Source: an uncultured virus (IMG/VR IMGVR_UViG_3300044451_000218) (lineage: Duplodnaviria > Heunggongvirae > Uroviricota > Caudoviricetes). From it: a stretch of 64,000 bases of DNA. A model generated the notes under the pieces. It saw only the letters and a program-made list of their open reading frames with translations, did no database searches and had not been told where the DNA came from. How positions within the stretch are numbered: the first letter of the stretch is position 1; every line of letters starts with the position of its first letter. The stretch is taken from the IMG/VR virus record IMGVR_UViG_3300044451_000218. One strand, 5' to 3'. Positions 1 through 64,000 of this stretch are shown in pieces. The position numbers and the translations under genes are program-made.

Positions 1-3000
1 GCCGTCGTCAACACCACCGGGTGTTCCTTCTTCACCTTCTCGTTGAATGCTCTCAGGTCGGCCTCGTTGTCCTGAACGTCGAAACCGCCCAGGCGAGCCT
101 TGAGCCACTTCTTGAAGTCTTTGACGGTCGGCATCGGTTTGGCCGCGACCGCCCGCATCATCGCGTCGTGCGCCCGGTCGTCCATCTCCTCCACGTCACG
201 CGACATCCCGGTGAACGCCGCCAGTGCGGAGTAAAGAGCTTCCGAGGTGGCGTTCATTTCCTGTAGGTACGCCTTCTTGGAGTTCATCGAACTGAACCGC
301 TCGTTTTCTTTCTTCTGGTACTCTTCGAGCTTCACGCCGAGGTTCGGCCGACCGCCCGCTCGCGGGTGCGGGATCGCCGGGGAATCGTCCCTCATCTTGG
401 CCCCCTTCAAGACCTTGCCGATGTGACGCATCAATTCGTTTGACACGTCGCGACCCACGATGATGAACGGCACGCCGTCGCCCAACATCTTCAACGCGGC
501 CTGAACCAGCGGTTCGTTGGTACGGGCGATGAACGCCGTTTCCGGCATTTTCGGCCCGCCCTTTTTCGAGTCCTCGTGTTCCTTCTTGAGCGTGGTGAAG
601 ACCTCGCCATATTCCTTGTCTTGGTTTGTGACTTCGCCACCACCGCCGTTCGGGTACTTGCTCTCACTGTGTTTGAGGCCGGTAACGTGGCCCATGTTGT
701 TGACGTGGTCGAGAATGCCCTTCCGCGAGCGGTAGTTCGTCGTCAGCGTGTGTTCCGTGTCCTTGTCGCCCGAAAGCTCTTTCAGGGTCCGGCCGAGGCT
801 GTGGAAGGCGTCACCGTCAGCGCCACGGAAGCGGTAAATGGCTTGGTTCGGGTCGCCTACCGCCACGATCTTCGCGCCGGCACCGTGCAACTTCTCCAGC
901 ATCAGCTTTTGGCACGGGTTGAAGTCCTGCACCTCGTCGGCGAGGACCACGTCGTAGTGCGGCCAGTGCATGTCGTGGGCGTTGATCGCGGCGAACCAGA
1001 TGTCGTCCGAGAAGTCGCGCATGCTGCCCAGGTCGTATTCCATGCCCTTGAAACTGAGGGTCTGCGTCGTTCCCTTCGGCAGACTAGCCTTCAGCAGCCA
1101 CTCGGCTGCCTCAGCGATCTCGTCCTTAAAGTTCTTGCCCATGAAGTCGAAGCCGTAGACCTTCTTCAGAGCGGCCAGAACTTCCGTGACCATGCTGCTC
1201 GAACGGTACTTCCTGATGCGTTCTTTGATTTCGGCCAGCCCGGTATCGAGGTCGTAACCCTTGAACAGCTTTTCGAGTTCGGCCTTGACGTGGTTGCCGT
1301 CTTTTCGCGGATCGACGCCGTAAGCTTTCGCCAAGTCAGCGACCTTCTGCGAGACTTCCTTGAACATATAGCGGATGGAGTGTGCGCAGCTTTTCGCGGC
1401 CGTCGTTGAGTATTCCCCAATCGGCATCTTCTCGATGATGGCGTCGGCGGTCGCGTCTTCAACGATGCCTAGTTTCTTCAGCACCTCGTTGAACTGCGAT
1501 CCGTCCACGATTTCGCCCATTTTGCTTCGCGGCATCGGCGACTTTTCTTCCTCGTCCTCGTCTTCCGAAGCCTTGTTCCGCTTCTTGTTGAGTACCTCGA
1601 TCATCCGCTCGGTCTGGTCGATCCGGCTGACATTCTCGTTCGACTTCAGCAAGTTGCCGAGGAAGCCGTTCGTGGTGCGAACGTCAACCCAGGAGGTTGG
1701 GAACTTCTCTTGAGCCTCGACCTTGTTCTTGGTGTTGAACACCAGATACAGCCAGCGTTCGCCCGGCTTGCCGTATTTCCACGCCAAGTGCTTCAACATC
1801 GTCGTGTTGTGTGTTACGACGCAGTTTTCTGTGACGTACAAGTTGTCTTTCGCGTCAACCGCAATGCATTGACACGGTTTTTTGCCAATCGAAGTGATTG
1901 ACTTGATGACCCTAGACGGCTGATACTTTGTTTTGGGAGTGTACTTCTCCTGTTTCCTTTTCAAAGAAAAGGGATTGCCAGAGATTTTGATGTACACTCG
2001 GTAGCAAGGCTTGCCTGATTTTTTGACCCCTTTGTATGTGTAACTCGTTTTCTTGTGGGTGATTTTCCCGGTTCCGCCCAGTGACTCAACGAGGAATTTA
2101 ATGTCTTTGGCAAGACGATACGAAGCGGTAGGGTAGAAAATCGTGTGGGTTCCGACTTCTCCATCTGTGTCGAGAAGTCCGCTCAACACTTTCGCTCTTG
2201 TCTCAACTGTATTGAATTTGTAAATGTCTGGAACAAATTTATTGTCGGACCCCATTCTCCACAAGCCTAGTTTTTTGATCTCTGCCACAATTTCGTTCTT
2301 CCGGCCTTTGATGCCGCTTGAAATACGATAATCGCAGCCATATCCTGTCGGCCGGCTTTTCAAAGCAGGAGGCAGTAACCGATCAACGCTTTCGACTATT
2401 TCTTTGTCTTCCGATGAGTAGGACACGCAGCCGGTTCTGAAACTCCCGCCACCCAGAAGCACGCCCATTAAATACGGATCAATGATTGTCAGTTGCGAAG
2501 CAAACTCGACGTTTTCGACCATTGGAACATAGTGTTTTGGTTGTTTTCTGTAGAGCAAATCGCCAGCAATTTCTTTGGTAGTTAGGACTTTGCCATAAGA
2601 GAAAAGAGGTATTCCCTTTTGTTGACAGTAGACTCTTTCTCGTTTGCATTCTGTCAGCCAAAGGTGATCTTCAGAGCATTCCACAATGGACCCGTCCATA
2701 AATCCGACTTCGACCACTTCTTGCATCCCTTGAGGGAAGACTCCAATAACTTTGTGTGGTTTGCCGTCACGTCCAATGACCAGATTATTGACTTTAATGT
2801 CGCCCATCCTGATCCAGCCTTTTGGGGTCAAGATTTTGGAATCAAGTGGTTGAGCTTTGCCCGACCCGGCCAGAGCGTTGATCATCATGTGATCCTGGCT
2901 CTTGCTGGACATCATCTGCTCGAACCGCGCGTCGATCCGTCGCTGTTCGTCCGACAATTTCTCGTGTTCGAGGACGTGCTTTTTCTTGTCCGCGTCGTTC

Positions 3001-3794
3001 GGCTTGCCCTTCGACAACTTGCCCTCGACCAAATCGTGCAACTCGGCCAGACTCGGCGCGGAGTAGATGCTCTTGCCGTCATCCTGTTTGACCGACTGCA
3101 CCACGTTCGGGAGGTCGGACTTGGTAGTCGCGGCCATACGCTGGCCGCCGAACGTCCAGATCTCCCAAGCGCCGTTCTCGGCCTCGACAACGCCCACGTC
3201 TTCGTCGGCCTTGATCGTTTCGATGTCCTGCTTGGTTTTGGCGTAGATCCACTTCTGGCCCTTAGCAGGTGCGGCCGATGGCTTTGCTTGAGTTTGAGCT
3301 TGTTGTGGTTGTTGCGGCTGTGTGGCTCTGTGGGTGGCGGCGACTTGTCGGAGAGCTTCGATGGAGTCGGCCATTACCGGGGTGTTCCCGTCGCGGACGG
3401 ACTTGACGTAGTTCGCCAGTTCTTTTTCAGACACGAAGGCGCGGGCGTTCGTGTCGAGGTGGACGACTTCCCACGTCCCTTCACGGGGTTTTGAAACGCC
3501 CACGTCATCGCCGGCCTTCAATTGACCGACCGGCTTGATGATTCGACTGTAGATCCAGCGACCCGTGGGCTGTTTGTTGGTTTCCAAGAGGCACCTTGAG
3601 AGGATTTCGTCCTGAATTTCCAGATAAAATGCGTCACCCAGGTCGCTGCGGTGGTAGTTTTCAGCGATCCATTTTAGGTCGGAAACTGACGTTTCGCTGC
3701 CGAAATAGAAGTTCTTGTAGAACCGCGAGCGGCATTCTGAAACGAGCCAGTTTTTGAAGTCGAGTTTCATGTTGTCCTTGTTCTGCTTTCCCAT
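1..3794 (-). CDS. UvrD/Rep (SF1) helicase with long N-terminal extension and an intein; runs off the left edge (absent from ORF track)
   Basis: Manual translation: (MGKQNKDN)MKLDFKNWLVSE... Walker A INALAGSGK|intein|TTMLKHLA, Walker B YDVVLADEVQDFNPCQ, motif III VAVGDPNQAIYRFRGAD. Alternative ATG at 3770. Confidence 0.88.
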   Translation of the reverse strand, partial: MGKQNKDNMKLDFKNWLVSECRSRFYKNFYFGSETSVSDLKWIAENYHRSDLGDAFYLEIQDEILSRCLLETNKQPTGRWIYSRIIKPVGQLKAGDDVGVSKPREGTWEVVHLDTNARAFVSEKELANYVKSVRDGNTPVMADSIEALRQVAATHRATQPQQPQQAQTQAKPSAAPAKGQKWIYAKTKQDIETIKADEDVGVVEAENGAWEIWTFGGQRMAATTKSDLPNVVQSVKQDDGKSIYSAPSLAELHDLVEGKLSKGKPNDADKKKHVLEHEKLSDEQRRIDARFEQMMSSKSQDHMMINALAGSGKAQPLDSKILTPKGWIRMGDIKVNNLVIGRDGKPHKVIGVFPQGMQEVVEVGFMDGSIVECSEDHLWLTECKRERVYCQQKGIPLFSYGKVLTTKEIAGDLLYRKQPKHYVPMVENVEFASQLTIIDPYLMGVLLGGGSFRTGCVSYSSEDKEIVESVDRLLPPALKSRPTGYGCDYRISSGIKGRKNEIVAEIKKLGLWRMGSDNKFVPDIYKFNTVETRAKVLSGLLDTDGEVGTHTIFYPTASYRLAKDIKFLVESLGGTGKITHKKTSYTYKGVKKSGKPCYRVYIKISGNPFSLKRKQEKYTPKTKYQPSRVIKSITSIGKKPCQCIAVDAKDNLYVTENCVVTHNTTMLKHLAWKYGKPGERWLYLVFNTKNKVEAQEKFPTSWVDVRTTNGFLGNLLKSNENVSRIDQTERMIEVLNKKRNKASEDEDEEEKSPMPRSKMGEIVDGSQFNEVLKKLGIVEDATADAIIEKMPIGEYSTTAAKSCAHSIRYMFKEVSQKVADLAKAYGVDPRKDGNHVKAELEKLFKGYDLDTGLAEIKERIRKYRSSSMVTEVLAALKKVYGFDFMGKNFKDEIAEAAEWLLKASLPKGTTQTLSFKGMEYDLGSMRDFSDDIWFAAINAHDMHWPHYDVVLADEVQDFNPCQKLMLEKLHGAGAKIVAVGDPNQAIYRFRGADGDAFHSLGRTLKELSGDKDTEHTLTTNYRSRKGILDHVNNMGHVTGLKHSESKYPNGGGGEVTNQDKEYGEVFTTLKKEHEDSKKGGPKMPETAFIARTNEPLVQAALKMLGDGVPFIIVGRDVSNELMRHIGKVLKGAKMRDDSPAIPHPRAGGRPNLGVKLEEYQKKENERFSSMNSKKAYLQEMNATSEALYSALAAFTGMSRDVEEMDDRAHDAMMRAVAAKPMPTVKDFKKWLKARLGGFDVQDNEADLRAFNEKVKKEHPVVLTT
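1806..2855 (-). mobile_element. 350-aa intein with LAGLIDADG homing endonuclease domain, inserted in the helicase P-loop (class 3-like)
   Basis: GK|AQPLDSKILTP...CSEDHLW...YLMGVLLGGGS...LSGLLDTDG...PCQCIAVD...YVTENCVVTHN|TT; visibly more AT-rich than the flanks. Confidence 0.92.
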
Positions 3795-3901
3795 CACGGT
3801 TATGTAGTTACGCGGAACCGAACTCAAACTGGCAGTTTTTCGATCTCGGCATTGTCACAATCGAGCGTTTCGGTTACGCTTTCTCGAAACGGAGGTTTAC
3901 G

Positions 3902-4433
3902 ATGTGGCCCGAAGACATGGTGGTCGATTCCCCCGACTACATCCCCCTTCAGCCGAACATCGAGCCGAGGGAAATCGTCCGTAAAGTTTACAATTCCTAC
4001 TACTTCGCACGCGATTGCGAAATGACGGACAGGTGTTACCGGATCGGCGTCCGCATTCGCGGGGCCGACAACGTTTCCTACGTCACCCGCAAGGAGTTCC
4101 AGAAGCACTCCATCGACCCGGTCGGCTATCTGGCCGGCAAAACCAAATTGGTTGACGTGGGCGTTTCCGACCACACGAAGACCATCATCTTCTTCTTCGT
4201 GGGACGAGCTTCATGCCGCGACACTCACGAGGGAGCAAATCTTCTACGTCGCGTGCTGTTTGTCGGGCGGCGAGAAGGGAACGTATATCCCAGAGTGGCA
4301 GTTGCGACTCTGGGAGATCAAGACACTGGTTCTCTGCGGCGTCAAATACGAGTTCGCCATCTACGAGCGCCCGCCGCTCAACTGGTGGCAGTTTCCAGAC
4401 ATCATGATGTACCTGAAGAGGGTCGAGCCGTGA
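3902..4433 (+). pseudogene. Hypothetical protein, apparently frameshifted near 4200
   Basis: GGAGG RBS before ATG 3902; phage-like coding appears to switch frame at ttcttcttcgtgggac into ...WDELHAATL...KRVEP*. Confidence 0.45.
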
Positions 4434-4782
4434 ACTACCTGATCGAACACAAAGAACTGGCGATCTGCTCGCTGATCGTCGGGCTGTTCCTGCCGATGGT
4501 CGTGCGAAAGATCTACTCGACGTTCTGCTGGTGCGGGGAGAAGGCCGTCGCGTTCTTCGACAACCCCTACGGCACTGGCATACTGACTGCGATTCTGGTG
4601 GCGGGCCAGTTTTTCTGGCTCCAGCAGTGGATTTTCGCCTATAACGAGGTTACACAACACGACCGTACAACAGGTTCGTATACACGCCGATCACGGTGGC
4701 GATTCCGATGTTCTTCGCGAACATCGCGTTCATCATCATGGCGGCACTTCGGACGGTCGGCGCAATCGACGCGAGAAAGTGA
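4430..4782 (+). pseudogene. Membrane protein, apparently frameshifted near 4660
   Basis: GTG start MNYLIEHKELAICSLIVGLFL...; the hydrophobic continuation RFVYTPITVAIPMFFANIAFIIMAALRTVGAIDARK* is in another frame. Confidence 0.45.
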
Positions 4783-5132
4783 TGAAAGTCATCGACCGCT
4801 ACGAAGATGACATGAAGCTCGGCGAGCCTGTTCGCAGCAAGCTCGCCGAGGCTTATCGCATTTTGAATGACACCAAGACCCGGCTCCGCGAACACGCCGC
4901 CGCCAACAGGGTTGACATTTCTTTCTACATGCGGGCGTTGAACACCGCCTTCCAAATCACTCGTTCCGCCATTGTCGCGGGACGCGATAGGGATCGGATG
5001 AATCTCCTTTTCAGCTTGTACAAGGCCGAAATGATGTTGAAGTTTCGGTCGTCGCCGCGACTCGAAAAGCTGCTCAAGTGTGAAGAACTCGCCAAACAAA
5101 TCGCCGTCGAACTTTTCGGGGGACTTCTGTGA
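4779..5132 (+). CDS. hypothetical protein
   Basis: ORF with overlapping stop/start coupling to neighbours. Confidence 0.6.
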   Translation: MMKVIDRYEDDMKLGEPVRSKLAEAYRILNDTKTRLREHAAANRVDISFYMRALNTAFQITRSAIVAGRDRDRMNLLFSLYKAEMMLKFRSSPRLEKLLKCEELAKQIAVELFGGLL

Positions 5133-5857
5133 TCATCGCCACTAACATGAGCAAGAAAAACCCGATCCACGACGTGATCGCTTACTCGCCCGTCGAACGA
5201 CAGGTCTACGACCTTTTCAGGCCGAAAGCCAAAGTCGGCTACCGGATCGAAGATTTCTTAGTTCTTGAAATCAACGGAGTCAGTTGCGGCGTCGAAAGCA
5301 GTTACAAGAACGCAAAGTTGTCTGTGATCCGTGGTTACGACCCCGACGAGCCAAACTTCCACGGCCAGTACCCCTCGGCCATCCTGCCTTACAACAAGGA
5401 CGTGTCGAAAGACGTGACGAAGTTCATCGCCGCCCTGTCGAAGATCAACGACCTTCACGCCCGCGCCAAAGCCCTCGTGAGGAAATTGCCCGCGTCCGAT
5501 AAGGTCGAAGACTTCTTGAAACAAAAACTTGCCGGGGACGGCCTCACCGTTCGTTACTGGCACGCGATTGGTGAAATCAGCGGGTTGGAACTTATGTTCC
5601 ACGTCATGCCCGAAGGTCAAGCTCCTGCTCAGGGCGTGATGCTATGTTTTGAACACAACACGCACAAGATCAATCCGTTCTGGAACGGTTTCACCAAGCG
5701 TCGTTCCAAGCATTACGGGCCGGTCGATACCGTCGATCTGGCGGCGGGGCCGTGTGGCACGGGCGTTGACGCCATGAAACGCCACGTTCGGGTAATTGAA
5801 AACCTCAACAAGCGGATCGCCGCGTTCGAGATCGGGCGGTCAGGTCAACGTGGTTGA
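5129..5857 (+). CDS. hypothetical protein
   Basis: 242-aa ORF, coupled GTGA overlap. Confidence 0.65.
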   Translation: MIIATNMSKKNPIHDVIAYSPVERQVYDLFRPKAKVGYRIEDFLVLEINGVSCGVESSYKNAKLSVIRGYDPDEPNFHGQYPSAILPYNKDVSKDVTKFIAALSKINDLHARAKALVRKLPASDKVEDFLKQKLAGDGLTVRYWHAIGEISGLELMFHVMPEGQAPAQGVMLCFEHNTHKINPFWNGFTKRRSKHYGPVDTVDLAAGPCGTGVDAMKRHVRVIENLNKRIAAFEIGRSGQRG

Positions 5858-6419
5858 CGCTACCCCGGAAGAAGAAGTCGCCTACTTAAAGGAACGTGGC
5901 ATGTTGAACGTCGAGATCAAAGCACGCTGTGCGAAGGAACTTCACGCCGAGTTCGAGAAGACAGTTCTGGGACGCGGCGGCGAATTCCACGGCTGCGACC
6001 ACCAGATCGACACCTACTTCAACGTTCCGATGGGCCGGCTGAAGCTGCGAGAGGGGAACATCGAGAACTTCCTCGTGCAGTATAGCCGCCCCGACCAAGC
6101 CGGGCCAAAGATCAGCCAGTTCCGGTTGGTGAAGAACCCAAAGGACTCTGGGCTGAAAGAGGCTCTGACGGCTGCTCTCGGTGTGCTGGCGGTCGTGGAT
6201 AAGTGGCGTGACATCTACTGGATCGGCAACGTCAAGATCCACTTCGATTCGGTGGATAGCCTCGGCACGTTTGTCGAGATCGAGGCTCAGGACAAAGACG
6301 GTACAATGACAGTGGATCGGCTCCGCGAACAGACCGATGAACTGATCGCTGCTTTCGGGATCAAGCCGGAAGACCTGATCTCCGAGAGCTACAGCGACAT
6401 GATCCTGAAAGGCGTGTAA
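5850..6419 (+). CDS. cyaB: CYTH-domain protein (class IV adenylate cyclase / triphosphate tunnel metalloenzyme)
   Basis: NVEIKAR, QIDTYF, RLKLRE, VVDKWRDIY, VKIHFDSVDSLGTFVEIEA, ISESYSDM; start uncertain (5850 GTG or 5901 ATG). Confidence 0.85.
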   Translation: MVDATPEEEVAYLKERGMLNVEIKARCAKELHAEFEKTVLGRGGEFHGCDHQIDTYFNVPMGRLKLREGNIENFLVQYSRPDQAGPKISQFRLVKNPKDSGLKEALTAALGVLAVVDKWRDIYWIGNVKIHFDSVDSLGTFVEIEAQDKDGTMTVDRLREQTDELIAAFGIKPEDLISESYSDMILKGV

Positions 6420-6480
6420 GAAAAAGACATCAGAATTTCTTAGCTCGGTGTGGTGAAATGAACTGCGTGAAGGTGGTACT

Positions 6481-7136
6481 ATGACTCTGAAGCAACTGCG
6501 GGCGCGTATTGCGGCCAAGAAAGCCGCCAAAGAGCCGCATAATCTCGCCGGCATCCGTAACGGCGGCGAGTTGTACATCAACGACCAGACGGGTAAAACC
6601 GTCTTCGGGCCGATGCACATGGAACGCGACTTCGCGAAAAAGTTCTGCGAAGAACTGGGGATTCCTTTTACCGAGGACTGAGATGAAGGTCTGGTTTACT
6701 AAAGAGGCCAACTCGGACAATCTGCACGAGGGCTTCTTGATCAGTGACGGCCCTCGGCGTTTGCGAGTCATCGCGATGGGCAGCGTCAATGACAGCATTG
6801 TCGTTCTCGATCCGCAAATCGAGTTCTTCAGCAGCATGATGGTGATCAAGGGGTTCGAGGAGGCGGGCGCACTCCTGAACGACAAGGACGTGTTCCATTT
6901 GGTCAGCGTCATGGCTTTGTACGAAAACCCCAAATAGGTGCAAAATGGACGAACTCATCAAGGCGGCAGACATCGTTACCACCGTTCTCTGGAACGAGAT
7001 GGAGCGAAACGAACTGTCGCCTGACAAGCCCACGCTGGAACGGGTCAATCGAATCGGACCAAACACGACCGAAATCGAGATCCGGTTCCCCGGCCGCAAG
7101 TTCAAGAAGTTCGTGCTGACTATTGACCCGCAATAG
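6481..7136 (+). other. Three small hypothetical ORFs (6481-6681, 6683-6937, 6945-7136)
   Basis: Tightly packed ORFs with phage-like codon use. Confidence 0.55.
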
Positions 7137-7143
7137 CCAACCC

Positions 7144-7214
7144 CCACCTTTGGGCCAGTGGCTGGCCAGCGATCTCTAAAATCGCGCACATCGGTTCGAT
7201 TCCGATAAGGTGGG
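7144..7214 (+). tRNA. Amber suppressor tRNA, anticodon CUA
   Basis: Acceptor CCACCTT/AAGGTGG, D arm GGCC-AGTGGCT-GGCC, anticodon arm GCGAT-CTCTAAA-ATCGC (CTA at 7176-7178), variable loop GCAC, T arm ATCGG-TTCGATT-CCGAT, discriminator G; no encoded CCA. Confidence 0.9.
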
Positions 7215-7280
7215 CTGAATCTAAAACAAAATTTGCATTGGTCAGAACGACAATCGGTTCGATCCCCACAAGGTGGGCTG
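7190..7280 (+). repeat. 28-bp imperfect direct repeat of the tRNA 3' end (7190-7217 and 7253-7280)
   Basis: ATCGGTTCGATTCCGATAAGGTGGGCTG vs ATCGGTTCGATCCCCACAAGGTGGGCTG, 25/28 identical, 35-nt spacer. Confidence 0.85.
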
Positions 7281-7293
7281 GAGGAAAACAAAA

Positions 7294-7851
7294 ATGAACG
7301 CTAATGATCTCGTCAACGTATTGTCCGGCACGACCACTCGCAGGGGCTTCCTCGCCGAGACAATGGGTGTTGTGACCGCTCCGTTCTTCGCCACTGACAA
7401 CCTGCTGGCGGATGTCCCTCTCGTTCAGGAACACATCGTCGCCCGCGCCGACCGCCCGAACGGGAACAAACGGATCTACCCGCTCTCCGTGCTGCAAAGA
7501 GTTGTCGCAGATTCGGCCGACGCGGTCGCGCACAGACAGATGATCGGTCAGTTGGGGATGCCCGCCGACAGCATCATCCACTTCAGTCAGGCGAGCCACA
7601 TTGTTAGGTCGCTCAAACTGAGTGACTTCGGCCCGCAGATCGGGTGGCAGTTGATCGCCGAAATCGAACTGCTCGCCACCCCCTGCGGCGTCATCCTGAA
7701 GAAGCTGTTGGCATCGCCCGGACAGGTGGCGTTCAGGACGGCCGGGGTGGGCCACGGCAAGATCAACGATGACGGCATTCTGGTGATTGACGATTCTTAC
7801 AAGCTGGTCGGCGTTCACGCTGTTCCGGCAAAAGACGCCGTGTGGATTTGA
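7294..7851 (+). CDS. T4 gp21-like prohead protease homologue, catalytic residues apparently substituted
   Basis: NGNKRIYP, MIGQLGMP (cf. GELxHP), ASHIV, LLATPCGVILKKLL, FRTAGVG (cf. VSSRGxG); N-terminal TRRGFL. Confidence 0.7.
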   Translation: MNANDLVNVLSGTTTRRGFLAETMGVVTAPFFATDNLLADVPLVQEHIVARADRPNGNKRIYPLSVLQRVVADSADAVAHRQMIGQLGMPADSIIHFSQASHIVRSLKLSDFGPQIGWQLIAEIELLATPCGVILKKLLASPGQVAFRTAGVGHGKINDDGILVIDDSYKLVGVHAVPAKDAVWI

Positions 7852-8219
7852 CATGAAAGACAAGCCCCTGCCGCCGCTCAAACTGGTTGACGCCTCGCTT
7901 GACAAGCAGAACGCGGCGGCACTATACTTCACGCTCGTTTTCGAGGACGCGGCCGGTCGCAAGTGGACGACTTGGGGCGGCAAGTTCTTCGATGATCTCA
8001 AACCCGTGGGTGAACCGTGCCAGCAGACAGAATGTCCCGCAAATACGCCGAAGGCGTAGTGAAAACCCTCGGCGAGTGCGTCGAGAAGATCGACGCCGTG
8101 ATCGAACACGAACTGGCGCACAACAACTTCGAGGCGGTCGCCACGATGAAGGAGATGCGCGGCCGGTGGGAAACAAAAATCGAAGAAGCCGAAAAACGCC
8201 TGAAGGAAGACGACTAAAC

Positions 8220-8230
8220 GGTCTATACTG
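8220..8230 (+). promoter_or_regulatory. Recurring promoter-like motif GGTCTATACTG(AC); also 13828, 14513 (variant), 36366, 55043, 60118
   Basis: Near-identical 11-13-mer repeated upstream of gene starts; contains TATACT. Confidence 0.7.
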
Positions 8231-8293
8231 GCAAGGCGAAAGGGGGCAAGTCGCCCCCTCAAACGAAACGAAAACCCTGACCGAGTTGCGACA

Positions 8294-8644
8294 ATGTCCA
8301 CCAACGATCTGGATCGCCTGAACAACACCGCGCCGCACATGCACGGCAAGAAGCTCGCCGACGTGAACCTCGAACAACTCTGCACCGCCATCGAAGTGTG
8401 GAACTACACGAACGCCGGCAAGAAGTCCAACGGCACGCAGACCTTCGACATGCGGGACATCATCGAGGGTGCCGCCCTGTTCGCCTCGCCCGATACGCCG
8501 TGGGTGGTGATCGAGAGCGGCCCGCTCACCGGCCACCGCTACTGCAAGACGCAGCACGGGCTGGTCCTGCAAGCCCCCAAGCCCTCGAACGAGATGAGCC
8601 TGCTGGCCGAGGCGACCGCGCGGACCCTCGGCGTCAAGGTCTAA
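8294..8644 (+). CDS. hypothetical protein
   Basis: 116-aa ORF downstream of promoter motif. Confidence 0.6.
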   Translation: MSTNDLDRLNNTAPHMHGKKLADVNLEQLCTAIEVWNYTNAGKKSNGTQTFDMRDIIEGAALFASPDTPWVVIESGPLTGHRYCKTQHGLVLQAPKPSNEMSLLAEATARTLGVKV

Positions 8645-8657
8645 ACCGGAGTGAGCA

Positions 8658-8930
8658 ATGGCGACGTTACGGGAACTACGGACGAACGCGGGCCTCAGCC
8701 AGTTCCGATTGGCCGAACTAGCTGGTGTTCCGTTCCGCGAAGCGAGCCGACTGGAACACGGTCGGCCCGTCCCGCCCGAAACGAAGGCCAAACTGCTCGC
8801 CTACTTCGGCGTGACCGAGTTCGATGATCCTCCGATGGACGCGCCGGCCGACAACCCGGCGCGTCCATTCCCAGACGATGATGACGACCTCTACCGTTGT
8901 CAGTGGCCTTTACCCATTCCGAGGCTGTAA
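8658..8930 (+). CDS. XRE/Cro-type HTH protein
   Basis: LRELRTNAGLSQFRLAELAGVPFREASRLEHG. Confidence 0.8.
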   Translation: MATLRELRTNAGLSQFRLAELAGVPFREASRLEHGRPVPPETKAKLLAYFGVTEFDDPPMDAPADNPARPFPDDDDDLYRCQWPLPIPRL

Positions 8931-8932
8931 AC

Positions 8933-10088
8933 ATGATCGGTGCTTTCATCGGGTTCGTCATCAGTTTGCCGTTCGTGATCGCGGTCGATAGCGTCAGCAA
9001 CTGGTGGATGCTGTGGGCCGCTCTGATCGGCTTCTTCTTTGAACTCGTCGTCCGGCTCGGCGGCGGGGAAGGATTCGGTGACGCCCTCTTACACTTCGGA
9101 GCATGGTCATGGGTCGCAAGCGAGACAACGTGAAAGCTCTCGAAAAGTTCAGCACCGCCGAACTCGAAGGGGAGATCGTCAGACGCAAACAGGGCAGCAG
9201 CGAGTGGGGCTATGTCGTCATGACCAATGACGAGGACTATGACGACAAGCGCCCACGATTCGGCATCGTTAACGTCAAATACTGGCAGAAAAACGAGGGA
9301 CTCGAAGATCGCTGCCTCGGCCACGACGTTCGTCTCCCTCGCGGGTTTCACGAGTCGCAAGAGTCCCAGTATACATACAGCGGCACTCTGAAGGACGGGA
9401 AGACGGCACTTGATAGTGCCGGTTTCAAGTACCTCGGCGAGTGTGACGATTAAGGTGCAATCATGGCAGAAGAACGGAACAAGAAGTGTCCGGCGTGCGG
9501 TGGGACGGGAGAACTCGCCACCTCTCACCGCTTTACCTGCTACGAGTGTAACGGCCACGGCAAAGTCACCGACTCCGAACACGCGAGGATCGCCAAGAGC
9601 GAGGCCGAAATCGGCCGTGCCTTTGACGCCAGACTGACCGCGAGTGAATACCGACAGATGGGTGGATGATGTTCGCGGTTCTTGTTTCTGACGGCACGCT
9701 GGAAAACAAGTGGGGACTGGACATGTTCGCCGTACTCTGTTCGGACGGTGCCATAACCGTCGAAGACGTGACCGGAGCCTGCCGCCGCGAGCAGTGGGTT
9801 CCTTTGGCAGTCACCCGGCCGCGAGGTCAGCCCGAAGCCAACCCCACCCTTCTGCTGTTCGACAACGAGCGAACCGCGCGGAAGTTCGCGATGAAGAACT
9901 TCCCGAAGGACTGGCTCGTCTCGGTCGTACAACTCGCCGACGCCGACCACGAGTGGGTGAAAAACAGGGGCTGGCTGACGGAGAAAATCGACTATCCACG
10001 CACCATGAACTCACACCCGGACTACGAATTGACATACGCCGTCCTCGAATTTAGGAACGTCCCCGATGTCGGCATCATCCGAATGTGA
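8933..10088 (+). other. Small hypothetical ORFs, including a membrane protein (8933-9133) and a DnaJ-type CxxCxGxG zinc-finger protein (9463-9669)
   Basis: CPACGGTG...CYECNGHG; packed ORFs 9103-9453 and 9666-10088. Confidence 0.55.
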
Positions 10089-11037
10089 CAACGATCTCGA
10101 TGCCAAAAGCCGAGTGGCCAGAGAGGTTTTCGACCAACTGCCTCTCCGCAAGAAGGTCGAGTTTGTCCTGCTTTACGGGGAGTGGCAGTACCGCCCCGCA
10201 GAGTCAATCGCGGCCGAACTCGGCGTCACGGTGAAAGAGGTCCAGTGGATTCTGGGCGAGTTGGTGTTCGACGGTATTGCAGTGCTTCACTCTCACAGCG
10301 ATTCATACAGACACGTTGAGAGGACGAACGTGGAAATGAGCCGCGAAGAGAAGTCGCTCAAAGAAGCGATGTTGTGGGAGAAAGCTCGGCCAATCGATCC
10401 GAACACATTCCTGCCGATAGACGATCTTGCTTCGGGCGAATCCGTACTCGATACGGATCAAGATGAGATGTGTGAAACCGCAAACGCTGGATTCTCTATG
10501 TCAGCGAATCCACGACCGCAAAGACAAAAACATCGCCGACACATGAGGGACTTGGTCATGTTGACTGGATACCTGCCGGAAAACCTGATCGTCAAGGCGA
10601 TCACGGACGCCATGATGCACGCCCGCGAGGTGTCCGAGCGGGAACACATCAAGGCCGACCGCATCGAGCGTGTCAACCAGTTCATCGTCAGCCTGCGCCG
10701 TCAACTCGGCTACATGGACGACAAGTACCGTACCGAACGTGAGTACCTGTCCGCGAAGCTCACGAACAAGGAAGTCTGGTACGACATTGGCGTGTTGAAC
10801 CCGGAACGCATCTGGGGCATCCACGACATGCCGTACACCACCGTTCAGCGGTGGGTTCTCCAAGCTCAAGCCGGAATTTCTGTCACCGGCAACCTTCAGC
10901 AAGCCATTGATGGTAGCCTGATGAACCTGAAGGGTACGATCTTGGTGGCGCAGGGTTGCAACCTTGTCACCGACCAACTCAACAAGGACGCGGACAAGGT
11001 GGTTTCTGAAATGGCGGCAATCGCCGCCAATCTCTAA
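10066..11037 (+). CDS. hypothetical protein, possible N-terminal HTH
   Basis: AESIAAELGVTVKEVQWIL; start uncertain. Confidence 0.55.
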   Translation: MSASSECDNDLDAKSRVAREVFDQLPLRKKVEFVLLYGEWQYRPAESIAAELGVTVKEVQWILGELVFDGIAVLHSHSDSYRHVERTNVEMSREEKSLKEAMLWEKARPIDPNTFLPIDDLASGESVLDTDQDEMCETANAGFSMSANPRPQRQKHRRHMRDLVMLTGYLPENLIVKAITDAMMHAREVSEREHIKADRIERVNQFIVSLRRQLGYMDDKYRTEREYLSAKLTNKEVWYDIGVLNPERIWGIHDMPYTTVQRWVLQAQAGISVTGNLQQAIDGSLMNLKGTILVAQGCNLVTDQLNKDADKVVSEMAAIAANL

Positions 11038-11051
11038 GAGGACCGAACGTC

Positions 11052-11786
11052 ATGGGCAACGATCCGCAGACACAACAGCCGACCAACTTCGACCGCTTCT
11101 TCGCCGTTCTCGGATTCGATCCGGGGAAGGAAACGGGTCCGAAGGAAGAGGTCAAGGGACTCGGTCTGTTCGCCGAGGCGATGCGTGAAGTCGTCAAGGA
11201 ACGCACCGAGGCCAACAAGGTCAAGGCGGTCGCCGCGATCCGTCAGGTGATCGACCTGAAGACCAAGTGGGACGACGAGGAACGCAAGTTCCTCGTGAGC
11301 AAGAACAAGTTCTTCAACGACTTTGGCAAGGTCGTCGCGAAGATCGAAGCCATGTCCCGTGGTGAAAGCCTCACCAGCATCGAAGCGTCCGAAGCCCGCG
11401 AGAAGGAAGGCGTCGAGAACGTCGTGCCACAAACGGCCGGCGCGGAGTTCGACCGCCTGTTCAAGACGCTCGGTTTCGATCCGAGCCGCGAGGTCGGGCC
11501 GAAGGAAGAGGTCAGTGGTTCCGGCCTGTTCGCCGAGGCGATGAAGGAAGTCGTCAAGGAGCGGACGGAGGCGAACAAGGTCAAGGCCGTGGCGGTCATC
11601 CGTCAGGTGATCGACCTGAAAGCCAAGTGGGACGAAGAGGAACGCAAGTTCAACTCCGCGAAGAAGAAGTTCTTCAAGGAGTTCGACAAGGCGCTCAAGC
11701 GGATCGAGGGGATGGCTCGCGGGGAGAACCTCGCGAGCGTCGAAGCGAAAGAGAAGGAAGAAGAAGGCGGCAAGAAGGACGAGTAA
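11052..11786 (+). CDS. Helical protein made of two tandem ~120-aa repeats
   Basis: FDRxFxxLGFDP...KEEVxGxGLFAEAMxEVVKERTEANKVKAVAxIRQVIDLK twice, 360-nt period (11088, 11448). Confidence 0.8.
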   Translation: MGNDPQTQQPTNFDRFFAVLGFDPGKETGPKEEVKGLGLFAEAMREVVKERTEANKVKAVAAIRQVIDLKTKWDDEERKFLVSKNKFFNDFGKVVAKIEAMSRGESLTSIEASEAREKEGVENVVPQTAGAEFDRLFKTLGFDPSREVGPKEEVSGSGLFAEAMKEVVKERTEANKVKAVAVIRQVIDLKAKWDEEERKFNSAKKKFFKEFDKALKRIEGMARGENLASVEAKEKEEEGGKKDE

Positions 11787-12866
11787 TCAGTCCGAATCGG
11801 CGATCACGACCCACGCATTGTGGGTCGTGTCCCATTTCGGCAGTTCGGCGATGCCACTCTGTTCGTAGCCGAAGCTGATCTTGAAGTCGTCCCCGTACCG
11901 GCCTTTGGTCTTGGTGTTAACCTTGCCCATGAGCCGGACATTTCTTTTCATGTACTCCGAATACCCGTAGTTGCTTATGCCATTGTAAAAATCATCGATG
12001 TAGTCAGGTACGTCGAGTTCGATCACGCCCTGGCTCCAGCCGTGGTATTGCACCATCGCTCTGTCGCCGTCCCGCATCAGTTTCGGCCATTTTACATCGG
12101 CCATAAACCGTTTCACGAATTGCGGTTTGGTCATCTTTGTTTCGTCGGCCAGATCTTCGTGTACTTCCGGTGGTTGGAACTCGGCCATCGCCTCTGCCAC
12201 TTCGGGTTCGCGTAGGAAGTCGATCTTCTGGGCCTTCTCGCCACGCAGTTTGTTGATGGCGTCTTTCATCTCGTCAACTTTGCCGCCCATCCTCTGAACC
12301 CACTCCTTGATCACCTCGGCCATAACCGCCGCGAAGATCTTGTCGGCGATGTTGTCGTAGCCGTTCGCGAGGCCGGCGACGAACCGCTTGGTCCCTTCCG
12401 CCCAAGCCGCACTGCCCACGTCGTCAAAGAGTTCTCCGTCAACCTCGAAGACGGCGTCAATGATCGCTTCCGTCGTCTCGTCGTCCAGTTCTTCTTTTTC
12501 TTTGAGGTGCTTCCGCAGTTCTTCCATGTGCTTGTTGACTTCGAGGACGTAAGCCGCTGTTTTACCGGCACGCCACACCTTCGACCCACCCGACACAGCC
12601 CCGGATACGATCTTCCAGATACTTGTTGCCGCGCCTACAACGTTGCCCGTCGCCGCACTAGCCGCCAACCCGGTGACGCCTTTGGCGAGGCTCCAGGCGT
12701 CACCTGCGGCACCGGCCACGTCTTTGTTCCTCATCGCGTGTGCGGTCGCCACACTCGAAGTCGATGGCTTGCCCAAGATCTTGTCCTTCAAGTCTTTCAG
12801 CCTGCCCTCGTCAATGAGCGGATCGCGGTTCTGAACGTATTCGTTGAATGATAGTGGTCACGCCAT
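11787..12866 (-). CDS. Hypothetical (possibly virion-internal) protein; in-frame TGA at codon 3
   Basis: GGAGG-ctaa-ATG GCG TGA CCA CTA TCA TTC AAC GAA TAC..., in frame with ORF 12791-11787. Confidence 0.6.
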
Positions 12867-12930
12867 TTAGCCTCCGTTTTTAGTTAGACTTGGTTGGTGA
12901 ACTTTGCCGACCCGCGACTATAATTTCATC

Positions 12931-13443
12931 ATGAGCAAAGAACAAACAATTCAGCACATCAACCGCGTCCGCAAGCTGATGAGCCGGGCCGTCTCCAGCC
13001 TCGTCGTTCGCGCCGTCAAACACGATGAGAGCAAGCTCAAGTCGCCCGAAGTCGAGATCTTCGAGGAATACACACCAAAACTTGCCGGAAGCACATACGG
13101 CAGCGAAGAATACGAGAGCTTCCGCAAGGCGATGAAACCGGGCCTTGACCATCACTACGCACACAATTCTCATCATCCTGAGCATTTCGCCGATGGCGTT
13201 CACGGGATGAGTCTTTTGGACCTTTTGGAAATGGTGTGCGACTGGAAGGCCGCGACCGAACGACACAACGACGGGGACATCCTCAAGAGCCTCGAAATCA
13301 ACCAGAAGCGGTTCGGCTACGACGACAATCTGAAGAAGATCTTCTTCAACACCGTCAAGGAACTCGGTTTTCTGAACGAAGTGCCTACAGAACAACCGAA
13401 GCCGAACCCGGATCGTCCGGTATACCCGCGAAAAGAGGGATAA
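12931..13443 (+). CDS. DUF5662-like HD-type protein
   Basis: HDESKL, YGSEEY, HHYAHNSHHPEHF, DLLEMVCDW. Confidence 0.75.
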   Translation: MSKEQTIQHINRVRKLMSRAVSSLVVRAVKHDESKLKSPEVEIFEEYTPKLAGSTYGSEEYESFRKAMKPGLDHHYAHNSHHPEHFADGVHGMSLLDLLEMVCDWKAATERHNDGDILKSLEINQKRFGYDDNLKKIFFNTVKELGFLNEVPTEQPKPNPDRPVYPRKEG

Positions 13444-13823
13444 TGTCAGCCTACGAACTTGCAGAAACACTCAAAGAGTTGTTACTCGAAGATGGCCGCG
13501 AAAATCCCTTCTACATGTCAAGCGACGACAAGGGTGACAGGTACAAAGCGGCCGTTACCGAAGTCATCAAAAGACTTCAACACAGATTCGACAAAAACAT
13601 GCCCAAAGAGGTTGTCACCGTTGGCGATCTCCGCGCCGCGTTGAGCTATTCGGAGGACGAAGAACCCGTCGTCTTCGATCTCAAGGAAGACACAGTTTAC
13701 GGGCAGAAGACCGTTCCGCTCAAATGCAGCGGCGTCGGTTCCAGTGGCGGCGGCAGGATCACGGTCCTCTGGCTCGACAAGAAAAACTACCCAAAAGACT
13801 ACCTCCCGAAGAATGATGACTGA
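13443..13823 (+). CDS. hypothetical protein
   Basis: TAATG-coupled ORF. Confidence 0.55.
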   Translation: MSAYELAETLKELLLEDGRENPFYMSSDDKGDRYKAAVTEVIKRLQHRFDKNMPKEVVTVGDLRAALSYSEDEEPVVFDLKEDTVYGQKTVPLKCSGVGSSGGGRITVLWLDKKNYPKDYLPKNDD

Positions 13824-13869
13824 ATCCGGTCTATACTGACCCGGATTCCATACTCAACCAGAGGCTGTC

Positions 13870-14469
13870 ATGGAAAGCGCCATTTATGGCAAAGGCATGG
13901 CCGGCAAGGGAGTTACGCCGTCCATCGCCCTTTGCAATCCGAAGTACGCTCACAACGTGGGTACGATTGTCCGCGCCGCTTCTTGTTTCGGAGCGAAGCA
14001 AGTTTGGTTTTCCGGCAACCGGGTGTCGCTCGACCCGAAGAAGGGGGAGCGGTTGCCGCGAGAGGAGCGGATGAAGGGCTACAAGAACGTCGAACTGCGT
14101 CAGTACGACTACTTCTTCGACATGTTCGAGAAGGACGTGGTTCCGGTGGCGATTGAGCTTCGCCCCGGCAGCGAGTTGTTGACGGACTTCGTCCACCCGG
14201 AGAAGGCGTTGTACGTCTTCGGGCCGGAAGACGGCAGCATCCCGCAAGTCATGATGCGTCACTGCCATCGGTTCGTCGTGATCCCCACACACCACTGCGT
14301 CAACCTCGCGGCGGCGGTCTACATGATCCTGTACGACCGCATGTTGAAGCGGCACCAGACCGGCGAGGAACCGATCACCTCGATGGACGAAATCCTGAAA
14401 GAGAATCGGGGCTGGTCGTCGCCCGACAACAACGGCGAAACCCGTGACTTGCTGGAAACGATGAAGTAA
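13870..14469 (+). CDS. SpoU/TrmH-family RNA methyltransferase
   Basis: PKYAHNVGTIVRAASCFG, YVFGPEDGSI, VVIPTHHCVNLAAAVYMILYDR. Confidence 0.88.
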   Translation: MESAIYGKGMAGKGVTPSIALCNPKYAHNVGTIVRAASCFGAKQVWFSGNRVSLDPKKGERLPREERMKGYKNVELRQYDYFFDMFEKDVVPVAIELRPGSELLTDFVHPEKALYVFGPEDGSIPQVMMRHCHRFVVIPTHHCVNLAAAVYMILYDRMLKRHQTGEEPITSMDEILKENRGWSSPDNNGETRDLLETMK

Positions 14470-14553
14470 AAGGCTCCCCGTGGCACAAACCACGGGGGGT
14501 TTTGCTAAAAATGGCCTATAGTGACGGTGTTTCCACAAGAAGGGGATGTTGCC

Positions 14554-15066
14554 GTGAACTATGCTCGTAAGCTTCTCGCTTGGACGAACCGCTCCGAGAA
14601 GCCGTATGCGACTCACTCGGTCGTTTTGGTCGTAGAAGACAACAAGCGGAAAGGCACCTTCGGGCTGTGCATCAACCGCCCCGCGCCGATCCTGCCGTGT
14701 ACCTGTGGTCAGTGTCCGGTTCCGCCCGTGCCTCTGTACCTCGGCGGGCCGAAGCATCTTGACAACCGATACTTTCTTCTCCATGATCAACCGCTGGCTG
14801 CGGACAAGCGTGACCGCGTCATCGAAAAGGTGTACGTCTCATGCCCATACGCTCTGAAGGAACTTCAGGGTGAAGGCAAGGACCGGGGCAAGATGATCAC
14901 CGGGTACTTCCACTGGCTTCCCGGCGAACTCGAAGAAGAGGTCGCGATGGGCTGGTGGGAGGTCAATGACAAGCCCACGCACGAACAGGTTCTTGTTTCG
15001 GAACCGCGCCACGTTTGGGGGAAACTGGTCCCCCTGACCGAACGGATCTATCCGAGTGCGAACTGA
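14554..15066 (+). CDS. YqgE/AlgH (DUF179) family protein
   Basis: SVVLVVED...GTFGLCINRP, LYLGGP, GYFHWLPGELEEEVAMGWW. Confidence 0.8.
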   Translation: MNYARKLLAWTNRSEKPYATHSVVLVVEDNKRKGTFGLCINRPAPILPCTCGQCPVPPVPLYLGGPKHLDNRYFLLHDQPLAADKRDRVIEKVYVSCPYALKELQGEGKDRGKMITGYFHWLPGELEEEVAMGWWEVNDKPTHEQVLVSEPRHVWGKLVPLTERIYPSAN

Positions 15067-16130
15067 TGCTCACCTGTCCCGAATGCGGCGCGGAAATGAT
15101 TCTCCGCGAGACGACGAAGTACACCTACAAGAACGGCGACCCTCGCAAGTTCTACGGGTGCAGCAGATGGCCGGATTGTAACGCCACGCACGGCGCACAC
15201 CCCAACGGTTCGCCGTTGGGTGTTCCGGCCAACAAGGAAACGAAAGACGCTCGAATCGCCGCACACGCGGCCTTCGACGGCCACTGGCAGGAACTCGGCC
15301 TTCAACGCAACGAGGGCTACCGGCTGCTCAGGGACATCATGGGTATGAGCAAAGAAGAAGCTCATATCGCCAACTTCAACAAGGAACAGTGCCAAACATT
15401 GATCGACAAGATCAAGCAACGCAGGGAGAATCCGATGGTCAGGGGCTTCAAAGGCGTCACCTTTTCTGGCGCGGACTGTGACACCGAGATCGGGACTCTC
15501 GTTGAGCTTCAGGGGCGGTTTCCGTACATGGAGGTTGGCGTTCTCTGGTCGCTGACGAAAGCCGGTACTCCGCGTTACCCACACCGAGATTGGATCGAAA
15601 AGGCCACCGAGCGTGGTCTGCGGTTCTCGCTGCACCTGTGCGGCAAGGTCGCGCGGACGATGGTAGAAGGCACCGAAACACCGGAAATCCCCGGCAAGCC
15701 GAAACGCATCCAGATCAACTGTAACGGGATGCGGGGGATGACGGGCTGGTTCCGGGCGTTCCACTCGATCATCCAAAAGAACACGGAACTGGACAGCGAC
15801 CTTCAGTTCATCATTCAGGCCGGCGAAGCGGCGGGTGCGTACTGGGTCGGCCGTGCCGAGGGCGAAGGTCACAACGTCGCGCCGCTGTTCGACAAGAGCG
15901 GCGGGCGTGGTGTGGAGACGGACGACTGGCCCGCCCCGCTCGCGGTCAGTTACAACGGGTACGCGGGCGGCATCGGCCCGGACAACGTGCAGGCGGTCGT
16001 GAAGAAGATCGGGACGTTCAAGACCGACTTCTGGATCGACATGGAGTCTCGCATCAGGACGGGGGACAAGTTCGACTTGGACAAAGTCGTCCACGTCCTC
16101 AATCTCGTGGACACAATGATCGAACGGTGA
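15066..16130 (+). CDS. Fusion of zinc ribbon/DUF3268-like domain with a PRAI-like TIM barrel
   Basis: CPECG...FYGCSRWPDC..HGAHP; C-terminal half SLHLCG, LFDKSGGRG, GYAGGIGPDNV, FWIDMESRIR. Confidence 0.65.
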   Translation: MLTCPECGAEMILRETTKYTYKNGDPRKFYGCSRWPDCNATHGAHPNGSPLGVPANKETKDARIAAHAAFDGHWQELGLQRNEGYRLLRDIMGMSKEEAHIANFNKEQCQTLIDKIKQRRENPMVRGFKGVTFSGADCDTEIGTLVELQGRFPYMEVGVLWSLTKAGTPRYPHRDWIEKATERGLRFSLHLCGKVARTMVEGTETPEIPGKPKRIQINCNGMRGMTGWFRAFHSIIQKNTELDSDLQFIIQAGEAAGAYWVGRAEGEGHNVAPLFDKSGGRGVETDDWPAPLAVSYNGYAGGIGPDNVQAVVKKIGTFKTDFWIDMESRIRTGDKFDLDKVVHVLNLVDTMIER

Positions 16131-16675
16131 CAAATGACTCTCGAAGAACTGAAAGAAATCGTGATCGAGAAGTTCAAGGCGTCTTTGATTCAACGCAATC
16201 AGTGGTCAAAGGTGATCATTGATTCCCCAGACGTTTTGCGAGCCGCCATTCTTCAAGAGGACGGGATGATTATCGCTTACGGCGACATCATCAAAACGAT
16301 TGACCCGGATTGGGAACTGGACCCCAATTTCAAAGCATACGAAGTACAAACAGGGTGAGGAAGTCATGACGCTTCAAGAGATCTATGCGATCATCTGGAA
16401 AGAAGGCGTGAATTCGCCTTCTTTGCCGCGAGGGTGGCTTCTTCCGCAAAACCTGAAACCGGCCCAGATCAACGAACATTTCCCGGTCGATGCTTTGGTC
16501 ATGGTTATGGCCGATTCTTACGGGGAACGCGATTTCGTTTACCCGAATCTGAGAAAGAGATCGTGGTGGTTCGGTCGTGTCGAGGCAGCAACAAGTGACA
16601 GGAACGTTCGTGTCAGAAGTACGTTTTCGGGAGCAGTTCGTTCGGTTCCGTACAATAAGATCAGGATTTACTAAC

Positions 16676-17113
16676 ATGACCGTCGTCTGCCAGAACCGCA
16701 AAGCCCGCTTCGATTATGAGGTTGTCGAAACCGTCGAAGCGGGTATTGTGCTGAAAGGCACGGAAATCAAATCCGTGCGAAACCACCGCGTTTCTCTCGA
16801 CGGAGCGTATGCCAGCGTGGACGCCGGAAACGTTACGCTAGTCGGCTGCAACATCGAGCCGTATTCGCACGGCAATGTTCACAATCACGAAGCCAAGCGT
16901 GACCGACGCCTGTTGCTCAACCGGAGCGAGATCGACAAGATCGCGAGCAAAGCGGCGGTGAGGGGGTTCACGTTGATCCCGCTGTCGATGTACATCAAGG
17001 ACGGTCGCGCCAAGATCGAACTGGCCGTCTGTCGCGGTCGGCAGACGCACGACAAGCGGCACGCCATCAAGGACCGCGAAGTGAAGAAGGCGATGAAACG
17101 GGGAAAATTCTGA
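16676..17113 (+). CDS. smpB: SsrA-binding protein SmpB
   Basis: NRKARFDY, EAGIVLKGTEIKSVR, RRLLLNRSEI, GFTLIPLSMY, HDKR. Confidence 0.95.
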   Translation: MTVVCQNRKARFDYEVVETVEAGIVLKGTEIKSVRNHRVSLDGAYASVDAGNVTLVGCNIEPYSHGNVHNHEAKRDRRLLLNRSEIDKIASKAAVRGFTLIPLSMYIKDGRAKIELAVCRGRQTHDKRHAIKDREVKKAMKRGKF

Positions 17114-17171
17114 TTTTTCATGCCCGCGCAGGCGGTCGAGGCGACATACCTCTATAGAAGACCGCTCCCAC

Positions 17172-18266
17172 ATGAGGTGTATCATGACGAATCTGGCAAA
17201 GCTCCATCAGGCGGCTCGGTTAATCGCCGAGGTCAACGCAACCCTCAACAACACCAGTCGCAAGTGCGACTGCTGCGGGTTGACGGTCTACGAGAAACCC
17301 GACGAGTGGGATCTGAAACAGATGCTCTCGGCCGCGTTGAGCAGAGTCGAAAAGGTCGTCGGCAAGATGAAAAACAACGACAAAAAAGACCAGCGGGTCA
17401 CGCCCGCTGCGATGATTCTGGATGTGGACGGGGTCGCCATCGTCAACAAAAAAGATGGCGTCAACCCGGATCAAGATCCGGCCAACATGCTGTTGTTCGA
17501 CCGCTTCGGTGACGGGCGGTGGTACATCGCCTATCTTTCCAAAAAGACTTTGGGGGATAGTTGGGTTATGGTGACCGTGTATTCCACCGAAAACGGCAAG
17601 CGTGTCTCGTGTGATTACGGAGTTTCACCCGAAAACCAACTCACACGCATCCGTAAGGTTTCGTAAGAAAAGAAACCCGAAATTCCTATCAACTGCGTGT
17701 ATTTATAGGAACGGCGGCGCGAATCCCACGCCGCAAACTTTTCCAAGTAAAAGAGGAATATGGGTTCCAAACCACACAGCAGGCCGTGGCACAACGGCAC
17801 AATCGAAGACTGCGAAATCAAAGAGCCGAGGCTCTACAATCGCGAAGAAGTCGATCAGCCGATGCTCGACATTCGCGAAGAGGCCAACAAAGCTCGCGAG
17901 AGCGGGATCATCGGCGAGTCCGGCGCGGAAGCATTCTTCTGCAACACCACCGTCTGCATCAAAGAGAAGAATGACGCCTTGAAGTTGTCGGGCCTCCAGT
18001 GCCACGACGACCTCATCATGGATCTGTTCAAAGAGAAGTGCGAGCAGTACAAACGCGGTCACGACCGCATCAAAGACATCCGCGAGGAACAGGTGCAGCA
18101 AGAAAAGCTGCTCGAAGCTCTCGCTTTGAAGATCGGTTACGACGCGGTTTCCTTCTCGGAGTACGGCGTCAAAGTCAGTCGCGGGTTGTTGAAGCAGAAC
18201 TTCCCCTCGATTTACGACAATCGCGGGCGTAGAATCGAAAACTACGGTGACGGTTGGGATGCCTGA
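17172..18266 (+). other. Two hypothetical ORFs (17172-17666, 17760-18266)
   Basis: ORF track; plausible codon use. Confidence 0.55.
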
Positions 18267-18396
18267 GATTTTTGGTTGACAACGGTGCGAAACTGGCCTA
18301 CATTGATTTCATCAGGCCGCAGCACCACCCGTGGGCCGCAACCCCGGAGCGAGCCAAAATTCGCTCCGGGGCATTTAACTCAAACTGGATACTACG

Positions 18397-18777
18397 ATGA
18401 AGACTCAGATCACTGCCGAACACCTGTAGGTTTCTGAAGAGAACACTCCGTACTGTTACCTCTTCTTGCGGGAAGATCTTCCCCGCGTCTACAGTGCGGT
18501 CCAAGCGTGCCATGCCGCCATCGGCGGCGGGCAGTTCTTGATCCCCCAAAACATCCCACACCCGCACCTCGTTCTGCTCAGGGCTTCCTCCGAGCAGGAG
18601 CTTCGCAACATCGCGTCCCGTTTGGAACGCGACGGGGTACGTCATTACGTTTTCACCGAGCCAGACATCGGTAATCAAACTACTGCGTTGATTACCGAGC
18701 CGGTATATGGTGACAAGCGTCGAGCGTTCCGTCGTTATCGCTGTGTGAACGAACCGCCGAAATTAGATAGCGGATAA
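18397..18777 (+). CDS. Pth2-family peptidyl-tRNA hydrolase with in-frame TAG at codon 11 (18427-18429)
   Basis: MKTQITAEHL*VSEENTPYCYLFLREDL...AVQACHAA...LVLLRASSEQEL...FTEPDIGNQTTAL. Confidence 0.75.
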
Positions 18778-18778
18778 T

Positions 18779-18808
18779 TGTATGGAAACACATATGTGTT
18801 TCCATACA
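18779..18808. repeat. Perfect 30-bp palindrome
   Basis: TGTATGGAAACACATATGTGTTTCCATACA equals its own reverse complement. Confidence 0.9.
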
Positions 18809-18815
18809 TGGCGGC

Positions 18816-19295
18816 ATGGAAACAATCACTTGTATTCGATGCCGCCAATCCAAACCTCCAGAAGCTTTTCGTTTTAGAAACAAGTCTCTGGGGAAACGAG
18901 ACACGCGATGTCGCGAATGTTTTTGCGACTATCACAAGCTGGTTTACGACCGGCTAACACCAGAACAAAAACAACAAAAAACGAAGTCTTCAACCGACTG
19001 TCGGAGGCGACTTAGGGCGAAGCTACATGCGGTGGTGTGGAATTACCTGTCTACGCACCCATGTGTGGATTGCGGTGAAAACGACCCGGTCGTTCTGGAG
19101 TTCGATCACCGCGATCCTGAGCAAAAAGTAGAAACGATCTGCGGCTTGCTCAGAAATCTGGCTGACAACCACACGCTGCTGACTGAAATTGCAAAATGCG
19201 ACGTAAGGTGTGCCAATTGCCACCGACGCAAAACAGCAAAGCAATTTGGTTGGCACGCATTACGAGAGACTTATTATGAACACGAAAACGAATGA
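18816..19295 (+). CDS. HNH endonuclease (free-standing, zinc-binding)
   Basis: CIRC...CREC; PCVDCGENDPVVLEFDH...KCDVRCANCHRRKT. Confidence 0.88.
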   Translation: METITCIRCRQSKPPEAFRFRNKSLGKRDTRCRECFCDYHKLVYDRLTPEQKQQKTKSSTDCRRRLRAKLHAVVWNYLSTHPCVDCGENDPVVLEFDHRDPEQKVETICGLLRNLADNHTLLTEIAKCDVRCANCHRRKTAKQFGWHALRETYYEHENE

Positions 19296-19767
19296 AAAGG
19301 GTGCCTTCGAGGGTCGATTTGGTTGGCACCCGTGCGACCGGGAAACCTACCTCAAGCTGAAGCTGATCCACAAGGTCTTCTGGGAGTCGATCTTCCGGTC
19401 GGCCCAGTGGTATCGGTGGGACCGCAAGGAACCCCAGAACCGCGTACAGCGGTTCCATCGGGTCGAGGGCAAGCGGGAGAAGCTGTTTCCGCCGAAGCCG
19501 CTGCCCGAACCGAAGCTTCCGCCGTACCTGCTGAAGATCGAACACAAGAAGATCCACCGGACGTACACCGGGGACTACAAGCAGTGGATCGACCACGAGA
19601 AAGAAGTGGTCTGGTACACGCTGAAGATGAACCCGGACCTGTACGCGGCCGTCGCGGACTTCCAGAACGCGCGGACGCCGGTGATCGAAAGTCAGGTTCG
19701 GCCGCTGTCCTGCACGGCCGAAAAGATCGAAACCCTGTACCAGCAAGCCGTGGAGTGGCTTCGCTGA
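19276..19767 (+). CDS. hypothetical protein
   Basis: ORF with phage-like codon use. Confidence 0.65.
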   Translation: MNTKTNEKGAFEGRFGWHPCDRETYLKLKLIHKVFWESIFRSAQWYRWDRKEPQNRVQRFHRVEGKREKLFPPKPLPEPKLPPYLLKIEHKKIHRTYTGDYKQWIDHEKEVVWYTLKMNPDLYAAVADFQNARTPVIESQVRPLSCTAEKIETLYQQAVEWLR

Positions 19768-19771
19768 GAAA

Positions 19772-19809
19772 CAAGAAGCCCGGTAGTCAAAAAGACTACC
19801 GGGCTTCTT
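19772..19809. terminator. Hairpin terminator candidate
   Basis: AAGAAGCCCGGTAGTC-AAAA-GACTACCGGGCTTCTT. Confidence 0.7.
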
Positions 19810-19818
19810 ACATAACGT

Positions 19819-20403
19819 ATGCAAACGTCTTTCCTTTTGTGGATCGAAAACAAAGATCCCGAACTCGCCCGTCTGTTGGAAGCGGAATGGGGCCGACGCG
19901 ACCGCAAGGGCCGCGTGGGACTCATCGCCGGTTCCGCCGCCGCTGCCGCCGCTGCTCTGGCTGGAGCTTGGTGGATGGGCGGCAGCGATGCAAAACCCAC
20001 TTCCCACGCCGCGCCCCTGCCCGCACAAGTTGCTAAGAAAGAAGCCTCTCCGAAGCCGGTTTCGACGGAATTAGACTGGTACACGGGGCCGGACAAAGAG
20101 TATATTTTCAAGTACGCTTGTGACCCGTCGAACAACGGAAACACTTACTTCCGTTACTATGGTAGAGACGGGGCGACACAAGAGGGTTGGATCGCCAGAG
20201 TTCAGATGCCGGCTTCCGACACACAACCTCTGCGAGACGAAGACCTCGAAGCCCGGTTCAAGAGGCTCGCCCACGACGCCACGGACAAGATGAAGGACGT
20301 AAAGTGGCAGATCATAGCAAAAGGCCGAAAGAATCCGTACCCCAGAGAGGCGGGGACGGTGGAGATCGTGCTGTACGCCAAAAAACCAGTCGGAGAAAGA
20401 TGA
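19819..20403 (+). CDS. hypothetical protein with N-terminal SFxxWxE motif and a hydrophobic segment
   Basis: MQTSFLLWIENKD; GLIAGSAAAAAAALAGAWW. Confidence 0.6.
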   Translation: MQTSFLLWIENKDPELARLLEAEWGRRDRKGRVGLIAGSAAAAAAALAGAWWMGGSDAKPTSHAAPLPAQVAKKEASPKPVSTELDWYTGPDKEYIFKYACDPSNNGNTYFRYYGRDGATQEGWIARVQMPASDTQPLRDEDLEARFKRLAHDATDKMKDVKWQIIAKGRKNPYPREAGTVEIVLYAKKPVGER

Positions 20404-21401
20404 GCGAGACTGAAACCCAGTCGCCCGCCCGTTACCGTATTCAAGTAATTGTGAACCGCGAGATCATCTGCTCGCCCGCGAACGTGGACGAAACCGTGTC
20501 CTTCGAGTTGGGACGGCTCGCCAGTATGGGCTGCACATGCGTCGGCCACAACGTCACCAAGATCAAAGAAAAGCCCCAGAAAAAGCGGCTCGGCGAGTTC
20601 ACGCTCGATGACGTGATCCCCTACATCGCTACCTGCTCCCAACGAAACTACGTCGCCAACGGCCACACCTACACCGTGCGAATGAACTCGCAGCGGTACT
20701 TCGTGTTCCGCGACAGTCCGAGTTGCGTGGCGTGCGGCTTGACCGGCACCAAGATGATCTTGGAACAGCATCCCGGTGACAAAACCGCTCACTTCAACCT
20801 GTACGCCGAAGAGAACGGCGAACTGGTGCTGATGACGAAGGACCACATCCGCGCCAGGAGTGCCGGCGGCGAGGACCGCCACAGCAACTACCAGACGATG
20901 TGCAGTATCTGCAACAACATCAAGGCACACGAGTCGGTCGCACTGGAAGACCTCAGAAATCTGAGAGCGATCTACAACCGGCACGTCAACACGATGGCGA
21001 AGCGGGAATTGCACAAGGTTCTCGAAGAGGCCAAGAGACAGGTCGTCAGGAAGTCACTGCAAGAGGCGAAATGGGACGCAACTTACATTACGCAGCAGGA
21101 TCTGAACGTTTTTGTCTATACTGACGGGGAACTGGAAGCGGTCAGCGTTTACGCGCCGCTCGACGGCGAACACGTCTCTTGCATCTGCAAGGGGTGTCCG
21201 ATGTCGGGAACGGTAGTCAACGGCTGGTTCGTGGCCGAACTCGTGGACGGCACCAAAGTGCGTATGCCGTCTCGGTTCGTCAGACTCCTCGAAAAGAGTG
21301 GCGACGATGAAACGGGACTGTCGGACTCTGGAACTGCGTGTAATGACTTCGCCGAAGACTTGGGAGAAGTTCAAGCAGAAGGTGCGGGAAGCACGTCCTG
21401 A
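20400..21401 (+). CDS. HNH endonuclease domain protein
   Basis: CVACG...LMTKDHIRARSAGGEDRHSNYQTMCSICNNIK. Confidence 0.8.
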   Translation: MSETETQSPARYRIQVIVNREIICSPANVDETVSFELGRLASMGCTCVGHNVTKIKEKPQKKRLGEFTLDDVIPYIATCSQRNYVANGHTYTVRMNSQRYFVFRDSPSCVACGLTGTKMILEQHPGDKTAHFNLYAEENGELVLMTKDHIRARSAGGEDRHSNYQTMCSICNNIKAHESVALEDLRNLRAIYNRHVNTMAKRELHKVLEEAKRQVVRKSLQEAKWDATYITQQDLNVFVYTDGELEAVSVYAPLDGEHVSCICKGCPMSGTVVNGWFVAELVDGTKVRMPSRFVRLLEKSGDDETGLSDSGTACNDFAEDLGEVQAEGAGSTS

Positions 21402-22213
21402 TTTCCCGCCCTACGCCCGCGCCTTCTGTGCCATGCTCCTGTACGTCTTGGAGAACGCCGACGAAGGCGTCTTCAAAAGCAACCAGACCGCCATTCTCGC
21501 CCGCCTTCCCTTCACTCAGTACAACATGATGGTTGGGCCTGAGCGGGACAGGCAGCTTTTCTTCTACACCCCGTTCGGCGACACGATCTTCGTGACGGAC
21601 GAAAAGCACTTTTTGGACGAAACGACCTCAAGTGACGCACTTCTGGAGCCGATCCAGATTGTGTACCCCGATTGCCTCGACCGCGACGAACTGAAATGGA
21701 CGCGATTCCCGCTCCCGTTCGGTTCACACGGCCAGAACGCGATCAACCTGAACTCATTCGGAAAATGGTCATGAAAGATCTTCTTCGCAATCTGCATGTC
21801 GTCACCACGCACCAAACGTGGAGCCTGTTCGTGAAACAGGTTTCTGCAATCCCAGAGGCCACGCCAGAAACCGCCTTCCGTCAGATTCTGAAAATGGCAA
21901 TTCAGACCTTCCCCGCAGCACGGTATTCTGACAACATGAAGGCACTGCGCAAAAGATGGGAAGGGAAAGCGGCCAGCGTCAAGGCGTGGACTGCCAGCAT
22001 CGGTCTGCCTAGCGAGGCCGAAACCTTCCAGATCATCCCGGCCGAAAATAGGCTTGTGTTTTCCGCCGAGAAGTGTGGTGTGCCGTTTTTGGAAGACATG
22101 ATCCAGATCGCATATCCTGAGTGCATGTACAAGCCGTTTAACTGGATGCCGTTTAGCCGTCAAGTAGTTTTTGAAGGTCAAAACAAGTCCGGCATTAACA
22201 TTGGAGACGTGAA

Positions 22214-23491
22214 GTGAACCCCAACATCCGCCCACTCCCCGACAAAATCGGCGTCGGCTTCCTGAGTCCTGAAAAGATCGGCGCGAGCGATTACCGCGAG
22301 GAGCGGGCCGCTCACGTCTGGCACTACTTCTTCACACCAGAACGTTGGACTTGGCCGCTGTGGGACTCGGCCGATCAAGAGAAACCCGGCCCGTCGTTCA
22401 AGATCGACGCCTTCTCGCCCAATCTCAACAAGAGCCTGCACTTCGGCCATTTGCGTCAACTCGCACTGGCCCATTGCATCGGCCGTCTACTGCCACGCAC
22501 GCAATTCGTTTCGCTGTTGGGATGCACCGGCATCCTTCAGTCGGCACAAGACGAACTGAAGGACTGGCTCGATTTCCTCAACATGCGTCCGAAACTGTAC
22601 TACGACGCCCTGATGCCGCACGACCCGACCATCGTGGAGCGTCACGATGGAGAAGGCGACAAGGCCGGCGCGATGGTGTGGGACGGACCACTCGGCCCGG
22701 TCGTCGTCATGCGGAAGCCGGACGAATCGGGTCACCGCCGTCCGACTTATGCCTTCCACGATCTCGCTTTTGCGAAGATCGTGGGACCGGACTATTACAT
22801 CACCGGCGCGGAACAAGTTGAACACTTCCGCAGTCTGGGGTTGGGCAACAAGCACCTGCCGATGGGCCTCGTCGTTGACGCCGAGGGCAAAAAGCTGAAG
22901 AGTCGTTCCGGTGACGCGATGACGGCCAAAGAGGGCTTCGAGGCGGTCGAACTCGCCATGAAGCCGGTTCCAGATCCGAAGAAGATCGTCTGGAACATCG
23001 TGGCGTGGAACATGCTGTCGGTCGGCCGCAGCACGAACGTCAAGTTCGAGCCGGAAAAGTGGGTGAAGCCGGAAGCTCCGGGGATGTACTGCTCGTACAC
23101 ATGGGCGCGGCTGTACTCCGCTCTGGGCGGGCTGTACCGTGGCGACGGCAGTGACATGACCCAGAGCGATGCGGAACTGGCGGGGTATTCTCAGTACCGC
23201 CACTACTACATCGCGAAGGCTCGCCAGAGCATGGACCCGGCTCCGCTGGCGAACTACCTGTACGATCTGTGCCGCCGCGCTACGAAGGCGTACCACAGCG
23301 AGCGTATTCGTGACGGTCGTCGCGGGTTCCAGTTCGCGGTGAGCCACGCGATGAACGGCATCTACGACTGCATGAACGCCCTCGGCCTGTTCCCAATCAA
23401 GATGCGGGAGGAAGACGATGTTCGAGACAACGGGGCCGCATTACTGCCCGAACTGCGAGCCGATACTGAACAAGAAAGACCGTCGTGTTGA
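22214..23491 (+). CDS. argS: Shortened arginyl-tRNA synthetase-like protein
   Basis: FSPNLNKSLHFGHLR (HIGH), YITGAEQVEHF, KKLKSRSG (KMSKS-like), YCSYTWARL and DPAPLANYLYDL (DALR anticodon-binding domain). Confidence 0.8.
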   Translation: MNPNIRPLPDKIGVGFLSPEKIGASDYREERAAHVWHYFFTPERWTWPLWDSADQEKPGPSFKIDAFSPNLNKSLHFGHLRQLALAHCIGRLLPRTQFVSLLGCTGILQSAQDELKDWLDFLNMRPKLYYDALMPHDPTIVERHDGEGDKAGAMVWDGPLGPVVVMRKPDESGHRRPTYAFHDLAFAKIVGPDYYITGAEQVEHFRSLGLGNKHLPMGLVVDAEGKKLKSRSGDAMTAKEGFEAVELAMKPVPDPKKIVWNIVAWNMLSVGRSTNVKFEPEKWVKPEAPGMYCSYTWARLYSALGGLYRGDGSDMTQSDAELAGYSQYRHYYIAKARQSMDPAPLANYLYDLCRRATKAYHSERIRDGRRGFQFAVSHAMNGIYDCMNALGLFPIKMREEDDVRDNGAALLPELRADTEQERPSC

Positions 23492-23683
23492 CGAGCCGCT
23501 GAAGCTGGTCGTCAAGAACTACTCAGGGTGCGCCGTGGACATCGCCGTGTGTCCCCGGTGCAATCACCGCTTCCAGATCTCGTACAAGGTCGATAAGGTT
23601 TTGGACGTGGAAGAAGAGTTTCGCAAGATCGAGAGGTCTTACGAAGAACAGTACGCAAACATTCGAGACAAAAAGAAGAAGAA

Positions 23684-24067
23684 ATGACACTCGAAGAGTT
23701 CCTCGCCGCACCGTATCCCACCAACGCATTCATCGACCGCGAGGGGTGGGACACGTTGTACGTCCGCAAGGCTCCCATTGGCGTCAAGATCAACGGCAAA
23801 GTCCACCGCGTGAACAAGGTCTTCACGTTCGCGAACATCGGCGTGGACGAGCCGGGGCAAGGACTGTTCACTAAGTTGGTTGAGGAGTTGGTGGCACAAG
23901 GGTGGGCGATCTACGTCGAGTGCGTCCACGACTTGAACCCGCGATTCCAAGACGGGTTGCGGCGGCGCGGTTATCTGGAGTTGAGGGAAGAGGGCGGGCG
24001 GTCCTCGAACTTTCTGTTCAACTACGAGGGACACACCCACGAATGGGTGTATCACGGCGGAATTTAG
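23684..24067 (+). CDS. hypothetical, possible GNAT fold
   Basis: ANIGVDEPGQGLFTKLV...NPRF...RRGY. Confidence 0.45.
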   Translation: MTLEEFLAAPYPTNAFIDREGWDTLYVRKAPIGVKINGKVHRVNKVFTFANIGVDEPGQGLFTKLVEELVAQGWAIYVECVHDLNPRFQDGLRRRGYLELREEGGRSSNFLFNYEGHTHEWVYHGGI

Positions 24068-24741
24068 AGTTCGCGGGGCGACATAATCTTGTCGTACTTG
24101 TCGTAGTTGATGTAATCCCTCATCGCCGAACACAGGTATTCGGCCGTCAGTTCAGAGATGCCCCGGTCGTTCCTGATGTTGCGGGACAGTTCGATCTGCA
24201 TGCTCGACACTTTGTTGTCGTACTTGTGCTTGCGGAAGAATTGGTTCATGTTGTTTCTGGCCCACCCACTGTACATGCCGCCGGACTTCCCGACCCACAC
24301 GTCCATGCCTTCGTTCTGCAACAGCGTGTAGAACAGGTTCTTCCTCCACGGTTCGCAACTGAAGCTGTTGGGCGACCCCGCGCCGTAGCCGATCACGGCG
24401 TCAACGCCGGGTTGAGCGGCCATACCGTGGATGAAGAAGATGTGGCAGAAGGGGTTCTTTTTCAGTATCTCGTTCTTGAGCGTCCAGAGCGGAATCAAGA
24501 ACTCGTCAAACACCACATCGACCATGTGGGTCTGGTTATTACAGTCGGCCGTTTCGGTCGCGTAATCGTAAGCACTGCCCCGTCGCCAGCCGTGGTTGAT
24601 CACCGCGCTGCACTGCAACAGATCGACCAGATGGTGGGCGACGATGTCCGTGTTCACGTCGTCGCCTTTGGCCGCGTGAGGAGCGACGATCAGAATGGGC
24701 GACTTGCGTCCCCGGTGAATGCCAACTCGTTCCAAATACAT
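24064..24741 (-). CDS. N-formylglutamate amidohydrolase/zinc peptidase-like protein
   Basis: ILIVAPHA, FIHGM, MQIELS. Confidence 0.55.
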   Translation of the reverse strand: MYLERVGIHRGRKSPILIVAPHAAKGDDVNTDIVAHHLVDLLQCSAVINHGWRRGSAYDYATETADCNNQTHMVDVVFDEFLIPLWTLKNEILKKNPFCHIFFIHGMAAQPGVDAVIGYGAGSPNSFSCEPWRKNLFYTLLQNEGMDVWVGKSGGMYSGWARNNMNQFFRKHKYDNKVSSMQIELSRNIRNDRGISELTAEYLCSAMRDYINYDKYDKIMSPREL

Positions 24742-24758
24742 TGTACCCCTCTGGTATT

Positions 24759-26342
24759 CTAGCCCTTTTTCCTTACCGCGAACCAGTCCCAGTCGTATTT
24801 GTTGAGGTAGCTACAAACGTGGCTCCCCAGTTCTTTTGAGTAGCTCTCTTTGCAGTCTTCCCAACCGGCCAGCCTCAACATGCTCGCCCACCACTCCATT
24901 GATCTTATGCAGAGGTGGGTCGGATCTTCGTTTTCATTCGCACGCTTCTGTCTGTCAAATGAGTTGGCCGTATCTAGTACCGCAAAGAAAGTAGCTCCAG
25001 ACCGACAGACGCGATTCAACTCTTTCAACACGAACGGAACCAGTTCCGGCCTCATGTGTTCGAGTACCTGTTGCGAGTGAACGCCTGCGAACTTTTGATC
25101 CTCGAACATGTGCATGTTAGCGCCGTCGCCAACGTAAAGTGGGATTTCGGGCCATTTCTCTCGGCCCAGTTTGACGGTGTATTCGTTCAGGTCGATTCCA
25201 GACGGTTTGCAGCCGTTTTCTTGAAGTCCCTTCGCAATCGCGCCGCACGCACAACCGAACTCAAGTACCTCTTTGCCTCTCCACTTCATGCAGTCGGCGA
25301 TCCATCGGCCGTACTCTCGCTGCCAATCTCCGTAGGCGGCATAATCACACCCCGCCTCTTTGTGCTGTTCGTAGTAGGCTCGGTCATACGCGGTGGACCT
25401 GAGCAGTTTGGACTGTTGCATCGGGTTGCCGCAGTACGGAGCCGTTTTCAGCTTCTCGACAACCGTTTCCAGCAGCGTTGATCTGAAGTCGGCGTAGCGG
25501 CGGTATTGGTACTTTCGCTCGAAGTATTCGATGCCGAACGGACGGTTCTTGGCCTTCATGAACTTGCCGGCGTCGGACGGGATCAGGTGCAGAACGTCGC
25601 TCAACTCGAAGAAGTGAATCGGGTGGTGCCTGACCCAAATGCCGATTGACGGCGTTTGAGTAGCGCCGGCGACGTGTAACGGCCCGCTGTCAACTCCGAT
25701 GAACAGTTTCGACTTCGAGATCAACGCGGCGATTGTCGCCATGCAGCCGGTGCTGGTGCCGCCCCACATCGGGTGAAGTTTGTCCGGGTTGAAGATGGTG
25801 CGTTGATCGGGGAGCGGGCTTCTCCGGTCCCAGTCGAGGATTACCGGCGTGTAGTCGTTCCGAACGAGGTGTCTGCACACTTCGCCGACATCATCGTGGT
25901 TGATGTTCTTCTTGTCCTGGCTGCTCGTACCCTGATAGTGGATCGTGACGATTCCCTTCGACGGCGGCAACGACTTCAGGTAATCGTCAACGAGACTGAG
26001 GTGTTGTCGTTCGGGGTCGATCTGATACCTGAACAGCGACTCGTCGGGAGCGATTTTGAACTCTTCCAGAAGAGATCTGGTGACTTTGCCGCTCGGCAGG
26101 TTTTCGTAGCACTGTTGCGGCTCGAACCATTTTGTCGATACGATCTGGTCGAACGTGAGTTTGGGTGGCCGCGAGCCGCGAACGAACGAGTTTTCGCAAA
26201 GTTGTCTGAGGCCGGTGTGTTTGCCAACGGGGATCTCCGTAAACACCTTCCAGTCGGGTCGGTATTTACGGAGGTGTTTGAGTACGATGGAGAACTGAGC
26301 GGTGTCGCCGAGGCCGTGGTTGTGGCTGATAAGTACGTTCAT
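24759..26342 (-). CDS. GT9 (heptosyltransferase-like) glycosyltransferase fused to a class I SAM methyltransferase
   Basis: HGLGD...LFIGVDSGPLHVAGA; VLEFGCACG...QVLEHM. Confidence 0.85.
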   Translation of the reverse strand: MNVLISHNHGLGDTAQFSIVLKHLRKYRPDWKVFTEIPVGKHTGLRQLCENSFVRGSRPPKLTFDQIVSTKWFEPQQCYENLPSGKVTRSLLEEFKIAPDESLFRYQIDPERQHLSLVDDYLKSLPPSKGIVTIHYQGTSSQDKKNINHDDVGEVCRHLVRNDYTPVILDWDRRSPLPDQRTIFNPDKLHPMWGGTSTGCMATIAALISKSKLFIGVDSGPLHVAGATQTPSIGIWVRHHPIHFFELSDVLHLIPSDAGKFMKAKNRPFGIEYFERKYQYRRYADFRSTLLETVVEKLKTAPYCGNPMQQSKLLRSTAYDRAYYEQHKEAGCDYAAYGDWQREYGRWIADCMKWRGKEVLEFGCACGAIAKGLQENGCKPSGIDLNEYTVKLGREKWPEIPLYVGDGANMHMFEDQKFAGVHSQQVLEHMRPELVPFVLKELNRVCRSGATFFAVLDTANSFDRQKRANENEDPTHLCIRSMEWWASMLRLAGWEDCKESYSKELGSHVCSYLNKYDWDWFAVRKKG

Positions 26343-26442
26343 CCGCCTATTTAGCCGCGTCCCAGAACTCTTCCGCTTTCGTCATGGCGGCGATGATGTT
26401 GTCCGCGCCGGTGGCCATGCCAGTCGGCAGTCAACCACGTCT

Positions 26443-26817
26443 TCATTTGACTTCTCTGTGTTCGTGACCAATGGGGACGCTCATAACCCCGTGTTCGCGA
26501 CAGGATCGGATCTCGTTCGGATCGTTGTCGTAGTGAAGGCTGACGCCAAGTTCTTTGGCGAACGGGCCTTTCGGCATGTGGGCAGTATAGACCACTTTGA
26601 GGTGATCCAGCCCCAGAATCTTGAGATGCTCGATCAGTACGATTCGGTCTGGTTTATTAACCCTGTACCACTCTTCTTTGTCGTGCGACGGATCGCGGGC
26701 GGTGAGGATTATTACCTCGTCTCCGAAAGCGATGTGATTGTGCAGGATCTCGCAGATGTGTTCGACGTGGTCGTGGACGCCGGAAATCGTGTCATCGAAG
26801 TCGAAACTAACCTTCAT
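26443..26817 (-). CDS. HAD-superfamily phosphatase-like protein
   Basis: MKVSFDFDDTI, ILTAR, LHYDND. Confidence 0.75.
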   Translation of the reverse strand: MKVSFDFDDTISGVHDHVEHICEILHNHIAFGDEVIILTARDPSHDKEEWYRVNKPDRIVLIEHLKILGLDHLKVVYTAHMPKGPFAKELGVSLHYDNDPNEIRSCREHGVMSVPIGHEHREVK

Positions 26818-27482
26818 GCGTAACTCCTGTTTAGATTCCCTTCGTATTTTACACCATTCACAATTCTTGTTGTAGCCCAAAGAGGGCGAAGATTGGACAA
26901 AGCGTTTACTACAGATGGCGGGGTGTTTTGATGGAAGGCTGCGACGGGGATGATATGGTCAACGTGCCATTCTCCGTGGTTATCCCAAGACATTCCTTCA
27001 GTCCAAAGGGACTCTAAGTGCTTTCGGAGTTCCTTCGCCGAATAGCCCAACATGTTTATCGTTCGGTCGTTTTTCTTTGTGTTCATCCTTCGCAAAGATC
27101 CCGACAACAACGAACGCCAGACAACAATTGGCTTGTTCTTTTTACGCCATTTGCGTGCATAATTTGCAGCCCGTTTTTTCGATGACGGTTTGGCCCAGTA
27201 CGCGGGGTAGTTTGCATTTGTCCTGGCTTTGATTGATTCTTTGTTTTTCTGGTAGTGGGCTTTTTTGTACTCTTTGACACAAGGCAGTTTCTGTCGCTCG
27301 CACATGCGAGCTATTACCGATTTGCGATTTGCGGCGTACCAGTTTTTCTTTCGCTCGCTATTTTGTGGATAGGTTTTGCGGCAGTCGCGGCAATAAGGTT
27401 GCAGGCCGTCTTTTCGAGAGGCATCCTTCCCAAAAGCGACTGCCGGCTTTAGCACGGAACATTTGGCACAAAGTTTGTTCAT
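26814..27482 (-). CDS. HNH/endonuclease VII-like homing endonuclease
   Basis: CAKC...CRDC; GMSWDNHGEWHVDHIIP...NLRPLWA; AT-rich. Confidence 0.85.
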   Translation of the reverse strand: MNKLCAKCSVLKPAVAFGKDASRKDGLQPYCRDCRKTYPQNSERKKNWYAANRKSVIARMCERQKLPCVKEYKKAHYQKNKESIKARTNANYPAYWAKPSSKKRAANYARKWRKKNKPIVVWRSLLSGSLRRMNTKKNDRTINMLGYSAKELRKHLESLWTEGMSWDNHGEWHVDHIIPVAAFHQNTPPSVVNALSNLRPLWATTRIVNGVKYEGNLNRSYA

Positions 27483-27684
27483 GTTGGCTCCTAAATACGG
27501 AATCCTATGCAGCAAATCGAGATTAACATTGTTGACCTGACCTCTGCCATTCTAGAGGTTCGTTCTTATTTCGCAAAGCGCGGAATTCGAGTGAACCTTG
27601 CCAAGAAAAAAGCGCAGCACAACTTTACAAGTGGCCCACTTTTGCCTATCCTGATAAAACCAACTGAACCGGGAGGGAGCAACA

Positions 27685-29550
27685 ATGGGCCACGTCTTTT
27701 TGAAAGAAGACGAGTTTCTGGCGGCGTCGGCCGAGATTCGGCGTAACCGCCACGGCTACCGAGTCCAGCACGGCTCCCAAACCTATTACGTCTGGGCTTC
27801 CACTTCTACCCACGCGATGGGCCTCGTCGCCAAGCACACTCAGGCGATGACTTCCGAGGTCTACACCCAACGCGAAATCAAACACAACGTCTCGGCCCCG
27901 TCAACCATTGACGCCAAGCTCGTTTCCTACGTTTCCGCGATGACTCCCGACCAGCAGCAGAAACTTCGCGAAATCCTTCGCGCAATTCCAGAGACTCCGC
28001 AGTCCTGAACTTGTCAGGGGTGTGGCGTCTCTCATTCGAGGTGATTTATGGGTGTCGCCAACTACGCGATCCTCGAAAACCGGAGCAACGACAAGGTTCT
28101 CGTGATCGAGGATCGCGGCCCGTGGCACAGGTACAAAACTGTGACCAACGCGGCCGAAGAGGTGGTCGCCGAGTTGCACGCCTCCGGGCGGCTCGGCACC
28201 CGTCGCCTGTTCTACTACGACAGCGACGGGCGGAAAGACGAACTCACACACAACGGGAACGGCGTGTTCACCGGCTTCGCTCCCGGCAGTTGAGGACGAT
28301 CATGCCACAGGTCGATTTTGCCGCGAACCACCGAGAGATCTTGGCCTCTCTGTGGATTACGGAAAACCAGAAGAAATTGGTCGAGATGGACACGCCCGGC
28401 AGCAACGAGGCGTGGCGTGCGTTGGCCGCAATCATCCTGACCGAAAAGCACGCGATGTACCTCGCGCGGCACGAACCCAGACTCCTCGAACAGTGTCAAA
28501 AGGCACTGCTCTCGAAGGGCGAACCCAAACAGGAACCCAAGTCATGACCATCTGGGAAGCAGAGATCGGTTTCCGTCGCGTTGTTCAGACGCCCGGCAAC
28601 ACCATCGAAAAGATCAGTGCGGCAGCGGAACAGGAGTTCCAGCGGCTGACCGGAACCGACTCGGATTTCTTGTTTTGCAAAGTCGGGGATCTCGACCCCA
28701 TTCAGAGGAAGATCCAACATATCGGCAACGAGCCGATCACTGTGTTCGAGATCAAGATCGGCGTCGAGGACAACGTGAAACTCCCAGACGGCGCGGACCT
28801 CCCCATGCGTCTGGCGGTCGGAGCAGCGTTCGCGAAAGTGACCGGCTTCGGCCAAGACTACTTGTACAGCGGGTGGGGTGCGAGCCTGACGCCCGACGAA
28901 CTCAACCGACTGGAGAGCAAGTGATGCGTCGTGCCGTCAAGATCACCAACAAGACCGAATTCTGCACGCGGGCCATCCGCAGCATGATTCTGGCGGTGGC
29001 CCGGCGGGAACTCAAGAAGGGCGAATACAAAAACTTCGTCGTCAATGTCGGGACGCCCAAGAGCGCATTCGTGACCGGGAACGCCATGATCTCCCGGCAC
29101 GGTGCGACGGCCAGCTTCTCACTGTTCATCCCGAAGGCCCAGACCGACATGGTTGAAGTCGCCAACCGCGTCAAGACGTGCCTCGATTACGTTCGCGGGC
29201 GGTTCGGGTACAAGGACGGAACGCTGTTCCGCGACTGGTACGAACGCAAGGGCAAAGCCGAAGACTTTCAGTACCTGCCATCCCAGACGCTCCCGAAGGC
29301 CGCGCCGAAGCCGCCGAAGGCCAAAGGTGCCGCAGCCGCTCTGGAAGGCATGGCGAAGGCTCAAGAGCGTGTGACGCATTGGGAAGGCCGGTTGCGGTCG
29401 GCCGAGACTCGCCTCAAGAAGTGGAGACGACGGTTGCGGTACTACGAAAACCGCAGCCACGATCTCGGCAAGTCCGAGGCGGCGGCGAAGGAAGCCAACA
29501 GCATGACGGCTTCGGAGTTCAGCAAGATGACACCCGTCAACGAGCAATGA
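27685..29550 (+). other. Run of hypothetical ORFs (27685-28008, 28048-28293, 28302-28547, 28544-28924, 28924-29550)
   Basis: Coupled ORFs with RBS-like sites. Confidence 0.55.
27981..28014 (+). promoter_or_regulatory. Bipartite promoter-like motif CGCAAWTYCRGAGAC-N14-CTTGT; copies at 27981, 29621, 30813, 31980, 34088, 45879, 48368, 53890
   Basis: Eight copies seen; fixed spacer; each lies upstream of a gene start. Confidence 0.8.
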
Positions 29551-29697
29551 TTTCTGGAAACAAGAGCGGCGTTTTACGCCGCTCTTGTCATGTCTTTTCT
29601 TGGGTCGGGAAAAACTTTGGCGCAATTTCGGAGACGGCGGATTCCTGTGCGTATCGGTAGTGTGGACACGACGATCACAACCCAAACGGAGCGAGCC

Positions 29698-30810
29698 ATG
29701 AGCCGCACGACCACTTTCCGCAACCAGAGCTACAACGTCATCGCCTACCCGTTGAGCCAGATCATCGGCACCGACAACTGCCGTCGTCCCTGCCCGATGC
29801 TGTGGAACCTCGGCCTCGATCCGTGGGAGGCGTACCGCCAAGTCATCAGTGACGACCTTGCCGAAGTGCGGAAGGGCGTGGCGGTTCTGGAACAGTCGCC
29901 CCGGTTCTGCGAGATGGCGGCGACCCTCAAAGACGACACCCAACTTCAGGCCATCGGCCTTCGCAGCTACCGCGCCCGCGCCGGCAAGGTGGAAGGCGAG
30001 CAGCAGTACGAAGACCGCGCGGCCCTCTCGTTCGGCAACGGCCGGTTGTTCGGAATGGCGTTGCTGGAAGGGCGGCGGAAGCTGGCCCTCGCGGACGGCG
30101 AGAAGGTCAGCAAGACCCCGCTCACCATCGACGCGATCCTGATGCGTCTGACGCGGGAAGAGAGCTACGAGTTGAGCATCATCGAGAACGACAAGCGTTC
30201 CGAGATGGATGACCTCGACTGGGGTCTGCTGTTCGACCGCGACCTCAAGACGGTCAACCCGCAAACCAAGAAGCTGCACACGATCAAGGAAGTCGCGGAG
30301 AAGCGGGGCAAGAACTACCACTGGGTTCGCGGCCGTGCGGCTCTGCCGTACCTGCCGGCCGAAATGCTCGCCGAGATCACCGACTGGGACAAGGTGAACA
30401 TTGACGCCCTCTGCCAAACGGCGTTGACGTACAAGGCGGGCGCGAAGCAGGACGCGGTCGTGGATCAGGGCGAAGCCCCCGCGACTAGCACCGTGCCGAC
30501 CAACAAGACTTCCGATGCGGTCGCGATCCTGTCGATGGACTCGGACGGCGAAGAAACGCCCTCGACCGGGACCGGGAACGAGCCGAAGAACGAAGGCGAA
30601 GGCGACAAGGAAACCGTCGTCCAGACCCCGGAGCGGAAGTCGCGGTTGCCGCGTTCGGTTCAGCCGAAGAAGCGTCGGACGGTGATGACGATGAAGGAAA
30701 TGGGCGAGTTCTTCGCCGAACAGGAAGACGACGCGGCGAAGGCGATCATCGCGCAGTGCATGAAGATGACCGTCGAAGAGGCGAAAGCTTACGCCGAAAC
30801 GCTGAACTGA
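29698..30810 (+). CDS. ParB/Spo0J-like protein
   Basis: LQAIGLR, FGNGRL (cf. GxRR), IENDKRSEM (cf. ENxxRxDL), HTH TIKEVAEKRGKNYHWV. Confidence 0.6.
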   Translation: MSRTTTFRNQSYNVIAYPLSQIIGTDNCRRPCPMLWNLGLDPWEAYRQVISDDLAEVRKGVAVLEQSPRFCEMAATLKDDTQLQAIGLRSYRARAGKVEGEQQYEDRAALSFGNGRLFGMALLEGRRKLALADGEKVSKTPLTIDAILMRLTREESYELSIIENDKRSEMDDLDWGLLFDRDLKTVNPQTKKLHTIKEVAEKRGKNYHWVRGRAALPYLPAEMLAEITDWDKVNIDALCQTALTYKAGAKQDAVVDQGEAPATSTVPTNKTSDAVAILSMDSDGEETPSTGTGNEPKNEGEGDKETVVQTPERKSRLPRSVQPKKRRTVMTMKEMGEFFAEQEDDAAKAIIAQCMKMTVEEAKAYAETLN

Positions 30811-30954
30811 CACGCAATTTCGGAGACAAGCGGAAACCCCGCTTGTCTCTAGTGTTGCCCAAAGAATCGCCCGGCTCTCGCGTATCACTCTTGACGGCAC
30901 TAAGCTGTCCGCGTAAACTGGGTCAGTTGTAAAGACTACAAACCGGAGAATGCC

Positions 30955-31956
30955 ATGACGGACTTCGACGTGATCGTCCCGCACAAGTCGGTCAGCAGCG
31001 AACGCCTCGGCGAGTGCTGTGAGATCATGATTCGCGGCAACGACGCTTACCGCAAGTGGATGCCGAACATCACCCGGCGTCGGAGTCGCGAGTGCCGCGA
31101 CCTGATCGTCAAGGGCAAGAGCGACGAGGTTCTGAAGTACATTCCGGCCGAGCGGCACGCCGAGTTCAAGGCCGATCTGCCGGTGATCTGCAACGTCGAG
31201 TCCGTGATGAACGACTTGCTCGGCCACCACGTCAGGATGATCGTCAAACTCGCAACCCGCTGGTCAAAGACCAACGAGGGCGAGAAGTCGGCGAAGCGGT
31301 CCTACTACGACGGCGGCGATCTGGCGAGCGAAGGGTTCATCGCCATGTTCGACGCCATCCGCAACTACAACCGGGACCACATCAAGTTCGTGACCTACGC
31401 TTGGACCACTGTGAACCGCCGGATGTTCGCCTCCCTCATGGCGACTTCCCCCATGTCTTGCTTCACGCGGCAAGAGCAGAAGATGCTCAAGAACGCCGTC
31501 AAGAAGCAGTTGGAAACCGGGAACCGCAATCTGGCGGATGCGGTCGCGGGCGGTGTCGTGACGGGCGACCAAGCCGCGCTGGTGCGGGAAATGCTCACGA
31601 TCAAGGTGGTTCTGGCGTCCCGTCTGGAAGAGTCGATGGGACCGGACAGCGAGGGGTTCGACTTCACCAGCATGCGGGAAGGCGTCTCTACCGACCGTTC
31701 GGGGCAGCCCAACGATGCTTGGGGGTTGTACGACTTCATGGAACGTGCGGAACTGGACGACTGCGAGCAGGACGTGCTGTTGTCGAGCCTCACGCCCTTC
31801 CGGGGCTGGCAGGCCGAATGCTCCACGCGGCACAACCTGTCGCGAACCTCCGTCCACAACATTCTGCAACGGGCGTGCAACAAGATTCGGCACGTTGCCG
31901 GTCTGCGCGAAACCGACGCCAACATCGCCCAGTTGATGGTGTCGATGTCTGACTAA
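30955..31956 (+). CDS. Sigma70-family RNA polymerase sigma factor
   Basis: Region 2 DLASEGFIAMFDAIRNYNRDHIKFVTYAWTTV; region 4 LSRTSVHNILQRACNKIR. Confidence 0.85.
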   Translation: MTDFDVIVPHKSVSSERLGECCEIMIRGNDAYRKWMPNITRRRSRECRDLIVKGKSDEVLKYIPAERHAEFKADLPVICNVESVMNDLLGHHVRMIVKLATRWSKTNEGEKSAKRSYYDGGDLASEGFIAMFDAIRNYNRDHIKFVTYAWTTVNRRMFASLMATSPMSCFTRQEQKMLKNAVKKQLETGNRNLADAVAGGVVTGDQAALVREMLTIKVVLASRLEESMGPDSEGFDFTSMREGVSTDRSGQPNDAWGLYDFMERAELDDCEQDVLLSSLTPFRGWQAECSTRHNLSRTSVHNILQRACNKIRHVAGLRETDANIAQLMVSMSD

Positions 31957-32047
31957 GAAATTGTCTCATGGAATGAGGGCGCAATTCCAGAGACTTCGCC
32001 CTAGACTGTTTGTTAGTAGCGTCGGCATACCCTAACAGGAGTTCGAG

Positions 32048-35000
32048 ATGAACGAGCAACCCTACTTCGGCTGGTACTCTCAAGAAGCGGCCGAAAACTA
32101 CGGTAGCGTGATCTACGTCAAAGACGGTGTCAACATCGAATGCACTACCGTCGCCAAAGACCCGAACTATCAGTACGGGTTCAAGGACGCCGTGTTCCTC
32201 GGCGAAGTCGGCCAGTACAGCCACAAGGGGCGGCACGGCACCAACGAACCACGCCAGTTCACGCCGCTACGCGAATTCGATCCCCCGTTCACGCTCAAGA
32301 GCCACCTCAACTACCCGGTTATCGCGCCGGAAAAGGTTCAGGAGTTCATCGACAAGCTCAACGCGAGCGGCTTCACCTTCGACAAGTCGCTCGCCGACGT
32401 GAAGAAGGTACAGGTTCAAGAAGAATGCGATCAGCCGACCGTTCTGGCGGTCGAGGCCAACGGCGACACGGTCGTCGTTTCGGGAGGCAAGTGATGAACC
32501 TCGCCGACCTTCGAGCCGCCCGCGACGAAACAGCCGTCGCACACACGCTGCTCCGCGACCAGATGAGTAACGAGATTAGCCAGCGGCTCGAAGAGGCGAA
32601 AAGACAGATCAGCAGGGAAGTTCACGACAAGTACAACGTCGAACTGGAACGGGCCTTCAAAGCCCGAACAGAAGCGTTCACGGCCTGCCAGAAGGCCGAG
32701 GTCGCGGCTGCTGCGGAAAACGCCCCGGTTCCGGTCGGCACCAAGCTGATCGGTTGGGGATACCCCAAGTACGCCGGCTACGGGGCCAAGCGTGAGGCTC
32801 AGGTTACTGGTGTGCTGGAGGTATATTCCAACAGCACACAGGTGCAGGCCAACGCCCGCCGGAAGATGATGCTGTCGCCCGGCGTTTACATTGTTCGGTT
32901 GCTCAAGAAGGACAACACGCCCGGCGCGATTGTCGAACGCTACGGCGTCGGCAAATACGTCTGGCTCCCCGAAGGCGAAACCCCGAAAGAGGGCAAGTGA
33001 TGGTTCGCACACTGGCACAAGAAGGCCGCGCACCGACAGAGGCTCACTACCTCTCCGACCACGGCAAACCGCTCGAAATGTCGAACGGGTTGTACAAGCG
33101 GGTGATCCCGTTGAAAGAGGTCGCGGCGACCGGCCACTACTCCGATATGGCGAAGCTTGCCAAGATCTTCAATCACGAAGTCTTGGAAGACAATCACGGG
33201 ACGTGGCGGTGGCGGCGGAACCTCCTGACGACATGGGTTTTTGAACACGGGCCGTTCCACACGCCCTCAAACACGTCCGACGCCACCGACCACAAAGAGC
33301 CGTGGGCGCGGCCCACGAAGCAGTATCGCGGGACCATCGACCTCAACAACCTGTGGACCGACTTCCACAACGGAATGTTCTCGCTCGAAGAGATGATGAA
33401 GTTCTACATGGAGATCGGGTACTCGCTCTGTGGTTACGCGGAGGTCTTCGGCCAACGCGAGGCGTTCGAGTTCGGACTGCCCGACGCCAAGAAGCCGAAA
33501 GGGAACCGCGACAGTTACACCGAAACGCTGATCGACTACGTCGCTCGCGTCCACAAGGGGAAGGTACTCAGTCTGTGACGCCATGAACGAATTCATCTAC
33601 GACAAGATCTTCATTTTGAATGGAGATCAAACCCTCCCCGACGATCTGGCGGCGTTGACGGTCGCTGCTGTCAACGCCGCCTCTGATTTGAAGCTGACCC
33701 AAGTTCCCAGTTTCGATGACGTGAAGCGAGAAGACGATGGCGACTTCTACACGGCAGCCAACTCCGCGAAGGAAGAAAACCTGTATGTCGCGACTGTCGG
33801 CGTGGCGTGGTTCAAAGACCGGCGCGGCCTCAAGCACGTTCGTGTGATCGGTGCGACGGTGAAGTCCAAGTCGTGGAAGTCGAACCGCCTGTGGCCCGCC
33901 CACCTCGTGCCGGCCGAGGTCGTCTACCCAGGAGTTCGTTGGGACGGCAGCGGGTACACCCTCCACTGCAAGTGCGGCCGACAAATGGCGTGCGAAGCCC
34001 CGCGTTGGAACGGCCGGACCTGTGAAATCTGTCAGGAGTTGGAGCAGTATGCGAAGGACAACGACGGGGCCGAGGTGTATTTGCCCGCGCAAAAGCGGAG
34101 ACAGAAATAGGTGTGCTTGTTATGGGTGTCCCCATGAGGTAGAGAGATGTCTGCTGTAAACAAGAACGTCCTGACGATCCGCTACATCGGCCCCGACGAC
34201 GCACACGAGTACGTCGTTCAACGCGGCGATAAAATGTTCTGGAGCGGCTTCAACTGGGTGAAAACCATTGACTCCGCGAAGGTGTTCACCGACCACAAGG
34301 CGGCGCAAGCCACGGTCGCGGCCCTGATGCACCAGCGGCACAAGGGTAAGCCGAGCCGCAAGTTCAAGTTGAACGTCACCGTCACCCTGACCGACGAAAA
34401 CGTTCAGAACATTCCGGCCTCCTCGCTCGCCGCGTGGTTGCACGCCGCGCTGCGGCTGGACATCGAGAACTTGATCTACGGCGACGGCCCGACCGCCGAC
34501 AGCTACGTCAAGGCACGGATCGAGATGTCCTCGTTCCAAGAAACCCCGGAGTGAGCAATGGTTGCCGTCAACATGTCCAATTTCGGGTTCGACGGCGACC
34601 GGCCGTTCACGAAGGAAGACGCCCTCAACTTCGAGGGCGAGAACGTGGCTGTCAAACTGTTTGATTCGGGGCTTTCTCGCATCTGCGAGGGCGTCCTGAG
34701 CGAAGTCACTGACACGACGATCAAGGTCGGTGACGAAGTCCTCCTCAACGAGTGCGTCCGCAAAGTCACCTTCAAGGATTAAGTCATGCCCGCCAAGAAG
34801 CCCGCCAAAGAAGTCGATCCGCTGGACGATTTCCGCAAGAAGATGAACCGTGAAAACCGCGCCAACAAGAAAGCGTTGGATGGCCTGAAGGCCAACAAGC
34901 ACTTCAATGCTGAGACGGTCATGGCCGAGCTTTTCGCCGGTCTGGAATGCGGCTCCCTTCACATCGGTTGGGCGTTAGACAAGTTCTGGGGTCTGAAGGT

Positions 35001-35586
35001 CGCGGAGACGATGCCCAAGCTGCAAAAGATCTACGACGAGGCCGTGAAGCGGAACTACACCCGCGAGAACAACCTGTCCTTCAACGACATGGACGACAAG
35101 CTGTTCGTCATGCCGCACGACCAGTATTGTGTCCTCTGCCACGAGTTGCAGAGTTCCAACTACGTCTACGTCTGGGAACGGAACGCGCCGTCCAAGTTCC
35201 AGAAACTGCACGTCCGGCGTTACTTCGACGTACTGAAGGTCGAAGACAAGTTCGACAAGCAGGAAGAAGCCGAGTTCAAGAAAAAGGTTCGTGAGAAGGG
35301 CAAGCGTGCGGGGATCATCGCCGCGCAACGGTTCGTTGAGAACTACGCCGACGACTACCCGGAAAATCCGTACCCGAAGCGGCTCTCGCTGGACAGCTAC
35401 ATCAAGGCCGGCTTCGAGATGAAGTACGGCGACTGCCGTGACGAGGGCTACATCCTGACGTGGGACCAGTTCCGCGACTCGGTTGATCGGTCGTACTACG
35501 AACACAGTCGGATCGAAGCAGTCCTCGACTGCTACATTCCGAGCATCGAATACGCACTCTTTGAAGAAGGGCGGGAAGAAGAATGA
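32048..35586 (+). other. Run of hypothetical ORFs (32048-32494, 32494-33000, 32997-33578, 33583-34110, 34147-34554, 34558-34782, 34786-35586)
   Basis: Contiguous coupled ORFs; no family recognised. Confidence 0.6.
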
Positions 35587-36356
35587 AGCTCACATTCGCC
35601 GGTGTCGGTTCGGCCTTCACCGACAGCCGTTACTGGCAATCGAACATGTTCTTCACCTCGAAGCAGGGGAAGAGATTGATGATCGATTGCGGCGGTGATG
35701 CCCGGTTCAGTTTCGGCGAACACGGCGCTACCAACCGCAACATCGGGGATTGGTCGGATGGCGTTTACATCAGCCACCTTCACGCCGACCACATCGGCGG
35801 GCTGGAGTGGTACGCCTTCTGCACCTACTTCAATCCCAACGTGTCGCGGCCCAAGTTGTTCATCGTGGACGAACTGGTCGATCCGCTGTGGGAGAGCTTG
35901 AAGGGCGGGCTGGCCTCGCTGGAAGGCAAGGTCATGACGCTCGAAGACTTCTTCGACGTGCGTGAGTTGCACATCAACAGCAGCTTCGTCTGGGAGGAAC
36001 TGAACTTCACCCCGATTCAGACCGTTCACATTATGAACGGCATGGGGATCGTGCCTTCTTACGGGTTGCTCGTCAAAGAAAACGGCAACCCCGCGACCGC
36101 GTTCATCACCACGGACACGCAATACTGTCCGCGCCAGATCGAGCGATTCTACGAACGCTCCAGCATCATCTTCCACGACGCCGAAACCGGCGCGAGACGG
36201 AGCGGCATTCACGCATACTACGACGACCTCAAGACGTTGCAAGCCGAACACAAGGCGAAGATGTGGTTGTATCACTACAACCCCGACCCGACCCAAGAAG
36301 CCGAGGCAGACGGGTTCAAAGGGTTTGTGAAAAAGGGACAAACCTTCGAGATCTAA
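35583..36356 (+). CDS. Metallo-beta-lactamase-fold hydrolase (RNase Z/BN-like)
   Basis: GVGSAF, LMIDCG, YISHLHADHIGG, FITTDT, IFHDAE, MWLYHY. Confidence 0.88.
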   Translation: MKLTFAGVGSAFTDSRYWQSNMFFTSKQGKRLMIDCGGDARFSFGEHGATNRNIGDWSDGVYISHLHADHIGGLEWYAFCTYFNPNVSRPKLFIVDELVDPLWESLKGGLASLEGKVMTLEDFFDVRELHINSSFVWEELNFTPIQTVHIMNGMGIVPSYGLLVKENGNPATAFITTDTQYCPRQIERFYERSSIIFHDAETGARRSGIHAYYDDLKTLQAEHKAKMWLYHYNPDPTQEAEADGFKGFVKKGQTFEI

Positions 36357-36401
36357 AGTCTTCTCGGTCTATACTGACGGTGAAGAAAGAGGACTCAAAA
36401 C

Positions 36402-36797
36402 ATGATCAGCCCAAAAGAACTCCGCAAACTGACTGACGAAGCTCTGGTCAACGCCGAGAAGGAACGAACTCGGCAGGCCGAGGAGCAGTTGCGGATTGCC
36501 GAAGAGAACAAAAAGAAACGCGAGAACCGCGCCGCGACGATTCTGGCCGAGATCCCCGCAAAAGCTCGCGAGGCGGCGGTGAAGGGGAGTTGTTCGGTCG
36601 CCATCATGCGACTAGAATACCCTGAGTTCGACAAACCGTCCGGCACCCACTTCGCCCTTTGCGAACCGCAATGGTTGAAGGGCGCGGCCAAGATCGTGTG
36701 GGATCACTGCGTCGAGGCCAATCTGAAGCCGAGGCTGGAACACTGGCACGACGGCGTGGGCATCCACGAGAGCTTCGACATCATCGTACAATGGTAG
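36402..36797 (+). CDS. hypothetical protein
   Basis: ORF with RBS after promoter motif. Confidence 0.65.
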   Translation: MISPKELRKLTDEALVNAEKERTRQAEEQLRIAEENKKKRENRAATILAEIPAKAREAAVKGSCSVAIMRLEYPEFDKPSGTHFALCEPQWLKGAAKIVWDHCVEANLKPRLEHWHDGVGIHESFDIIVQW

Positions 36798-36804
36798 TCT
36801 TCTT

Positions 36805-37437
36805 GAAGGGTAGGCCACAACCAAAGGGTGGCCGGCTCGGTAAGAGCCGCAGTCGGGAATCTTGCCCGGTCTGGCATACATCGTGATAGACATAGTATGC
36901 CCACGAGGAGCCGCGCGAAAACTGGTGTATAACACTGGTGGCCTAGACGAATCCAAAGTCGAGAAATTGGGACGGTGGTAACGTCGTAAGCGTTACCGCA
37001 CCAACGCGAAAAATGGCCCGGTCGCTCTGGGGAACAGGGCGGCGACGAGCAAAGGTCGAAAACGCCGTCCGTGGTTGACGTAAAACTAGCCCTTCCTGGC
37101 GCGAAGTGAAACTCGTTGTGTTTTCTGGTTGTCGCTACAACCGGCCCCATTTCAACAGTTGGGGGCAAATTAACTGGCCCTTTTCAATGGTTGGGGTAAC
37201 TAACTAGCCCTTTTAAGCGGGTTGGGGCAAGCTCAGGAATCTGAGCGGACTAACTGCCGATCTTGTCAGTTCTCCGTAACTGAACTGACCCGATGACGCC
37301 GGATCGTGAAGCCGTCCAGCTAGAAAACCCGTCATGCGTGTGGTTCGCCATTGCATGGGGATGCTGGCCCTTGAAATAGATCGTTCCGGCGTTTGACGCA
37401 CTCATCGCCCCGGTCAGAAATGGCCGGGGCGTTTTCT
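36805..37437 (+). ncRNA. Candidate large (~630 nt) structured non-coding RNA
   Basis: ~700-nt gap with no credible ORF, many stem-loops, long-range TAGGCCAC/GTGGCCTA pairing, terminator at the end. Confidence 0.65.
37406..37437 (+). terminator. Rho-independent terminator
   Basis: CGCCCCGGTCA-GAAA-TGGCCGGGGCG-TTTTCT. Confidence 0.8.
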
Positions 37438-37510
37438 TGTTCCAAAAAACTCGGACAGCCGCCCGTAGTCACCGTTAAGAACCAACGTCGCCCCCAACAA
37501 GGTACTCAAG

Positions 37511-38263
37511 ATGAGCAGCATCCACATCACGAGCTTCGTTCGCCGCCAAACCCCGCAGAGCGGTTTCTCGCACTGGACGATCAGTGACGACGAACTGATC
37601 TCTCGCGTGGTGGCGGGCCTCCCCAACGCCAAGCGGGGCTACCGCGACGGCGTGTTACTCGTGCCGGTCAAGCCGGACGGGTTCTTCGCCGGCCTCGTCA
37701 AACTCAAGGACGGGGACAAGCTCGTCGGCGAGTACAAAGCACGCAGACCCGGCGAAGACCCACGCAAGTCAACATACGCCCTCGACGGCGTCAAGATGCC
37801 CGCCGTGAGCGTGTACGTCGTCCTCTACGCTCACGACGTGTTGGCCGAGAAGAACGAAAACGAAACCGACGCGGCGTTCGAGGTCGTGTCCGTCAACGCG
37901 AACGTGACGGAAGAGGAAGCTCCGATTCCGACCGGCGCTCTCATCGCCAACCACTTCGGGCTGTCCGGTGGCACGAACACCAACATGACGGACAGCGAGT
38001 TCGTCGCGTTGCTCCGCAAGAGCGTGGAGTTCTGGAAGGACAAGGCTTTGGCCTGTCCGCAGGAACTGAAGCCCGACGCAGTCGCAGTTGATATTTTCAA
38101 CTGCATGTTCCGTGGGTGGGCTGCTGGCGACTTCCGCCTCGCGTCCGGCATCAGCTATGGGCAAGTGATCGAGTGGACGAAGTCGCAGGGCGGCGATCCC
38201 ACACCGCTACTCAGGCGAATGGCGGAACTCGAAGAGTTGGCTAAGAACTACAAAGACAGCTAA
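37511..38263 (+). CDS. DUF3228-like protein
   Basis: FVRRQ...GYRDGVLLVPV...YKARRPGEDPR...VVLYAHDVL. Confidence 0.6.
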   Translation: MSSIHITSFVRRQTPQSGFSHWTISDDELISRVVAGLPNAKRGYRDGVLLVPVKPDGFFAGLVKLKDGDKLVGEYKARRPGEDPRKSTYALDGVKMPAVSVYVVLYAHDVLAEKNENETDAAFEVVSVNANVTEEEAPIPTGALIANHFGLSGGTNTNMTDSEFVALLRKSVEFWKDKALACPQELKPDAVAVDIFNCMFRGWAAGDFRLASGISYGQVIEWTKSQGGDPTPLLRRMAELEELAKNYKDS

Positions 38264-38317
38264 AAGACGGCTCGACAATTTAGCCGCAGGAAACACATCC
38301 TGCGGCTAAATAGTTTC

Positions 38318-38893
38318 ATGAAAACCTTCGCAGAGTGGCTCGCCGTGGAAGCTCGCGCACCCAAGAACGAGTTGTTGCAATACGCACCCAACAAGAAGTA
38401 TTTCACCATTTCTCCGCAATGGCACGACTTCTCTATTTGGTTTGAAAAGCAACCGCCGTCCGACGCCGAACTCAGGATGATGGCCGAAATCATCAGCGGT
38501 CACGGATTCCCGACCAGAGTTGCCAAGACGGGCGAGCAATGGCCCTACAGCGGTGACAGGCGGTACGACGATCTGGCTGACGAAATCCGTCACAAGTGGG
38601 ACGTTGCAGTTGATGACGCCGTCGAGGGCGTCCGAAAGTATCGCGCCGTTGTCGGCAGGAAGATCTCACACGGCACTCACCACGACGGCGGCGAGCGGAT
38701 GCCATTCTATAACGACCAGATCGCCACCATCGTACACAACCTGCGATACGTCAAAGACGACCCCGAAAAAGCCAAGAAGATGTTCGACGCAATGGACCGC
38801 AACACCAAGTTCATTCTCGTTCACGACGCCGGTATGTTCACCTCGGACGGCGCATTGACTCCAGTCGCATCACAGTACCTCCGAGGCTACTAA
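38318..38893 (+). CDS. hypothetical, possible virion-internal protein
   Basis: MKTFAEWLAVE start; TAAATA 5 nt upstream. Confidence 0.6.
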   Translation: MKTFAEWLAVEARAPKNELLQYAPNKKYFTISPQWHDFSIWFEKQPPSDAELRMMAEIISGHGFPTRVAKTGEQWPYSGDRRYDDLADEIRHKWDVAVDDAVEGVRKYRAVVGRKISHGTHHDGGERMPFYNDQIATIVHNLRYVKDDPEKAKKMFDAMDRNTKFILVHDAGMFTSDGALTPVASQYLRGY

Positions 38894-39849
38894 CTAAGAT
38901 GAGGGATTGCCTTCTCGCCCACCCACGCGAGAATCTTGGTATCACCACGCTCTACCGCCTCGATCCAGCGGTGTTTGCCTTCGATAACGACCACCGGCCC
39001 TTTCACTGTGTAGGTGGGGTGTTTGCTCAACACTTCGTTCGCTTCCACGATGATCGGCCCTAAGCTTTGGCTGCACGGCAGGTACTGCGGTCCTGTCGGT
39101 TTGAGTTTGGCGGTTTCCACTTCCATCAACTTGAACTTCTTGCTCACCACCAGATCAATCGGCACCGGGTCCAGCATTCCACGCACCTGATGCTCGTCAA
39201 CTTCGGCTGCGTACTGGAAGAAACCCCACGAAACGGCTTGTTTGAAGAAGTCCTTCATCTTCCCGAACATCACGAACTTCTGGTCGTCGTCCTCCACGAT
39301 TCCGTCTTTGGCCGCGAACGCGGTCATGGGATTCTTGTTTTCCGATTTTAGCAGCCGGCTCAGGTACGGGAAAACGGCGGGCGGCACCAGTGATCGCGCC
39401 GCTTCGTAGCCTTTGTTGATGCACACGTCTTTGACGGTACTGGATCGGATGTTCCTGATCTTGTCCGGGCCGAAGACGTAGTAGAAGTTGAGTTGCGGGC
39501 CGTGCGCCCGCATGTTCCGCTCGATGGCCTGCTCGTACACCAGATCGCGAGCATCGCGAACCCCACGAACGAGACAGATGTCGTTAAAATGAATGCCGCG
39601 TTCTGCGACCTGTTTCTTGCACCAGTCAACTGTCGTGGGGGTGTCAAGTATCTGGACGTAGGCTTTGGTGTGGGAGATTGATAGGGAGAGCATGTCCGCG
39701 CGTTCGCGGAGGGTGAAGGTGTAGTGCTTGGCGGGGTTGGGGCCAATGACCGCCTGAACCTCGTCGGCCATCTTGCAGGCTTGTTCGATGAGGTAAACGT
39801 GGCCGAGTTGTACGGGATCGTAACTGCCGGCGACGACAGCGATTTTCAT
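38890..39849 (-). CDS. coaD: Phosphopantetheine adenylyltransferase-like domain fused to a ParB/Srx-like domain
   Basis: AVVAGSYDPVQLGH, NPAKHYTFTLRER, LVRGVRDARDLVYE, IRSSTVK; C-terminal VVIEGKHRW. Confidence 0.75.
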   Translation of the reverse strand: MKIAVVAGSYDPVQLGHVYLIEQACKMADEVQAVIGPNPAKHYTFTLRERADMLSLSISHTKAYVQILDTPTTVDWCKKQVAERGIHFNDICLVRGVRDARDLVYEQAIERNMRAHGPQLNFYYVFGPDKIRNIRSSTVKDVCINKGYEAARSLVPPAVFPYLSRLLKSENKNPMTAFAAKDGIVEDDDQKFVMFGKMKDFFKQAVSWGFFQYAAEVDEHQVRGMLDPVPIDLVVSKKFKLMEVETAKLKPTGPQYLPCSQSLGPIIVEANEVLSKHPTYTVKGPVVVIEGKHRWIEAVERGDTKILAWVGEKAIPHLS

Positions 39850-41192
39850 CTTATTCCTCGAACTGGTTTACAATGTGACCTAGCCGGCCTATTTTGATTT
39901 TACCACGAACGGGGGTTCCCATGACGACGACTGACGCGATTCGGAAGGCTCTCACCGACTATCGTCGGGATCAAGTAGCGGTCATTCACCAGATGGCCCG
40001 CGAACGCGGCATGGACGAACGCGACCTCTCCGTCGCGCAGTACCGCTACTTGATTCTCGAAGAGGCGTCGTGGTCCGAGAAGGCGTCCCGCGCCACCTGC
40101 CTCCCGGCAGACGAGCGGGAGATGGAGAGCCGCTACGCCGCGAAACTTCGCTCCATCGCCTCCAACATCACAACCAGCGAGAAGGATCATGGGCTTCAAC
40201 ACGACGGTGGTCGTTCTGAACGACGTTCTGGGCGAAATCGAGAAGGACGAAAAGTTCGGCGAGAAGCTCGCTGACGCGATCAAGTCGTTGTCCGGCCCCG
40301 ACCCCGTTTCCATGTTGGGTGGCGGGGTCAAGGTGCTGGCAACGCACCACAACAGCAACGTAGCTGTTGTGGCGGTCGGCGGCAACTACGGAACGGTTCT
40401 CGCGTGGGGACCGGACGTTTCACACCACACCTACGAAGGTCAAGAAAAGCTTCTCAAGGCTCTGGCCGAGAAGCTCGGATACCGCCTTACCAAGAAGCCA
40501 TGAAATACATCGTCTGGGATCTGATTTCTGACTACGACGGCTTCTGGCAAACCGAGTGCGCCACTTGGGAAGAAGCTGTCGCGTGCGTCCGTGCGGCCTG
40601 CAAAGAAAACAAAAAGGCTCTCGCCCAGTTCAAGAAGTGGCAAGAGGGCAAGATCGCCGAAATCCGCGTCATGGGCAAGGGGTTCGGCAAGTCCGAAGCC
40701 ACCGAAGTCAACGTCTTCGTCACCAGCAAAAAACTCACCGAGCCGCAAGAATGAATCTCGCGTTCTTCAACTTCTCCGTCAAGATGACCGACGCCGACAT
40801 TCGGCGCTCGGTCTACGAGGCAGCCGTCATCACCCAGAAGATGGGCGAAGGCGTACTCGTCAGCATCGACGGATACGACAACGACCCCCGCGACCTCTGG
40901 AACATCCCCGAAGTCGTCGTCTTTGCCAAGCGATTGGTCGCCAACGGCGTGTGCAGCGTAGCCGTCGTTTCGACCATCCTCGACCCGAAGTTCGACGGGC
41001 CGGGTGGCAGACCGTTCGGCGGCTTCGAGGTCTGGTTGCTGCTGGTGGCCGAGAAGGTGGGCGTCCCGTACAACGCGGCACCCCCATCGGTCCCGCTGCC
41101 GGTCGCCAACGGCAAGAAGTAAAATGACCGCTGACGTGCGGACATATCATTGTGTCCGCACGTCCTTTGTCACATTTACATGGGTGCCAATC

Positions 41193-42329
41193 ATGCCTGC
41201 TTCAGTCAAGCCCCCGTTGGTTTCCGAGCTTCAATACTTCAGCCGCATTTGCGCCCAAGCAATCGGTCGCGTCAAGCCGGAAAACCTGTTCTTCTTCTCG
41301 ATCCAGAACATCAACCAGATCCACCGCGATGCACTGCTCAACACGAGCGTGTTGCTGGACACGTTGCCGCTCGGCGAGAACTGTGCCACGGTTCTGTCCA
41401 CGTCAATTCGCAAGTCCCCCTTCAATCAGCTTTCGATCAGGCTGATGTATCAGAAAGACACGGGCGTCAAGTATGCTCTGCTCTACTACCTGAACAACTT
41501 CGGACAGGCCCAATACTATCTGGTCGTCCAACAAACCAAGTTCAGGAAACTTTACCAGTACGCAATCAGGACCGGGCGGAACAACCTGAAGTTGGAGCCG
41601 CCGGTTCTTTACGACAACGTGATCGACAAGATCAACGACCTCGTCATGGGCGTCAAGAAGGACCGGGTCTTCAAAGACTACGGCATCCGCCTGAATCGCG
41701 GTCTGATCTTCTACGGCCCACCGGGTAACGGCAAGACGTTCGCGAGCAGGTACATTCAACAGCTTTGCGCCAAACACCTGATACCCTGCGGCGTGTACAA
41801 GACCGTTGACATCGAAGTCGCGTACAAGGAAAACAGACTGGCCCACGTTTTCAACGTGGCACACGTTCAAATCTTCGATGACGTGGACATCAACCTGTTC
41901 GTTCGTCGGGGTGCGAACACGGTAACGTCTTCGATCCTGTCCGCAATGGACGGCGTGACGACCAGCCAGAAAGCGTGTCTTCGGTTCTTCACGACCAACG
42001 AAGACATCGACAGCATGGACTACGCTTTCCTTCGCCCCGGACGCATCGACACCTGCGTCAAGATTGACAAGCCCGACCAGAAGTTGACGGCCATCTTTTG
42101 GGAGCGGTGGAAGAAGAAACCGAAAGAACTGGTGGTCGAAAAGCTGGTGAAGGCTTCGGCCGATATGTCCTTCGCGCAGATGGAGTTTCTGAAGATCATC
42201 CTCGTTCAGAACTTCCAGCAGAACAAGCAGTGGGACATTACGAAAGCGGTCGAGATGCTGAAGGCGTCTTATTCGAGGCGGCGCGGCAAGAACGCCGGGT
42301 TCCGCCCCGACACCTGTGTGGAAGAATAA
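41193..42329 (+). CDS. AAA+ ATPase
   Basis: RGLIFYGPPGNGKT, IFDDVD, FTTN, FLRPGRID. Confidence 0.88.
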   Translation: MPASVKPPLVSELQYFSRICAQAIGRVKPENLFFFSIQNINQIHRDALLNTSVLLDTLPLGENCATVLSTSIRKSPFNQLSIRLMYQKDTGVKYALLYYLNNFGQAQYYLVVQQTKFRKLYQYAIRTGRNNLKLEPPVLYDNVIDKINDLVMGVKKDRVFKDYGIRLNRGLIFYGPPGNGKTFASRYIQQLCAKHLIPCGVYKTVDIEVAYKENRLAHVFNVAHVQIFDDVDINLFVRRGANTVTSSILSAMDGVTTSQKACLRFFTTNEDIDSMDYAFLRPGRIDTCVKIDKPDQKLTAIFWERWKKKPKELVVEKLVKASADMSFAQMEFLKIILVQNFQQNKQWDITKAVEMLKASYSRRRGKNAGFRPDTCVEE

Positions 42330-42893
42330 AACCGCCGCTTCCCTATCACGATTTTTTTTGATATGATAGGGTGGGGTTGAAGGCGGTTTACACAAAGGTG
42401 TGTTATGAAGATGTCATGGGACGATTTCCGTTATCTGGGTTACATCCTCTTCGGCGTGGGCATCGCCACGCTCGCCAAGTCGGGCGGCATGGCCTGCGCG
42501 GGCTACGAGATCTCGCCCACTCAAACAGGCATCTTCGGTGCTGTCTGTTTGATCTTCGGTAGCTCGTGGTTGTCTCGTACCGACAAGAAGTGAGATCATG
42601 AGCAAGCACAAGAAAAAGTTCGGCGTCTACCACTGGGACACGTTCGACAACACGAGCCTGTTCCTAAAGGACTTCGACACCGAAGAAGAGGCCGAAGCGT
42701 TCGTCCACGAACGGTATGCCGGTCGCATCCGAAGTACCGGCGCGGATCGCGTGGACATCGTTGAAGGTCCGGGGCATGTGGTTCAATCTTTTTCTGTAAG
42801 TTGATCCTGAAAAATTACTGCGAATTCAATTTCGCATCTTTACAACAGGCGCAGGAAACTTTAGACTCTAAGAACACTCAACGGAGGTTCGTC

Positions 42894-43379
42894 ATGAGTT
42901 TCGAGGAAGTCCTGCGGCAGAAGATCAGCGGCACCAAGTCCAAAGTCGGCCGCAGCGTGCTGAAGGTCGCTCTGGGCGAGTTCCAGCAGAAGAACGCCAA
43001 CGGAAAGGCTACCGAACAGGACGGCCTTTCCGTTGTCGAGAAGATCATCAACGGCAACCGCGAAACGCTCGCCGTTTTGAAACAAGAAGACGCCCGTCGC
43101 GCCGACCTCGAAGAAGAGATCGTTACCCTCTCGTCGCTCCTCCCGACCTACCTGACGGCGGATGAGGTGTTGGAGAAGGTCCGCGCCGACAGTTCGCTGT
43201 TCGGGGAAGTCAATACAGTGCTGAGTCAAGGCGACAAAACCCGTCCGGTCGAAGACCCTGCGAACGCCAAGCTGGTCGGTCGCGCGACGGGTTCGGTCGT
43301 CAAGTTCTTCAAGTCGGCAAACATTGCCGTGAAGGGCGACACCGTCAAAGAAGCCCTGTCGCGGTTGTTTCGTGAATAG
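42894..43379 (+). CDS. GatB/YqeY domain protein
   Basis: VLKVALGEFQ...EEEIVTLSSLLPTYLTADEV...VKGDTVK. Confidence 0.7.
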   Translation: MSFEEVLRQKISGTKSKVGRSVLKVALGEFQQKNANGKATEQDGLSVVEKIINGNRETLAVLKQEDARRADLEEEIVTLSSLLPTYLTADEVLEKVRADSSLFGEVNTVLSQGDKTRPVEDPANAKLVGRATGSVVKFFKSANIAVKGDTVKEALSRLFRE

Positions 43380-44136
43380 GAGCTAACATGTCCACCATCG
43401 CTGACACGACCGAGTTCTCTCTCGACATCGGTGTCAACCCCGGTTTCTTCCACGACAACGCGGTTAAAGACCCGTTGAAGGTGGTCGCAGACCTGTGGCA
43501 GAAGTTCGCGGAAGAGATCTTCAAGGACTGTAACGTCTACGTCGCGGCGGTGATCTGCCCCACGAAAACCGTGTACAACACGGCGTGGGGCTGCCCGGCC
43601 GGTGGCGAAGACACCATCACCATCCACGGCGTTCGGAACCCGGAATTCACTCCGAACGAGGACGTGTGGAAGGTGACGGTGGGCCGCGTGGCGATTCGGT
43701 TGGCGAAAGAACTTCAACAATCTACGGCCTACTTGGTGTTCAGGAAGGTCGAGTTGTTGTACCTCAAGGCGAGTGCCTAGTCATGCCGAAGCCGAACCCG
43801 CTGAACGAGATCCCCATCGCGCAGATCCTGTACCTGCACAAGATGTTCGGGGTCCAGCAAAAGGCAGAAAATCACGTTTCAATCGATTTTCTGCCCTATA
43901 CTGTGCAGATCAAGTGGCTCGTCGCGGAGATGCTGAAGCGTTTCCCGAAGAGTCCGTGGACCGAAAAGCTCGTTTACCGTACCCTCATCCGGCTGCGGAA
44001 AGCGGACTTGGTCGGGAAGACCGAACGCGGCGGCAACGAACAGCCCCCGCAGTTCCCCGACGATAACGACCACGGCGGCGAGAACGAAAAACTCGTCTTC
44101 CAAGAAGAAGGCGAAGTCTAACCAAGAAGGTGTCCC

Positions 44137-45540
44137 ATGTTCAAGTGGCTCAAGCGATGGTTCGGTATGGACGACGAACCCGTCCGAAGCGACGAGTTCG
44201 TCCGTCAAAAACAAGAATTCGACAAGCACAAGGCTCGCGTTGTCGAAACCTCAAGGACCGTCTCGAAGCCGGTTTCCATCCCGACGATTTCAACCGCCCC
44301 GAAGCCGCAATTACAGCCCTACGTCGGCCACGACGAAGCTGTCATCGTGGCCTGCTTCTTCAACCCCCAGAACTCGCCGTACCGCCTTCTGGCCTTCCAG
44401 AAGTGGTACAGCAGCATCAAGCACCTGAACCACCGCATCATCGAGTGCCTCATCGGTGACGCCGAGAGCCAACTGCCGGAAAGCCCGTACATCACGCAGG
44501 TGACGACGGACTCCCTGCTGTGGCACAAGGAATCGCTGCTGAACAAGGTGATCTCCGAACTGCCCTTCCAGTACAAGTACGTCTTCTGGCTGGACACGGA
44601 CGTACTTTTCACCAACCCGAACTGGTTGGTCGAGGGGGTCGAGAAGCTCCAGACGGCCAAGATCATTCAGCCGTTCGAGTATTGCGTCCACCTCCAGAAG
44701 AACCAGACGGCTCCCGACTTCGATGTCAACCAGTACCGCTCGCTGGTCAACGACGCGAAACGTCGGCACCCGATGCTGTGGCGCAGCTTCCTCGCGAACT
44801 GGGTGACGTGCCGCGAAGCCGCTCTGAACCACAACTACGACGTTCACGGTCACGTCGGGTTCGCGTGGGGCGCACGCCGCGAAGTTCTCGACCGCACTCA
44901 ACTGTACGACAAGGCGTTGATCGGTGGTGCGGACCACATCATCGCGCACGCGGCAACCGGGCAGATCCCGTGCAACTGTATCAGCCGGGCGTTCACCCTC
45001 GACATCGACGGGGTGGCCGAGTGGTCGAAGGATTTCTTCGACTCGGTCGGCGGCAAGGTGGACTTCGTGAGGGGCGACCTGTACCACATCTGGCACGGCG
45101 AGGTGAAGGACCGCGAGTACCTGAAGCGGATCGTGGAGTTCGCCCCGGAGATCCAGTTCATCACGCGGCGGGACGCCAACGGGCTGTGGATCTACGACGG
45201 CAGCAACCCGTACATGAAGCGGTACTACCGCAAGCGGGAAGTCACCGTCTACGAGCCGGAAGAGTTCGGCGGGTTCGACGCCGGGTTCTTCGAGGAGATG
45301 GGCTACCAACTGGCCGATCTCGCGATGACCTTCGGTCAGCCGACCTGTGACAACACCGGCGTTACCGACGAGCCGCAAACGTCGTATAATGACGGCAGTC
45401 AGACGGTTTCCGATCCCGAACCGTCGATTCCGTCAGCACCGGCCGCAGAACCCGTCCAGTCGTTCACGCCGGCATACGAGCCGGGCCACTGGGACTACAC
45501 GCCGCCGGGCGCGGAAGACCGGGGATCGACCTTCTCGTAA
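44137..45540 (+). CDS. GT-A fold glycosyltransferase-like protein
   Basis: LWHKESLLN, YVFWLDTDVLF, GFAWGARR, IGGADH, YHIWHG. Confidence 0.7.
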   Translation: MFKWLKRWFGMDDEPVRSDEFVRQKQEFDKHKARVVETSRTVSKPVSIPTISTAPKPQLQPYVGHDEAVIVACFFNPQNSPYRLLAFQKWYSSIKHLNHRIIECLIGDAESQLPESPYITQVTTDSLLWHKESLLNKVISELPFQYKYVFWLDTDVLFTNPNWLVEGVEKLQTAKIIQPFEYCVHLQKNQTAPDFDVNQYRSLVNDAKRRHPMLWRSFLANWVTCREAALNHNYDVHGHVGFAWGARREVLDRTQLYDKALIGGADHIIAHAATGQIPCNCISRAFTLDIDGVAEWSKDFFDSVGGKVDFVRGDLYHIWHGEVKDREYLKRIVEFAPEIQFITRRDANGLWIYDGSNPYMKRYYRKREVTVYEPEEFGGFDAGFFEEMGYQLADLAMTFGQPTCDNTGVTDEPQTSYNDGSQTVSDPEPSIPSAPAAEPVQSFTPAYEPGHWDYTPPGAEDRGSTFS

Positions 45541-46723
45541 GGCGAAAACATGCTCGGTATGAACCTCAATGCGGGAAAGCGTAAGTTGCTTTCCCGCATT
45601 CTCATTAAGAAGCTCAGGCTAAAAGGCAAGAAGTTCGTCTTCAAAGACGGCGTACTCTTTAGCGTCAAAACGGGGCTTGCAATGGCTACTACGAAGGGGT
45701 CTGAAGCTGCTCACAAGGCGTGGGAAACACGTCGCCGCAGAGCCGCAACGGGCAAGTCTGAGAAAACCCCGGCTGAAAAGGCGTGGGACACGCGGCGAAA
45801 AAACGAGGCAATTGAGGAACAGGCGAACATCGACGCCATCAAGATCCTCGATGATCTAGCCGCCGAGCGGGAGTCTGGCGCAAATTCGGAGACTTCTTGA
45901 CGAGCCACTTGTCCTCTTCAGGAGGACCGTGTCATGAAACAGCGTGCGACTTACCCGAAGACCTACGCCACCATCGTCGGTTACGTCATCCACGGCTACC
46001 GTGTCAACCACGGGCATCGGGTGAACGGCACCTTCACCCCCGAAGAGTGGCGTGTCGTTGCGTACCGGCCGGGCAAGCGTCGGTACTACTACGAGAACTT
46101 CACCATGACCGTCAGGCTCGAAAACGGGGAAGAACTCGTTCTCGACCGTGAGCAAATTGCCTATAACGGGAAGAGAGACGGGTCGGCCAAGATCGGCGCG
46201 AAGATCAAGATGTACCATCACCCGCGAGACACCCGTCAGTGGCGGTACAAACTGCTCGGAGAGTGACATGACTAGCGACGAGCGGGACCGTCTCAACTAC
46301 CGCAAAGCCAACCAGAAGTATTACGGCCTTACCGATGAGCAGTGCGACATGCACATGGAACTCATGGGTAAGGCCATTTCGCTTTGGCCCGCCGCACTTC
46401 AGACCCACTACCAAGAACAGTGTGTTGCCGAGGAACCCTCCGAGGAAAACGTCAACTACTGGGTGGCCGAGTGGTTGAAGGCTGGCAACACTCTCGAAGA
46501 CCCCTACAAAAACGAAACCGAAGAAGAGGCCGAAGCCGGTCGGCGCGAGGCCATCAAGTTGCTCGGTTTCGATCCGAAAGACGATACGCCCGGCATGGAC
46601 CTGACCGATTTCGTCAAGTCGGGCGAGTTCCCAGACATCGCGAAACCGTTCCCCAAAGAGGTGAGCGACCTCTTGAAGAAACAGTACGAGAAGAACAAGA
46701 ACAACAAAAAGAAATGGTGAAAC

Positions 46724-46875
46724 ACGCGGCTGGTGCAAAGAGACGGGCTAACCACCCGTTGCTAGACACGATCCACAAATTAGCACGCCGACCAGCAAGC
46801 CATAAAGAGCGGGGATGTATGGTTCCCGCAGTCGGAGATCCCCAGTGGAGAATCGGGAGCCTGGGGGCCGCGCGT
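46724..46875 (+). ncRNA. Candidate ~150-nt structured RNA
   Basis: Closing CGCGGC/GCCGCG stem enclosing TGGT/ACCA, ACGGG/CCCGT, TGCTA/TAGCA, GCGGG/CCCGC and CCCCAG/CTGGGG helices. Confidence 0.5.
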
Positions 46876-47425
46876 CTTACAACCGGAGAGATTCACATGG
46901 CAGCTACTAAAGAAAAGCTTGAGATCACTACCGAGATATGGGGTCTGAACATTGTCTTCAAGGCCGGGAGACTCGGTGTGGTTTTCACCACACCAGAAGG
47001 CCATCGCAAAGTTTCGTGGACGCCACTCCCGCCAAAAATGGCCGAAACGATCAAAGCCGAGATTGAGAAGCACGTTGCAGCGAAAGAAGCCAACGCGAAA
47101 CTTACTCCGCAAGAACTTGCCGACAAATACGCAGAAATGATGGGAACTTGACCTTTACAAATCGCCCGCTGTAGCCGATCCTTATGGTGCCTTATGACCA
47201 AAACGAAGAAAGAGCCTCGGAATCTGCTCGCCCTCACCGAAGAAGAACTGAAGGCGAAGCCACTCACGATGGTCGAGCAGAAAGTTGCGATTCTGCTTCT
47301 GAAAGCAGTGGCGCAATACACTGAGGTCACAGAAGTTCTGTTCAGGGCGCAGGCAGAAGAACTCGAACGGCTCAGGAAGTTCGAGTTCGACCACACCGAC
47401 CACGACTACGCCAAAGGGTGCTGAA

Positions 47426-47854
47426 ATGTCCGAGAACGCGAAGCTCATCATACCCGACAAACTGAAGATCGGGTTTCAGAAGCGAGAAGGAACTTACACC
47501 GGCAAGCTCGCCTTTGTCGTCTACATCGACAGCAAGGGCGTGCTTCGCAAGGCGGGTGTCTACATCTTCAACGTCGCGACAAAAGACGACTTCATCGCCG
47601 ACTCCAAGTACGACTGGATCGCCGAAGCGATCAAGAGCATGCCGAAGATCATGCGTGAGTCGGGCATCAAGTCCGTGGCGATCCCGGCTCTGGGCTGCGG
47701 ACTCGGCTGTTTGGATTGGAAGGTCGTCAAGCAAATGATCGTCACAGAGGCGACACGGCCGGTCGAACACAAGAGCATCGTTGACGACCAGCCGGTGGTG
47801 AAGACAGTGGAAAACTGGCACGACATCGAAGCGGAGGTCTATGAACCGCTGTAA
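47426..47854 (+). CDS. Chimeric ORF with the C-terminal half of a macro domain
   Basis: IFNVATK...IKSVAIPALGCGLGCLDWKVVK; N-terminal macro motifs absent. Confidence 0.6.
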   Translation: MSENAKLIIPDKLKIGFQKREGTYTGKLAFVVYIDSKGVLRKAGVYIFNVATKDDFIADSKYDWIAEAIKSMPKIMRESGIKSVAIPALGCGLGCLDWKVVKQMIVTEATRPVEHKSIVDDQPVVKTVENWHDIEAEVYEPL

Positions 47855-48434
47855 CCGACAACTCTCGGCCGCACCTCAACCACCAAGTCGAAACAACTCA
47901 CAAAACCACTCCTCAAGAACGATGGGAACTTCCCATCGTTCTTTCTTTACAAATGGACGTTTTGTCCTATCATGACGGCTGGAGACTACCATGAACCGCA
48001 AGTACAATAATCTGACTGGCATCCCGATCTTCAACGACATGGAGCGGGCGTTACTCCATGCCGAACTGATCTCGCGGCCCTGCAAGGTCTGCGGGGCCAA
48101 AACGGGGTTCCTGTGCCGTCAAGGGAAGTGGAACGGCACAAAGAGCGTTTACAACGCCAAAGACCCTAAAATGGAGGCTGGCAGGGTTCATATGGGGCGT
48201 CTGCCGGCCGGTTTTGATTCCGAAAAAGCGGTTGACGAAGCTCTGAAAAGGATGAAGGGCAATGCGTAAGATCCTCGTCGCGGTCCTGTCAATGGTTGCC
48301 GGGGCCGCAATCGCGTGGTTTCTGACCACGCCCGACGCCCACAACAAACTGGTGCAGGTAATTTCTGCGCAAATTCAGAGACACTGAGCCTGCTCGCTTG
48401 TAAGGGGTAAGTTGAAACCCCACTGGACACTGAA

Positions 48435-50144
48435 ATGGCACTTTCCACCAACATCTTCGACGCGAAGTGCAGCCGTTGTCCGACCACGTTCGGTGCGAAG
48501 CAAGGCTTCTACGAGAAGACCCAGAACGGGATTGTCTTCTACTGCAAGAACTGCGCTGCCAAAGTCGGCGAAAGCCCGGCTTCCGTTCCGGTCAACAACA
48601 CCCGGCGGCTGACCGCCAACTTCGAGATTTTTACCCCGAAGGAACCGGACAACCTGCCCATCATCCGTGCGTTCCCCGGCGCTCGCTGGACCGGCCAGTG
48701 CTGGTCCGTTAGCCGCGAAGAGGGGGACCGCGTCCGCGTTCTCGAACTTGCCGACCGCCTCGGCCTTCAGGTCGATCCGAGCCTCCGCACCATCAAGTTG
48801 TGCGGGCGGGCCGAGGCCGCTAAGACGCGCGGGCTGTACCCGTTCCAAGTCGAGGGCGTCGATTTCGTCAGCAAGAAGGCTCACGCCCTTCTCGGCGATC
48901 AGATGGGACTCGGCAAGACCGCCCAGTCGCTCATGTCGTTGGAAGAAAGCGACCGCGTTCTGGCGGTGGTTCCCGCGAGCCTCAAGAACAACTGGCGGGC
49001 CGAAATCCTGCTGTGGCGTCCAGAGTTCAAGATCAAGATCATCAAGAAGAAAACCGACTTCGTTCTGCCGGTCGCGGGCGAAATCGTCATCATCAACCGC
49101 GAATTGCTCCCCGACTACCTTACTCCCGTCAAGGTCGAGGGCGAGAAGTACCCCGTTGCCAAATGGCCCGAAGGGGTTCGGCAGTACGTCGGCGAGATTC
49201 TTGTCATTGTTGACGAGGCTCACAAGTACAAGAACTGGCAGGCCAAGTGCAGCAAGAAGATGGGGCAGTTGAGCCGCGCGGCCCGAAAGGTTATCGCGTT
49301 GACCGGCACCCCGCTGCTCAACAAGCCGGGCGACCTGTTCGGCGTCCTGTCGAGCGTCGGCATGGTGGGCGAAGTGTTCGGGACGTGGAACCGCTTCAAG
49401 GAACTGTTCAACGCCCAAGACGGCCAGTACGGACTCGAATGGGGCATGCCCAGTCCCGAAGTGCCGGAACGTCTCCGTCGCGTCATGCTCGCCCGCCGCC
49501 GCGAAGAGGTGCTTCCGAACCTCCCGCGCAAGCAATACGTCGATCTGCCGGTGGACAACACCAAGTCCATCGACAAGCAGTTGGACGCACTGGACAAGGT
49601 CCACGGCAAGTTGTCCCGCGAAGGCGGCAGGCTGCCGCCGTTCCAAGACTTCAGCCGCATCCGCGCCGAGATCGCCGAGGCCCGGATTCCCGAAATGCTG
49701 GAGTTCGTGGAGAACTGCGAGGAACAGGAAGAACAGCTTGTGGTGTTCTCCTACCACCTCGCACCGCTGGATCAGTTGGCGATGCGTGAAGGGTGGGCGG
49801 TCATCAGCGGCGATACGCCGCTCGATCAGCGGCAGCAGATCGTGGACGCCTTCCAGCAGGGACACTTGAAGGGCGTCGGGCTGACGATTCAGGCCGGTGG
49901 CGTGGGTCTTACCCTCACGGCCGCGAACAAGATGCTGTTCGTGGACATGGACTGGGTTCCGGCGAACAACTGGCAGGCAGAAGACCGCATCTGCCGTATC
50001 GGGCAGGAAGCTGACAAGGTGACGATCTATCGGATGGTCAGCAACCACCCGCTCGACCGTCACGTTCACACCCTGCTCGCCACCAAGATCGCTTTGATCG
50101 AGGCGGCGACGTTACAGCAAGCCAAAGCGGTATTGCCCACATGA
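48435..50144 (+). CDS. SNF2/SWI2-family helicase
   Basis: LYPFQVEGV, LLGDQMGLGKT, IVDEAH, LTGTPLLN, AGGVGLTLTAA, QAEDRICRIGQ. Confidence 0.93.
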   Translation: MALSTNIFDAKCSRCPTTFGAKQGFYEKTQNGIVFYCKNCAAKVGESPASVPVNNTRRLTANFEIFTPKEPDNLPIIRAFPGARWTGQCWSVSREEGDRVRVLELADRLGLQVDPSLRTIKLCGRAEAAKTRGLYPFQVEGVDFVSKKAHALLGDQMGLGKTAQSLMSLEESDRVLAVVPASLKNNWRAEILLWRPEFKIKIIKKKTDFVLPVAGEIVIINRELLPDYLTPVKVEGEKYPVAKWPEGVRQYVGEILVIVDEAHKYKNWQAKCSKKMGQLSRAARKVIALTGTPLLNKPGDLFGVLSSVGMVGEVFGTWNRFKELFNAQDGQYGLEWGMPSPEVPERLRRVMLARRREEVLPNLPRKQYVDLPVDNTKSIDKQLDALDKVHGKLSREGGRLPPFQDFSRIRAEIAEARIPEMLEFVENCEEQEEQLVVFSYHLAPLDQLAMREGWAVISGDTPLDQRQQIVDAFQQGHLKGVGLTIQAGGVGLTLTAANKMLFVDMDWVPANNWQAEDRICRIGQEADKVTIYRMVSNHPLDRHVHTLLATKIALIEAATLQQAKAVLPT

Positions 50145-50583
50145 TCGTCAAAGACATCTACACGAACCCCGGCCTCGTGTCGGGGTTCGACTTTGCCAAA
50201 AACGGCCGCGAAACACTCGACTGGCTGCGTGAGATGTGGCAGTGGAATCGGGATCGTCGCGCCCGGTCTATCCTCGACAAGTTCTCTCGCAAGTTCGCCG
50301 CGTGGAAGAAGAAGCAAGAGGAAGACAAGAAGTACAAGGAAGACTTGAGGTTCGTTCTGAACGCTCTGAATAAACTGGCTCGTGAGGCCGCTTGACATGA
50401 CAGAAAAGGAACACATTAAGCTGTCTCGACTCGGCGATCACTTCTGGCTGGCTTACAGTCGGTTGATCGCCGAGACGCTGAAGCAGGCACCCGAACACCT
50501 GCGCCCGCATCTACTGGCAATGTTACAAGACAAGTCGTCGGTATACGGCTCGGTCTACGAACGGTACATGCAAGGAGACTCCG

Positions 50584-50972
50584 TTGAAGACCCCAACGCC
50601 GGGTGAAATCGCCACCCTCTACGGCCAGTACATCTACAACATCGCCCGGCGGATGCTGCGGTGCGATGCTGACGCGGAAGACGTTCTTCAAGATGTGCTG
50701 AAGACCGTGCTTTTGAAGCTGCATACCTTCAAGGGCGACTCCGATCTCAAAACGTGGCTCTACCGCGTATCGTTCAACGCGGCTCTGGCGGCGCGAGAGA
50801 AAATCGTCAAGAGGCAGGCCCGTTTCTGCTCCTGTGACTGGTCATGTCCCACTTCGAGGACAAGAGCAACGGCCAGATCGGAATCGAACTCGGATTGAGC
50901 TTGCCGGCAGTCAAAAGCAGACTCCACCGCGCACGTCGCAGGATGCACAAGCTCTTACAGGCTTACTACTAA
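50584..50972 (+). pseudogene. ECF sigma factor disrupted between regions 2 and 4
   Basis: DAEDVLQDV...LKTWLYRV in one frame; SNGQIGIELGLSLPAVKSRLHRARR in another frame. Confidence 0.75.
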
Positions 50973-51614
50973 CAGTTCTTGTTTCCATAAGCTACAGAGC
51001 CTGTAAGCTAACAAGCTACAAGCCCTGTAGCTTGTTTTCTGTCTTGCGGTTTGTTGCTCGGCGATGTAAAGTAAACTAAGTTGCGGCGAGTACAATCTCG
51101 CTAAACCAAGAGGTTTGCAATGCCCGCGAAAAACTTGACTCCAGCCGACCGCCTCTCTCTGAACAAGGCCGAAGACCTCACTACCATCGCGTCCTACAGG
51201 GTCGCGACCGTAGGCAACGAAGGCGTCACCTCCACGCCGAACGGCCTGATGATGAGCAAGAGGCTCACTCTGCTCTCGGTGGGCGAGATCAATCCGTTCT
51301 GCGAAGAAGGTGTCGAGGACGACATCGCTAGGTTCAAAACGCCCGAAGAGGCGGAAGAGGCCAGAGACAAGTACGTCCGCGAGATGGCCGGCGTCGGGAT
51401 TACCGCGAAGGTGGTCGTCACGGCGGTAAACGCCGCAGGAACCGTTCTGGCAATCGACGGCGAGTTCATCAGTGTGCCAGACGACGAGTTCGTTGACGAC
51501 GGCAGCGGCGACTGGAAAGATGACGAGTGCGAAGGCGGTATGTGTAATATGGACGGGGTGTGCGACAAGCACCAATCCCGATAACCGTTTCTGGACCGTG
51601 GCGGGGGCCGAACC

Positions 51615-52094
51615 ATGCCTAACAAACAGTTGAACCGATCCGAGATAATCGCGTTGGGTGACAACAAACCGTTCACCAGCGCGGCCAAAGAAGTCGGAAT
51701 CGCACCCAGAAGCTTCGTATCGCTTTACCGCACGATGGGCGGCGAACGAAAAGGGTGCATCGAGAGGAAACCGCCGGGCCGTCGCGAGCTTGTTGAAGCT
51801 CTGAAGGCGAAGACGAAACGCGAGGTGGCGGAACACTACGAAATCGGCTACAAAACCCTCATCAAGTGGATCAAGAACTACAAGATCCGCGATCAGATCT
51901 TCACCCCCGACATGATGAGTCTGGCTCGCGCGGCCCGAATGCTGAAGGTGAGCAGGATGACGCTCTCGAACTGGTACAGGGAGGGCAAGGTGCCGGGAGC
52001 GGTGAAGATCAACGACACGAGGGTGATGGTGCCAAAAGCTACCGTCAACATGTTGCTGTTGATCAACAAGAAGAAAGAACTCGGCGATACATAA
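51615..52094 (+). CDS. Multi-HTH DNA-binding protein
   Basis: KREVAEHYEIGYKTLIKWI; SLARAARMLKVSRMTLSNWYREG. Confidence 0.75.
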   Translation: MPNKQLNRSEIIALGDNKPFTSAAKEVGIAPRSFVSLYRTMGGERKGCIERKPPGRRELVEALKAKTKREVAEHYEIGYKTLIKWIKNYKIRDQIFTPDMMSLARAARMLKVSRMTLSNWYREGKVPGAVKINDTRVMVPKATVNMLLLINKKKELGDT

Positions 52095-54302
52095 TGGCAT
52101 GAATAGCGAACAATACGGGAAGATGGTGGCCGAGATCGCTCGACTGTACGTCTGTGAAAACAAATCCTATCTGAAGACCGCAGTCAAGACCGTAATCAAC
52201 CTGACCCCGGCCGTGATCTTCGCCAACTCACCCCGTGAACCCACCGAAGACGAACTCCTCGAAACCGTCGAACGACACAATCCGTTCGCGGTCGAGGACA
52301 TGTCCGAAGAACTGCGATACCGCTATCTGGCCGTCTGCAAGCTCGAACTCGACATCGCCGACGCGGTCAAAGCCTATCGCGTCGAGCGGGCGGTCATTTC
52401 ACACTATCGCTTGCTCGAAGACCAAACCCGTTATTTGACGTGGCTGGAAGCGGCACCGGAAATAGAGGGTAAGAAGGACGATGAAATGGCCGAATTCAAC
52501 CAGTTGAATGAGGCCGAAGAGGTCGCGCACTGTTACACGTCGGTCATGTCTGCCGTTGGAATTCGCCACGATGTTGAGGTCGTCGGCTTCAACCGTTTCC
52601 ACGAACGCATCTCCTAAAAGGGTTTACAAACTGCCCCGTTTTGTCGATAATGGGTGCATGGACCCTGAAACCCGAAACTGGTTAATCGAATACATCAGTT
52701 GCGAGAGCAACCACCGCTGGTTCGTAGTAAGCTGCCCGGCCGATTGGGATCAACGTCGCGTCCAAGAACGCGCGGAATCCAATTGCGGCGGGTGCGGTGA
52801 CGACATGGCCGAAATCCTGTCGGTTAGCGAAACGCACGAAGAATCCAACCATAACTGGAGCTAACATGGGCCTCATCCGTCGCGGCGCGTTCTGCAACGA
52901 ATCCACGCTGTTCCAGCGGGTCTGTGCGCCTCGAAAGACTTCCGTCTTCTGCTTCGGCGGCGGGGGTTCTGGCCTCTCCAAAGAATCGCAGGAAATGATC
53001 GACAAGTATTTCGGGTGGGAGTACATGGGCGAGGCACAGTTCGAGTTCGGCAAAGCCGCCGAGTGCCTCGCGTTCATGTTCGAGAACCGTGACAAACTCG
53101 TCACCTGCGAGAACAACGGCTACTTCTTCCTCGTTCGCGAGGACGTGAAGGACCAAGCCTTCGCACAGTTCGCGGCGGTTGAGAAGAAGGGCGGCGGTCA
53201 CGGCCGCAGTCTGGGGCTGAAGCGAGCCGAAACCCTCGGCTGGTTCGATTTCGAGAACGGTTACTTCGTCGGCCGCACGGCCGAGATCCGAGACGCGGTC
53301 AAGCAACTGCTCGATGAGGACGCGGAAGATGAAGCCCCAAACGATCTTGCCAATTGAAGGCCCGATCAGGTTCAAACCGGACGCCGACAAGGGCTACAGG
53401 GAACTTGTCGGCGCACTCAGGCCGCACTACGCCTCGATCAGCGGCTACGATCCGAAGACCGTAGTTCATTTGCTGGCGAGCATGTGGGCGCACCCGGCCA
53501 ACGAGTACGAAGCCACGAAGCTTCTGACTGGCAAGCCCGCGCAGATCTACCACCACCTTCAGCCGCCCGAAGGGGACTACAAGATCGAGGCGATGGGCGT
53601 CAGCAGCAACCTAGTGCGATTCCTACACGGTTGCGACATCCTGTTTTATCGGTACGAGAAAGATAACCCGCTCGAAATCATCAGCATGTTCGCCAAAGAC
53701 AGGTGCTTCCTGTCGCTCGATCCGATTTCGACCACGGATTTTGAAGCCGGGATGTTCGGTGAGTACGATTACCGGGGCGTATTCGTCGTCTACCAGTTGG
53801 GCGTCCGCGCCTTCCCCGAATGGTCCGAAGCCGTGTGGAAGTCCTTCCAGTGCGAAGTACAGCCGCACATCATTTTCTCAATGCCGTAACGCAATTTCGG
53901 AGACATGGTTCCTGAACGCTTGTTAGTTGCGGGTTCCACTCAAACTCGATGAGGAAGTGCAATGCCTGTCACGCTCGCGGCACCGAGGGAGTTGACTTTG
54001 GTGCCTGTGTTTCATGTGAAGAACGCCGAAGAACTTGAACGCCTCCAGAACGAGTTCTCCCAGTTCAAACGCCGATTCGAGTTGGCCTCCTACATCGGCG
54101 AGGACAAGGTCATCAACGTGTTCGTGAGCAACGAGTACACCACTCTTTCCGAGCGGACGGTTATCACGGTCTGCGCCTGCAAGATTACGCTAAGGGACAC
54201 GCGCGATCTCGGCGAAGTGTGGTCCTCTCCGGTCGAAACCTTTTACCGTTTCGGTAACGGTATCAAAGCCCAAATCTTCGTCATCCGCAACACGATGCCA
54301 AA

Positions 54303-55085
54303 ATGAAACCAATACCCGAACTCGGCAAACGCTACTATCGCAAACGCGGCATGACCGCGTCCGTTCGCCTTGTCACCAAGATCGAAGGTGACAAGGTGTT
54401 CTGGCGTTTGCTCTACGGCCCCGGAGCCAAAAAACACCCAGAAGGACAAACCACGCTCAACGGGATGAAGAGGTGGATGACGGCCGAATACAGCGGCGAC
54501 GAAAACTACTACAGGCTCGACGGCGCGGTGATCTACCAAAGCTACCTCGTCCAGAACGTTGACGGCGAAACAGCGTTCCGCTGCGGTCGCAAACGCGCCC
54601 TGTTCTACCTCCGCAAAGGATACGCCGTTGAGGTCGGTGATCACCTCATCAAGCTCGTTACTTCTGAAACGGTGGACCGCCTGAAGCAATTGCACGGCGA
54701 GGAACTCACCCCGTTCTTCATGGCTGTTAAGAATCAAAAATGCGTCGTCTGCGGCGTTGACCGGCCGCTCACACGGCACCACGTCGTGCCGCGCCGTGTC
54801 ACGAAGATCCTGCCCAAGACGGTGAAGTGCCGTATCTCGAACATCCTGTTCGTTTGTGTGAAGTGTCACTCGAAGTACAACGACAACGACATCCAACACG
54901 AAGAACTCGATCCGCAAGCTTGGGTCGATCACTTCAACAAGGTGATGGAGCCGAAACAACTGCCAGAAGGATGGACGATTTTCACTGTCAAAGAGGGCGT
55001 TTTAGACGAAAACGGAGATCCGCCGCCACTTCAGCCGGTTCCGGTCTATACTGACCAAGTTGTCGAAACCCCTGGTGGAGTCTGA
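54303..55085 (+). CDS. HNH-like nuclease resembling the EXD2 C-terminal region
   Basis: IYQSYLVQNVDG..FRCGRKRALFYLRKG; KNQKCVVCG..LTRHHVVPR..NILFVCVKCH. Confidence 0.7.
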   Translation: MKPIPELGKRYYRKRGMTASVRLVTKIEGDKVFWRLLYGPGAKKHPEGQTTLNGMKRWMTAEYSGDENYYRLDGAVIYQSYLVQNVDGETAFRCGRKRALFYLRKGYAVEVGDHLIKLVTSETVDRLKQLHGEELTPFFMAVKNQKCVVCGVDRPLTRHHVVPRRVTKILPKTVKCRISNILFVCVKCHSKYNDNDIQHEELDPQAWVDHFNKVMEPKQLPEGWTIFTVKEGVLDENGDPPPLQPVPVYTDQVVETPGGV

Positions 55086-55087
55086 AC

Positions 55088-55462
55088 ATGGGCAAGATGA
55101 ACATCAACGGCGTCGAGTACGACGTTCCTAACGGTTCGAGTGTGTCGGTGGTCAACGGTGTGGTGACAATCGGCGGCAAACAGGTTACGAGCTACACCGA
55201 GCCGGTCAAGCTGAACGTGTTCATCACCGGCGACGTGGGCAGCGTCAACGCGGCCGGCAACGTCGAGGTTCGCGGCAACTCGAAGGCCGTCGATGCCGGC
55301 GGGAGCGTGGATGTCGGCGGCAACGTGGACGGCAAGGTGGATGCCGGCGGGAGTGTCACCTGCAAGGATGTGAAGGGCGATGTGGACGCGGGCGGCAGCG
55401 TCACCTGCGGGAACGTTTCCGGCAGCGTGGACGCGGGCGGCAGTGTTAGTTACCGAAAGTAA
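55088..55462 (+). CDS. Beta-solenoid repeat protein (GxVxAGGSVxC repeats)
   Basis: Tandem VDAGGSV units. Confidence 0.7.
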   Translation: MGKMNINGVEYDVPNGSSVSVVNGVVTIGGKQVTSYTEPVKLNVFITGDVGSVNAAGNVEVRGNSKAVDAGGSVDVGGNVDGKVDAGGSVTCKDVKGDVDAGGSVTCGNVSGSVDAGGSVSYRK

Positions 55463-55472
55463 AGGTGCAATC

Positions 55473-55829
55473 GTGAGCGGAACCAACGCAGTTGTCGAAG
55501 TTGACATCGGCATCGACAACGTCTACGGCCACCAATTCGTTCAGAACGAAGAGGTGCGAAACACGGATCGCGGCCAGCAGGCCGTCTACCCACTGAGCCA
55601 GACCAACTTGGTCGTGGGCGGGCTGTGTGGTTCCGTTTACCTCGGCGACCAGCACATCGGGTTGGTCGCCGACACAACCGATGGGTACAAGATCATCGAC
55701 CCCACCGGCAAAATCGAGTCGGTGCGGATCAACCGCACTACCGGCAAACTCTTCATCAACTGGAAGGAACCGATCAAGGCGGGCGAATCCCGCGTGATCG
55801 TCTCCTACGAGTACGGCACAAAGGGCTGA
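55473..55829 (+). CDS. hypothetical, possible tail/baseplate-type beta domain
   Basis: INRTTGKLFINW...IVSYEY. Confidence 0.45.
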   Translation: MSGTNAVVEVDIGIDNVYGHQFVQNEEVRNTDRGQQAVYPLSQTNLVVGGLCGSVYLGDQHIGLVADTTDGYKIIDPTGKIESVRINRTTGKLFINWKEPIKAGESRVIVSYEYGTKG

Positions 55830-55830
55830 G

Positions 55831-56946
55831 ATGAACATCCTCCGCAAACTCGTACTACGCATTCACGAAACTCCGACCCGTGCCGTCCTCGCCATCACCG
55901 GGGGCGGCACGGAAGCAATCGGGGAGCTTCTGCGTTATGGACAAGGCTCCAGCACCATTCTGGAAGCCGTCGTCCCATACGACCAACAAGCGTTCCGCGA
56001 CTTCGTCAAAGGCACGCCCGACAAGTATTGCTCGTCGGAAGCCGCCAACGATCTCGCGGCATCGGCTTATCTTCGCGCCCGCCAATTAACGAGCGAAGGG
56101 CCGGTCGTCGGCGTGGGCGTCACCTGTTCGCTCACGAAGGACGGAGAGCGAGCGGGCCGCAAGCACAACGCATACATCGCCGTACAGGGTGACGACTCGA
56201 CATACGAGTGCGAGGTTCTGCTGAAAGATGCCGTTCGCACCCGCGCCGAACAAGAGGCTCGTGTGGCCGAGGCCATCATCGGCTGTCTGGCGATGATGTG
56301 CGGAATCCCGGCGTCCGAAAATTGCATGTCACACAACCTCATCTGCAACGGCACCCACTACGGCGTCGGGCAAGAACTGATGGATGTGTGCAGGGGGCAA
56401 CTGGACGTTACGCCGCAGTGCAGCCGCGAAAATCGCGTCATCTTCTCCGGGGCGTTCAATCCGCTCCACGCGCAACACGAAAAGATCGCGGCGAAGGTGG
56501 CCGAACTCACCGGGCAACGTGTCGATCTGGAAGTCTGCATCAAGAACGTGGACAAGCCCGCGCTCAGTCACGCGGTCATTCATCAACGGCGTGACCATTT
56601 GAGTGTGGCTATGTACCAGAAGGATTGGGCCGGTTCACTGTTCTGGACCAGCACACCCACCTTCAAGCAGAAGGCTCTGGCCTTCCCGAAGTCCACCTTC
56701 GTCATCGGGTGGGACACCTTCACGCGGCTCAACGATCCCAAGTACGGCGATCTTGACGAAGCCGTGGCCGTGTTCAGGAAGATGGGTACAAAATTCCTTG
56801 TCTTCCATCGTATCATCAACGGCGTATCCAGTGCGGACGCCCCGGCGACCGAATGGCGAATGGCCGAGTTCGCCAAGATCATCTCGGCCGAGGAACTTCC
56901 TCCGGTCGATATTTCCAGCACTCAGATCCGTAACGCGGGAACCTGA
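55831..56946 (+). CDS. CinA-like domain fused to a cytidylyltransferase/NMNAT-like domain
   Basis: AITGGG..GSSTILEAVVPY; IFSGAFNPLHAQH; FVIGWDT; ISSTQIR. Confidence 0.75.
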   Translation: MNILRKLVLRIHETPTRAVLAITGGGTEAIGELLRYGQGSSTILEAVVPYDQQAFRDFVKGTPDKYCSSEAANDLAASAYLRARQLTSEGPVVGVGVTCSLTKDGERAGRKHNAYIAVQGDDSTYECEVLLKDAVRTRAEQEARVAEAIIGCLAMMCGIPASENCMSHNLICNGTHYGVGQELMDVCRGQLDVTPQCSRENRVIFSGAFNPLHAQHEKIAAKVAELTGQRVDLEVCIKNVDKPALSHAVIHQRRDHLSVAMYQKDWAGSLFWTSTPTFKQKALAFPKSTFVIGWDTFTRLNDPKYGDLDEAVAVFRKMGTKFLVFHRIINGVSSADAPATEWRMAEFAKIISAEELPPVDISSTQIRNAGT

Positions 56947-57322
56947 ACATGGAACTCAAGGCGCTATACACCGAAGGCAACAAGCCCGAAAGCGTCGATA
57001 AGGCCGAGGAAACAAGAAAAGTCTTCCTCGACGCCATGAAGACTTTTCTGGCGATGCCGACCAATCCGGTTCTTAGCGCCGAGCAGAAGAAGAAGATCAC
57101 GGACAAGGTCGAGTGGCTGCTGGCGAACGAGTTCCGGCCGACGTTCTGGCGAAATCTGGACTGCCAACTGAACCTCCGGGTCATCGAAGGCGTCGTTCAG
57201 ATGACGCCGAAGCTGCTCGTGTGGGCAGAATACCGGAAACAGTCCGTTCCGAAGGTGAAGGAAGGCCAGACCATCCCTCACGCCAAGAACGGGAAAATCA
57301 TCAGAAGCGCAAAGGGACTGTC

Positions 57323-57928
57323 ATGAAGAACGTCTACAAGGTCAACGGGCTTCCGTTCTGGAACGCCAACGAGATTGCCGAACGCGAACACCTCGTTCGC
57401 GTTTTCCCTCTTTACCTAGAAGAGTTTTTGCGAACCGAGAACGCCGCGTGGCACTCGCACCGCATCGAAGCTCCCGTCCTGACGCCGCACGACCACATCA
57501 ACCCCAACTACACTGATCAGGACGTGTGCAAAGTGTACGACCGCCACATCGAGAACGGCGAGCCGCACAAAGCCTACTTCGAGTGGGCGGTTCGCGGCTG
57601 GCTCTCCGACGAAGCACACCGCTACCCGATGGGGAAAGGCGCTAAACCCGAATACTCCTACTGGGACGGCCAGAAACTCAGCTACGTCGAAGCCCGCAAG
57701 AAGATCTACGCCCCGCTGTACGCCGGCGCGGTCGAACACACCGACGCCTTCAAACGCCTCAAAGAGATCTACGAGGCCGAGAAAGAGATCTGGCTCTGGG
57801 ACTTCGACGCCTACGACCACCACAAGCTCGGCATGACCTACGAGCAGGTGATCAATTCGGAAACAAGAAAGATGGGCCACTGCTTCGTCCTCGGCATGCT
57901 ACTCGAAAACCAACGGGTGTGGGAATGA
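57323..57928 (+). CDS. Probable chimeric ORF with DUF6939-like C-terminus
   Basis: KVY...YPMGKG..YSYWDGQKLSYVEARKKIYAPLY..LWDFD..HCFVL. Confidence 0.5.
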   Translation: MKNVYKVNGLPFWNANEIAEREHLVRVFPLYLEEFLRTENAAWHSHRIEAPVLTPHDHINPNYTDQDVCKVYDRHIENGEPHKAYFEWAVRGWLSDEAHRYPMGKGAKPEYSYWDGQKLSYVEARKKIYAPLYAGAVEHTDAFKRLKEIYEAEKEIWLWDFDAYDHHKLGMTYEQVINSETRKMGHCFVLGMLLENQRVWE

Positions 57929-58917
57929 ACGAAAAGAAACTGATACTCGTTCGGGTCGAACAGTACGTCAGCCCCGAATGGGGACAAGACCGCACCCAGT
58001 GGGTCAGGTACTTCTTGGCACCCGACCTCGAAACTGTCAAAAAGACCGTGTACGAGCGGTACGGCAAGCCACACTACTACAGCATGGACCGCGAAGAACT
58101 GAAATACAGCTTCAGCGAAGAACAGTTCGAGACACTCGACACGAGGATCGAAGACCGTGAGTGATATGAAAAACAAACTGCAAAAGGTCGTCTTCCTCAA
58201 AGACCACCGCTGTTTCAAAGCCGGCGAAGAGGTCGAGTTCGGCCCCGCCGTCAACCTGCTTGAAACCTGTCATGAGCGTATGTAGTATTACAAGACAAAG
58301 TTAAAAAAGGAGATAGCCGTGACCAAGTGGAAAGCGACGTGGCGGTGCGACCTAGAAGAAGAATTCTGCACCGACTTCCACGTCTACGAACTCGACACCC
58401 AGACACTCAGCGAAGCCGCACTGTTCATCGAACAGGACATCGGCTGTCGCGGCACCCTCATCAGCCTCGAACGCGAACTATGAACTACACGCGGCAATCG
58501 ATCCTCGAAGCCCTCAAACTCGCCGGCAAGCCCATCAACCGCGACAAGCTATTCAAAGAGTGGATCGAATACGCCGACATGGACCTCGTCCGCTTCAGCG
58601 AACAAGTGGTGACGGGCAGCGGCACGCTAATGGTCTTCAACGCCGCCGTCGTAGACCTCCTCAACAGTCATGAACCCCGCACAAGAAGTGTGTTTCAAAC
58701 TGATCGTCAAATTGACACGCGGCCTCGAAGCACAAGGGGTACTCGCCACTTATCCGTACCTAAGAGAACAATCGGGCAAACAAGCTCCAAGCACGATCCC
58801 GCACTTTGAACACTGCTTCCGGCAAGCACTCAAAGACGAACTGATCTTCGACATCAAGGGGTTGTATTCCACCAAGCGGCCCGGCGGCATCCGCGACCTC
58901 GATGACGGCTGGCAATC

Positions 58918-59382
58918 ATGACCGACAGTTACAACCCAAGCCCGACCGAAGGTTACATCTGTCGAAAGTGCCGTTGCACGCAAGGGTTCCTCTTGCCGTC
59001 CGGCATGACCGTAGTCTGCCTGAACTGTCCGTGGGAAGAAATGGTTCCAGCAATGATACCCACAGCACCAGCGAACTACCAAAAAGACGGAGTCCCCAAG
59101 CACTTCAACGACTTGAAGGACTACGAGTACCAACTGCTCGTACTCTTCAAGAAACTCCTCGAAAACGGCCCGCAAAGCCCCGACCAACTTTTCGAGTGGT
59201 CGAGCCGCCAGTATCGCTTTGAACACCCCGTCGCGAGCTATCGGTTTTAGGCCGCAGCCACCGACCCCGCAGTCAACCGCCTCTGCCTCCTTGCCTTCTT
59301 GCACCAAGAATATCTCGAAATGCACGACGGCAAGATCACCCTGCCCCAACCGCGAACGCTCGACGCGTCGTGGCGGGCCTAA
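58918..59382 (+). CDS. Zinc-finger hypothetical protein; TAG at 59248 with a 43-codon in-frame continuation
   Basis: CRKC...CLNC; frame open after TAG to TAA 59380-59382. Confidence 0.5.
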
Positions 59383-59394
59383 CCGGAGAAACAC

Positions 59395-59610
59395 ATGCAG
59401 TCCCTCAAGCTCGCCCTCGACCTCTTCCCCGGACTTGACACGGGCGAAAAGACATGCACCATCCGCAAGGGGAAACGAGATATTGACCTCGGCCCCCTGC
59501 TCCTCGCATCCCCTTGCGGCAATCAGAGCCGCGAAGTCTACGTCTACGAGGTGCGGGTCAAAACCCTCCACAACCTCACCCAAGACGAGGCATACGCGGA
59601 CGAAGCCTAA
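59395..59610 (+). CDS. ASCH-domain fragment
   Basis: GEKTCTIRKG...LTQDEAYAD, then early stop. Confidence 0.6.
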   Translation: MQSLKLALDLFPGLDTGEKTCTIRKGKRDIDLGPLLLASPCGNQSREVYVYEVRVKTLHNLTQDEAYADEA

Positions 59611-59611
59611 A

Positions 59612-59645
59612 CGAAGAAGGGGGAACCGAAACTCCCCCTTCTTCG
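59612..59645. terminator. Hairpin between convergent genes
   Basis: CGAAGAAGGGGGA...TCCCCCTTCTTCG. Confidence 0.65.
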
Positions 59646-59783
59646 CTACCGTGGCGGCGGGGCCGGCATCGGGTAAGGTACGGCTGGTGGCGGAATCATC
59701 ACGTCGTCGCATTGGCACTTCTTCTTGCGGTGGACGCAACCCACACACAGAACCACCGCCAGCAGCAGAATCACATTCTTCAT
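59646..59783 (-). CDS. 45-aa predicted lipoprotein
   Basis: AAGGAG RBS; MKNVILLLAVVLCVG-C-VHRKKKCQCDDVMIPPPAVPYPMPAPPPR. Confidence 0.6.
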   Translation of the reverse strand: MKNVILLLAVVLCVGCVHRKKKCQCDDVMIPPPAVPYPMPAPPPR

Positions 59784-60161
59784 GACGAACTCCTTTAGTT
59801 GGGCCGGATCAGTCTACACCGCCACAACCAGTACCGGAGGCCGAACAATGAATCAAGACCAACAACCGCCAGCTACAGACCCGCACGCCCCGAAACACCT
59901 GAAACCGCTCCGCATCTTACGCAGAACCCCGAACAGATCACCGAGGAACTCAAAGCGAGAGCCTCGAAGGTCAAGAAGAAGATCGCACGACTCGAAAAGC
60001 TGAAACGGGTCAGCCACGAAGTCATGCGGATGCGGTGTTGCGCGGCTCCCTAGTTAAGAACAAACTAGCAGAGCGTCATGCCAAAAAAGTGATTTCCCCA
60101 ATGGGAGATGCCATTTTGGTCTATACTGACATCCTCGTGATTAAGGGCGAGGGCGACAGCA

Positions 60162-61637
60162 GTGAAGAACTTCAACGTGGCAACAGATTCCTTGTTCTTT
60201 GTCGCCGAGGGCGATCAAGAAAAGCTCGTTTCTGCTCTCGACATCGAGAAGAACGGCAAGAAGTATTCACAGTTTCTTGGCTCGCCAATGCAACAGGCGA
60301 CCTACATGAACGCCATCGTCGCCATCCTCAGCGATTTGAAGGCCAATGGGAACACGTCCCAATACGACATGTCCACCTTCATGCAGCAGCCCGACTTGTC
60401 AACCAAGTACAACATCTACTTCCCGTGGAAAACGCTCGCGAAAAACGATGTGCATCGCGAGATCGGCTATTGCAGTTCACGGATTCCTGTAGGCCAAAAC
60501 GAAGCGTATCGTTTTAACCCGCACCCACAAGCTTTTGAGTACGAGCTTTGCCAACGATGCTGCGCATATGGTTTTTTGGAAAACATCCTGTTTGCCCGTA
60601 GTGGTGGGCAAGGATGGAGTCCTGCTTTGGCCGGTGAAAACCCCCTGTATGTCTGGAAGACCGGGGAGAACCTCGCCGACTTCATTCAACTGAACAGCGG
60701 CCAGCCTGAAAAGGCCGGGTGGGACGTTCTGAAAACCCTCGGTACTCCAGAATCTCCCAACTTGCTAACGCGCAATCAAACATACACATACAACCCAAGA
60801 CTGATGGAATGTGTGTGGAAGGCACCGCTACAACCTTGCTTTTTGTGCGGCGACTGTGAAATGCCTCATGGCAGTGAAATGTATTCTCGTGGGATCAATA
60901 CGAAGTTTACCAAAGAGTCACTTTTGAAAGGCTTTCAGAAGAAATGGCACGGGTTCAAACCGACCGAGAAGGAACATTTCTTAATTGTCCCGTGCGAAGA
61001 TGATAGGAAACTTGTGCGTAAAGACGGCAAACGCATGATCGCTACGGCAGACAACAAAACTATTGCCGAAGCCGCCTACGCTCAATTTGGTGACAAATGG
61101 ATCGCAATCGGAATGATGGTTGAAAGTGTTAAGAAGTCCTCGATTTTCGAGCAGTATCTCGTGACCCCTGACACTTGCCCGCAGCGAAGGAAACAGCCCC
61201 CGCACAAAAACTTCAAGAAGAGGCTTGACGGCTCAAGGCCCAAAGTCGTTGTTCCAAAACCGATCATCTCTACAGCGGAGGTAAGCCGCGAGATGATCGC
61301 AAAGGCCGTCGCATGCCTGAGCGAGATCCCCCAAGAAAAGCTCGCAATGTTACGCAACGCCTGTTACGGCGCGAGGCATGAAAGCGATGCCGAGGTGTTG
61401 GATTTTCTGGACGGTCTTTGGCGGAAGGTTTACCAGAAGACCCGACTGACTTTCAAGAGGGTCTTTTTTCAACTGGTTCTCGCCTACGCCTGCAACCCGC
61501 GCAGTCGCAAGAGCGGTTACCTTGCTAAACATTTGGCTCGCAACGTTCAGCTATTGGCACAATCGCCCTGTTCTGCCGTTGTGTTCGGCGAAGTCGATTG
61601 GTACTGTGTTTTCTCAACCATGTGTGGAGTGAAGTAA
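60162..61637 (+). CDS. cas8e: Type I-E Cas8e (Cse1)-like protein with probable C-terminal Cas11 (Cse2)-like fusion
   Basis: FNVATDSLFFV; LCQRCCAYG; ARSGGQGWSPALAGENPL; GENLADFIQLN; CFLCG; C-terminal LAMLRNA...EVDWYCVF. Confidence 0.75.
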   Translation: MKNFNVATDSLFFVAEGDQEKLVSALDIEKNGKKYSQFLGSPMQQATYMNAIVAILSDLKANGNTSQYDMSTFMQQPDLSTKYNIYFPWKTLAKNDVHREIGYCSSRIPVGQNEAYRFNPHPQAFEYELCQRCCAYGFLENILFARSGGQGWSPALAGENPLYVWKTGENLADFIQLNSGQPEKAGWDVLKTLGTPESPNLLTRNQTYTYNPRLMECVWKAPLQPCFLCGDCEMPHGSEMYSRGINTKFTKESLLKGFQKKWHGFKPTEKEHFLIVPCEDDRKLVRKDGKRMIATADNKTIAEAAYAQFGDKWIAIGMMVESVKKSSIFEQYLVTPDTCPQRRKQPPHKNFKKRLDGSRPKVVVPKPIISTAEVSREMIAKAVACLSEIPQEKLAMLRNACYGARHESDAEVLDFLDGLWRKVYQKTRLTFKRVFFQLVLAYACNPRSRKSGYLAKHLARNVQLLAQSPCSAVVFGEVDWYCVFSTMCGVK

Positions 61638-61638
61638 A

Positions 61639-63150
61639 ATGGCTACGCTCAGAAATGTGTTCCTCGGCATGTCGCAAATTACGCACTACGGTGCGGGACT
61701 TCCGAATCGCGACAAGAGCGGTGTGTACAAACATATCCCCGTGGGCAACGTGGATCGCGGGATGGTGTCGCCACAGTGCCGCCGTCAGCACGTTCGTGAA
61801 GAGATCGTCAAGCGTATGCCGCACCTCGAACTTTCCGACCAGACGCGGCACTACCCAGACATCCTCATCCCGATGTTGACAGACACGTCCGATAAATTCG
61901 GCGGCGTCGCGTTGACCGAATCGGAAGCAAATGTGGTCATGCAGTATTTCCGCACCCTGCTACAGAAGAAGACCCGCGAAACGAAAAACGGTCGTTCAAA
62001 CGCCACCTACAAACATTGGCCGGACTCCATGCGACTGGTGGCTGCGGCATGTCGAAAAATCAAAGAGAATGGCGGGCAACAATGGTCCGACATTTCCACC
62101 CCGTCATCCACCATCGTCATCGAGAACATTCTCGCCGATCTGGGGCTTGAGAAACAGGACAAAAACGATGACGATGATGATGACAAGAAAGATCCCGAAC
62201 TGGAAGCCACTCGCAACCGAATCCTCAAAGAACTCCCCGGCCGCATGGAGGCCGCGAAGATCGGTTACGATCAAGGTAACGAATTGAAGGCACTCGTTAT
62301 CGCCATCCGCGATAACGTGCCGCAAGAGCAGCCGGAACAAGCGGAGAAAATCGAGAAGCCCAACCAGAAGCCTCAAGCCGGTGGCAAGAGGGGTGCCAAG
62401 AAGACCGTCGAAACCAGCGGACTGGATGAAATTCGCGATAATTTCAAGAAAGCCTTGCTCGCAGAGACGAGCAAAATCAAGGGCAAGAAAATGCTTCGGC
62501 TTTCTGACTGGTGTGTGCCGCCATTCGACGTAGCCCTGTTCGGCAACATGCCCAACGAGAACCTCCACCGGCAGGTTACGCCCGCCATGAACAACACGGC
62601 GGCTATCTCAGTCAACCCGTTGGCCCCGGTCACCGTTTTCAATACCATCGTTGATACCAAACGGCCGGAATCGAACATGGTGCCGGATCAGAGCTACATG
62701 TACGACGCCGTTATGTACTCGTTCGACATGCTTGACTCCAACCAGTTGTTCCAGAACATGGAGCGAGAGGCCACGGTCGCAGAAGTCGAAGCACTGATCG
62801 CGTCGTTCATCGAGTCACTGCCCGGTGCCAAACGCGGCACCTCGGCGATCAATTCGCCGCCGATTCTCGTATCAATCGTGCTGTCGGAGTACAACCAACT
62901 GTGTTGCGAACGCGCCTTCGTAGAGGCAATCAATACGCAAACGGATGATGTTTCACGCATCGCCACCGAACGGCTGTACGGTTTCATGCAGAAGAACCAA
63001 GAACAGTGGGAACCTCTCGATACGTTCGTCTACTCGGTCGATCCCGTACCAGAGAAACTCAAAGCCCGAACCTACCGCAACACGCGGAAGTTCGCGCGAG
63101 CCGTCGCCGAACGCTACGTTGAACTGCGTTGTAGCGTGACCAAGAAGTAA
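61639..63150 (+). CDS. cas7e: Type I-E Cas7 (Cse4/CasC) with a large charged insertion
   Basis: PNRDKSG..K...RGMVSPQCRRQHVR; FDVALFGNM; AISVN; LPGAKRGTSA. Confidence 0.88.
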   Translation: MATLRNVFLGMSQITHYGAGLPNRDKSGVYKHIPVGNVDRGMVSPQCRRQHVREEIVKRMPHLELSDQTRHYPDILIPMLTDTSDKFGGVALTESEANVVMQYFRTLLQKKTRETKNGRSNATYKHWPDSMRLVAAACRKIKENGGQQWSDISTPSSTIVIENILADLGLEKQDKNDDDDDDKKDPELEATRNRILKELPGRMEAAKIGYDQGNELKALVIAIRDNVPQEQPEQAEKIEKPNQKPQAGGKRGAKKTVETSGLDEIRDNFKKALLAETSKIKGKKMLRLSDWCVPPFDVALFGNMPNENLHRQVTPAMNNTAAISVNPLAPVTVFNTIVDTKRPESNMVPDQSYMYDAVMYSFDMLDSNQLFQNMEREATVAEVEALIASFIESLPGAKRGTSAINSPPILVSIVLSEYNQLCCERAFVEAINTQTDDVSRIATERLYGFMQKNQEQWEPLDTFVYSVDPVPEKLKARTYRNTRKFARAVAERYVELRCSVTKK

Positions 63151-63203
63151 AACGAAGACCACATTTCCCGATTTATCGGGAGTCACCAATAAAGGTCCAA
63201 GAC

Positions 63204-64000
63204 ATGAGCGTCATCAAACTGTTTTTGGCCGGCTCACGACAGTGTTACGGACTCGAAAATATCGGCCAAACCAAGCCGTGGCCGACCAAAAGCGCCGTCG
63301 CTGGCATCGTGGCAAATGCGCTCGGCCTCGACTACAAAGACACGACCGAATTCCTCAAAGATTTCAATAAGACCAAAGTACACGTTCGCGTGGACTCTCC
63401 CGGTTCTATCTGCGAAGACTTCCAAGTCGCCACCGGGTTTGGTGATGCAAACGGCCGCGCCCGCACAATGAAGGAAAAGGTTGCTTACGTCGATAACGGG
63501 GTCGTTAAAGAATATAACGCCCCGAAAAAAACCATGTTTACACCCACATACCTCTGCGATGCGAGGTTCATGGTTTTTATCGAAGGCCGACGCGAGGTTC
63601 TCGAAACTTGGGTCGCCGATCTCGAACGGCCCAAACGTCCCCTTTATCTCGGACGGTCGTCATGCCTCCCAAGTGAAAACATCTTCGTGTCCCACGAGGA
63701 CCGAGACATTCAGGAACTGATCGAGAACAGTGTACTCGAACTACTGCCGGGAACCAAATACGAGGGTCAAAAAACACTCAATACGATCATGGAAGTCCAG
63801 AGTGGCGGGTACTTCATCCGAGATGTCGTTCTTACGTTCAAACCGAGCCACACACACGGTTCACGAATGGTTGTTCAAAAGCCAGTGGTCGTGAAAAATG
63901 TTGTCCCGTGGCTGCAAGGCGTGGGCCTTTCCGGGCGAAGAAATCGTCCGAGTAAAAAGGCACGCGATGAACGCCTTTCATATGACAACAATCGTTGCGT
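63204..64000 (+). CDS. cas5e: Type I-E Cas5 (CasD) with C-terminal extension resembling an HNH start; runs off the right edge (absent from ORF track)
   Basis: Manual translation: WPTKSAVAGIVANALG, VRVDSPG..EDFQ, YLCDARF, PKRPLYLGRSSCLPS; still open at SKKARDERLSYDNNRC. Confidence 0.88.
   Translation, partial: MSVIKLFLAGSRQCYGLENIGQTKPWPTKSAVAGIVANALGLDYKDTTEFLKDFNKTKVHVRVDSPGSICEDFQVATGFGDANGRARTMKEKVAYVDNGVVKEYNAPKKTMFTPTYLCDARFMVFIEGRREVLETWVADLERPKRPLYLGRSSCLPSENIFVSHEDRDIQELIENSVLELLPGTKYEGQKTLNTIMEVQSGGYFIRDVVLTFKPSHTHGSRMVVQKPVVVKNVVPWLQGVGLSGRRNRPSKKARDERLSYDNNRC

Follow-up and report, generated by a model that had tools for sequence, protein, structure and literature searches.

A PTH2-like gene in the virus record IMGVR_UViG_3300044451_000218 is, we think quite probably, a programmed stop-codon-suppression gate that is read by the phage's own suppressor tRNA. 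The DNA analysed is a 64,000-nt stretch of this record (the window), and the tests within the genome cover these 64 kb. A sequence-only reading of the window had proposed that the PTH2-like protein is made only when an early in-frame UAG is read through. Comparison with relatives supports this proposal: the stop is conserved, its type matches the anticodon of a nearby suppressor tRNA, and gate and suppressor have been lost together in one clade. From this pattern we infer that readthrough occurs at the gate.

Layout of the locus and fold of its product

The gene opens on the + strand with a leader of ten codons, MKTQITAEHL (18397..18426), which consists of ATG 18397-18399 and the codons AAG ACT CAG ATC ACT GCC GAA CAC CTG. 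The in-frame gate codon, TAG, follows at 18427..18429 (+; next base G), and 15 other family loci carry a stop here. Behind it lies a PTH2-fold domain of 115 codons (VSEENTPYCYLFLREDL..., 18430..18777, +), which ends with TAA at 18775-18777. The codons 3' of the TAG (GTT TCT GAA GAG AAC ACT CCG TAC TGT TAC) continue in one frame with the leader through the TAA. The arrangement that the sequence-only reading had described, an ATG at 18397, ten codons, TAG 18427 and the domain in the same frame, is thus all present in the DNA. So is the lack of any ATG, GTG or TTG between the TAG and strand 1 of the domain: the earliest such codon is TTG 18466, which the fold model places within strand 1 (residues 8-14).

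A weak Shine-Dalgarno-like GGA (18387..18389, +) lies 7 nt 5' of the leader ATG, with GGAG at the same place in the relative L002, and an SD-like motif precedes the leader ATG in 12/16 gated genes. Further upstream, a sigma-70-like promoter, TTGACA-17-TACATT (18276..18304, +), was assigned by consensus match only (10/12 matches); the promoter scan found 2 sites where 0.4 were expected, and a TTGACA...TATATT pair can be seen by eye at the equivalent place in L002. The hairpin that had been noted ahead of the gene does exist (18342..18371, +): its 11-bp inverted repeat is exact, encloses an 8-nt loop and folds as a 12-pair stem (z = -2.8 for the 146-nt 5' UTR). Its place in a conserved device did not hold up: no counterpart was found in L002, the closest DNA relative (z +0.84), and we therefore do not count it as part of the device. 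Another perfect hairpin, of 12 bp with a 4-nt loop and without a T-run, was read by eye after the stop codon (18780..18807, +) and may mark a 3' end or act on stability.

The TAG itself was checked against a read error, and the assemblies agree on the stop. Contigs of runs X1, X7 and X8 span 18427-18429 with 0 differences from the window; X1 and X7 may be the window's source sample and X8 is another sample, in which coverage of the gate consists of one 151-nt contig at depth 3. Contigs of a further run, X9, span only 18702-18900, with the gate outside.

The identification of the product as Pth2 stands for the fold and falls short for the sequence score. Against Pfam PTH2 (PF01981) the window protein reached 20.6 bits (E 5e-4), below the cut-off of 23, and relatives in the same alignable family scored above it (P0072, 31.5 bits; XacN1 ORF364, 25.3 bits). 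The family profile matched solved Pth2 chains in the PDB, with a best E of 1.7e-5 for a peptidyl-tRNA hydrolase. The AlphaFold model of the window protein (pLDDT 94, pTM 0.85) has the alpha/beta fold of PTH2: the 13 best chains listed by Foldseek against the PDB (ranks 1-14) all show the PTH2 fold, with probability 1.00 and TM 0.51-0.72, and comprise ten that are named Pth2/Bit1 or come from entries so named, plus the unnamed Atu0240 and TA0108. The phage family and the solved Pth2 enzymes have the N-terminal motif vRxDL...VQxxHA in common. R14, Q25, H28 and E77 are invariant in the family, and D79 and T85 nearly so. The family is without the two-residue GK loop of the solved enzymes, and its loop is shorter. 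Because the Pfam score lies below the cut-off and the GK loop is absent, we refer to hydrolase activity only as putative.

Fusion to an HD domain, or to a C-terminal domain without a known family, is frequent among the members of the family. The HD domain was matched in P0133, and P0131 and XacN1 ORF364 have a similar N-terminal extension without an HD match. Downstream of the gene, an HNH endonuclease gene (18816..19295, +; PHROG phrog_2255, E 3.9e-30) lies between the PTH2-like gene and a conserved partner gene (19276..19767, +) of a family without a name (GRFGWHPC...RWDRKEPQNR). No HNH gene intervenes in L002, where the partner is directly 3' of the PTH2-like gene, and in P0023, P0058 and P0072 the two proteins are fused. 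The partner protein from 19276-19767 matched no Pfam family and gave no Atlas match at >= 0.9. By Pfam, the window encodes SmpB as well, and SmpB and tmRNA genes adjoin the PTH2-like gene in some of these phages.

Conservation of the early stop and its linkage to suppressor tRNAs

The window protein alone, searched against viral contigs, returned one distant locus (L001), and a search of them with the family alignment A1 returned no loci; genome contigs yielded none; a pattern search with the back-translated core motif gave 11 loci. The phage collection contained no close relative of the window at the DNA level. In total, 27 distinct family loci were read at the DNA level. In 16/27 the layout is gated: a leader of 2-10 codons opens with ATG, an in-frame stop comes 3-7 codons ahead of strand 1, and in all 16 this stop stands at codon 3-11. 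Seven of these loci are from cultured phages (ME3, CBB, GAP32, fHe-Yen9-04, Serratia BF, Arash and RsoM2USA); the others are the window, L002, LR756511.1, LR756500.1, LR756501.1, L034, L040, L042 and L033. Gated relatives occur on both halves of the family tree, and their identity to the window drops to about 28%. The 16 loci are not independent, as CBB, GAP32, BF and fHe-Yen9-04 are near-copies, and represent about 10 lineages. The sequence-only reading had let its case depend on whether homologues keep an early stop in the company of suppressor tRNAs or have a sense codon instead; the stop is kept in these 16/27 loci, and a matching tRNA accompanies it in 14/16.

In the gated loci the early stop interrupts a conserved frame, with coding sequence conserved on both sides as judged from the window and L002 and across the 16 loci. 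The frame is unchanged between leader and domain in all 16, so that no +1 frameshift is involved. The L002 leader, MTTQLTAEHT, is identical to that of the window at 7/10 positions; synonymous and other sites differ between the two, and MxTQ[IL]TAEHx-TAG-VS is kept. This comparison suggests that the leader is under selection. The codon 3' of the stop is variously GTT, GTA and, if the called start of P0001 is a guide, GTG, as expected of a translated Val codon. A purine follows the stop in 16/16 gates, a context that favours amber suppression or leaky termination. Three relatives (L007, L034 and L040) have a second in-frame TAG within the same gene.

Gene callers placed the start in or after strand 1 in 67/155 family representatives, and the records of RsoM2USA, CBB, GAP32, fHe-Yen9-04, BF, ME3 and Arash either have no annotation for the gene or give it in shortened form. 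Such truncated calls are as expected for a gated gene.

The CUA tRNA that had been reported for this genome was recovered by ARAGORN at 7144..7215 (+), as an amber suppressor with the anticodon loop CU-CUA-AA. It scored 53.9 bits with Rfam RF00005 (E 1.1e-10; cut-off 29) in an E-value run on 6800-7600; a gathering-mode Rfam run on the whole window gave no match at all. The cloverleaf folds at -29.7 kcal/mol (z -3.0). Among the gated loci, 14/16 have the matching suppressor at a distance of 0.25-13 kb from the gene and on its strand. The two in which none was seen are cut contigs (in L042 no tRNA-CUA was found within the 10 kb in view, and the contig ends 450 bp upstream); 14/14 assessable gated genomes have one. 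The suppressor tRNA often lies apart from the main tRNA arrays of its phage. LR756501.1 has only two tRNA-CUA genes, 2.1 kb from the gated gene and >300 kb from the arrays, and in ME3, with only 4 Rfam tRNA matches, the tRNA-CUA is 0.43 kb upstream of the gene. L033, the sole TGA gate, has a tRNA-UCA 252 bp upstream. Stop codon and anticodon covary across the gated loci. The matches to the L033 protein did not include Atu_ph07, which therefore gave no second TGA case.

A clade without the gate, made up of RaK2 and Hallingskeid (support 100/99), is nested in a gated clade. No suppressor was found among their 8 and 7 ARAGORN tRNAs, respectively, in stretches that cover all 9 Rfam matches of each genome. 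Suppressor tRNAs also occur beside ungated or fused members of the family, in XacN1, Xoo-sp13, RAS14, L037, L036 and L039. This indicates that the tRNA has some role beyond the gated gene, and the association of tRNA and gene is not simply one of gate and key.

The loop CU-CUA-AA, which is favourable for amber suppression, was found in 17/20 tRNA-CUA. We believe that the residue inserted at the gate is probably Gln. Q occurs at residues 2-6 in 27/58 ungated N-termini, compared to 23% expected (p 7e-5); most often the next residue is V or I, as after the gate. The suppressor of LR756511.1 is closest to that phage's own tRNA-Gln(CUG), at 77%. Across phages, the nearest paralogue gave no consistent answer for the amino-acid identity of the suppressor.

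Other explanations for the in-frame stop

The sequence-only reading had added the caveat of a plain nonsense mutation. A dead gene of this kind, a pseudogene or an assembly error would agree with a window protein that scores just below the Pfam cut-off, yet the same layout recurs in 16 loci with seven cultured phages among them, leader and domain are conserved either side of the stop, the contigs of three runs show 0 differences, and the fold model reaches pLDDT 94. Barring a systematic error common to independent assemblies, these comparative data refute the explanation, and we give it a negligible probability. A leader mini-ORF after which ribosomes re-initiate on a non-canonical codon (ATT, GTT), in the manner of a coupling or minigene-type regulator, would need no suppressor. 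ATT, a rare but known start codon, stands directly behind the stop in 6/16 gates, at which re-initiation may occur, and the leaders of 2-3 codons look like minigenes, of which those of lambda bar are Pth-sensitive. Against this, the other 10/16 gates continue with codons that do not serve as starts (GTT, GTA, AAT or AAC); in the 10 codons past the stop, the window, L002 and L040 have neither a canonical nor a near-cognate start; and a check for a start downstream of the TAG found no codon of this kind common to the gated loci. Re-initiation also leaves unexplained the tight linkage to suppressor tRNAs, the match of TGA and tRNA-UCA in L033, the lack of both gate and suppressor from RaK2 and Hallingskeid, the additional TAG inside the gene of three relatives and the Q that ungated relatives have where the gate would stand, and we consider it unlikely. 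Still less likely, in our estimate, is that the stop leaks through host near-cognate tRNAs or at low RF1, and that the gene senses host termination capacity. This would match the alternative wording of the sequence-only reading (RF1 limiting) and the purine after the stop in every gate, but the type of stop follows the anticodon of the neighbouring tRNA, the matching suppressor is present in every assessable gated genome, and the ungated RaK2/Hallingskeid clade is without one.

Reassignment of TAG to sense throughout the genome, similar to code 15, would make the gate merely one such codon among many. A suppressor tRNA's presence, the second in-frame TAG in L007, L034 and L040, and two more frames in the window that are protein-like on both sides of a TAG (58283 and 59248) would all fit, and recoding is known in huge phages according to 10.1101/2021.08.26.457843 and PMC13037316. 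The remark that other genes in this DNA are broken was not confirmed, these two frames being the only candidates that turned up in the window; neither belongs to a Pfam or PHROG family or has a tblastn match in phages. Open-frame statistics point the other way. When TAG was read as sense in 16 stretches, the open-frame gain was 0.00-0.39 (<=0.15 in 13), lower than the TGA-sense control in 16/16 and lower than TAA-as-sense in 14/16; in the window the TAG and TAA gains were about equal. TAGs with coding signal on both sides numbered 12/589 in the window, compared to 26/2051 for TGA and 9/481 for TAA, counts that serve as a weak control since the self-trained codon model failed to separate sense from antisense at 56% GC. 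Supported genes in the window end at TAG (a methyltransferase at 24762-26342 and a cytidylyltransferase at 38893-39849), and the annotation of the cultured carriers uses the standard code. Whole-genome scans for further interrupted genes, which are crude, found TAG-interrupted frames without a start after the stop in numbers of 0 in ME3 (TGA 1, TAA 1) and 2 in CBB (TGA 5, TAA 11), and hence no TAG excess in either. An ordinary Gln TAG should moreover swap with CAA or CAG at ~30-40% protein identity, whereas this one is kept at one place. We see no sign of genome-wide TAG reassignment in the ORF statistics or in the ME3 and CBB scans, and hold it to be a quite improbable account of the gate.

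Proposed role and relation to known systems

If the gene is a suppression gate, ribosomes would start at ATG 18397 and reach the UAG after ten codons, and would pass into the PTH2-fold domain only if the tRNA-CUA of 7144-7215 decodes the UAG, for which host RF1 competes. Both the timing and the level of the PTH2-like protein would thus track suppressor tRNA activity, and with the gate at the extreme 5' end a failed passage would cost only a peptide of 2-10 residues. The tRNA and the gated gene would together make up a conserved two-part module in jumbo/huge phages that are otherwise on the standard code. The purpose that we prefer for this module is a coupling between suppression, in its load or its level, and a putative aminoacyl- or peptidyl-tRNA ester hydrolase, by either feed-forward housekeeping of ribosomes and tRNAs or negative feedback on the suppressor. 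By analogy, a feedback role like that of prfB is plausible.

In a more specific version, which we put forward tentatively and think rather doubtful, tRNA-CUA (or tRNA-UCA) would itself be the substrate of the PTH2-like enzyme, which would remove its amino acid or nascent peptide. Synthesis of the enzyme would then need the very tRNA that it strips, and the pair would act as a self-limiting readthrough homeostat. If true, this would set the level of readthrough in phages that still use TAG to end their other genes, as a tRNA-and-enzyme counterpart of prfB autoregulation, and would perhaps be an intermediate stage in which phages on the standard code can live with a suppressor ahead of complete reassignment. 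The fusion of some family members to an HD domain, and the position of the ungated L036, L039 and L037 genes next to suppressor tRNAs, would fit such a homeostat.

No description of a suppressor-tRNA-gated PTH2-like gene was found in the literature. The presence of PTH2 in jumbo phages is noted in PMC7824862, the accessible part of which draws no link from this gene to amber codons or suppressors. As far as the available portions of the respective papers go, no target of the suppressor tRNA could be identified in XacN1, only the abundance of the stop codon was remarked on for RsoM2USA and Atu_ph07, and an opal suppressor was reported for Atu_ph07. The gated gene, read by a suppressor as we propose, would be the first identified target for the suppressor tRNAs of standard-code jumbo phages. 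It would make a dedicated suppressor tRNA and its target a natural genetic gate of a type that synthetic biology built independently, and would represent a minimal starting state for a change of phage genetic codes. It would also link stop-codon suppression to a peptidyl-tRNA-hydrolase-like enzyme, suggesting that phages manage the cost of readthrough. It would also correct annotation, the gene being absent or shortened in at least 7 cultured phage records and truncated in the 67/155 representatives. Several carriers are cultured phages of ordinary laboratory hosts, which makes the idea directly testable.

In fold and in the RxDL...QxxHA motif the phage proteins resemble archaeal and eukaryotic PTH2/Bit1 (3erj, 2zv3, 1wn2, 1q7s, 1xty); unlike these, they form a divergent clade with an invariant set of their own. 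As a regulatory arrangement, the proposed gate is comparable in layout and type of gene to prfB (RF2), in which an early in-frame UGA is passed by a +1 frameshift and the product itself reads the stop, closing the loop. In both, a gene of translation termination or quality-control type, here by virtue of the PTH2 fold, is interrupted early by an in-frame stop, but in the phages the frame is unchanged and the reader would be a tRNA encoded in trans. Regulation of ArfA by tmRNA-SmpB works by tagging the ArfA product, which is made from a non-stop mRNA. There too the synthesis of a factor, in that case one of ribosome rescue, is tied to the state of another translation-surveillance pathway, and the window encodes SmpB; the gate proposed here differs in being the suppression of an in-frame stop. 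Readthrough in Q-beta A1 and retroviral gag-pol relies on host tRNAs, is of low efficiency and yields a C-terminally extended minor product. The likeness is an in-frame stop with functional sequence downstream in the same frame, whereas in the phage gene the entire functional domain lies past the stop and the virus supplies what would be a dedicated tRNA. Engineered suppressor-tRNA logic gates, in which an amber target is combined with a separately controlled tRNA, reportedly give stringent AND-type control, and the phage pair would be their natural, conserved counterpart.

Recoded phages have a suppressor tRNA of their own that decodes in-frame stops, as described in 10.1101/2021.08.26.457843 and PMC13037316, and gating by tRNA availability is proposed there for late and lytic genes; the word 'hydrolase' is absent from the accessible text of 10.1101/2021.08.26.457843. 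The gated phages resemble them in that the suppressor tRNA matches the stop (tRNA-CUA, or tRNA-UCA at the TGA gate). Recoded phages, according to this literature, have stops in many genes, and their coding density collapses under the standard code, whereas the genomes considered here are normal under the standard code and have one small gene with a fixed 5' stop, whose product would belong to the translation apparatus and not to lysis or structure.

Anatomy and conservation of the early stop

The leader of the PTH2-like gene opens at ATG 18397 (ATG AAG ACT CAG ATC ACT GCC GAA CAC CTG) and runs into TAG 18427-18429, after which the same frame continues (GTT TCT GAA GAG AAC ACT CCG TAC TGT TAC...) to TAA 18775-18777. 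The window sequence thus confirmed the sequence-only reading that start, ten codons, stop and PTH2-like domain share one frame. It had also claimed that no start codon separates the TAG from the first beta strand of the PTH2 fold (strand 1), and this held: the first ATG, GTG or TTG downstream is TTG 18466, within strand 1 of the fold model (residues 8-14). A read error, which would have refuted that reading, was not borne out, as covering contigs from sequencing runs X1, X7 and X8 showed 0 differences at this stop (the "gate"); X1 and X7 are possibly the source sample, and X8 covers the TAG with one 151-nt contig.

A promoter-like TTGACA-17-TACATT (18276-18304) lies upstream of a hairpin at 18342-18371 that the sequence-only reading had placed ahead of the gene. 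The hairpin is real, an exact 11-bp inverted repeat, but we left it out of the device because no comparable UTR structure was found (z +0.84) in L002, a metagenome contig and the closest DNA relative of the window. A perfect 12-bp hairpin with a 4-nt loop and no T-run behind it (18780-18807) begins three bases past the gated gene's stop, and L002 likewise has an inverted repeat just past the stop of its PTH2-like gene.

When family loci were read as DNA (27 distinct; 29 with the duplicates L041 = L036 and L038 = L035), the early stop proved to be kept in 16 of the 27: in each, an ATG opens a leader of 2-10 codons, and the in-frame stop comes 3-7 codons ahead of strand 1. Gated loci comprised the window and L002, the uncultured huge phages LR756511.1, LR756500.1 and LR756501.1, the cultured phages ME3, RsoM2USA, CBB, GAP32, fHe-Yen9-04, Arash and Serratia BF, and the IMG/VR contigs L034, L040, L042 and L033, the last four retrieved with a core-motif search blind to the N-terminus. 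The L002 gene (ATG ACC ACG CAA CTA ACC GCC GAA CAT ACC TAG GTA TCT AAA...; protein ~70% identical) shares with the window a leader of ten codons, 7/10 leader residues, the TAG and the Val-Ser that follows; LR756511.1 (41% identical) reads ATG ACT CAC TAG GTT GAA ACC CCG TAT. In L007, L034 and L040 a second in-frame TAG occupies one common position inside the domain, in the loop before the HPHLV strand, which would make output scale roughly with the square of the suppression efficiency.

The remaining 11 of the 27 loci were ungated: four N-terminal fusions (XacN1, Xoo-sp13, RAS14, Hallingskeid), RaK2, which has the TAG and its own ATG three codons further on, and L001, L032, L037, L036, L039 and L035. 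Gated rows fell on both halves of a maximum-likelihood tree, which required ~6 state changes, at least 2 of them forced by well-supported branches. Gene calls started in or past strand 1 in 67 of 155 family representatives, which is what a hidden stop causes in gene callers. The gene is unannotated in the RsoM2USA, fHe-Yen9-04 and BF records and cut short or split in those of CBB, GAP32, ME3 and Arash; the Arash record has it as two fragments, gp85c and gp84c.

Linkage to suppressor tRNAs and rival explanations

The genome-encoded tRNA with anticodon CUA that had been reported was recovered at 7144-7215 by both ARAGORN and Rfam (53.9 bits). Rfam gave zero matches over the whole window in gathering mode, the tRNA being lost by the fast filters, and the 53.9 bits (cut-off 29) came from 6800-7600 alone in E-value mode. 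The stretch 7216-7280 appears to hold a second, partial copy of this tRNA's 3' half: ~45 nt downstream of the tRNA its T-arm and 3' acceptor end are repeated, with the last 11 bases identical.

A same-strand suppressor tRNA was found at 14 of the 16 gated loci, at distances of 0.25 kb (L033), 0.43 kb (ME3), 0.8 kb (LR756500.1), 1.0 kb (Arash), 1.6 kb (L040), 2.1 kb (LR756501.1, two copies), about 3 kb (GAP32, L034 and fHe-Yen9-04), 3.3 kb (Serratia BF), 3.7 kb (CBB), 8 kb (LR756511.1), 11 kb (window) and 13 kb (RsoM2USA). The other two lie on cut contigs: L002 is 1.4 kb long, and L042, which ends 450 bp upstream of the gene, had no suppressor in 10 kb downstream. Several genomes have the suppressor beside the PTH2-like gene and away from the main tRNA arrays; LR756501.1 has arrays at 168-232 and 358-368 kb, while its PTH2-like gene (688.2 kb) and two tRNA-CUA (690.6 kb) lie close together. 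At L033 the gate is TGA (SD, ATG AAG TGA GTT...) and a tRNA with anticodon UCA lies 252 bp upstream, a match that we consider the strongest single datum suggesting a link between gate and tRNA. RaK2 and Hallingskeid, both ungated, group together (support 100/99) within an otherwise gated clade. ARAGORN called 8 and 7 tRNAs, respectively, in stretches that include every one of the 9 Rfam matches per genome, and none of them was a suppressor. Suppressors also accompany ungated or fused members, in distant arrays (Xoo-sp13, RAS14) or nearby (L037, L036, L039), and the XacN1 paper reports one for that phage; a gate thus implies a suppressor, and a suppressor does not imply a gate.

The Arash tRNA (L075, 7304-7378) is labelled Phe in the record, and ARAGORN and the loop CT-CTA-AA indicate anticodon CUA. 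RAS14 (OP752703.1) has, besides its tRNA-CUA, a tRNA with anticodon UUA by ARAGORN (302428-302502), of the ochre-suppressor type. Beside the GC-rich ungated homologue of L035 / L038, ARAGORN called odd tRNA-like genes with two-base anticodons (~10140-10213).

Conservation of the stop and the agreeing assemblies rule out a pseudogene or assembly error. A ribosome that terminates on the mini-ORF could re-initiate at a non-canonical codon at the 6 of 16 gates with ATT directly after the stop; this reading does not work for the 10 whose next codon is GTT, GTA, AAT or AAC, and leaves the anticodon match, tRNA linkage, co-loss and second internal TAG unaccounted for. A stop leaky through the host alone would likewise leave the tRNA pattern unexplained. 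We conclude that the suppressor tRNA and the stop-gated PTH2-like gene are a real, conserved module.

Open-frame statistics and whole-genome scans of ME3 and CBB argued against genome-wide stop reassignment. When TAG was read as sense, the open-frame measure (frame open in ORFs of at least 150 codons) rose by 0.00-0.39 across the window and 15 related stretches (0.15 or less in 13), below the TGA-sense control in 16/16 stretches and the TAA-sense control in 14/16; the same held at L033 for its gate codon TGA. Supported window genes terminate at TAG. Whole-genome scans for frames that stay open for at least 70 codons either side of a stop and lack a start within the following 12 codons gave TAG 0, TGA 1 and TAA 1 in ME3 and TAG 2, TGA 5 and TAA 11 in CBB. 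A short-leader scan gave TAG 6, TGA 2 and TAA 4 in ME3 and TAG 12, TGA 14 and TAA 27 in CBB, most of the other matches having, by eye, an ordinary Met start ~9-25 codons past the stop. Within the reach of these crude scans, the PTH2-like gene alone stands out as clearly interrupted. On the window's + strand, 58166-58480 (TAG 58283) and 58918-59379 (TAG 59248) have protein-like translation on both sides of the TAG and gave no Pfam/PHROG family or phage tblastn match; they may be additional targets of the suppressor or have arisen by chance.

The PTH2-like protein and its neighbourhood

By sequence the PTH2 label of the window protein is marginal (Pfam PF01981, 20.6 bits; cut-off 23), and some members of the family exceed the cut-off (P0072, 31.5 bits; XacN1 ORF364, 25.3 bits). 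A profile search of 1.84 billion representatives gave 1365 members at E ≤ 0.001 and 399 at E ≤ 1e-10. The family profile recovered solved Pth2 chains (best E 1.7e-5) via the common motif vRxDL...VQxxHA. The fold model, built from a 63-sequence alignment, reached pLDDT 94, and all 13 best listed PDB matches (ranks 1-14) had the PTH2 fold (probability 1.00, TM 0.51-0.72); ten carry a Pth2/Bit1 name, either directly or through their entry, and the rest include the unnamed Atu0240 and TA0108. Solved Pth2 enzymes have a two-residue GK loop, whereas the phage family does not. We call the protein PTH2-like, with the fold shown by the model and the hydrolase activity putative. Phages of Xanthomonas and Stenotrophomonas, and some metagenomic relatives, have the domain as the C-terminal portion of a ~280-aa protein, as in XacN1 ORF364 (L004 973-1812), P0131 and P0133. 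The N-terminal part of P0133 matches the Pfam HD domain (E 6.4e-6); Pfam gave no HD match in the corresponding extensions of P0131 and ORF364.

The window is DNA of a jumbo or huge phage, with genes for SmpB (183 bits, Pfam) and HNH proteins. Matches in the phage collection were all phages of 181-735 kb, bar one 85.7-kb record. Ribosome-rescue genes occur alongside the module: the gated gene has the SmpB gene (16577-17113) ~1.3 kb upstream, and the related huge phage LR756500.1 has a tmRNA (L024, 14611-15021). A partner gene at 19276-19767 (GWHPC...RW.RK.PQNR), for which Pfam and the Atlas search returned no known family, is homologous to the gene directly after the PTH2-like gene in L002 (623-1150), and its domain is fused to the PTH2-like domain in P0023, P0058 and P0072. 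The two genes are direct neighbours in L002 and are separated in the window by an HNH endonuclease gene (18816-19295), as if a homing endonuclease had inserted between the members of a conserved pair.

Proposed mechanism and relation to known systems

We propose that translation begins at the leader ATG, preceded by an SD-like motif in 12 of the 16 gated genes, and that at the gate the phage suppressor tRNA competes with release factor. The PTH2-like domain would be made only through suppression, since any downstream start would remove strand 1. With the gate at codon 3-11, aborted products would stay tiny, as they do with the early stop of prfB. Several features fit suppression. A purine directly follows the stop in 16/16 gates (only about 10 independent lineages), and 17 of 20 tRNA-CUA have the anticodon loop CU-CUA-AA. 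Gln tends to stand at the gate position in ungated relatives. Ungated and gated N-termini align as MGFTQV vs MGFS-TAG-V, MTHQI vs MTH-TAG-V and MTQ vs MT-TAG; Q occurs at residues 2-6 in 27 of 58 ungated N-termini vs 23% expected (p 7e-5), mostly then V or I, as after the gate. CAG and TAG are one transition apart, and the LR756511.1 suppressor is nearest to the same phage's tRNA-Gln(CUG). We infer that Gln is the residue probably inserted, a qualified reading because suppressors of the other phages had no consistent nearest tRNA.

We consider two purposes for the coupling. More suppression would send more ribosomes past stops and strand more peptidyl-tRNA, so that more hydrolase would be made (feed-forward), a theme that the window SmpB and LR756500.1 tmRNA fit; or the enzyme would discharge the suppressor tRNA and cap readthrough (negative feedback). 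Suppressor proximity even of ungated members, the HD fusion in P0133 and a glutamyl-tRNA amidotransferase gene two genes upstream of the PTH2-like gene in Xoo-sp13 point to tRNA 3'-end chemistry and favour neither option over the other.

A full-text search (few subscription journals, main texts) found no amber-interrupted PTH2-like gene or specific jumbo-phage suppressor target, and the device is apparently undescribed so far. The XacN1 paper reports in-silico readthrough of 18 amber stops with no target found, the RsoM2USA and Atu_ph07 papers note only stop-codon abundance and suggest several potential target genes, and Iyer et al. mention PTH2 in jumbo phages but draw no connection with amber codons. 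The device belongs to two known kinds, suppression-gated phage genes and early-stop autoregulation of translation factors; what appears new is a single dedicated target, in phages that use the standard code, whose stop codon covaries with the anticodon.

What the first reader, a model, noticed from the sequence alone, without database searches (positions are those of the whole stretch)
36805..37437. Large (~630 nt) highly structured non-coding RNA candidate
Seen: the largest ORF-free gap in a dense genome, filled with helices, several using G-U pairs consistent with the + strand. Examples: GGCTC/GAGCC, GGCATAC/GTATGCC, CTGGTGT/ACACTGG, GGTAACG/CGTTACC, GTCGCTCTG/CAGGGCGGC, GGTTGT/ACAACC, GCTCAG/CTGAGC, GTCAGTTC/GAACTGAC. 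Long-range pairs TAGGCCAC(36811)/GTGGCCTA(36938), GGACGG/CCGTCC and GACGCCGGA/TCCGGCGTT, then a terminator. The size is comparable to ROOL/OLE/GOLLD-type RNAs but I cannot match it to a known class, so it may be new.
Basis: partly seen in the sequence, partly recalled or inferred. Interest (0 to 1): 0.8.

Follow-up and report, generated by a model that had tools for sequence, protein, structure and literature searches.

The report
Orphan non-coding gap, huge phage
A 713-base stretch between two genes of a lake-water giant phage is truly non-coding and ends in a strong transcription stop signal, but nothing shows it to be one large folded RNA, and no relative of it could be found.

Summary
The stretch 36798-37510 is real non-coding DNA. 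GC content is flat across codon positions (0.55 in each), while neighbouring genes show GC3 of 0.71-0.86. No ORF has a Shine-Dalgarno site, and none opens under TAG or TGA recoding. The 154-aa minus-strand ORF has no homologue.

"Highly structured" is not supported beyond the local background. Sliding folding z-scores in the gap (mean -1.6) equal those of the upstream coding DNA (-1.7). Hairpin counts are no higher than in coding controls once a 3-unit tandem repeat is set aside. Long-range 8-mers are at chance level. Only the two end modules fold better than shuffles, and better on the + strand.

No Rfam family matches (GOLLD, ROOL, OLE and tmRNA included). No homologue was found in phage, plasmid, IMG/VR, JGI-metagenome or GTDB searches, so covariation could not be tested. 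No RNA run was listed. Relatives of the downstream gene carry small genes in this position instead.

Best reading: a long 3'UTR or leader region, possibly yielding a terminator-proximal small RNA. A new large RNA class remains possible but unsupported.

The parts
36346..36375 (+). Sigma-70-like promoter candidate (TCGAGA, 18-nt spacer, TATACT) upstream of the 131-aa gene. It is the only promoter-like site found in 36000-38500.
   Evidence: Similar TATACT -10 boxes occur in other intergenic spacers of the window. This is a consensus match only.
36402..36797 (+). Upstream gene of 131 aa with no known family. It has an N-terminal coiled-coil-like part and ends in TAG.
   Evidence: GC by codon position is 0.61/0.39/0.74. 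No Pfam, PHROG, PADLOC or NCBIfam match. The Atlas lists unnamed ~140-aa look-alike clusters.
36798..37405 (+). Non-coding body of the gap.
   Evidence: Flat GC at codon positions in all frames. No + strand ORF of 10 aa or more has a Shine-Dalgarno motif. No long ORF opens under TAG=Q or table 4.
36800..36965 (+). 5' module. Two stacked closing helices (36800-36806 with 36959-36965; 36811-36816 with 36940-36945) enclose hairpins at 36834-36848, 36873-36901 and 36922-36938.
   Evidence: Pair probabilities are 0.71-0.98. MFE z is -2.62 on + (1 of 200 shuffles as good) and -1.21 on - (26 of 200).
36975..37043 (+). Two stable local hairpins. One is 36975-36999, a 10-bp stem capped by a GUAA loop. 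The other is 37021-37043, with two G-U pairs.
   Evidence: Pair probabilities are 0.72-0.99 and 0.49-0.78. The loop types are read from the sequence.
37139..37233 (+). Three tandem units of 33, 30 and 32 nt, each AACYRGCCC..TTT..GGTTGGGG. A weaker fourth AACTAGCCC sits at 37084.
   Evidence: TRF gives period 30, 2.2 copies and 79% matches. The units share only an invariant 3-bp CCC/GGG stem with no covariation. MFE z is -0.52 on + and -0.42 on -.
37231..37289 (+). Two stable hairpins: GCUCAG/CUGAGC (37231-37246) and GUCAGUUC/GAACUGAC (37265-37289).
   Evidence: Pair probabilities are 0.91-1.0.
37295..37393 (+). 3' module. A 9-bp closing helix (GACGCCGGA/UCCGGCGUU) encloses a stepped hairpin capped by a UUCG loop at 37344-37347.
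   Evidence: Pair probability is 0.83-1.0. With the terminator, z is -3.30 on + (0 of 200) and -2.02 on -. A 151-nt contig of run X9 is alike over 37305-37383 only. Its two itemised differences (37344 T>C, 37346 C>T) turn UUCG into CUUG.
37406..37440 (+). Intrinsic terminator: 11-bp stem with 9 G-C pairs, a GAAA loop and a TTTTCTTGTT tail.
   Evidence: rank it among the three strongest + strand terminator-like sites in 28000-47999. The weak Rfam matches (Spot_42 at 24.5 bits, PyrG leader at 25.2 bits) rest on this hairpin.
37511..38263 (+). Downstream gene of 250 aa with a DUF3228-type fold of unknown function. It starts 70 nt after the terminator, and no promoter-like site lies between.
   Evidence: Pfam DUF3228 at E 1e-4, below the cut-off. 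The AlphaFold model has pLDDT 79 and matches 2pd0 and 4fbd at E about 1e-11. One search found 12 relative loci at 48-73% identity. Promoter scan.

Best explanation
The gap is a non-coding, plus-strand transcribed tail of the transcription unit that starts at the promoter-like site 36346-36375. That unit runs through the 131-aa gene and stops at the intrinsic terminator 37406-37440. The gap is therefore a roughly 610-nt 3'UTR, and at the same time the leader of the next gene.

It is a string of separate elements rather than one globally folded RNA:
- a 5' multi-hairpin module (36800-36965);
- a few stable stand-alone hairpins;
- a 3-unit tandem sequence repeat (37139-37233);
- a compact 3' module (37295-37393) placed directly before the terminator.

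The likeliest product with a function of its own is a terminator-proximal, 3'UTR-derived small RNA of about 150 nt (37295-37440). The hairpins upstream would mainly shape mRNA stability or terminator read-through.

Shown: the stretch is non-coding; it has a terminator; the end modules are locally stable and favour the + strand; relatives lack it.
Inferred: transcription, the transcript's 5' end, processing, and any function.
For: - The stretch is non-coding by codon-position GC. It has no Shine-Dalgarno-led ORF on + and no ORF under recoding.
- The minus-strand 154-aa ORF has flat GC (0.52/0.57/0.59) and no family. No homologue was found among proteins of 84-270 residues in the 5.8-billion-protein collection.
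- The flanking genes lie on the + strand, and the only promoter-like site in 36000-38500 is upstream of the 131-aa gene.
- The strong terminator at 37406-37431 is one of three such + strand sites in 20 kb. Other hairpins after genes sit directly behind the stop codon.
- The end modules fold better than shuffles, and better on + than on -. The 5' module has z -2.62 against -1.21. The 3' module with the terminator has z -3.30 against -2.02.
- G-U-dependent hairpins number 44 on + and 25 on -.
- The middle part shows no folding signal and the long-range pairs are at chance level. This argues for separate modules rather than one fold.
- Precedent: the jumbo phage PhiKZ has a ~100-nt 3'UTR-derived and a ~180-nt 5'UTR-derived ncRNA candidate, each with two stem-loops including a terminator (PMC8545117, passages of section 12 read).
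Against: - There is no transcript evidence of any kind.
- No homologue was found anywhere, so conservation is unknown.
- The folding z-scores of the modules are no better than those of many 200-nt windows of coding DNA nearby, which go down to -4.1.
- The promoter is a 9-of-12 consensus match only.
- A 610-nt 3'UTR is unusually long for a phage, and the reading does not explain why it is kept.
Confidence: 0.4

Rival explanations
1. One reading: one large (~630 nt) structured non-coding RNA of a new, lineage-restricted class with a function of its own.
For: - The size and non-coding nature are confirmed.
- 10 of the 11 quoted helices are predicted with probability 0.43 or more.
- Closing helices define modules.
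- GNRA-type loops (GUAA, GAAA) and a UUCG loop cap hairpins (read).
- No Rfam family matches.
- The only itemised natural variation changes UUCG to CUUG within a predicted tetraloop. That these are both stable tetraloop classes is recalled, not tested.
Against: - Overall structure is no greater than in flanking coding DNA.
- Long-range pairs are at chance level.
- The tandem-repeat core does not fold (z -0.5).
- No homologue exists in 12 loci with the conserved downstream gene, in the 458-kb relative, or in the phage and plasmid collections. Four exact-pattern scans of IMG/VR and GTDB contigs gave only chance-level matches.
- The variant comes from one 151-nt contig at depth 2.9.
Confidence: 0.15
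2. Functionless spacer. The DNA was left by gene loss, recombination or slippage in a hypervariable part of a huge phage genome, and the terminator belongs to the upstream gene's unit.
For: - Relatives fill the same position with small genes of 60-100 aa, and synteny around the conserved gene is nil.
- No homologue of the gap was found anywhere.
- Folding statistics are ordinary.
- Tandem units 73-84% alike could arise by slippage.
Against: - No trace of codon periodicity remains, so it is not a recently decayed gene of this genome's codon style.
- tblastx against the relatives' small genes finds nothing.
- The rest of the window is densely coding.
- The sequence was identical in contigs of several lake runs. 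These may be one population, so this is weak evidence.
Confidence: 0.18
3. Conditional terminator or antitermination leader. RNA elements in the gap govern read-through of the terminator at 37406-37440 into the DUF3228-like gene and the genes behind it.
For: - No promoter-like site lies between the terminator and 37511, so downstream expression may need read-through.
- The 3' module abuts the terminator.
- A 12-nt stretch (37355-37366) is 92% complementary to codons 2-6 of the downstream gene.
Against: - No riboswitch or leader family matches.
- None of the 12 relatives of the downstream gene has a comparable leader.
- The phage encodes sigma-like proteins, so the sigma-70-type promoter scan may miss its promoters.
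- Seven inverted repeats of this size occur in the 851 nt examined, so the complementarity may be chance.
Confidence: 0.12
4. DNA-level site. The three phased direct repeats (33- and 30-bp spacing, about three helical turns) bind a phage protein, as an operator array, packaging or replication site.
For: - The units conserve sequence, not pairing. The consensus stem is only 3 invariant pairs with no covariation.
- There is no folding signal on either strand.
- The motif AACTRGCCC clusters here: 6 of the 42 window matches with up to 1 mismatch, and 3 of the 4 exact ones.
- The most AT-rich 40 nt of the gap (62.5% AT) lies in the repeats.
Against: - No DnaA-box-like site with up to 1 mismatch was found, and there is no markedly AT-rich unwinding region.
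- No replication or packaging gene was recognised next to it.
- There is no clear GC-skew turn at this place.
- The repeat is absent from the 458-kb relative.
Confidence: 0.08
5. RNA decoy for counter-defence. The tandem units would mimic a host RNA, such as a type III antitoxin repeat array or a CRISPR repeat. They sit 783 nt (37139 minus 36356) downstream of an Apyc1-like anti-defence gene.
For: - Tandem ~30-nt units lie upstream of a terminator.
- The Apyc1-like gene at 35583-36356 scores 78 bits against a cut-off of 50.
- The unit length is in the range of antitoxin and CRISPR repeats. That range is recalled, not tested.
Against: - The units are only 73-84% alike, and 170 nt separate them from the terminator.
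- The downstream protein has a DUF3228 fold, not a ToxN/AbiQ-type one, and has no PADLOC match.
- No CRISPR array lies in the window.
- The unit pattern occurs only singly in 17 unrelated genomes. My own rough estimate of the chance expectation, assuming equal base frequencies, is about 35.
Confidence: 0.05

Closest known systems
UTR-derived ncRNA candidates of jumbo phage PhiKZ (3'UTR of PHIKZ298, ~100 nt; 5'UTR of p40, ~180 nt). PMC8545117, passages of section 12 read.
   Same: Both are non-coding stretches beside genes of a very large phage. Both have stem-loops, the last of which is a Rho-independent terminator, and neither has a Shine-Dalgarno-led small ORF.
   Different: Those RNAs were seen by Grad-seq and Northern blot and are 100-180 nt long. 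Here no transcript is known, the non-coding stretch is 713 nt, and there is no sequence relation.
GOLLD, ROOL and OLE large ornate bacterial and phage RNAs (Rfam models; bioRxiv 10.1101/2024.12.08.627333, search listing and abstract start only).
   Same: The size class is similar (about 600-800 nt). Phage and lake-metagenome origin is shared with GOLLD.
   Different: No match to any of their covariance models even at E up to 10. There is no family of homologues, no covariation, and no excess of structure over the background.
Type III toxin-antitoxin antitoxin RNA arrays (ToxI-like) and phage pseudo-ToxI repeats (recalled, not read here).
   Same: Tandem ~30-36-nt repeats lie in a non-coding stretch, followed by a terminator and then a gene.
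   Different: The repeats here are diverged and 170 nt from the terminator. The gene behind has a DUF3228 fold, and its 12 relatives lack repeats upstream.
tmRNA. It was considered because the window encodes SmpB at 16577-17113.
   Same: Both are structured non-coding RNAs of several hundred nt, and the partner protein is encoded in the same genome piece.
   Different: ARAGORN finds no tmRNA and no Rfam tmRNA model matches. On reading, I saw no T-arm or CCA-ending acceptor before the terminator.
Cis-acting antitermination RNAs and terminator-controlling leaders such as put of phage HK022 (recalled, not read here).
   Same: Hairpin-rich RNA lies upstream of an intrinsic terminator between co-directional phage genes.
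   Different: There is no sequence or model match, relatives of the downstream gene have no such leader, and read-through is untested.

Membership tests
GOLLD / ROOL / OLE / HEARO / raiA (large Rfam RNA families) | Match to the family covariance model at or near the gathering score. | tested here: not met
   In gathering mode the whole window gave 0 matches. At E up to 10 on 36600-37650 there were 6 weak matches, none to these families. At E up to 1 on the whole window nothing fell in the gap. Gathering mode also missed the 53.9-bit tRNA at 7144, so the E-value runs are the ones to rely on.
tmRNA | A tRNA-like domain (acceptor stem, T-arm, CCA end) and a tag reading frame, detectable by ARAGORN or the Rfam tmRNA models. 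| tested here: not met
   ARAGORN found only one tRNA in the window and no tmRNA. No tmRNA model matched. None of the + strand ORF peptides of 20 aa or more ends like an ssrA tag (the expected tag ending is recalled).
Type III antitoxin RNA array (ToxI-like) | Near-identical tandem repeats directly followed by a terminator and a ToxN/AbiQ/CptN-type endoribonuclease gene. | tested here: not met
   The units are 73-84% alike and lie 170 nt from the terminator. The downstream protein has a DUF3228 fold and no PADLOC match.
3'UTR-derived or terminator-proximal small RNA | Same strand as the upstream gene, no ORF, and a shared intrinsic terminator as the 3' end. | tested here: met
   These are sequence features only.
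3'UTR-derived or terminator-proximal small RNA | A stable RNA species is detected, with a defined 5' end made by processing or an internal promoter. | not testable with these tools
   No RNA run was listed among the 13 holders, and the contigs laid cannot show RNA ends.
Structured ncRNA in general | Homologues exist whose helices are kept through compensatory changes. | tested here: inconclusive
   No homologue was found. The three internal repeat units show 0 compensatory pairs.
Riboswitch or attenuator leader of the downstream gene | A conserved aptamer or leader upstream of orthologous genes, with a terminator as the expression platform. | tested here: not met
   A terminator is present, but none of the 12 loci with the orthologous gene carries a similar leader, and no Rfam cis-regulatory family matches.
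Iteron-type origin or protein-binding repeat array (DNA) | Phased direct repeats with an adjacent AT-rich region, initiator boxes or a cognate gene. | tested here: inconclusive
   Phased repeats are present. No DnaA-like box was found and the maximum AT content in 40 nt is 62.5%. No replication gene was recognised nearby.

The most novel reading that the evidence does not exclude
The stretch encodes a new, lineage-restricted large RNA of a lake huge phage. A 5' multi-helix module, three tandem protein- or RNA-binding units and a 3' module would act together. It could be a decoy or scaffold in host takeover or counter-defence, since it lies 441 nt behind an Apyc1-like gene. It would be invisible to comparative searches only because close relatives of this phage are not yet in the public collections.
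Probability: 0.12. Interest if true: 0.7.

Novelty: new member of a known kind. Interest (0 to 1): 0.3.

Why it matters
Huge phages pack genes tightly, so a 713-nt non-coding stretch with a strong terminator is a sensible place to look for phage RNA biology. Candidates include UTR-derived small RNAs, terminator control and decoys. Little is known about any of these outside PhiKZ.

As it stands this is an orphan. There is no family, no covariation and no transcript, and its folding is ordinary for this DNA. The practical value of this check is to lower the claim from "new ROOL/GOLLD-like class" to [quoted passage not shown].

Tried and rejected
- **Known RNA family.** Rfam in gathering and E-value modes and ARAGORN found nothing in the gap. 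The only matches were weak, terminator-driven ones.
- **Hidden protein gene.** Rejected by several tests:
  - Table 11, TAG=Q and table 4 ORF lists.
  - Codon-position GC.
  - A Shine-Dalgarno scan.
  - Pfam and PHROGs on the minus-strand ORFs.
  - A search of the 154-aa ORF in the 5.8-billion-protein collection, which gave no hit among proteins of 84-270 residues.
- **Pseudogene of the relatives' small genes.** tblastx found nothing; the best E was 2.0.
- **Homologues by DNA similarity.**
  - GenBank phages and plasmids: no match.
  - The 458-kb relative G001: only 14-15-nt matches, and 0 matches for the repeat unit with up to 3 mismatches.
  - The 15 loci L001-L015: no blastn match better than E 0.2 and no nhmmer hit. 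L036 and L037 gave nothing either.
  - L015 and L007's full records are not held, so they were not searched.
- **Homologues by exact-pattern scans.**
  - IMG/VR: 0 matches for a 25-mer and for a 21-mer. The degenerate 19-mer gave 1 single, apparently chance match (L016).
  - GTDB genome contigs: 0 matches for the 21-mer. The degenerate 19-mer gave 17 single matches in unrelated taxa and no arrays.
- **Synteny route.**
  - The upstream 131-aa protein has no relative in IMG/VR or GenBank phages.
  - The downstream gene has 12 metagenome loci plus 1 IMG/VR locus, none with the gap.
  - The Apyc1-like gene has 4 loci at 42-43% identity, none with the gap.
- **Expression.** No RNA holder was listed.
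- **Natural variation.** The contigs of 4 lake runs were identical where they covered the stretch. The exception was one 151-nt contig, alike over 37305-37383 only, so no covariation test was possible.
- **Targets or paralogues in the window.** No match longer than 13 nt.
- **CRISPR array in the window.** None.
- **tmRNA**, prompted by SmpB: rejected.
- **Type III toxin downstream.** The protein has a DUF3228 fold instead.
- **Shared intergenic motif with L001.** The motif CCAACTAGG is not enriched in the window: 10 matches against 7.4 expected.
- **Not done.** I built no covariance model of the modules.
Full report
**Setting.** The window is a gene-dense, mostly + strand coding piece of a very large phage-like genome from lake water.
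- No whole genome is held for it.
- Near-identical contigs occur in 13 lake or freshwater DNA runs.
- The only relatives found are contigs of 458-462 kb classed as viral (L001/L006 and L015). A Microcystis jumbo phage matches at 33% protein identity.
- Recognisable genes include an Apyc1-like MBL hydrolase, an SNF2 helicase, an AAA ATPase, a Cas7-like protein, SmpB, two sigma-70-region-2 proteins and a tRNA with anticodon CUA.

**The observation: what holds.**
- In a partition-function fold of 36798-37445, 10 of the 11 listed helices have pair probabilities of 0.43-1.0. These include the long-range TAGGCCAC/GTGGCCTA (0.49-0.92) and GACGCCGGA/TCCGGCGTT (0.83-1.0). GGACGG/CCGTCC has only 0.02.
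- A strong intrinsic terminator follows at 37406-37431: 11 pairs, 9 of them G-C, a GAAA loop and a TTTTCTTGTT tail. It is one of only three strong + strand sites in 28000-47999.

**The observation: the stretch is non-coding.**
- For 12 of 13 neighbouring ORFs tested, GC2 is 0.31-0.42 and GC3 is 0.71-0.86. The 13th, 32140-33000, is atypical at 0.71/0.51/0.59.
- The gap shows 0.54-0.56 at all three positions in all three frames.
- It is the longest run of the window without codon periodicity.
- No long ORF opens under TAG=Q or table 4.
- No + strand ORF of 10 aa or more has a Shine-Dalgarno motif.
- The minus-strand 154-aa ORF (36704-37168) has flat GC and no Pfam or PHROG match. It has no homologue among proteins of 84-270 residues.
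- Three longer stretches lack a + strand ORF of 80 aa or more. One is inside a 1275-aa minus-strand UvrD helicase with a LAGLIDADG insert. One holds a 233-aa minus-strand ORF. One touches the window end.

**Is it more structured than chance?** Only weakly, and not more than its surroundings.
- The whole 643 nt folds with z -2.76 on + and -2.38 on -, with 20 shuffles each.
- In 200-nt sliding windows, my arithmetic on the table gives these mean z-scores on +: -1.62 for the 10 windows inside the gap, -1.66 for 25 upstream coding windows, and -1.0 for 26 downstream ones. On the - strand the gap averages -1.07.
- Counting hairpins with stems of 6 or more pairs (G-U allowed), the gap has 44 on + against 26.2 ± 5.2 in shuffles (0 of 300 reach it). 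It has 25 on - against 21.1.
- That excess comes from the tandem repeat 37139-37233: 14 against 6.6 on +, and 0 on -.
- Without the repeat, the 5' part has 17 against 11.2 (17 of 300 reach it). The 3' part has 9 against 7.8 (120 of 300).
- Five coding controls of equal length give comparable or larger excesses, for example 51 against 34.5, reached by 1 of 300.
- Long-range perfect 8-mers number 5 against 3.0 (66 of 300 reach it).
- Taken module by module, the ends do better:

| Module | z on + (shuffles as good) | z on - (shuffles as good) |
|---|---|---|
| 36800-36965 | -2.62 (1 of 200) | -1.21 (26 of 200) |
| 37295-37440 | -3.30 (0 of 200) | -2.02 (4 of 200) |
| 37295-37393, without the terminator | -2.18 | -1.81 |
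| Repeat block 37139-37233 | -0.52 | -0.42 |

The picture is a chain of modules with a mild + strand preference, not one ornate fold.

**The tandem repeat.**
- Three units of 33, 30 and 32 nt sit at 37139-37233, each of the form AACYRGCCC..TTT..GGTTGGGG. TRF reports period 30 and 79% matches.
- A weaker AACTAGCCC lies at 37084.
- The 9-mer motif AACTRGCCC occurs 42 times in the window with up to 1 mismatch, against 18.8 expected. Six of those, and 3 of the 4 exact matches, lie in 37011-37291.
- Aligned, the units share only an invariant 3-pair CCC/GGG stem with no compensatory change. The consensus energy is -2.6 kcal/mol.
- They therefore conserve sequence rather than pairing. This fits either a protein-binding site on DNA or RNA, or plain duplication.

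**Search for relatives.** Nothing like the gap was found.
- There was no match in GenBank phages or in plasmids at blastn sensitivity.
- The 458-kb relative gave only 14-15-nt matches and no copy of the repeat unit with up to 3 mismatches.
- Four exact-pattern scans of IMG/VR and GTDB contigs gave 0, 0, 0 and 1 match for the specific patterns.
- The degenerate unit pattern gave 17 single matches in unrelated bacteria. My own rough chance estimate, assuming equal base frequencies, is about 35. No locus held more than one copy.
- The downstream gene is conserved at 48-73% identity in 12 metagenome loci and one IMG/VR locus.
- In those loci the space upstream is filled with small genes of about 60-100 aa. 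blastn, nhmmer and tblastx of the gap against them give nothing.
- Synteny is otherwise absent.
- The upstream 131-aa gene has no relative in IMG/VR or GenBank phages.
- Four loci with a 42-43% relative of the Apyc1-like gene continue straight into other genes.
- The gap thus lies in a hypervariable region, and covariation cannot be tested.

**Natural variation and expression.**
- All 13 listed runs are DNA.
- Contigs of four runs laid on 36300-38300 were identical where they covered the gap.
- The exception is one 151-nt contig of X9, at depth 2.9, which is alike only over 37305-37383 with 13 differences. Two of these are itemised: 37344 T>C and 37346 C>T.
- Those two fall in the 4-nt loop of a predicted hairpin, GUGG-UUCG-CCAU, with pair probability 0.87 or more. 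They change UUCG to CUUG.
- From recalled knowledge, both are classes of unusually stable tetraloops that replace each other in ribosomal RNA. This would be a small hint of RNA-level constraint on the + strand.
- It rests on one low-depth contig, and the tool itself warns that such a difference may be an error.
- The terminator hairpin alone also appears, with 2 differences, in abundant unrelated contigs at 114x and 127x. I read nothing into that.

**Neighbours.**
- The 131-aa upstream protein has unnamed look-alike clusters of about 140 aa and no family.
- The downstream protein was modelled from 11 sequences at pLDDT 79. It matches the DUF3228-type structures 2pd0 and 4fbd at E about 1e-11, and its function is unknown.
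- It is not a ToxN/AbiQ-like nuclease and has no PADLOC match. This removes the type III toxin-antitoxin reading.
- SmpB in the window prompted a tmRNA test. ARAGORN and Rfam find none, and I saw no T-arm or CCA end before the terminator.

**How it most likely works.**
- The only sigma-70-like promoter candidate in 36000-38500 lies at 36346-36375, before the 131-aa gene. No such site lies in the gap or between the terminator and 37511.
- Other hairpins after genes in this window sit directly behind the stop codon.
- The simplest reading is that transcription from about 36380 runs through the gene and the gap and stops at about 37438. The gap would then be a 610-nt 3'UTR and, through residual read-through, the leader of the next gene.
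- The 3' module plus terminator (37295-37440) has the form of a 3'UTR-derived small RNA. Candidates of that kind have been shown by Grad-seq and Northern blot in the jumbo phage PhiKZ (PMC8545117, passages of section 12).
- Everything beyond the sequence features is inference.

**Verdict.**
- The feature is real: a non-coding stretch of 713 nt with a genuine terminator and an internal repeat.
- The claim of a new large, highly structured RNA is neither refuted nor supported. It matches no known family, but it also has no relatives, no covariation, no transcript and no folding signal above that of the neighbouring genes.
- I rate it a modest lead.

Noticed in passing
window 16577-17113 (+): An SmpB gene (Pfam E 3.6e-54) sits in this phage-like contig. 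Neither ARAGORN nor Rfam finds a tmRNA anywhere in the 64 kb, so the partner RNA, if the phage has one, lies elsewhere or is too divergent.
   Followed up: partly
window 7144-7215 (+); L005 469-471: The window carries a tRNA with anticodon CUA, an amber suppressor by anticodon, which scores 53.9 bits on the Rfam tRNA model. TAG still ends 15 of 85 codon-bias-supported ORFs of the window. In relative L005 the DUF3228-like gene has an in-frame TAG at a tyrosine that is invariant in 11 aligned sequences. That is either a nonsense mutation or amber read-through in this phage group.
   Followed up: partly
window 3-3827 (-): An open-ended ORF of 1275 aa encodes a UvrD-like helicase interrupted by a LAGLIDADG, intein-like insert. 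The insert explains the low-GC, low-periodicity stretch at about 1900-2620, which looks ORF-free if open-ended ORFs are not listed.
   Followed up: yes
window 35583-36356 (+): An MBL-fold protein matches the anti-Pycsar Apyc1 family at 78 bits against a cut-off of 50. It also weakly resembles RNase Z at its N-terminus. It lies 441 nt upstream of the gap.
   Followed up: no
window 60162-63150 (+): A Cas7-like protein (CT1975 family, E 6e-30) sits behind a 491-aa ORF of atypical composition. No CRISPR array lies in the window.
   Followed up: no
L001 2740-3975: In the 458-kb relative, five successive small genes each end in TGATACCAACTAGG followed by a 10-12-bp G/C-rich hairpin and a T-rich tail. 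This is a repeated gene-end cassette. The motif is not enriched in the window.
   Followed up: partly
window 7144-7214: Rfam gathering mode on the whole window reported 0 matches. E-value mode found this tRNA at 53.9 bits, above its gathering score of 29. The fast filters of gathering mode can therefore miss true matches here.
   Followed up: yes
window 37407-37438: The terminator hairpin alone recurs, with 2 differences, in much more abundant contigs (114x and 127x) of two lake runs, in a different context. It could be the host or chance similarity of G/C-rich terminators.
   Followed up: no
window 30955-31956 and 50584-50898 (+): Two proteins carry sigma-70 region 2. The phage may redirect host RNA polymerase, so a sigma-70 consensus scan may miss its own promoters.
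   Followed up: no
window 7216-7272: A second T-arm-like GGTTCGATCCCC lies just after the tRNA, in a spacer that ARAGORN does not call. It may be a degenerate or unusual tRNA.
   Followed up: no

Follow-up and report, generated by a model that had tools for sequence, protein, structure and literature searches.

Results and discussion

Genes at the window end

The analysed stretch of DNA (64,000 nucleotides, referred to as the window) ends in three co-directional open reading frames on the plus strand, at 60162-61637 (491 aa), at 61639-63150 (503 aa), and from 63204 to past 64000 (265 aa, 3' end open). The first-pass annotation had read these as cas8e-cas7-cas5 at 60162-64000, and both the placement and the identities were supported. 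The first gene (60162..61637, GTG start), which we read as a putative cas8e-cas11 fusion, was assigned with ESM Atlas, a PDB profile, hhalign and Foldseek; cas7e (61639..63150) was assigned with Pfam PF09344 and PADLOC Cas7e, and the first 265 of 352 codons of cas5e-HNH (63204..64000) with TIGR01868, identity to the protein P0001 and phmmer against PDB. Reading of the sequence placed an intergenic leader of 108 nt (60054..60161) 5' of the large-subunit gene, and a purine-rich stretch, AAGGGCGAGGG, lies a short way 5' of its GTG start. The cas8 stop is separated from the cas7 start by 1 nt, and no separate cas11 gene is present between them. As judged from this arrangement, the Cas7e and Cas8e of type I-E share a predicted operon with Cas5-HNH.

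A phage promoter had been reported upstream, but a sigma-70 consensus scan of 59300-60400 gave no promoter-like site. The same annotation had the operon following phage ORFs; the ORFs at 57113-60053 match no PHROG or Pfam family, and thus this label can be drawn only from the wider context. The reported lack of cas3 upstream was confirmed: PADLOC (E<=1e-6) recognised no Cas protein among the 107 upstream ORFs of the window, thus there is no cas3 in the 60 kb upstream, and Cas3-type Pfam domains were not found in this region either. No CRISPR array was found in the 64-kb window, and no cas6, cas1 or cas2 was found in it; the window ends inside cas5e-HNH, and the downstream side lies beyond it. 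A PADLOC scan of relatives covered 95 of 189 candidate ORFs, from 14 bacterial Cas5-HNH loci and, with two ORFs, a fifteenth. In the 14 loci, the gene order is cas8e-(cas11e)-cas7e-cas5HNH, with Cas6e further on in nine and Cas1e in 13, and none of the scanned ORFs encodes Cas3.

Cas5e with a C-terminal HNH domain

The third ORF is a Cas5e (TIGR01868, E 3.5e-24, above the family cut-off; PADLOC Cas5e, 4.5e-28). The profile matched to about residue 176 and the ORF continues into ...SKKARDERLSYDNNRC at the window edge, in agreement with the earlier remark that Cas5 runs past its usual end. The R...L..D...C..C opening of an HNH domain, also remarked on, follows the Cas5 domain and a linker, from R257 (63972) to C265 (63996); among 35 aligned Cas5-HNH proteins, 33 have R257 and D261, and all have C265. 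The core of the domain had been expected beyond position 64000. We found the full-length Cas5 in the protein collection as P0001 (352 aa), which is 100% identical to the 265-aa fragment of the window; the stop of cas5e-HNH would fall at window-equivalent 64262. The C-terminus of P0001 is an HNH domain with the motif CxxC...HH...D...CxxCH, and the proposed fusion of Cas5 to an HNH nuclease is thus supported.

In a phmmer search against PDB, the best solved match of P0001 was the Cas5-HNH subunit 8yb6_A of Ca. Cloacimonetes (E 5.4e-21), aligned at residues 20-311 across both domains, HNH included. The top matches were all 388-aa CasD chains of the Cas5-HNH Cascade, namely 8yb6_A and two variant sequences (E 5e-21 to 1e-19). 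The HNH residues featured for the Cloacimonetes protein in the consulted sections of PMC11794572, H310/D324/H333, correspond to H278/D291/H300 of P0001, and all three are present, as are four zinc cysteines (C265/C268/C296/C299). H278 and H300 are invariant in 35 family members; at the position of D291, 29 of them have D and four have E. The Pfam HNH model gave an E-value of 3.7 on P0001, thus the HNH call is based on the family alignment and the solved relative. By these residues, the Cas5e carries a C-terminal HNH fusion with intact predicted catalytic and zinc residues.

We searched 1.84 billion representatives with HMMER and obtained 2090 matches at E<=1e-3; the top approximately 35 are 310-460 aa long, and their match extends through the HNH part. 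In the Cas5-HNH tree, the window protein falls in a separate four-protein clade together with P0008-P0010 (support 99/95).

Cas8e and Cas7e

The PADLOC Cas8e HMM alone matched the large subunit weakly (E 0.005). However, other tests show that it is Cas8e. In ESM Atlas, 30 of 30 feature matches were Cse1/CasA (score 0.95, structure TM 0.58); a profile of the large subunit with P0007 had a sole match in PDB, the Cas8e of the Cas5-HNH Cascade (8yb6_J, E 1.3e-3); and hhalign against Cas8e of the family gave probabilities of 98.5-98.6%. Foldseek with the AF2 model gave 23 matches at E<=1e-3, and among those listed all were Cse1/Cas8e, the top three coming from the Cas5-HNH Cascade. AF2 with a 2-sequence alignment reached a pLDDT of 34.7, and with 21 sequences it gave a usable N-terminal domain and a C-terminal pLDDT of 30-58. 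Since the C-terminal model is of low confidence, the fold search cannot settle the Cas11 question considered below.

The second ORF was identified as Cas7e by Pfam PF09344 (E 6e-30, two stretches) and by PADLOC Cas7e (8e-33). This backbone subunit is divergent, its variable region (approximately residues 70-296) is enlarged and highly charged, and phmmer against PDB gave no match at E<=0.01. Aligned with six Cas7e of Cas5-HNH loci, it keeps the core motifs (N23 R24 D25 ... D297 G302 M304) and is longer than them by 72-130 aa.

A Cas11-like segment in the large subunit

Cas8e most likely carries the single Cas11 of this system at its C-terminus, as a fused and shortened domain; this is suggested by comparison with a Cas11 HMM that we built from 11 stand-alone Cas11 of Cas5-HNH loci. 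The whole large subunit scored 6.9 bits and its C-terminal 135 aa scored 10.3 bits, which none of 1000 shuffles reached (maximum 3.2). HMM positions 8-86 align to residues 383-460 (61308..61541), inside a helical C-terminal domain of approximately residues 375-491; these C-terminal ~115 aa are the part that scores as Cas11, weakly but above chance. In controls with the same HMM, eight of eight fused large subunits scored 36.7-147 bits and none of 11 unfused Cas8e scored above 0.

Fusion of cas8 to cas11 occurs in some Cas5-HNH loci (Altae-Tran 2023, consulted sections of PMC10910872). The fused loci of bacterial MAGs (L001, L003, L005-L007, L014, L037 and L047), like the window, have no cas11 between cas8 and cas7, and their Cas11 domain is at the C-terminus of the large subunit. 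These fusions are longer (550-687 aa) and score far higher than the 491-aa window protein, thus the Cas11 part of the latter appears shortened and far more diverged.

Support for the proposed Cas8-Cas11 fusion is only modest, and a rival reading retains some weight, namely that we see a plain Cas8e of reduced length with a C-terminal helical bundle of its own and that Cas11 was lost, not fused. Unfused Cas8e from 11 two-gene loci measure 463-570 aa, a range that includes the window protein, and all eight fused forms are longer than it. The Cas11 score is low, and P0007, the sole relative of the large subunit, is at chance (0.5 bits; 28 of 1000 shuffles as high). Against stand-alone Cas11, hhalign was not significant, with probabilities of 0.3-0.5% for the large subunit and P 0.12 for the C-terminal domain alone. 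Furthermore, Cas11 is dispensable for editing, with reduced activity, according to the part of Altae-Tran 2023 consulted (PMC10910872). However, neither the shuffles nor the unfused controls reproduce the score of the window protein, and the register of its alignment is that of the true fusions. In hhalign, the fused forms gave the same Cas11 register (P 0.015 for the C-terminal domain alone), and the alignment to them reaches residue 459, whereas that to unfused Cas8e reaches just residue 249. In Foldseek, the first match other than Cas8e was 8yb6_K, a chain of 165 aa from the HNH Cascade (E 0.73, prob 0.44), which is a weak hint in the same direction. We thus consider the loss of Cas11 rather unlikely.

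The carrier

The carrier of the operon is likely, although not proven, to be a huge phage. A T4 gp21-like prohead protease is encoded at 7273-7848 (phrog_207, E 1.7e-15); its best tblastn match is in a 595-kb uncultured phage (47% identity), and more matches are in T4-like cyanophages. The window also contains SmpB, two sigma-factor-like ORFs, homing HNH endonucleases, an intein-bearing helicase and a suppressor tRNA, and most of its ORFs have no known family. The stretch lies on a 155,211-bp contig, and P0001 and P0006 are recorded on six contigs, the longest of which (475,914 bp) is in the size range of huge phages (over 200 kb).

The phage carriage claimed by the first-pass annotation is made likely by the protease and the huge-phage-like gene set, but among the ORFs of the 64 kb we recognised neither a terminase or portal gene nor one for a major capsid or tail protein. 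When synteny was examined with a 40-kb stretch of the 595-kb phage (LR756511.1), only two ORFs matched. It is for these two reasons that we regard the phage identity as likely and not as proven. Several candidates were rejected. The PHROG 'terminase' matches of the ORF at 3-3827 overlap its LAGLIDADG (intein-type) segment, and the ORF at 10066-11034, considered as a capsid gene, gave only helix-turn-helix-type leads in ESM Atlas. TAG recoding, considered from the tRNA with anticodon CTA, was also rejected, as TAG readthrough merged no ORFs into longer genes.

Alternatively, the carrier might be a megaplasmid or some other extrachromosomal element, or the window might come from a bacterial chromosome; I-E2 would then be an ordinary defence system of the host or plasmid. 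In addition to the lack of a recognised terminase, portal, capsid or tail gene, the 28 Cas5-HNH loci recovered from genome contigs are all bacterial (MAGs or genomes), no Cas5-HNH was obtained when 50,697 GenBank phage records were searched with P0001 by tblastn, and large plasmid-like sequences carry similar translation genes (Al-Shayeb 2020, consulted sections of PMC7162821). However, the nearest relatives of the gp21-like protease are in phages, and the numerous homing endonucleases, the intein, SmpB, sigma factors and suppressor tRNA together fit the huge-phage gene sets reported in that paper. Furthermore, in plasmid records no match covered the HNH part, and coverage of at least 80% was found in 0 of 182 matching records. 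We therefore regard a non-phage carrier as improbable. Overall, the window end is probably the effector operon of the type I-E variant I-E2 (Cas5-HNH, 'HNH-Cascade'), on a very large lake-water phage or phage-like element.

Comparison with known systems

A Cas3-less type I-E system with HNH on Cas5 had already been described, as the first-pass annotation stated; it has been known since 2023, and solved structures exist (PDB 8YB6, 8YHA, 8ZLU and others). The Cas5-HNH Cascade studied is that of Candidatus Cloacimonetes bacterium ADurb.Bin088 (Altae-Tran et al. 2023, PMC10910872; Nat Commun 2025, PMC11794572; both as far as consulted), and the variant was named I-E2 by Makarova et al. 2025 (PMC12669027). 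The window shares with it the C-terminal HNH of Cas5e on a long linker, the H/D/H and four zinc cysteines, the type I-E Cas8e and Cas7e, the Cas8e motif LCxxCC..GLL...GGxG, and the lack of a cas3 adjoining the effector genes (in the window, on the upstream side seen). In contrast, the Cas5-HNH identity is about 28% in the 35-protein alignment and the window protein belongs to its own clade; there is no separate cas11 gene and the large subunit is shorter than the corresponding 535-aa chain; Cas7 has a charged expansion; and the carrier is a probable huge phage, not a bacterial MAG, with the system known here from three effector genes alone.

The type I-F4 HNH-Cascade (Cas8f-HNH) of Selenomonas sp. 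is likewise Cas3-less and cuts both strands with its own HNH, but in the sections consulted (PMC10910872, PMC11459484, PMC11480323) the HNH is inserted in Cas8f on a type I-F backbone and is not fused to Cas5, an independent acquisition (PMC10910872). Huge phages above 200 kb carry CRISPR systems in which Cas3 is trimmed and the adaptation genes are mostly trimmed, for example a type I-C variant with a helicase replacing Cas3, and their use against competing phages or host genes was proposed (Al-Shayeb et al. 2020, PMC7162821). Type I-C variants, type II and type V are named in the consulted sections of that paper, whereas type I-E with Cas5-HNH is not.

Possible function and significance

By analogy with the Cloacimonetes system, the crRNA-loaded Cascade would have Cas7e as its backbone and a PAM-reading Cas8e, with Cas5 at the 5' handle, and would bind double-stranded DNA to form an R-loop. 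The HNH tethered to Cas5 would occupy the place of a second Cas11 and cut both strands near the PAM-distal end, so that Cas3 would not be needed. For the Cloacimonetes system, crRNA-guided, PAM-dependent cleavage of double-stranded DNA by HNH was demonstrated (Altae-Tran 2023, consulted part of PMC10910872). In the probable phage, assembly, RNA guidance and cleavage would presumably be similar, and the system might be used against competing elements or host DNA.

That the operon is instead an orphan or decaying effector, either inactive or borrowing guides from a host array, seems to us quite improbable: no array and no cas6 of its own lie in the window, and phage CRISPR systems often lack some components and may use host parts (Al-Shayeb 2020, consulted sections of PMC7162821), but all three ORFs are intact with the catalytic and zinc residues kept, at least 3.3 kb of contig past the window end leave room for cas6 and an array, and the relatives at 42% (large subunit) and 46% (Cas5-HNH) identity, each from a 7,356-bp contig of the same sources, argue for purifying selection.

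The first-pass annotation suggested that the combination may be undescribed. As an architecture it is not new (Altae-Tran 2023; I-E2), but the phage carriage and the divergent lineage were not found in print. We found no published phage-borne Cas5-HNH, with Al-Shayeb et al. (2022, Cell), which may describe phage type I variants, outside the search. Megablast against phages gave no match, neither viral nor metagenome contigs contained a 61-nt piece of the window exactly, and in a search for related loci by four-protein alignment, none of 37 pattern matches in viral contigs and none of 92 in metagenome contigs was confirmed. What is new here is the deep separate four-protein clade, the very compact large subunit, the enlarged Cas7 and the carriage on a probable huge phage. 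Since the mechanism, the structures and the nomenclature already exist, this is no new kind of biology.

To our knowledge, no type I system other than the HNH-Cascades makes a defined double-strand cut without Cas3, and their development into editors is under way. Their known range is extended by a lineage that is phage-borne, more compact and strongly diverged; with a probable huge phage as the carrier, it suggests that huge phages too have acquired this nuclease format. One tentative reading, to which we give somewhat less than even weight, is that the deep Cas5-HNH branch with P0008-P0010 is a phage-specific HNH-Cascade lineage, a Cas3-free cutter directed against rival phages or host genes, in which a Cas8e with a fused mini-Cas11 is the smallest large subunit among the fused forms examined and Cas7 has a charged insertion of ~100 aa. 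On this reading, an active system would be the first I-E2 known from a virus and would provide a distinct scaffold for compact type I editing. Such proteins may serve as natural experiments on dispensable parts, with Cas11 as a fused mini-domain and a large insertion tolerated in Cas7. This insertion may change the geometry of the backbone or recruit a partner.

A Cas5-HNH effector operon at the end of the window

Three ORFs in one direction occupy 60162-64000: a cas8e-type large subunit (ORF1, 60162-61637, + strand, 491 aa, GTG start), cas7e (ORF2, 61639-63150, + strand, 503 aa), which starts 1 nt past the stop of ORF1, and cas5e (ORF3, + strand, from 63204 to beyond 64000), which has 265 aa in the window and is open at its end. 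The G+C content is 0.52-0.53 in 60001-64000 versus 0.55-0.61 across most of the window. ORF2 was identified as Cas7e by Pfam (PF09344, E 6e-30) and PADLOC (E 8e-33), and ORF3 as Cas5e by TIGR01868 (E 3.5e-24, above the curated cut-off) and PADLOC (E 4.5e-28). With ORF1 identified as Cas8e (see below), the cas8e-cas7-cas5 order read by the first-pass annotation stands, and in our view the window ends in a genuine Cas5-HNH (I-E2) effector operon, which appears intact and is probably carried by a huge phage.

In the description by Altae-Tran et al. (2023, PMC10910872), the Cas5-HNH system comprises five genes, is related to type I-E and in most cases has no cas3. According to that report, the cleavage of double-stranded DNA is PAM-dependent and lies beyond the PAM-distal end, at 3-4 bp on the target strand and 8 bp on the non-target strand; collateral cleavage of single-stranded DNA was shown, and Cas11 was dispensable for editing, with reduced activity. 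The structure of the HNH Cascade has a single Cas11, and the HNH domain occupies the place of the second one (PMC11794572); the variant was named I-E2 by Makarova et al. (2025, PMC12669027). Since the description, the structure and the name exist, the architecture was already known, and the operon is a divergent, compact variant of it, not a new kind of system.

The HNH domain and the family of Cas5-HNH proteins

The window boundary falls inside the cas5 gene. A protein of 352 aa from a protein collection (P0001) has 100% identity across the entire 265-aa fragment in the window, and past ...SKKARDERLSYDNNRC its C-terminus shows the arrangement CxxC...HH...D...CxxCH. The generic HNH model of Pfam matched P0001 at E 3.7 only. 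Among all PDB chains, phmmer ranked first the CasD chains (388 aa) from entries of the type I-E HNH Cascade, namely 8yb6_A of Ca. Cloacimonetes and two sequence variants (E 5e-21 to 1e-19); residues 20 to 311 are aligned, and thus Cas5, the linker and the HNH domain are all covered. In an alignment of 35 Cas5-HNH proteins (A2), the residues H310, D324 and H333 of the Cloacimonetes HNH domain, which are featured in a figure legend of PMC11794572, correspond to H278, D291 and H300 of P0001, and the cysteines C298/C301/C329/C332 to C265/C268/C296/C299. H278, H300 and C265 are invariant (35/35), and at the position of D291, 29 members have D, 4 have E and 2 have another residue. The first-pass annotation had recognized the opening of an HNH motif at the window edge; there, R257 and D261 are kept in 33 of the 35 members, in addition to the invariant C265. 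Its main inference, a Cas5 fused to an HNH nuclease, is therefore supported by the identical protein P0001 and by the alignment with 8yb6_A through the HNH domain, and the outcome that it named as contrary, a Cas5 ending without HNH motifs, was not found, as P0001 carries them.

A full HMMER search against 1.84 billion representative proteins gave 2090 matches at E<=1e-3, of which 132 reached E<=1e-10 and 5 reached E<=1e-30. At the top were approximately 35 proteins of 310-460 aa whose matches ran through the HNH part; plain Cas5e, 200-270 aa long, ranked after them. The closest proteins were P0008 (355 aa, 46% identity), P0010 (39%) and P0009 (37%); all other members of A2 were 23-35% identical to P0001. 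In a maximum-likelihood tree of the 35 Cas5-HNH proteins and 10 plain Cas5e, P0001 and P0008-P0010 formed one clade (support 99/95) and the remaining 31 Cas5-HNH proteins another (96/80); the branching of these two clades relative to plain Cas5e was unsupported (51/48), and several outgroup branches were long. The clade and the identities together place the Cas5-HNH of the window on a side branch of the family that is both small and deep.

The large subunit and Cas7

By HMM, the Cas8e matches of ORF1 (P0006) were weak (PADLOC E 0.005, residues 72-180), and its sole relative in a collection of 5.8 billion clusters was P0007 (506 aa, 42% identity); P0007 and P0008 are each recorded, from the same sources, on a contig of 7,356 bp. 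Nevertheless, four lines of evidence show that ORF1 is Cas8e. First, all 30 feature neighbours of ORF1 in the ESM Atlas were Cse1/CasA clusters (score 0.95; 203-204 of 256 features common), and the Atlas's own model of ORF1 gave TM 0.58 and 0.53 against Cse1 clusters. Second, a profile of P0006 and P0007 matched a single protein in the PDB (one protein as two deposited sequences), the Cas8e of the Cas5-HNH Cascade (8yb6_J, E 1.3e-3), and the match runs through the common motif LCxxCC..GLL...GGxG. Third, hhalign of ORF1 against Cas8e alignments from bacterial Cas5-HNH loci gave 98.5% (E 2e-15) and 98.6% (E 7e-16). Fourth, an AF2 model of the large subunit made from 21 sequences (pLDDT 61.7, pTM 0.61; N-terminal domain mostly 80-95) matched 23 PDB chains at E<=1e-3, all listed ones being Cse1/Cas8e and the top three being Cas5-HNH Cascade entries.

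ORF1 shares a cluster of cysteines, C130/C133/C134 and C226/C229, with P0007 and with Cas8e from bacterial Cas5-HNH loci. Across the 21 aligned sequences, C226 never varies, and each of C130, C133 and C229 is retained in at least 90%. The cluster may be a zinc site that is specific to this group of Cas8e.

When aligned with six Cas7e of Cas5-HNH loci (373-431 aa), the 503-aa Cas7e retains the core motifs; it exceeds these six by 72-130 aa because of an expanded, very charged variable region, in which a run of DDDDDD and a stretch rich in lysine occur. No PDB match was obtained for it by phmmer at E<=0.01. In a bacterial Cas5-HNH locus of a Limnoglobus sp. MAG (L002:4041-6161), the Cas7e ORF has 707 aa and its profile match is split in two stretches; thus, large Cas7 insertions occur outside the lineage of the window too.

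Fusion or loss of Cas11

A tblastn search of genome_contigs gave 118 relatives, from which 80 loci were kept (L004 was dropped as a duplicate of L003). With a match reaching at least query residue 300 as the criterion for a Cas5-HNH locus, 28 of the 80 were such loci, all 25-31% identical and all located in bacterial genomes or MAGs. Of the 189 candidate ORFs, 95 were scanned with PADLOC, and no Cas3 was found among these. In the 14 loci fully covered, the gene order is cas8e-(cas11e)-cas7e-cas5HNH, followed by Cas6e in 9 and by Cas1e in 13. The loci have two forms: one with Cas8e of 463-570 aa and a separate Cas11 of 156-210 aa, and the other without a cas11 gene and with a large subunit of 550-687 aa.

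A Cas11 HMM was built from 11 stand-alone Cas11 (A5), of which three were verified by PADLOC and the rest have 40-62% identity to the first. It scored 36.7-147 bits at the C-termini of all eight long large subunits, while none of 11 unfused Cas8e scored above 0 (six reported, all negative). ORF1 scored 6.9 bits; its residues 383-460 are matched by HMM positions 8-86, which is also the register of true Cas8-Cas11 fusions. Its C-terminal 135 aa alone scored 10.3 bits, and none of 1000 shuffles was as high (maximum 3.2). It is likely that in ORF1 Cas8e is fused to a Cas11 domain that has been shortened and has diverged strongly. A competing explanation is that Cas11 was lost rather than fused. 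Against a fusion, P0007 reached only 0.5 bits, a level that 28 of 1000 shuffles also attained; in hhalign, the C-terminal domain of ORF1 had P 0.12 when compared with Cas11 and P 0.015 when compared with the fused forms; and the AF2 model of this domain was poor, with Foldseek of the large-subunit model to the 165-aa chain 8yb6_K giving E 0.73 and prob 0.44 only. However, the unmatched score of the ORF1 C-terminus and the lack of positive scores in unfused Cas8e argue against a loss, and we prefer the fusion.

Surroundings of the operon

The first-pass annotation had noted a missing cas3 upstream, and indeed PADLOC (E<=1e-6) found no Cas protein among the 107 ORFs of 1-60000 and Pfam no Cas3-type domain; thus, there is no cas3 in the 60 kb upstream of the operon. 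The phage promoter that it had also proposed was not recovered, as a sigma-70 consensus scan of 59300-60400 gave none. No CRISPR array was found in the window by Tandem Repeats Finder or a direct-repeat search. A 45-nt direct repeat at 55295-55459, in four imperfect copies (62-100% identity), lies inside coding sequence and is no CRISPR array; it is probably a repeated peptide motif (VDxGGxV...). A 155,211-bp contig of one metagenome run (X1) contains the window stretch and runs 3,343 bp past its end, that is, approximately 3.1 kb after the predicted stop of cas5-HNH, where cas6 and an array would fit.

The element that carries the operon

The sole virion-related gene recognized in the window encodes a T4 gp21-like prohead protease (7273-7848, + strand; phrog_207, E 1.7e-15). 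Its best tblastn match was the 595,163-bp uncultured phage LR756511.1 (47% identity, E 2e-29), and T4-like cyanophages ranked next; in a 40-kb stretch of LR756511.1, only two ORFs of the window were matched. A full-length SmpB, the partner protein of tmRNA, is encoded at 16577-17110 (+ strand; PF01668, E 4e-54), and ARAGORN found no tmRNA gene in the window. Like the protease and SmpB, several other features suggest a phage: sigma-factor-like ORFs (30955-31953 and 50584-50895), several HNH homing endonucleases, an endonuclease VII-like gene, an SNF2 helicase, a tRNA with anticodon CTA and a UvrD-type helicase with a LAGLIDADG (intein-type) segment. The ORF of the latter (1275 aa; 3-3827, - strand) runs off the window start and has this segment at residues 543-599; its PHROG matches to 'terminase' and 'primase' cover residues 289-682, the stretch containing this segment. 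No capsid, portal or terminase gene was recognized in the window, and most ORFs match no family. P0001 is recorded on six contigs, the longest of 475,914 bp. According to Al-Shayeb et al. (2020), SmpB, tmRNAs and CRISPR systems stripped of Cas3 and adaptation genes are traits of huge phages, although large plasmid-like elements can resemble them. We consider it likely that the element is a phage.

No Cas5-HNH was found by tblastn of P0001 in 50,697 GenBank phage records, where one match to plain Cas5 was obtained (residues 1-216), and Cas7 had no match in these records. Of the plasmid records, 182 matched the Cas5 part only and none the HNH part. Among the papers listed by the literature searches, partly judged from titles and the openings of abstracts, none described a phage-borne Cas5-HNH.

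A tRNA with anticodon CTA, of amber-suppressor type, is present at 7144-7215 (+ strand; labelled tRNA-Pyl by ARAGORN). Of the stop triplets on the + strand, TAG is the least frequent (183, versus 221 TAA and 964 TGA, all frames); recoding of TAG, which this tRNA prompted us to consider, is not evident, as readthrough lengthened no ORFs in the window. A small DarG-like ORF at 47426-47851 (+ strand; PADLOC DarG E 7e-20; phrog_335 'phosphatase') could be a counter-defence gene against ADP-ribosylating toxins. DNA of the window is present in lake-water metagenomes; of 14 runs listed, 5 are possible sources of it and 7 contain half or more of the sampled words.

Follow-up and report, generated by a model that had tools for sequence, protein, structure and literature searches.

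P0001, a protein encoded on a viral contig of 475,914 bp, has three parts, namely the N-terminal domain of Cas8e, a basic linker predicted to be disordered, and a Cas11 of reduced length; the four-helix bundle of Cas8e is deleted. Its gene was found in a window, here meaning the whole stretch of DNA that was analysed, of 64,000 nucleotides. Judged by its genes, the operon is of type I-E2 (HNH-Cascade), with Cas8e, Cas11 (fused and shortened), Cas7e and Cas5e-HNH all present (Table 1). A sequence-only reading of this DNA had proposed such a fusion of a shortened Cas8e to Cas11, and the folds, relatives and profile comparison of P0001 confirmed it. Fusion and bundle loss were both supported, but the Cas5-HNH (I-E2) character of the operon, the single Cas11 and the Cas3-independent cutting had been missed.

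Table 1. Features of the fusion gene and its operon (window coordinates)
Feature	Position	Strand	Remarks
cas8e-cas11 fusion gene (P0001), 491 aa	60162..61637	+	intact ORF, GTG start, TAA stop
Cas8e N-terminal (PAM-reading) domain, residues 1-339	60162..61178	+	fold and profile match; C130, C133, C226, C229
linker, residues 340-377	61179..61292	+	basic, Pro-rich, predicted disordered, net charge +8
candidate internal ribosome-binding site GGAGGT (61277-61282) and in-frame ATG, Met378 (61293-61295)	61277..61295	+	10-nt spacer
shortened Cas11 (Cse2) domain, residues 378-491, 114 aa	61293..61637	+	
cas7e, 503 aa	61639..63150	+	PF09344 E 6e-30 (above cut-off); TIGR01869 E 9e-21 (below its cut-off)
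cas5e-HNH, first 265 of 352 codons inside the window	63204..64000	+	HNH domain begins at the window edge

Domains of the large subunit

That no separate cse2 precedes cas7 had already been read from the letters, and it is borne out by the gene borders: cas7e starts 1 nt past the stop of the fusion gene, so there is no space for one. The fusion is not a misassembly, since a contig from the lake run X6, which is not among the flagged possible sources, covers positions 59823-61676 with no differences and no gaps. Two short, loose matches at 58631 and 59653, both involving a single 615-bp contig, were dismissed as chance. A scan for promoters and terminators stayed at chance level.

Neither Pfam nor NCBIfam assigned P0001 to a Cas family (Pfam to neither Cse1 nor Cse2) and PADLOC gave a weak Cas8e match (E 0.005, residues 72-180), so the parts were identified through relatives and folds. 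In the AlphaFold2 model of P0001 (mean pLDDT 76), residues 1-339 superimpose on Cas8e N-terminal domains, in agreement with the earlier placement of Cas8e in the first 340 aa or so. They fit best on residues 80-413 of 8zlu_C, a subunit of a Cas5-HNH Cascade (Z 25.2, rmsd 3.2, 287 aligned residues). All 18 Cas8e rows of the fold comparison end at model residues 335-343, which is the end of the N-terminal domain. Furthermore, a search of 1.84 billion representatives with P0001 returned 24 matches including the query, and Pfam Cse1 was present in 22 of the 23 others. A profile of four relatives led to the PDB Cse1 8yb6_J (E 3e-8). The four cysteines listed in Table 1 are of zinc type and invariant across the four closest proteins; the zinc site of E. 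coli Cse1, as described in the available part of PMC5965380, has the same cysteine pattern.

The C-terminus had been described as a Cse2-like helical region of about 120 aa, a description that proved right, as residues 378-491 are a shortened Cas11. Folded alone, from six relatives of which none has a Pfam Cse2 match, residues 370-491 reached a pLDDT of 79. In a fold search of 48,161 chains, five of the seven top rows for this domain were Cas11-type chains. These were 8yb6_K at rank 1 (rmsd 3.8, 111 aligned residues; its Z of 7.4 is in the range called common for helical domains), 2zca_A (Z 5.8) and 5h9e_B (Z 5.3) at ranks 2 and 3, and 4h79_A and 5u07_B at ranks 5 and 7, with 3wa8_B further down at rank 17. 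The PDB titles of 2zca, 4h79 and 3wa8 name Cse2/CasB, while 8yb6_K, 5h9e_B and 5u07_B were taken as Cas11 from their chain length within a Cascade entry. No Cas8 chain was among the best 50 rows of this wide search. In Foldseek, too, the leading match was 8yb6_K (probability 0.90, E 0.43).

The same region could be thought of as a diverged native Cas8e bundle and not as Cas11. Either would be a small helical domain, and direct comparison of the sequences gives a weak signal: 9 bits against a profile of 50 Cas11 sequences, and no match for P0004-P0006 alone. Comparing profiles points to Cas11. HHalign of the six C-terminal regions against 50 bacterial Cas11 gave a probability of 89% (E 2e-6), but with the closest four proteins alone the match was weak at 3.8% (E 0.011); in both cases none of 100 column shuffles reached the score. 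Against the post-N-terminal regions of 48 Cas8 proteins, in contrast, the probability was 0.1% and the score was matched by 41-60 of 100 shuffles. Moreover, the LW..R and DW motifs of the C-terminal region align with the Pfam-confirmed Cse2 parts of full fusions. Together with the predominance of Cas11-type chains in the fold search, this largely refutes a bundle identity, to which we attach next to no probability. Structure prediction and Foldseek against Cse1 and Cse2, the check recommended with the sequence-only reading, place the C-terminal part with Cas11 and not with the bundle.

Other searches with the Cas11 domain returned little. An HMM of the six C-terminal regions retrieved no Cas11 from the PDB sequences and no free-standing relative of 61-214 aa. 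A two-copy complex prediction scored 0.00. In an Atlas feature search with residues 360-491, Cse1-labelled clusters came out at 0.76-0.78, below the lead threshold, and were not counted. Bacterial I-E2 Cas11 proteins measure about 160-170 aa, this one 114 aa. Its N-terminal helices and DW motif are still in place, while the last helix and some of the middle are missing.

Between the two domains, the basic, Pro-rich linker had been recognized correctly. The stretch quoted at that time corresponds to residues 342-367 and is predicted to be disordered, with a pLDDT below 50 for residues 343-372 of the AlphaFold2 model. About 38-39 residues separate the N-terminal domain from Cas11 in P0001, in a place normally taken by a bundle of 110-130 residues. 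In an alignment of 15 proteins, the corresponding gap measures 21-48 residues in eight (P0001 and seven others) and 111-127 residues in three full fusions with both Pfam domains; three unfused proteins of I-E2 type have 122-130 residues after the N-terminal domain. P0001 gave no match to a bundle profile built from 48 Cas8 post-N-terminal sequences. Judging from its charge, the linker probably plays a part in holding the displaced DNA strand.

A loss of the Cas3-docking region had been proposed as well. This stands only in part: the bundle is gone, but it forms just one part of the Cas3 site, which lies between the Cas8 bundle and base according to the available part of PMC5965380. Furthermore, all 48 complete bacterial relatives (Cas8) keep at least 113 residues after the N-terminal domain. 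This indicates that the loss of Cas3 permits the loss of the bundle and does not force it.

The operon as an HNH-Cascade

The variant with HNH on Cas5 is named I-E2 in the section of PMC12669027 available to us. Its Cascade holds one Cas11, and the HNH occupies the place of the second, as stated in the accessible text of Liu et al. (bioRxiv 2024.07.22.604555), where H310, D324 and four cysteines of Cas5-HNH are also given as essential. P0027, the complete 352-aa Cas5 encoded on the 475,914-bp contig, carries by alignment the equivalents of all of these, keeping H278, D291 and H300 together with C265, C268, C296 and C299. The best PDB match of P0027 is the Cas5-HNH 8yb6_A (residues 20-311, E 5e-21). 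Pfam gave no HNH match in this protein; the Atlas leads agree with an HNH.

With 503 aa, Cas7 stands against bacterial I-E2 Cas7 proteins of mostly 372-431 aa, 5 of 44 of which measure 568-676 aa. Its residues 170-260, approximately, form an acidic, Lys-rich low-complexity stretch. Elsewhere, a 676-aa ORF at L038:9904-11934 begins as Cas7.

The Cas5 linker motif RADY contacts Cas11, according to the available part of bioRxiv 2024.07.22.604555. It was found exactly or with one change in all seven unfused loci, and it is missing in all three fused ones, which suggests that the Cas5-Cas11 interface was rebuilt after fusion. The 64-kb window contains no CRISPR array or I-E2-type repeat, and no spacers were seen. 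I-E2 operons typically lack cas3; between 57 kb and cas8 the window has no ORF long enough for it, with about 410 kb of the contig lying outside this view. A cas6e and an array would be expected downstream of cas5-HNH, beyond the window edge.

Among known systems, the I-E2 system of Candidatus Cloacimonetes (8YB6, 8YHA, 8ZLU; PMC10910872) is the best structural match for the N-terminal and Cas11 domains and the best sequence match for Cas5-HNH. It shares the gene order cas8-cas11-cas7-cas5HNH and the same catalytic and zinc residues. The system of the probable phage differs by the deleted bundle, the fused Cas11 of 114 aa, the lost RADY, the 503-aa Cas7 and its location on a phage-like 476-kb contig, and identity in the structural alignments is about 18%. 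Canonical I-E1 (E. coli, T. fusca, T. thermophilus) has the Cas8e N-terminal fold (Z 18-22), the Cse2 fold and the Cas7e and Cas5e families in common with the phage system. There, however, Cas8e carries a four-helix bundle, Cse2 is present as two free copies and Cas3 takes part, whereas the phage system has no bundle, no separate cse2 and an HNH on Cas5. The I-F4 Cas8-HNH Cascade of Selenomonas (PMC11822464) is also without Cas3 and has its C-terminal Cas8 bundle swapped for another domain. There, the HNH replaces the Cas8f bundle, while in the phage system Cas11 follows the N-terminal domain of Cas8e and the HNH is on Cas5.

From the observed domain identities, the bundle loss, the intact Cas5-HNH partner and the recurrence of the layout, the working of the complex can be sketched with the help of the I-E2 structures. 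The Cas8 N-terminal domain would cap the 5' end of the crRNA together with Cas5 and read the PAM, Cas7 would serve as the backbone and bind the crRNA, and the HNH of Cas5 would cut the DNA. The single Cas11 would be supplied as a tethered domain, one per Cas8. Because an I-E2 Cascade contains a single Cas11 and no Cas3 docks to it, one tether per Cas8 would be enough and the bundle would be dispensable. Independence from Cas3 and a single Cas11 most simply explain the 1:1 tether and the loss of the bundle. We consider it rather probable that P0001 is the large subunit of an I-E2 HNH-Cascade in which the Cas8e bundle was deleted, the cas11 that followed was trimmed and fused in frame, and the tether suffices. 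The linker of about 38 residues would have to let Cas11 reach its usual site without the bundle. A free Cas11 from Met378 would not be needed, and may arise as a minor product. The large phage would likely use the complex to cut, guided by RNA, the DNA of its host or competing mobile elements. Deletion of Cas11 only halves editing by an HNH-Cascade (PMC10910872), and Cas11 is reported as dispensable in E. coli in the available part of PMC12235044.

Alternatively, the complex could be a nuclease-poor or incomplete binder, either a transcriptional silencer or a decoy using host crRNAs, and the fusion part of a decay within a phage. As might be expected of a decaying system, each of the three proteins sits on a long branch or scores below family cut-offs, Cas11 is trimmed, RADY is lost and no array lies inside the window. 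Against decay speak the intact catalytic residues and zinc cysteines of the HNH, the reading frames, which are open and identical in another run, and the layout, which is kept in three close relatives. We therefore see only a slim chance for such a binder.

The candidate internal start at Met378

One feature counts against a pure tether, for which it would be superfluous: Met378, with a strong Shine-Dalgarno (SD) sequence, sits at the Cas11 boundary. This is the candidate start (MIAKAV) that the sequence-only reading had named. In P0001 its strong SD and its location at the Cas11 boundary speak for it, but at the protein level the site is not Met in any of the five aligned relatives. The 97 predicted genes of the window contain 354 internal in-frame ATGs, and none but Met378 has GGAGG at that upstream position. 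Scored against a generic anti-SD motif, its pairing of -10.9 kcal/mol ranks second among 244 internal ATGs and is stronger than that of each of the 51 gene starts tested. Met378 lies 21 residues before the conserved Arg; natural Cas11 starts lie 23 residues before it in 28 of the 32 measured.

These features would be expected if one gene gave two products. The tethered mini-Cas11 would then replace the bundle, and a free Cas11 of 114 aa, translated from Met378, would fill the site beside the HNH, which we regard as possible but doubtful. It is similarly tentative that type I-E would have converged in this way on the layout of types I-B, I-C and I-D, the "hidden small subunit". There is precedent in these types, as internal translation of Cas11 is demonstrated in the available part of McBride et al. 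(bioRxiv 2020.04.18.045682), likewise with a C-terminal Cas11-like domain, an in-frame start and an SD-like motif at the boundary. In those systems, however, the large subunit belongs to another family, the start is conserved across lineages and was shown experimentally, and several Cas11 copies are needed, again going by that part of the source; the phage I-E2 system has one Cas11 site and a Met378 that its five relatives lack. The fusion itself appears to be old, because its relatives are only 27-46% identical, and a useless start signal should have decayed in the meantime.

Other observations weaken the case for two products. Two more distant bacterial I-E2 fusions (L079 and L080), which we assume to be active, have no ATG, GTG or TTG at the N-terminus of Cas11. 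In a fusion on a viral contig (L063), the GTG found at the Cse2 boundary lacks an SD motif. In addition, the chance that Ala-Glu-Val is written as GGAGGT by codon choice is about 15%, the 10-nt spacer is long, and local structure partly covers the site (-15.6 kcal/mol, more stable than at the other four starts folded). A second, free Cas11 from Met378 that is functionally needed is thus conceivable, though on balance unlikely, and the tethered domain remains our preferred source of Cas11.

Recurrence of the layout and probable phage context

The bundle-less layout is shared by seven other proteins and by one bacterial I-E2 locus (L079). A GTDB scan based on the bacterial alignment of the Cas8e clade of P0001 gave 60 loci, none of them fused and 54 with a separate cas11, using patterns from close bacterial sequences that bias it against diverged fusions. 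HNH was present in all 49 GTDB loci with cas5 in view. A crude motif test for cas3 flagged two of the 60, many of which are incomplete. Two phylum samples of 401 genomes each yielded 7 and 28 genomes with a match, and two fusions among the 15 loci listed.

In L079 (G423), a 548-aa bundle-less fusion is followed by cas7, cas5-HNH, cas6 and cas1, and the preceding cas3 stops shortly after the helicase start. L080 (G255) has a 655-aa fusion in an I-E2 operon. In the viral L063, cas3 is complete, Cas5 has no HNH and the fusion retains the whole Cse1; no other fused locus seen has a full-length cas3. The pattern across fused loci fits the idea that the absence of Cas3 permits bundle loss, with very few independent cases. 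In a quick tree of the N-terminal domain, which has long branches, P0010 nests among unfused proteins. This suggests several origins of the fusion, and the tree was not used to order events.

Several related loci deserve a mention of their own. P0009 and P0013 resemble Cas8e but are about 300 aa long; both stop just past the N-terminal domain, with neither bundle nor Cas11, and a length of 302 aa is common to four members of the P0009 cluster. They may represent a possible stage in which the bundle was lost and Cas11 was still separate. P0007 and P0032 are bundle-less fusions as well; their contigs, which measure 387 kb and 652 kb, are possibly further giant phages. Unfused I-E2 operons adjoin portal and head genes of prophage-like elements in two IMG/VR loci (L001:3922-8259 and L062:6807-13200). 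At L030:7779-10572, cas8 is directly followed by cas5-HNH, with neither cas11 nor cas7 between them. The HNH at L080:3771-4967 lacks most zinc cysteines and has an insertion. L063:3987-10636 encodes cas3, a 696-aa Cse1-Cse2 fusion, cas7 and cas5, and adjoins an NAD-dependent DNA ligase.

HNH-Cascades cut DNA precisely and edit human cells, with the number and size of their subunits as the limit. A natural HNH-Cascade without the Cas8 bundle and with one gene less provides a ready-made template for a smaller editor, and with it one can test directly whether the bundle is needed for R-loop locking without Cas3. Unfused systems, full fusions and bundle-less fusions, with and without an internal start, form a living model for the origin of fusions and for hidden starts elsewhere in type I. 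Moreover, a self-cutting type I variant is added to the apparent cargo of large phages. If the gene does give two products, type I-E would have re-evolved the I-B/I-C/I-D design by domain replacement, enabled by dropping Cas3, and the system would be among the most compact self-cutting Cascades.

A Cas8-Cas11 fusion in HNH-Cascades received a one-line mention in 2023. Our literature search, which covered few subscription papers, found no bundle-less Cas8e-Cas11, no internal start in type I-E and no phage-borne I-E2. The locus drawings in Data S2 of bioRxiv 2024.07.22.604555 may already show the bundle-less form. The DNA of the window and close relatives were not found in the viral contigs or JGI metagenome contigs searched. 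Among GenBank phages, the Cas7 query had no match and a bacterial-type Cas5-HNH query matched Cas5 or HNH parts only.

The contig occurs in lake-water metagenomes, where seven runs, five of them possible sources, contain at least half of its words; no RNA run was among those listed. PHROGs matched 17 of 71 window proteins scanned at E <= 1e-5, including a head maturation protease. Most window genes are short and share one strand, and neither a capsid nor a terminase gene was seen within the window. The contig is likely that of a giant phage. Positions 1-4780 of the window have almost no gene called by a simple coding model, a reversed AT skew and no Rfam match; they possibly hold minus-strand genes or non-coding RNA. 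ARAGORN detected a tRNA with a CUA (amber) anticodon at 7144-7215. TAG is the stop in 4 of the 51 genes counted, and recoding is not evident. Host-like genes include a sigma factor (30955-31956), a tRNA amidotransferase-like gene (42894-43379) and a cytidylyltransferase-like gene (55831-56946). Finally, the gene at 16676-17113, placed by PHROGs in an unnamed family, encodes what we take from its sequence to be an SmpB-like protein.
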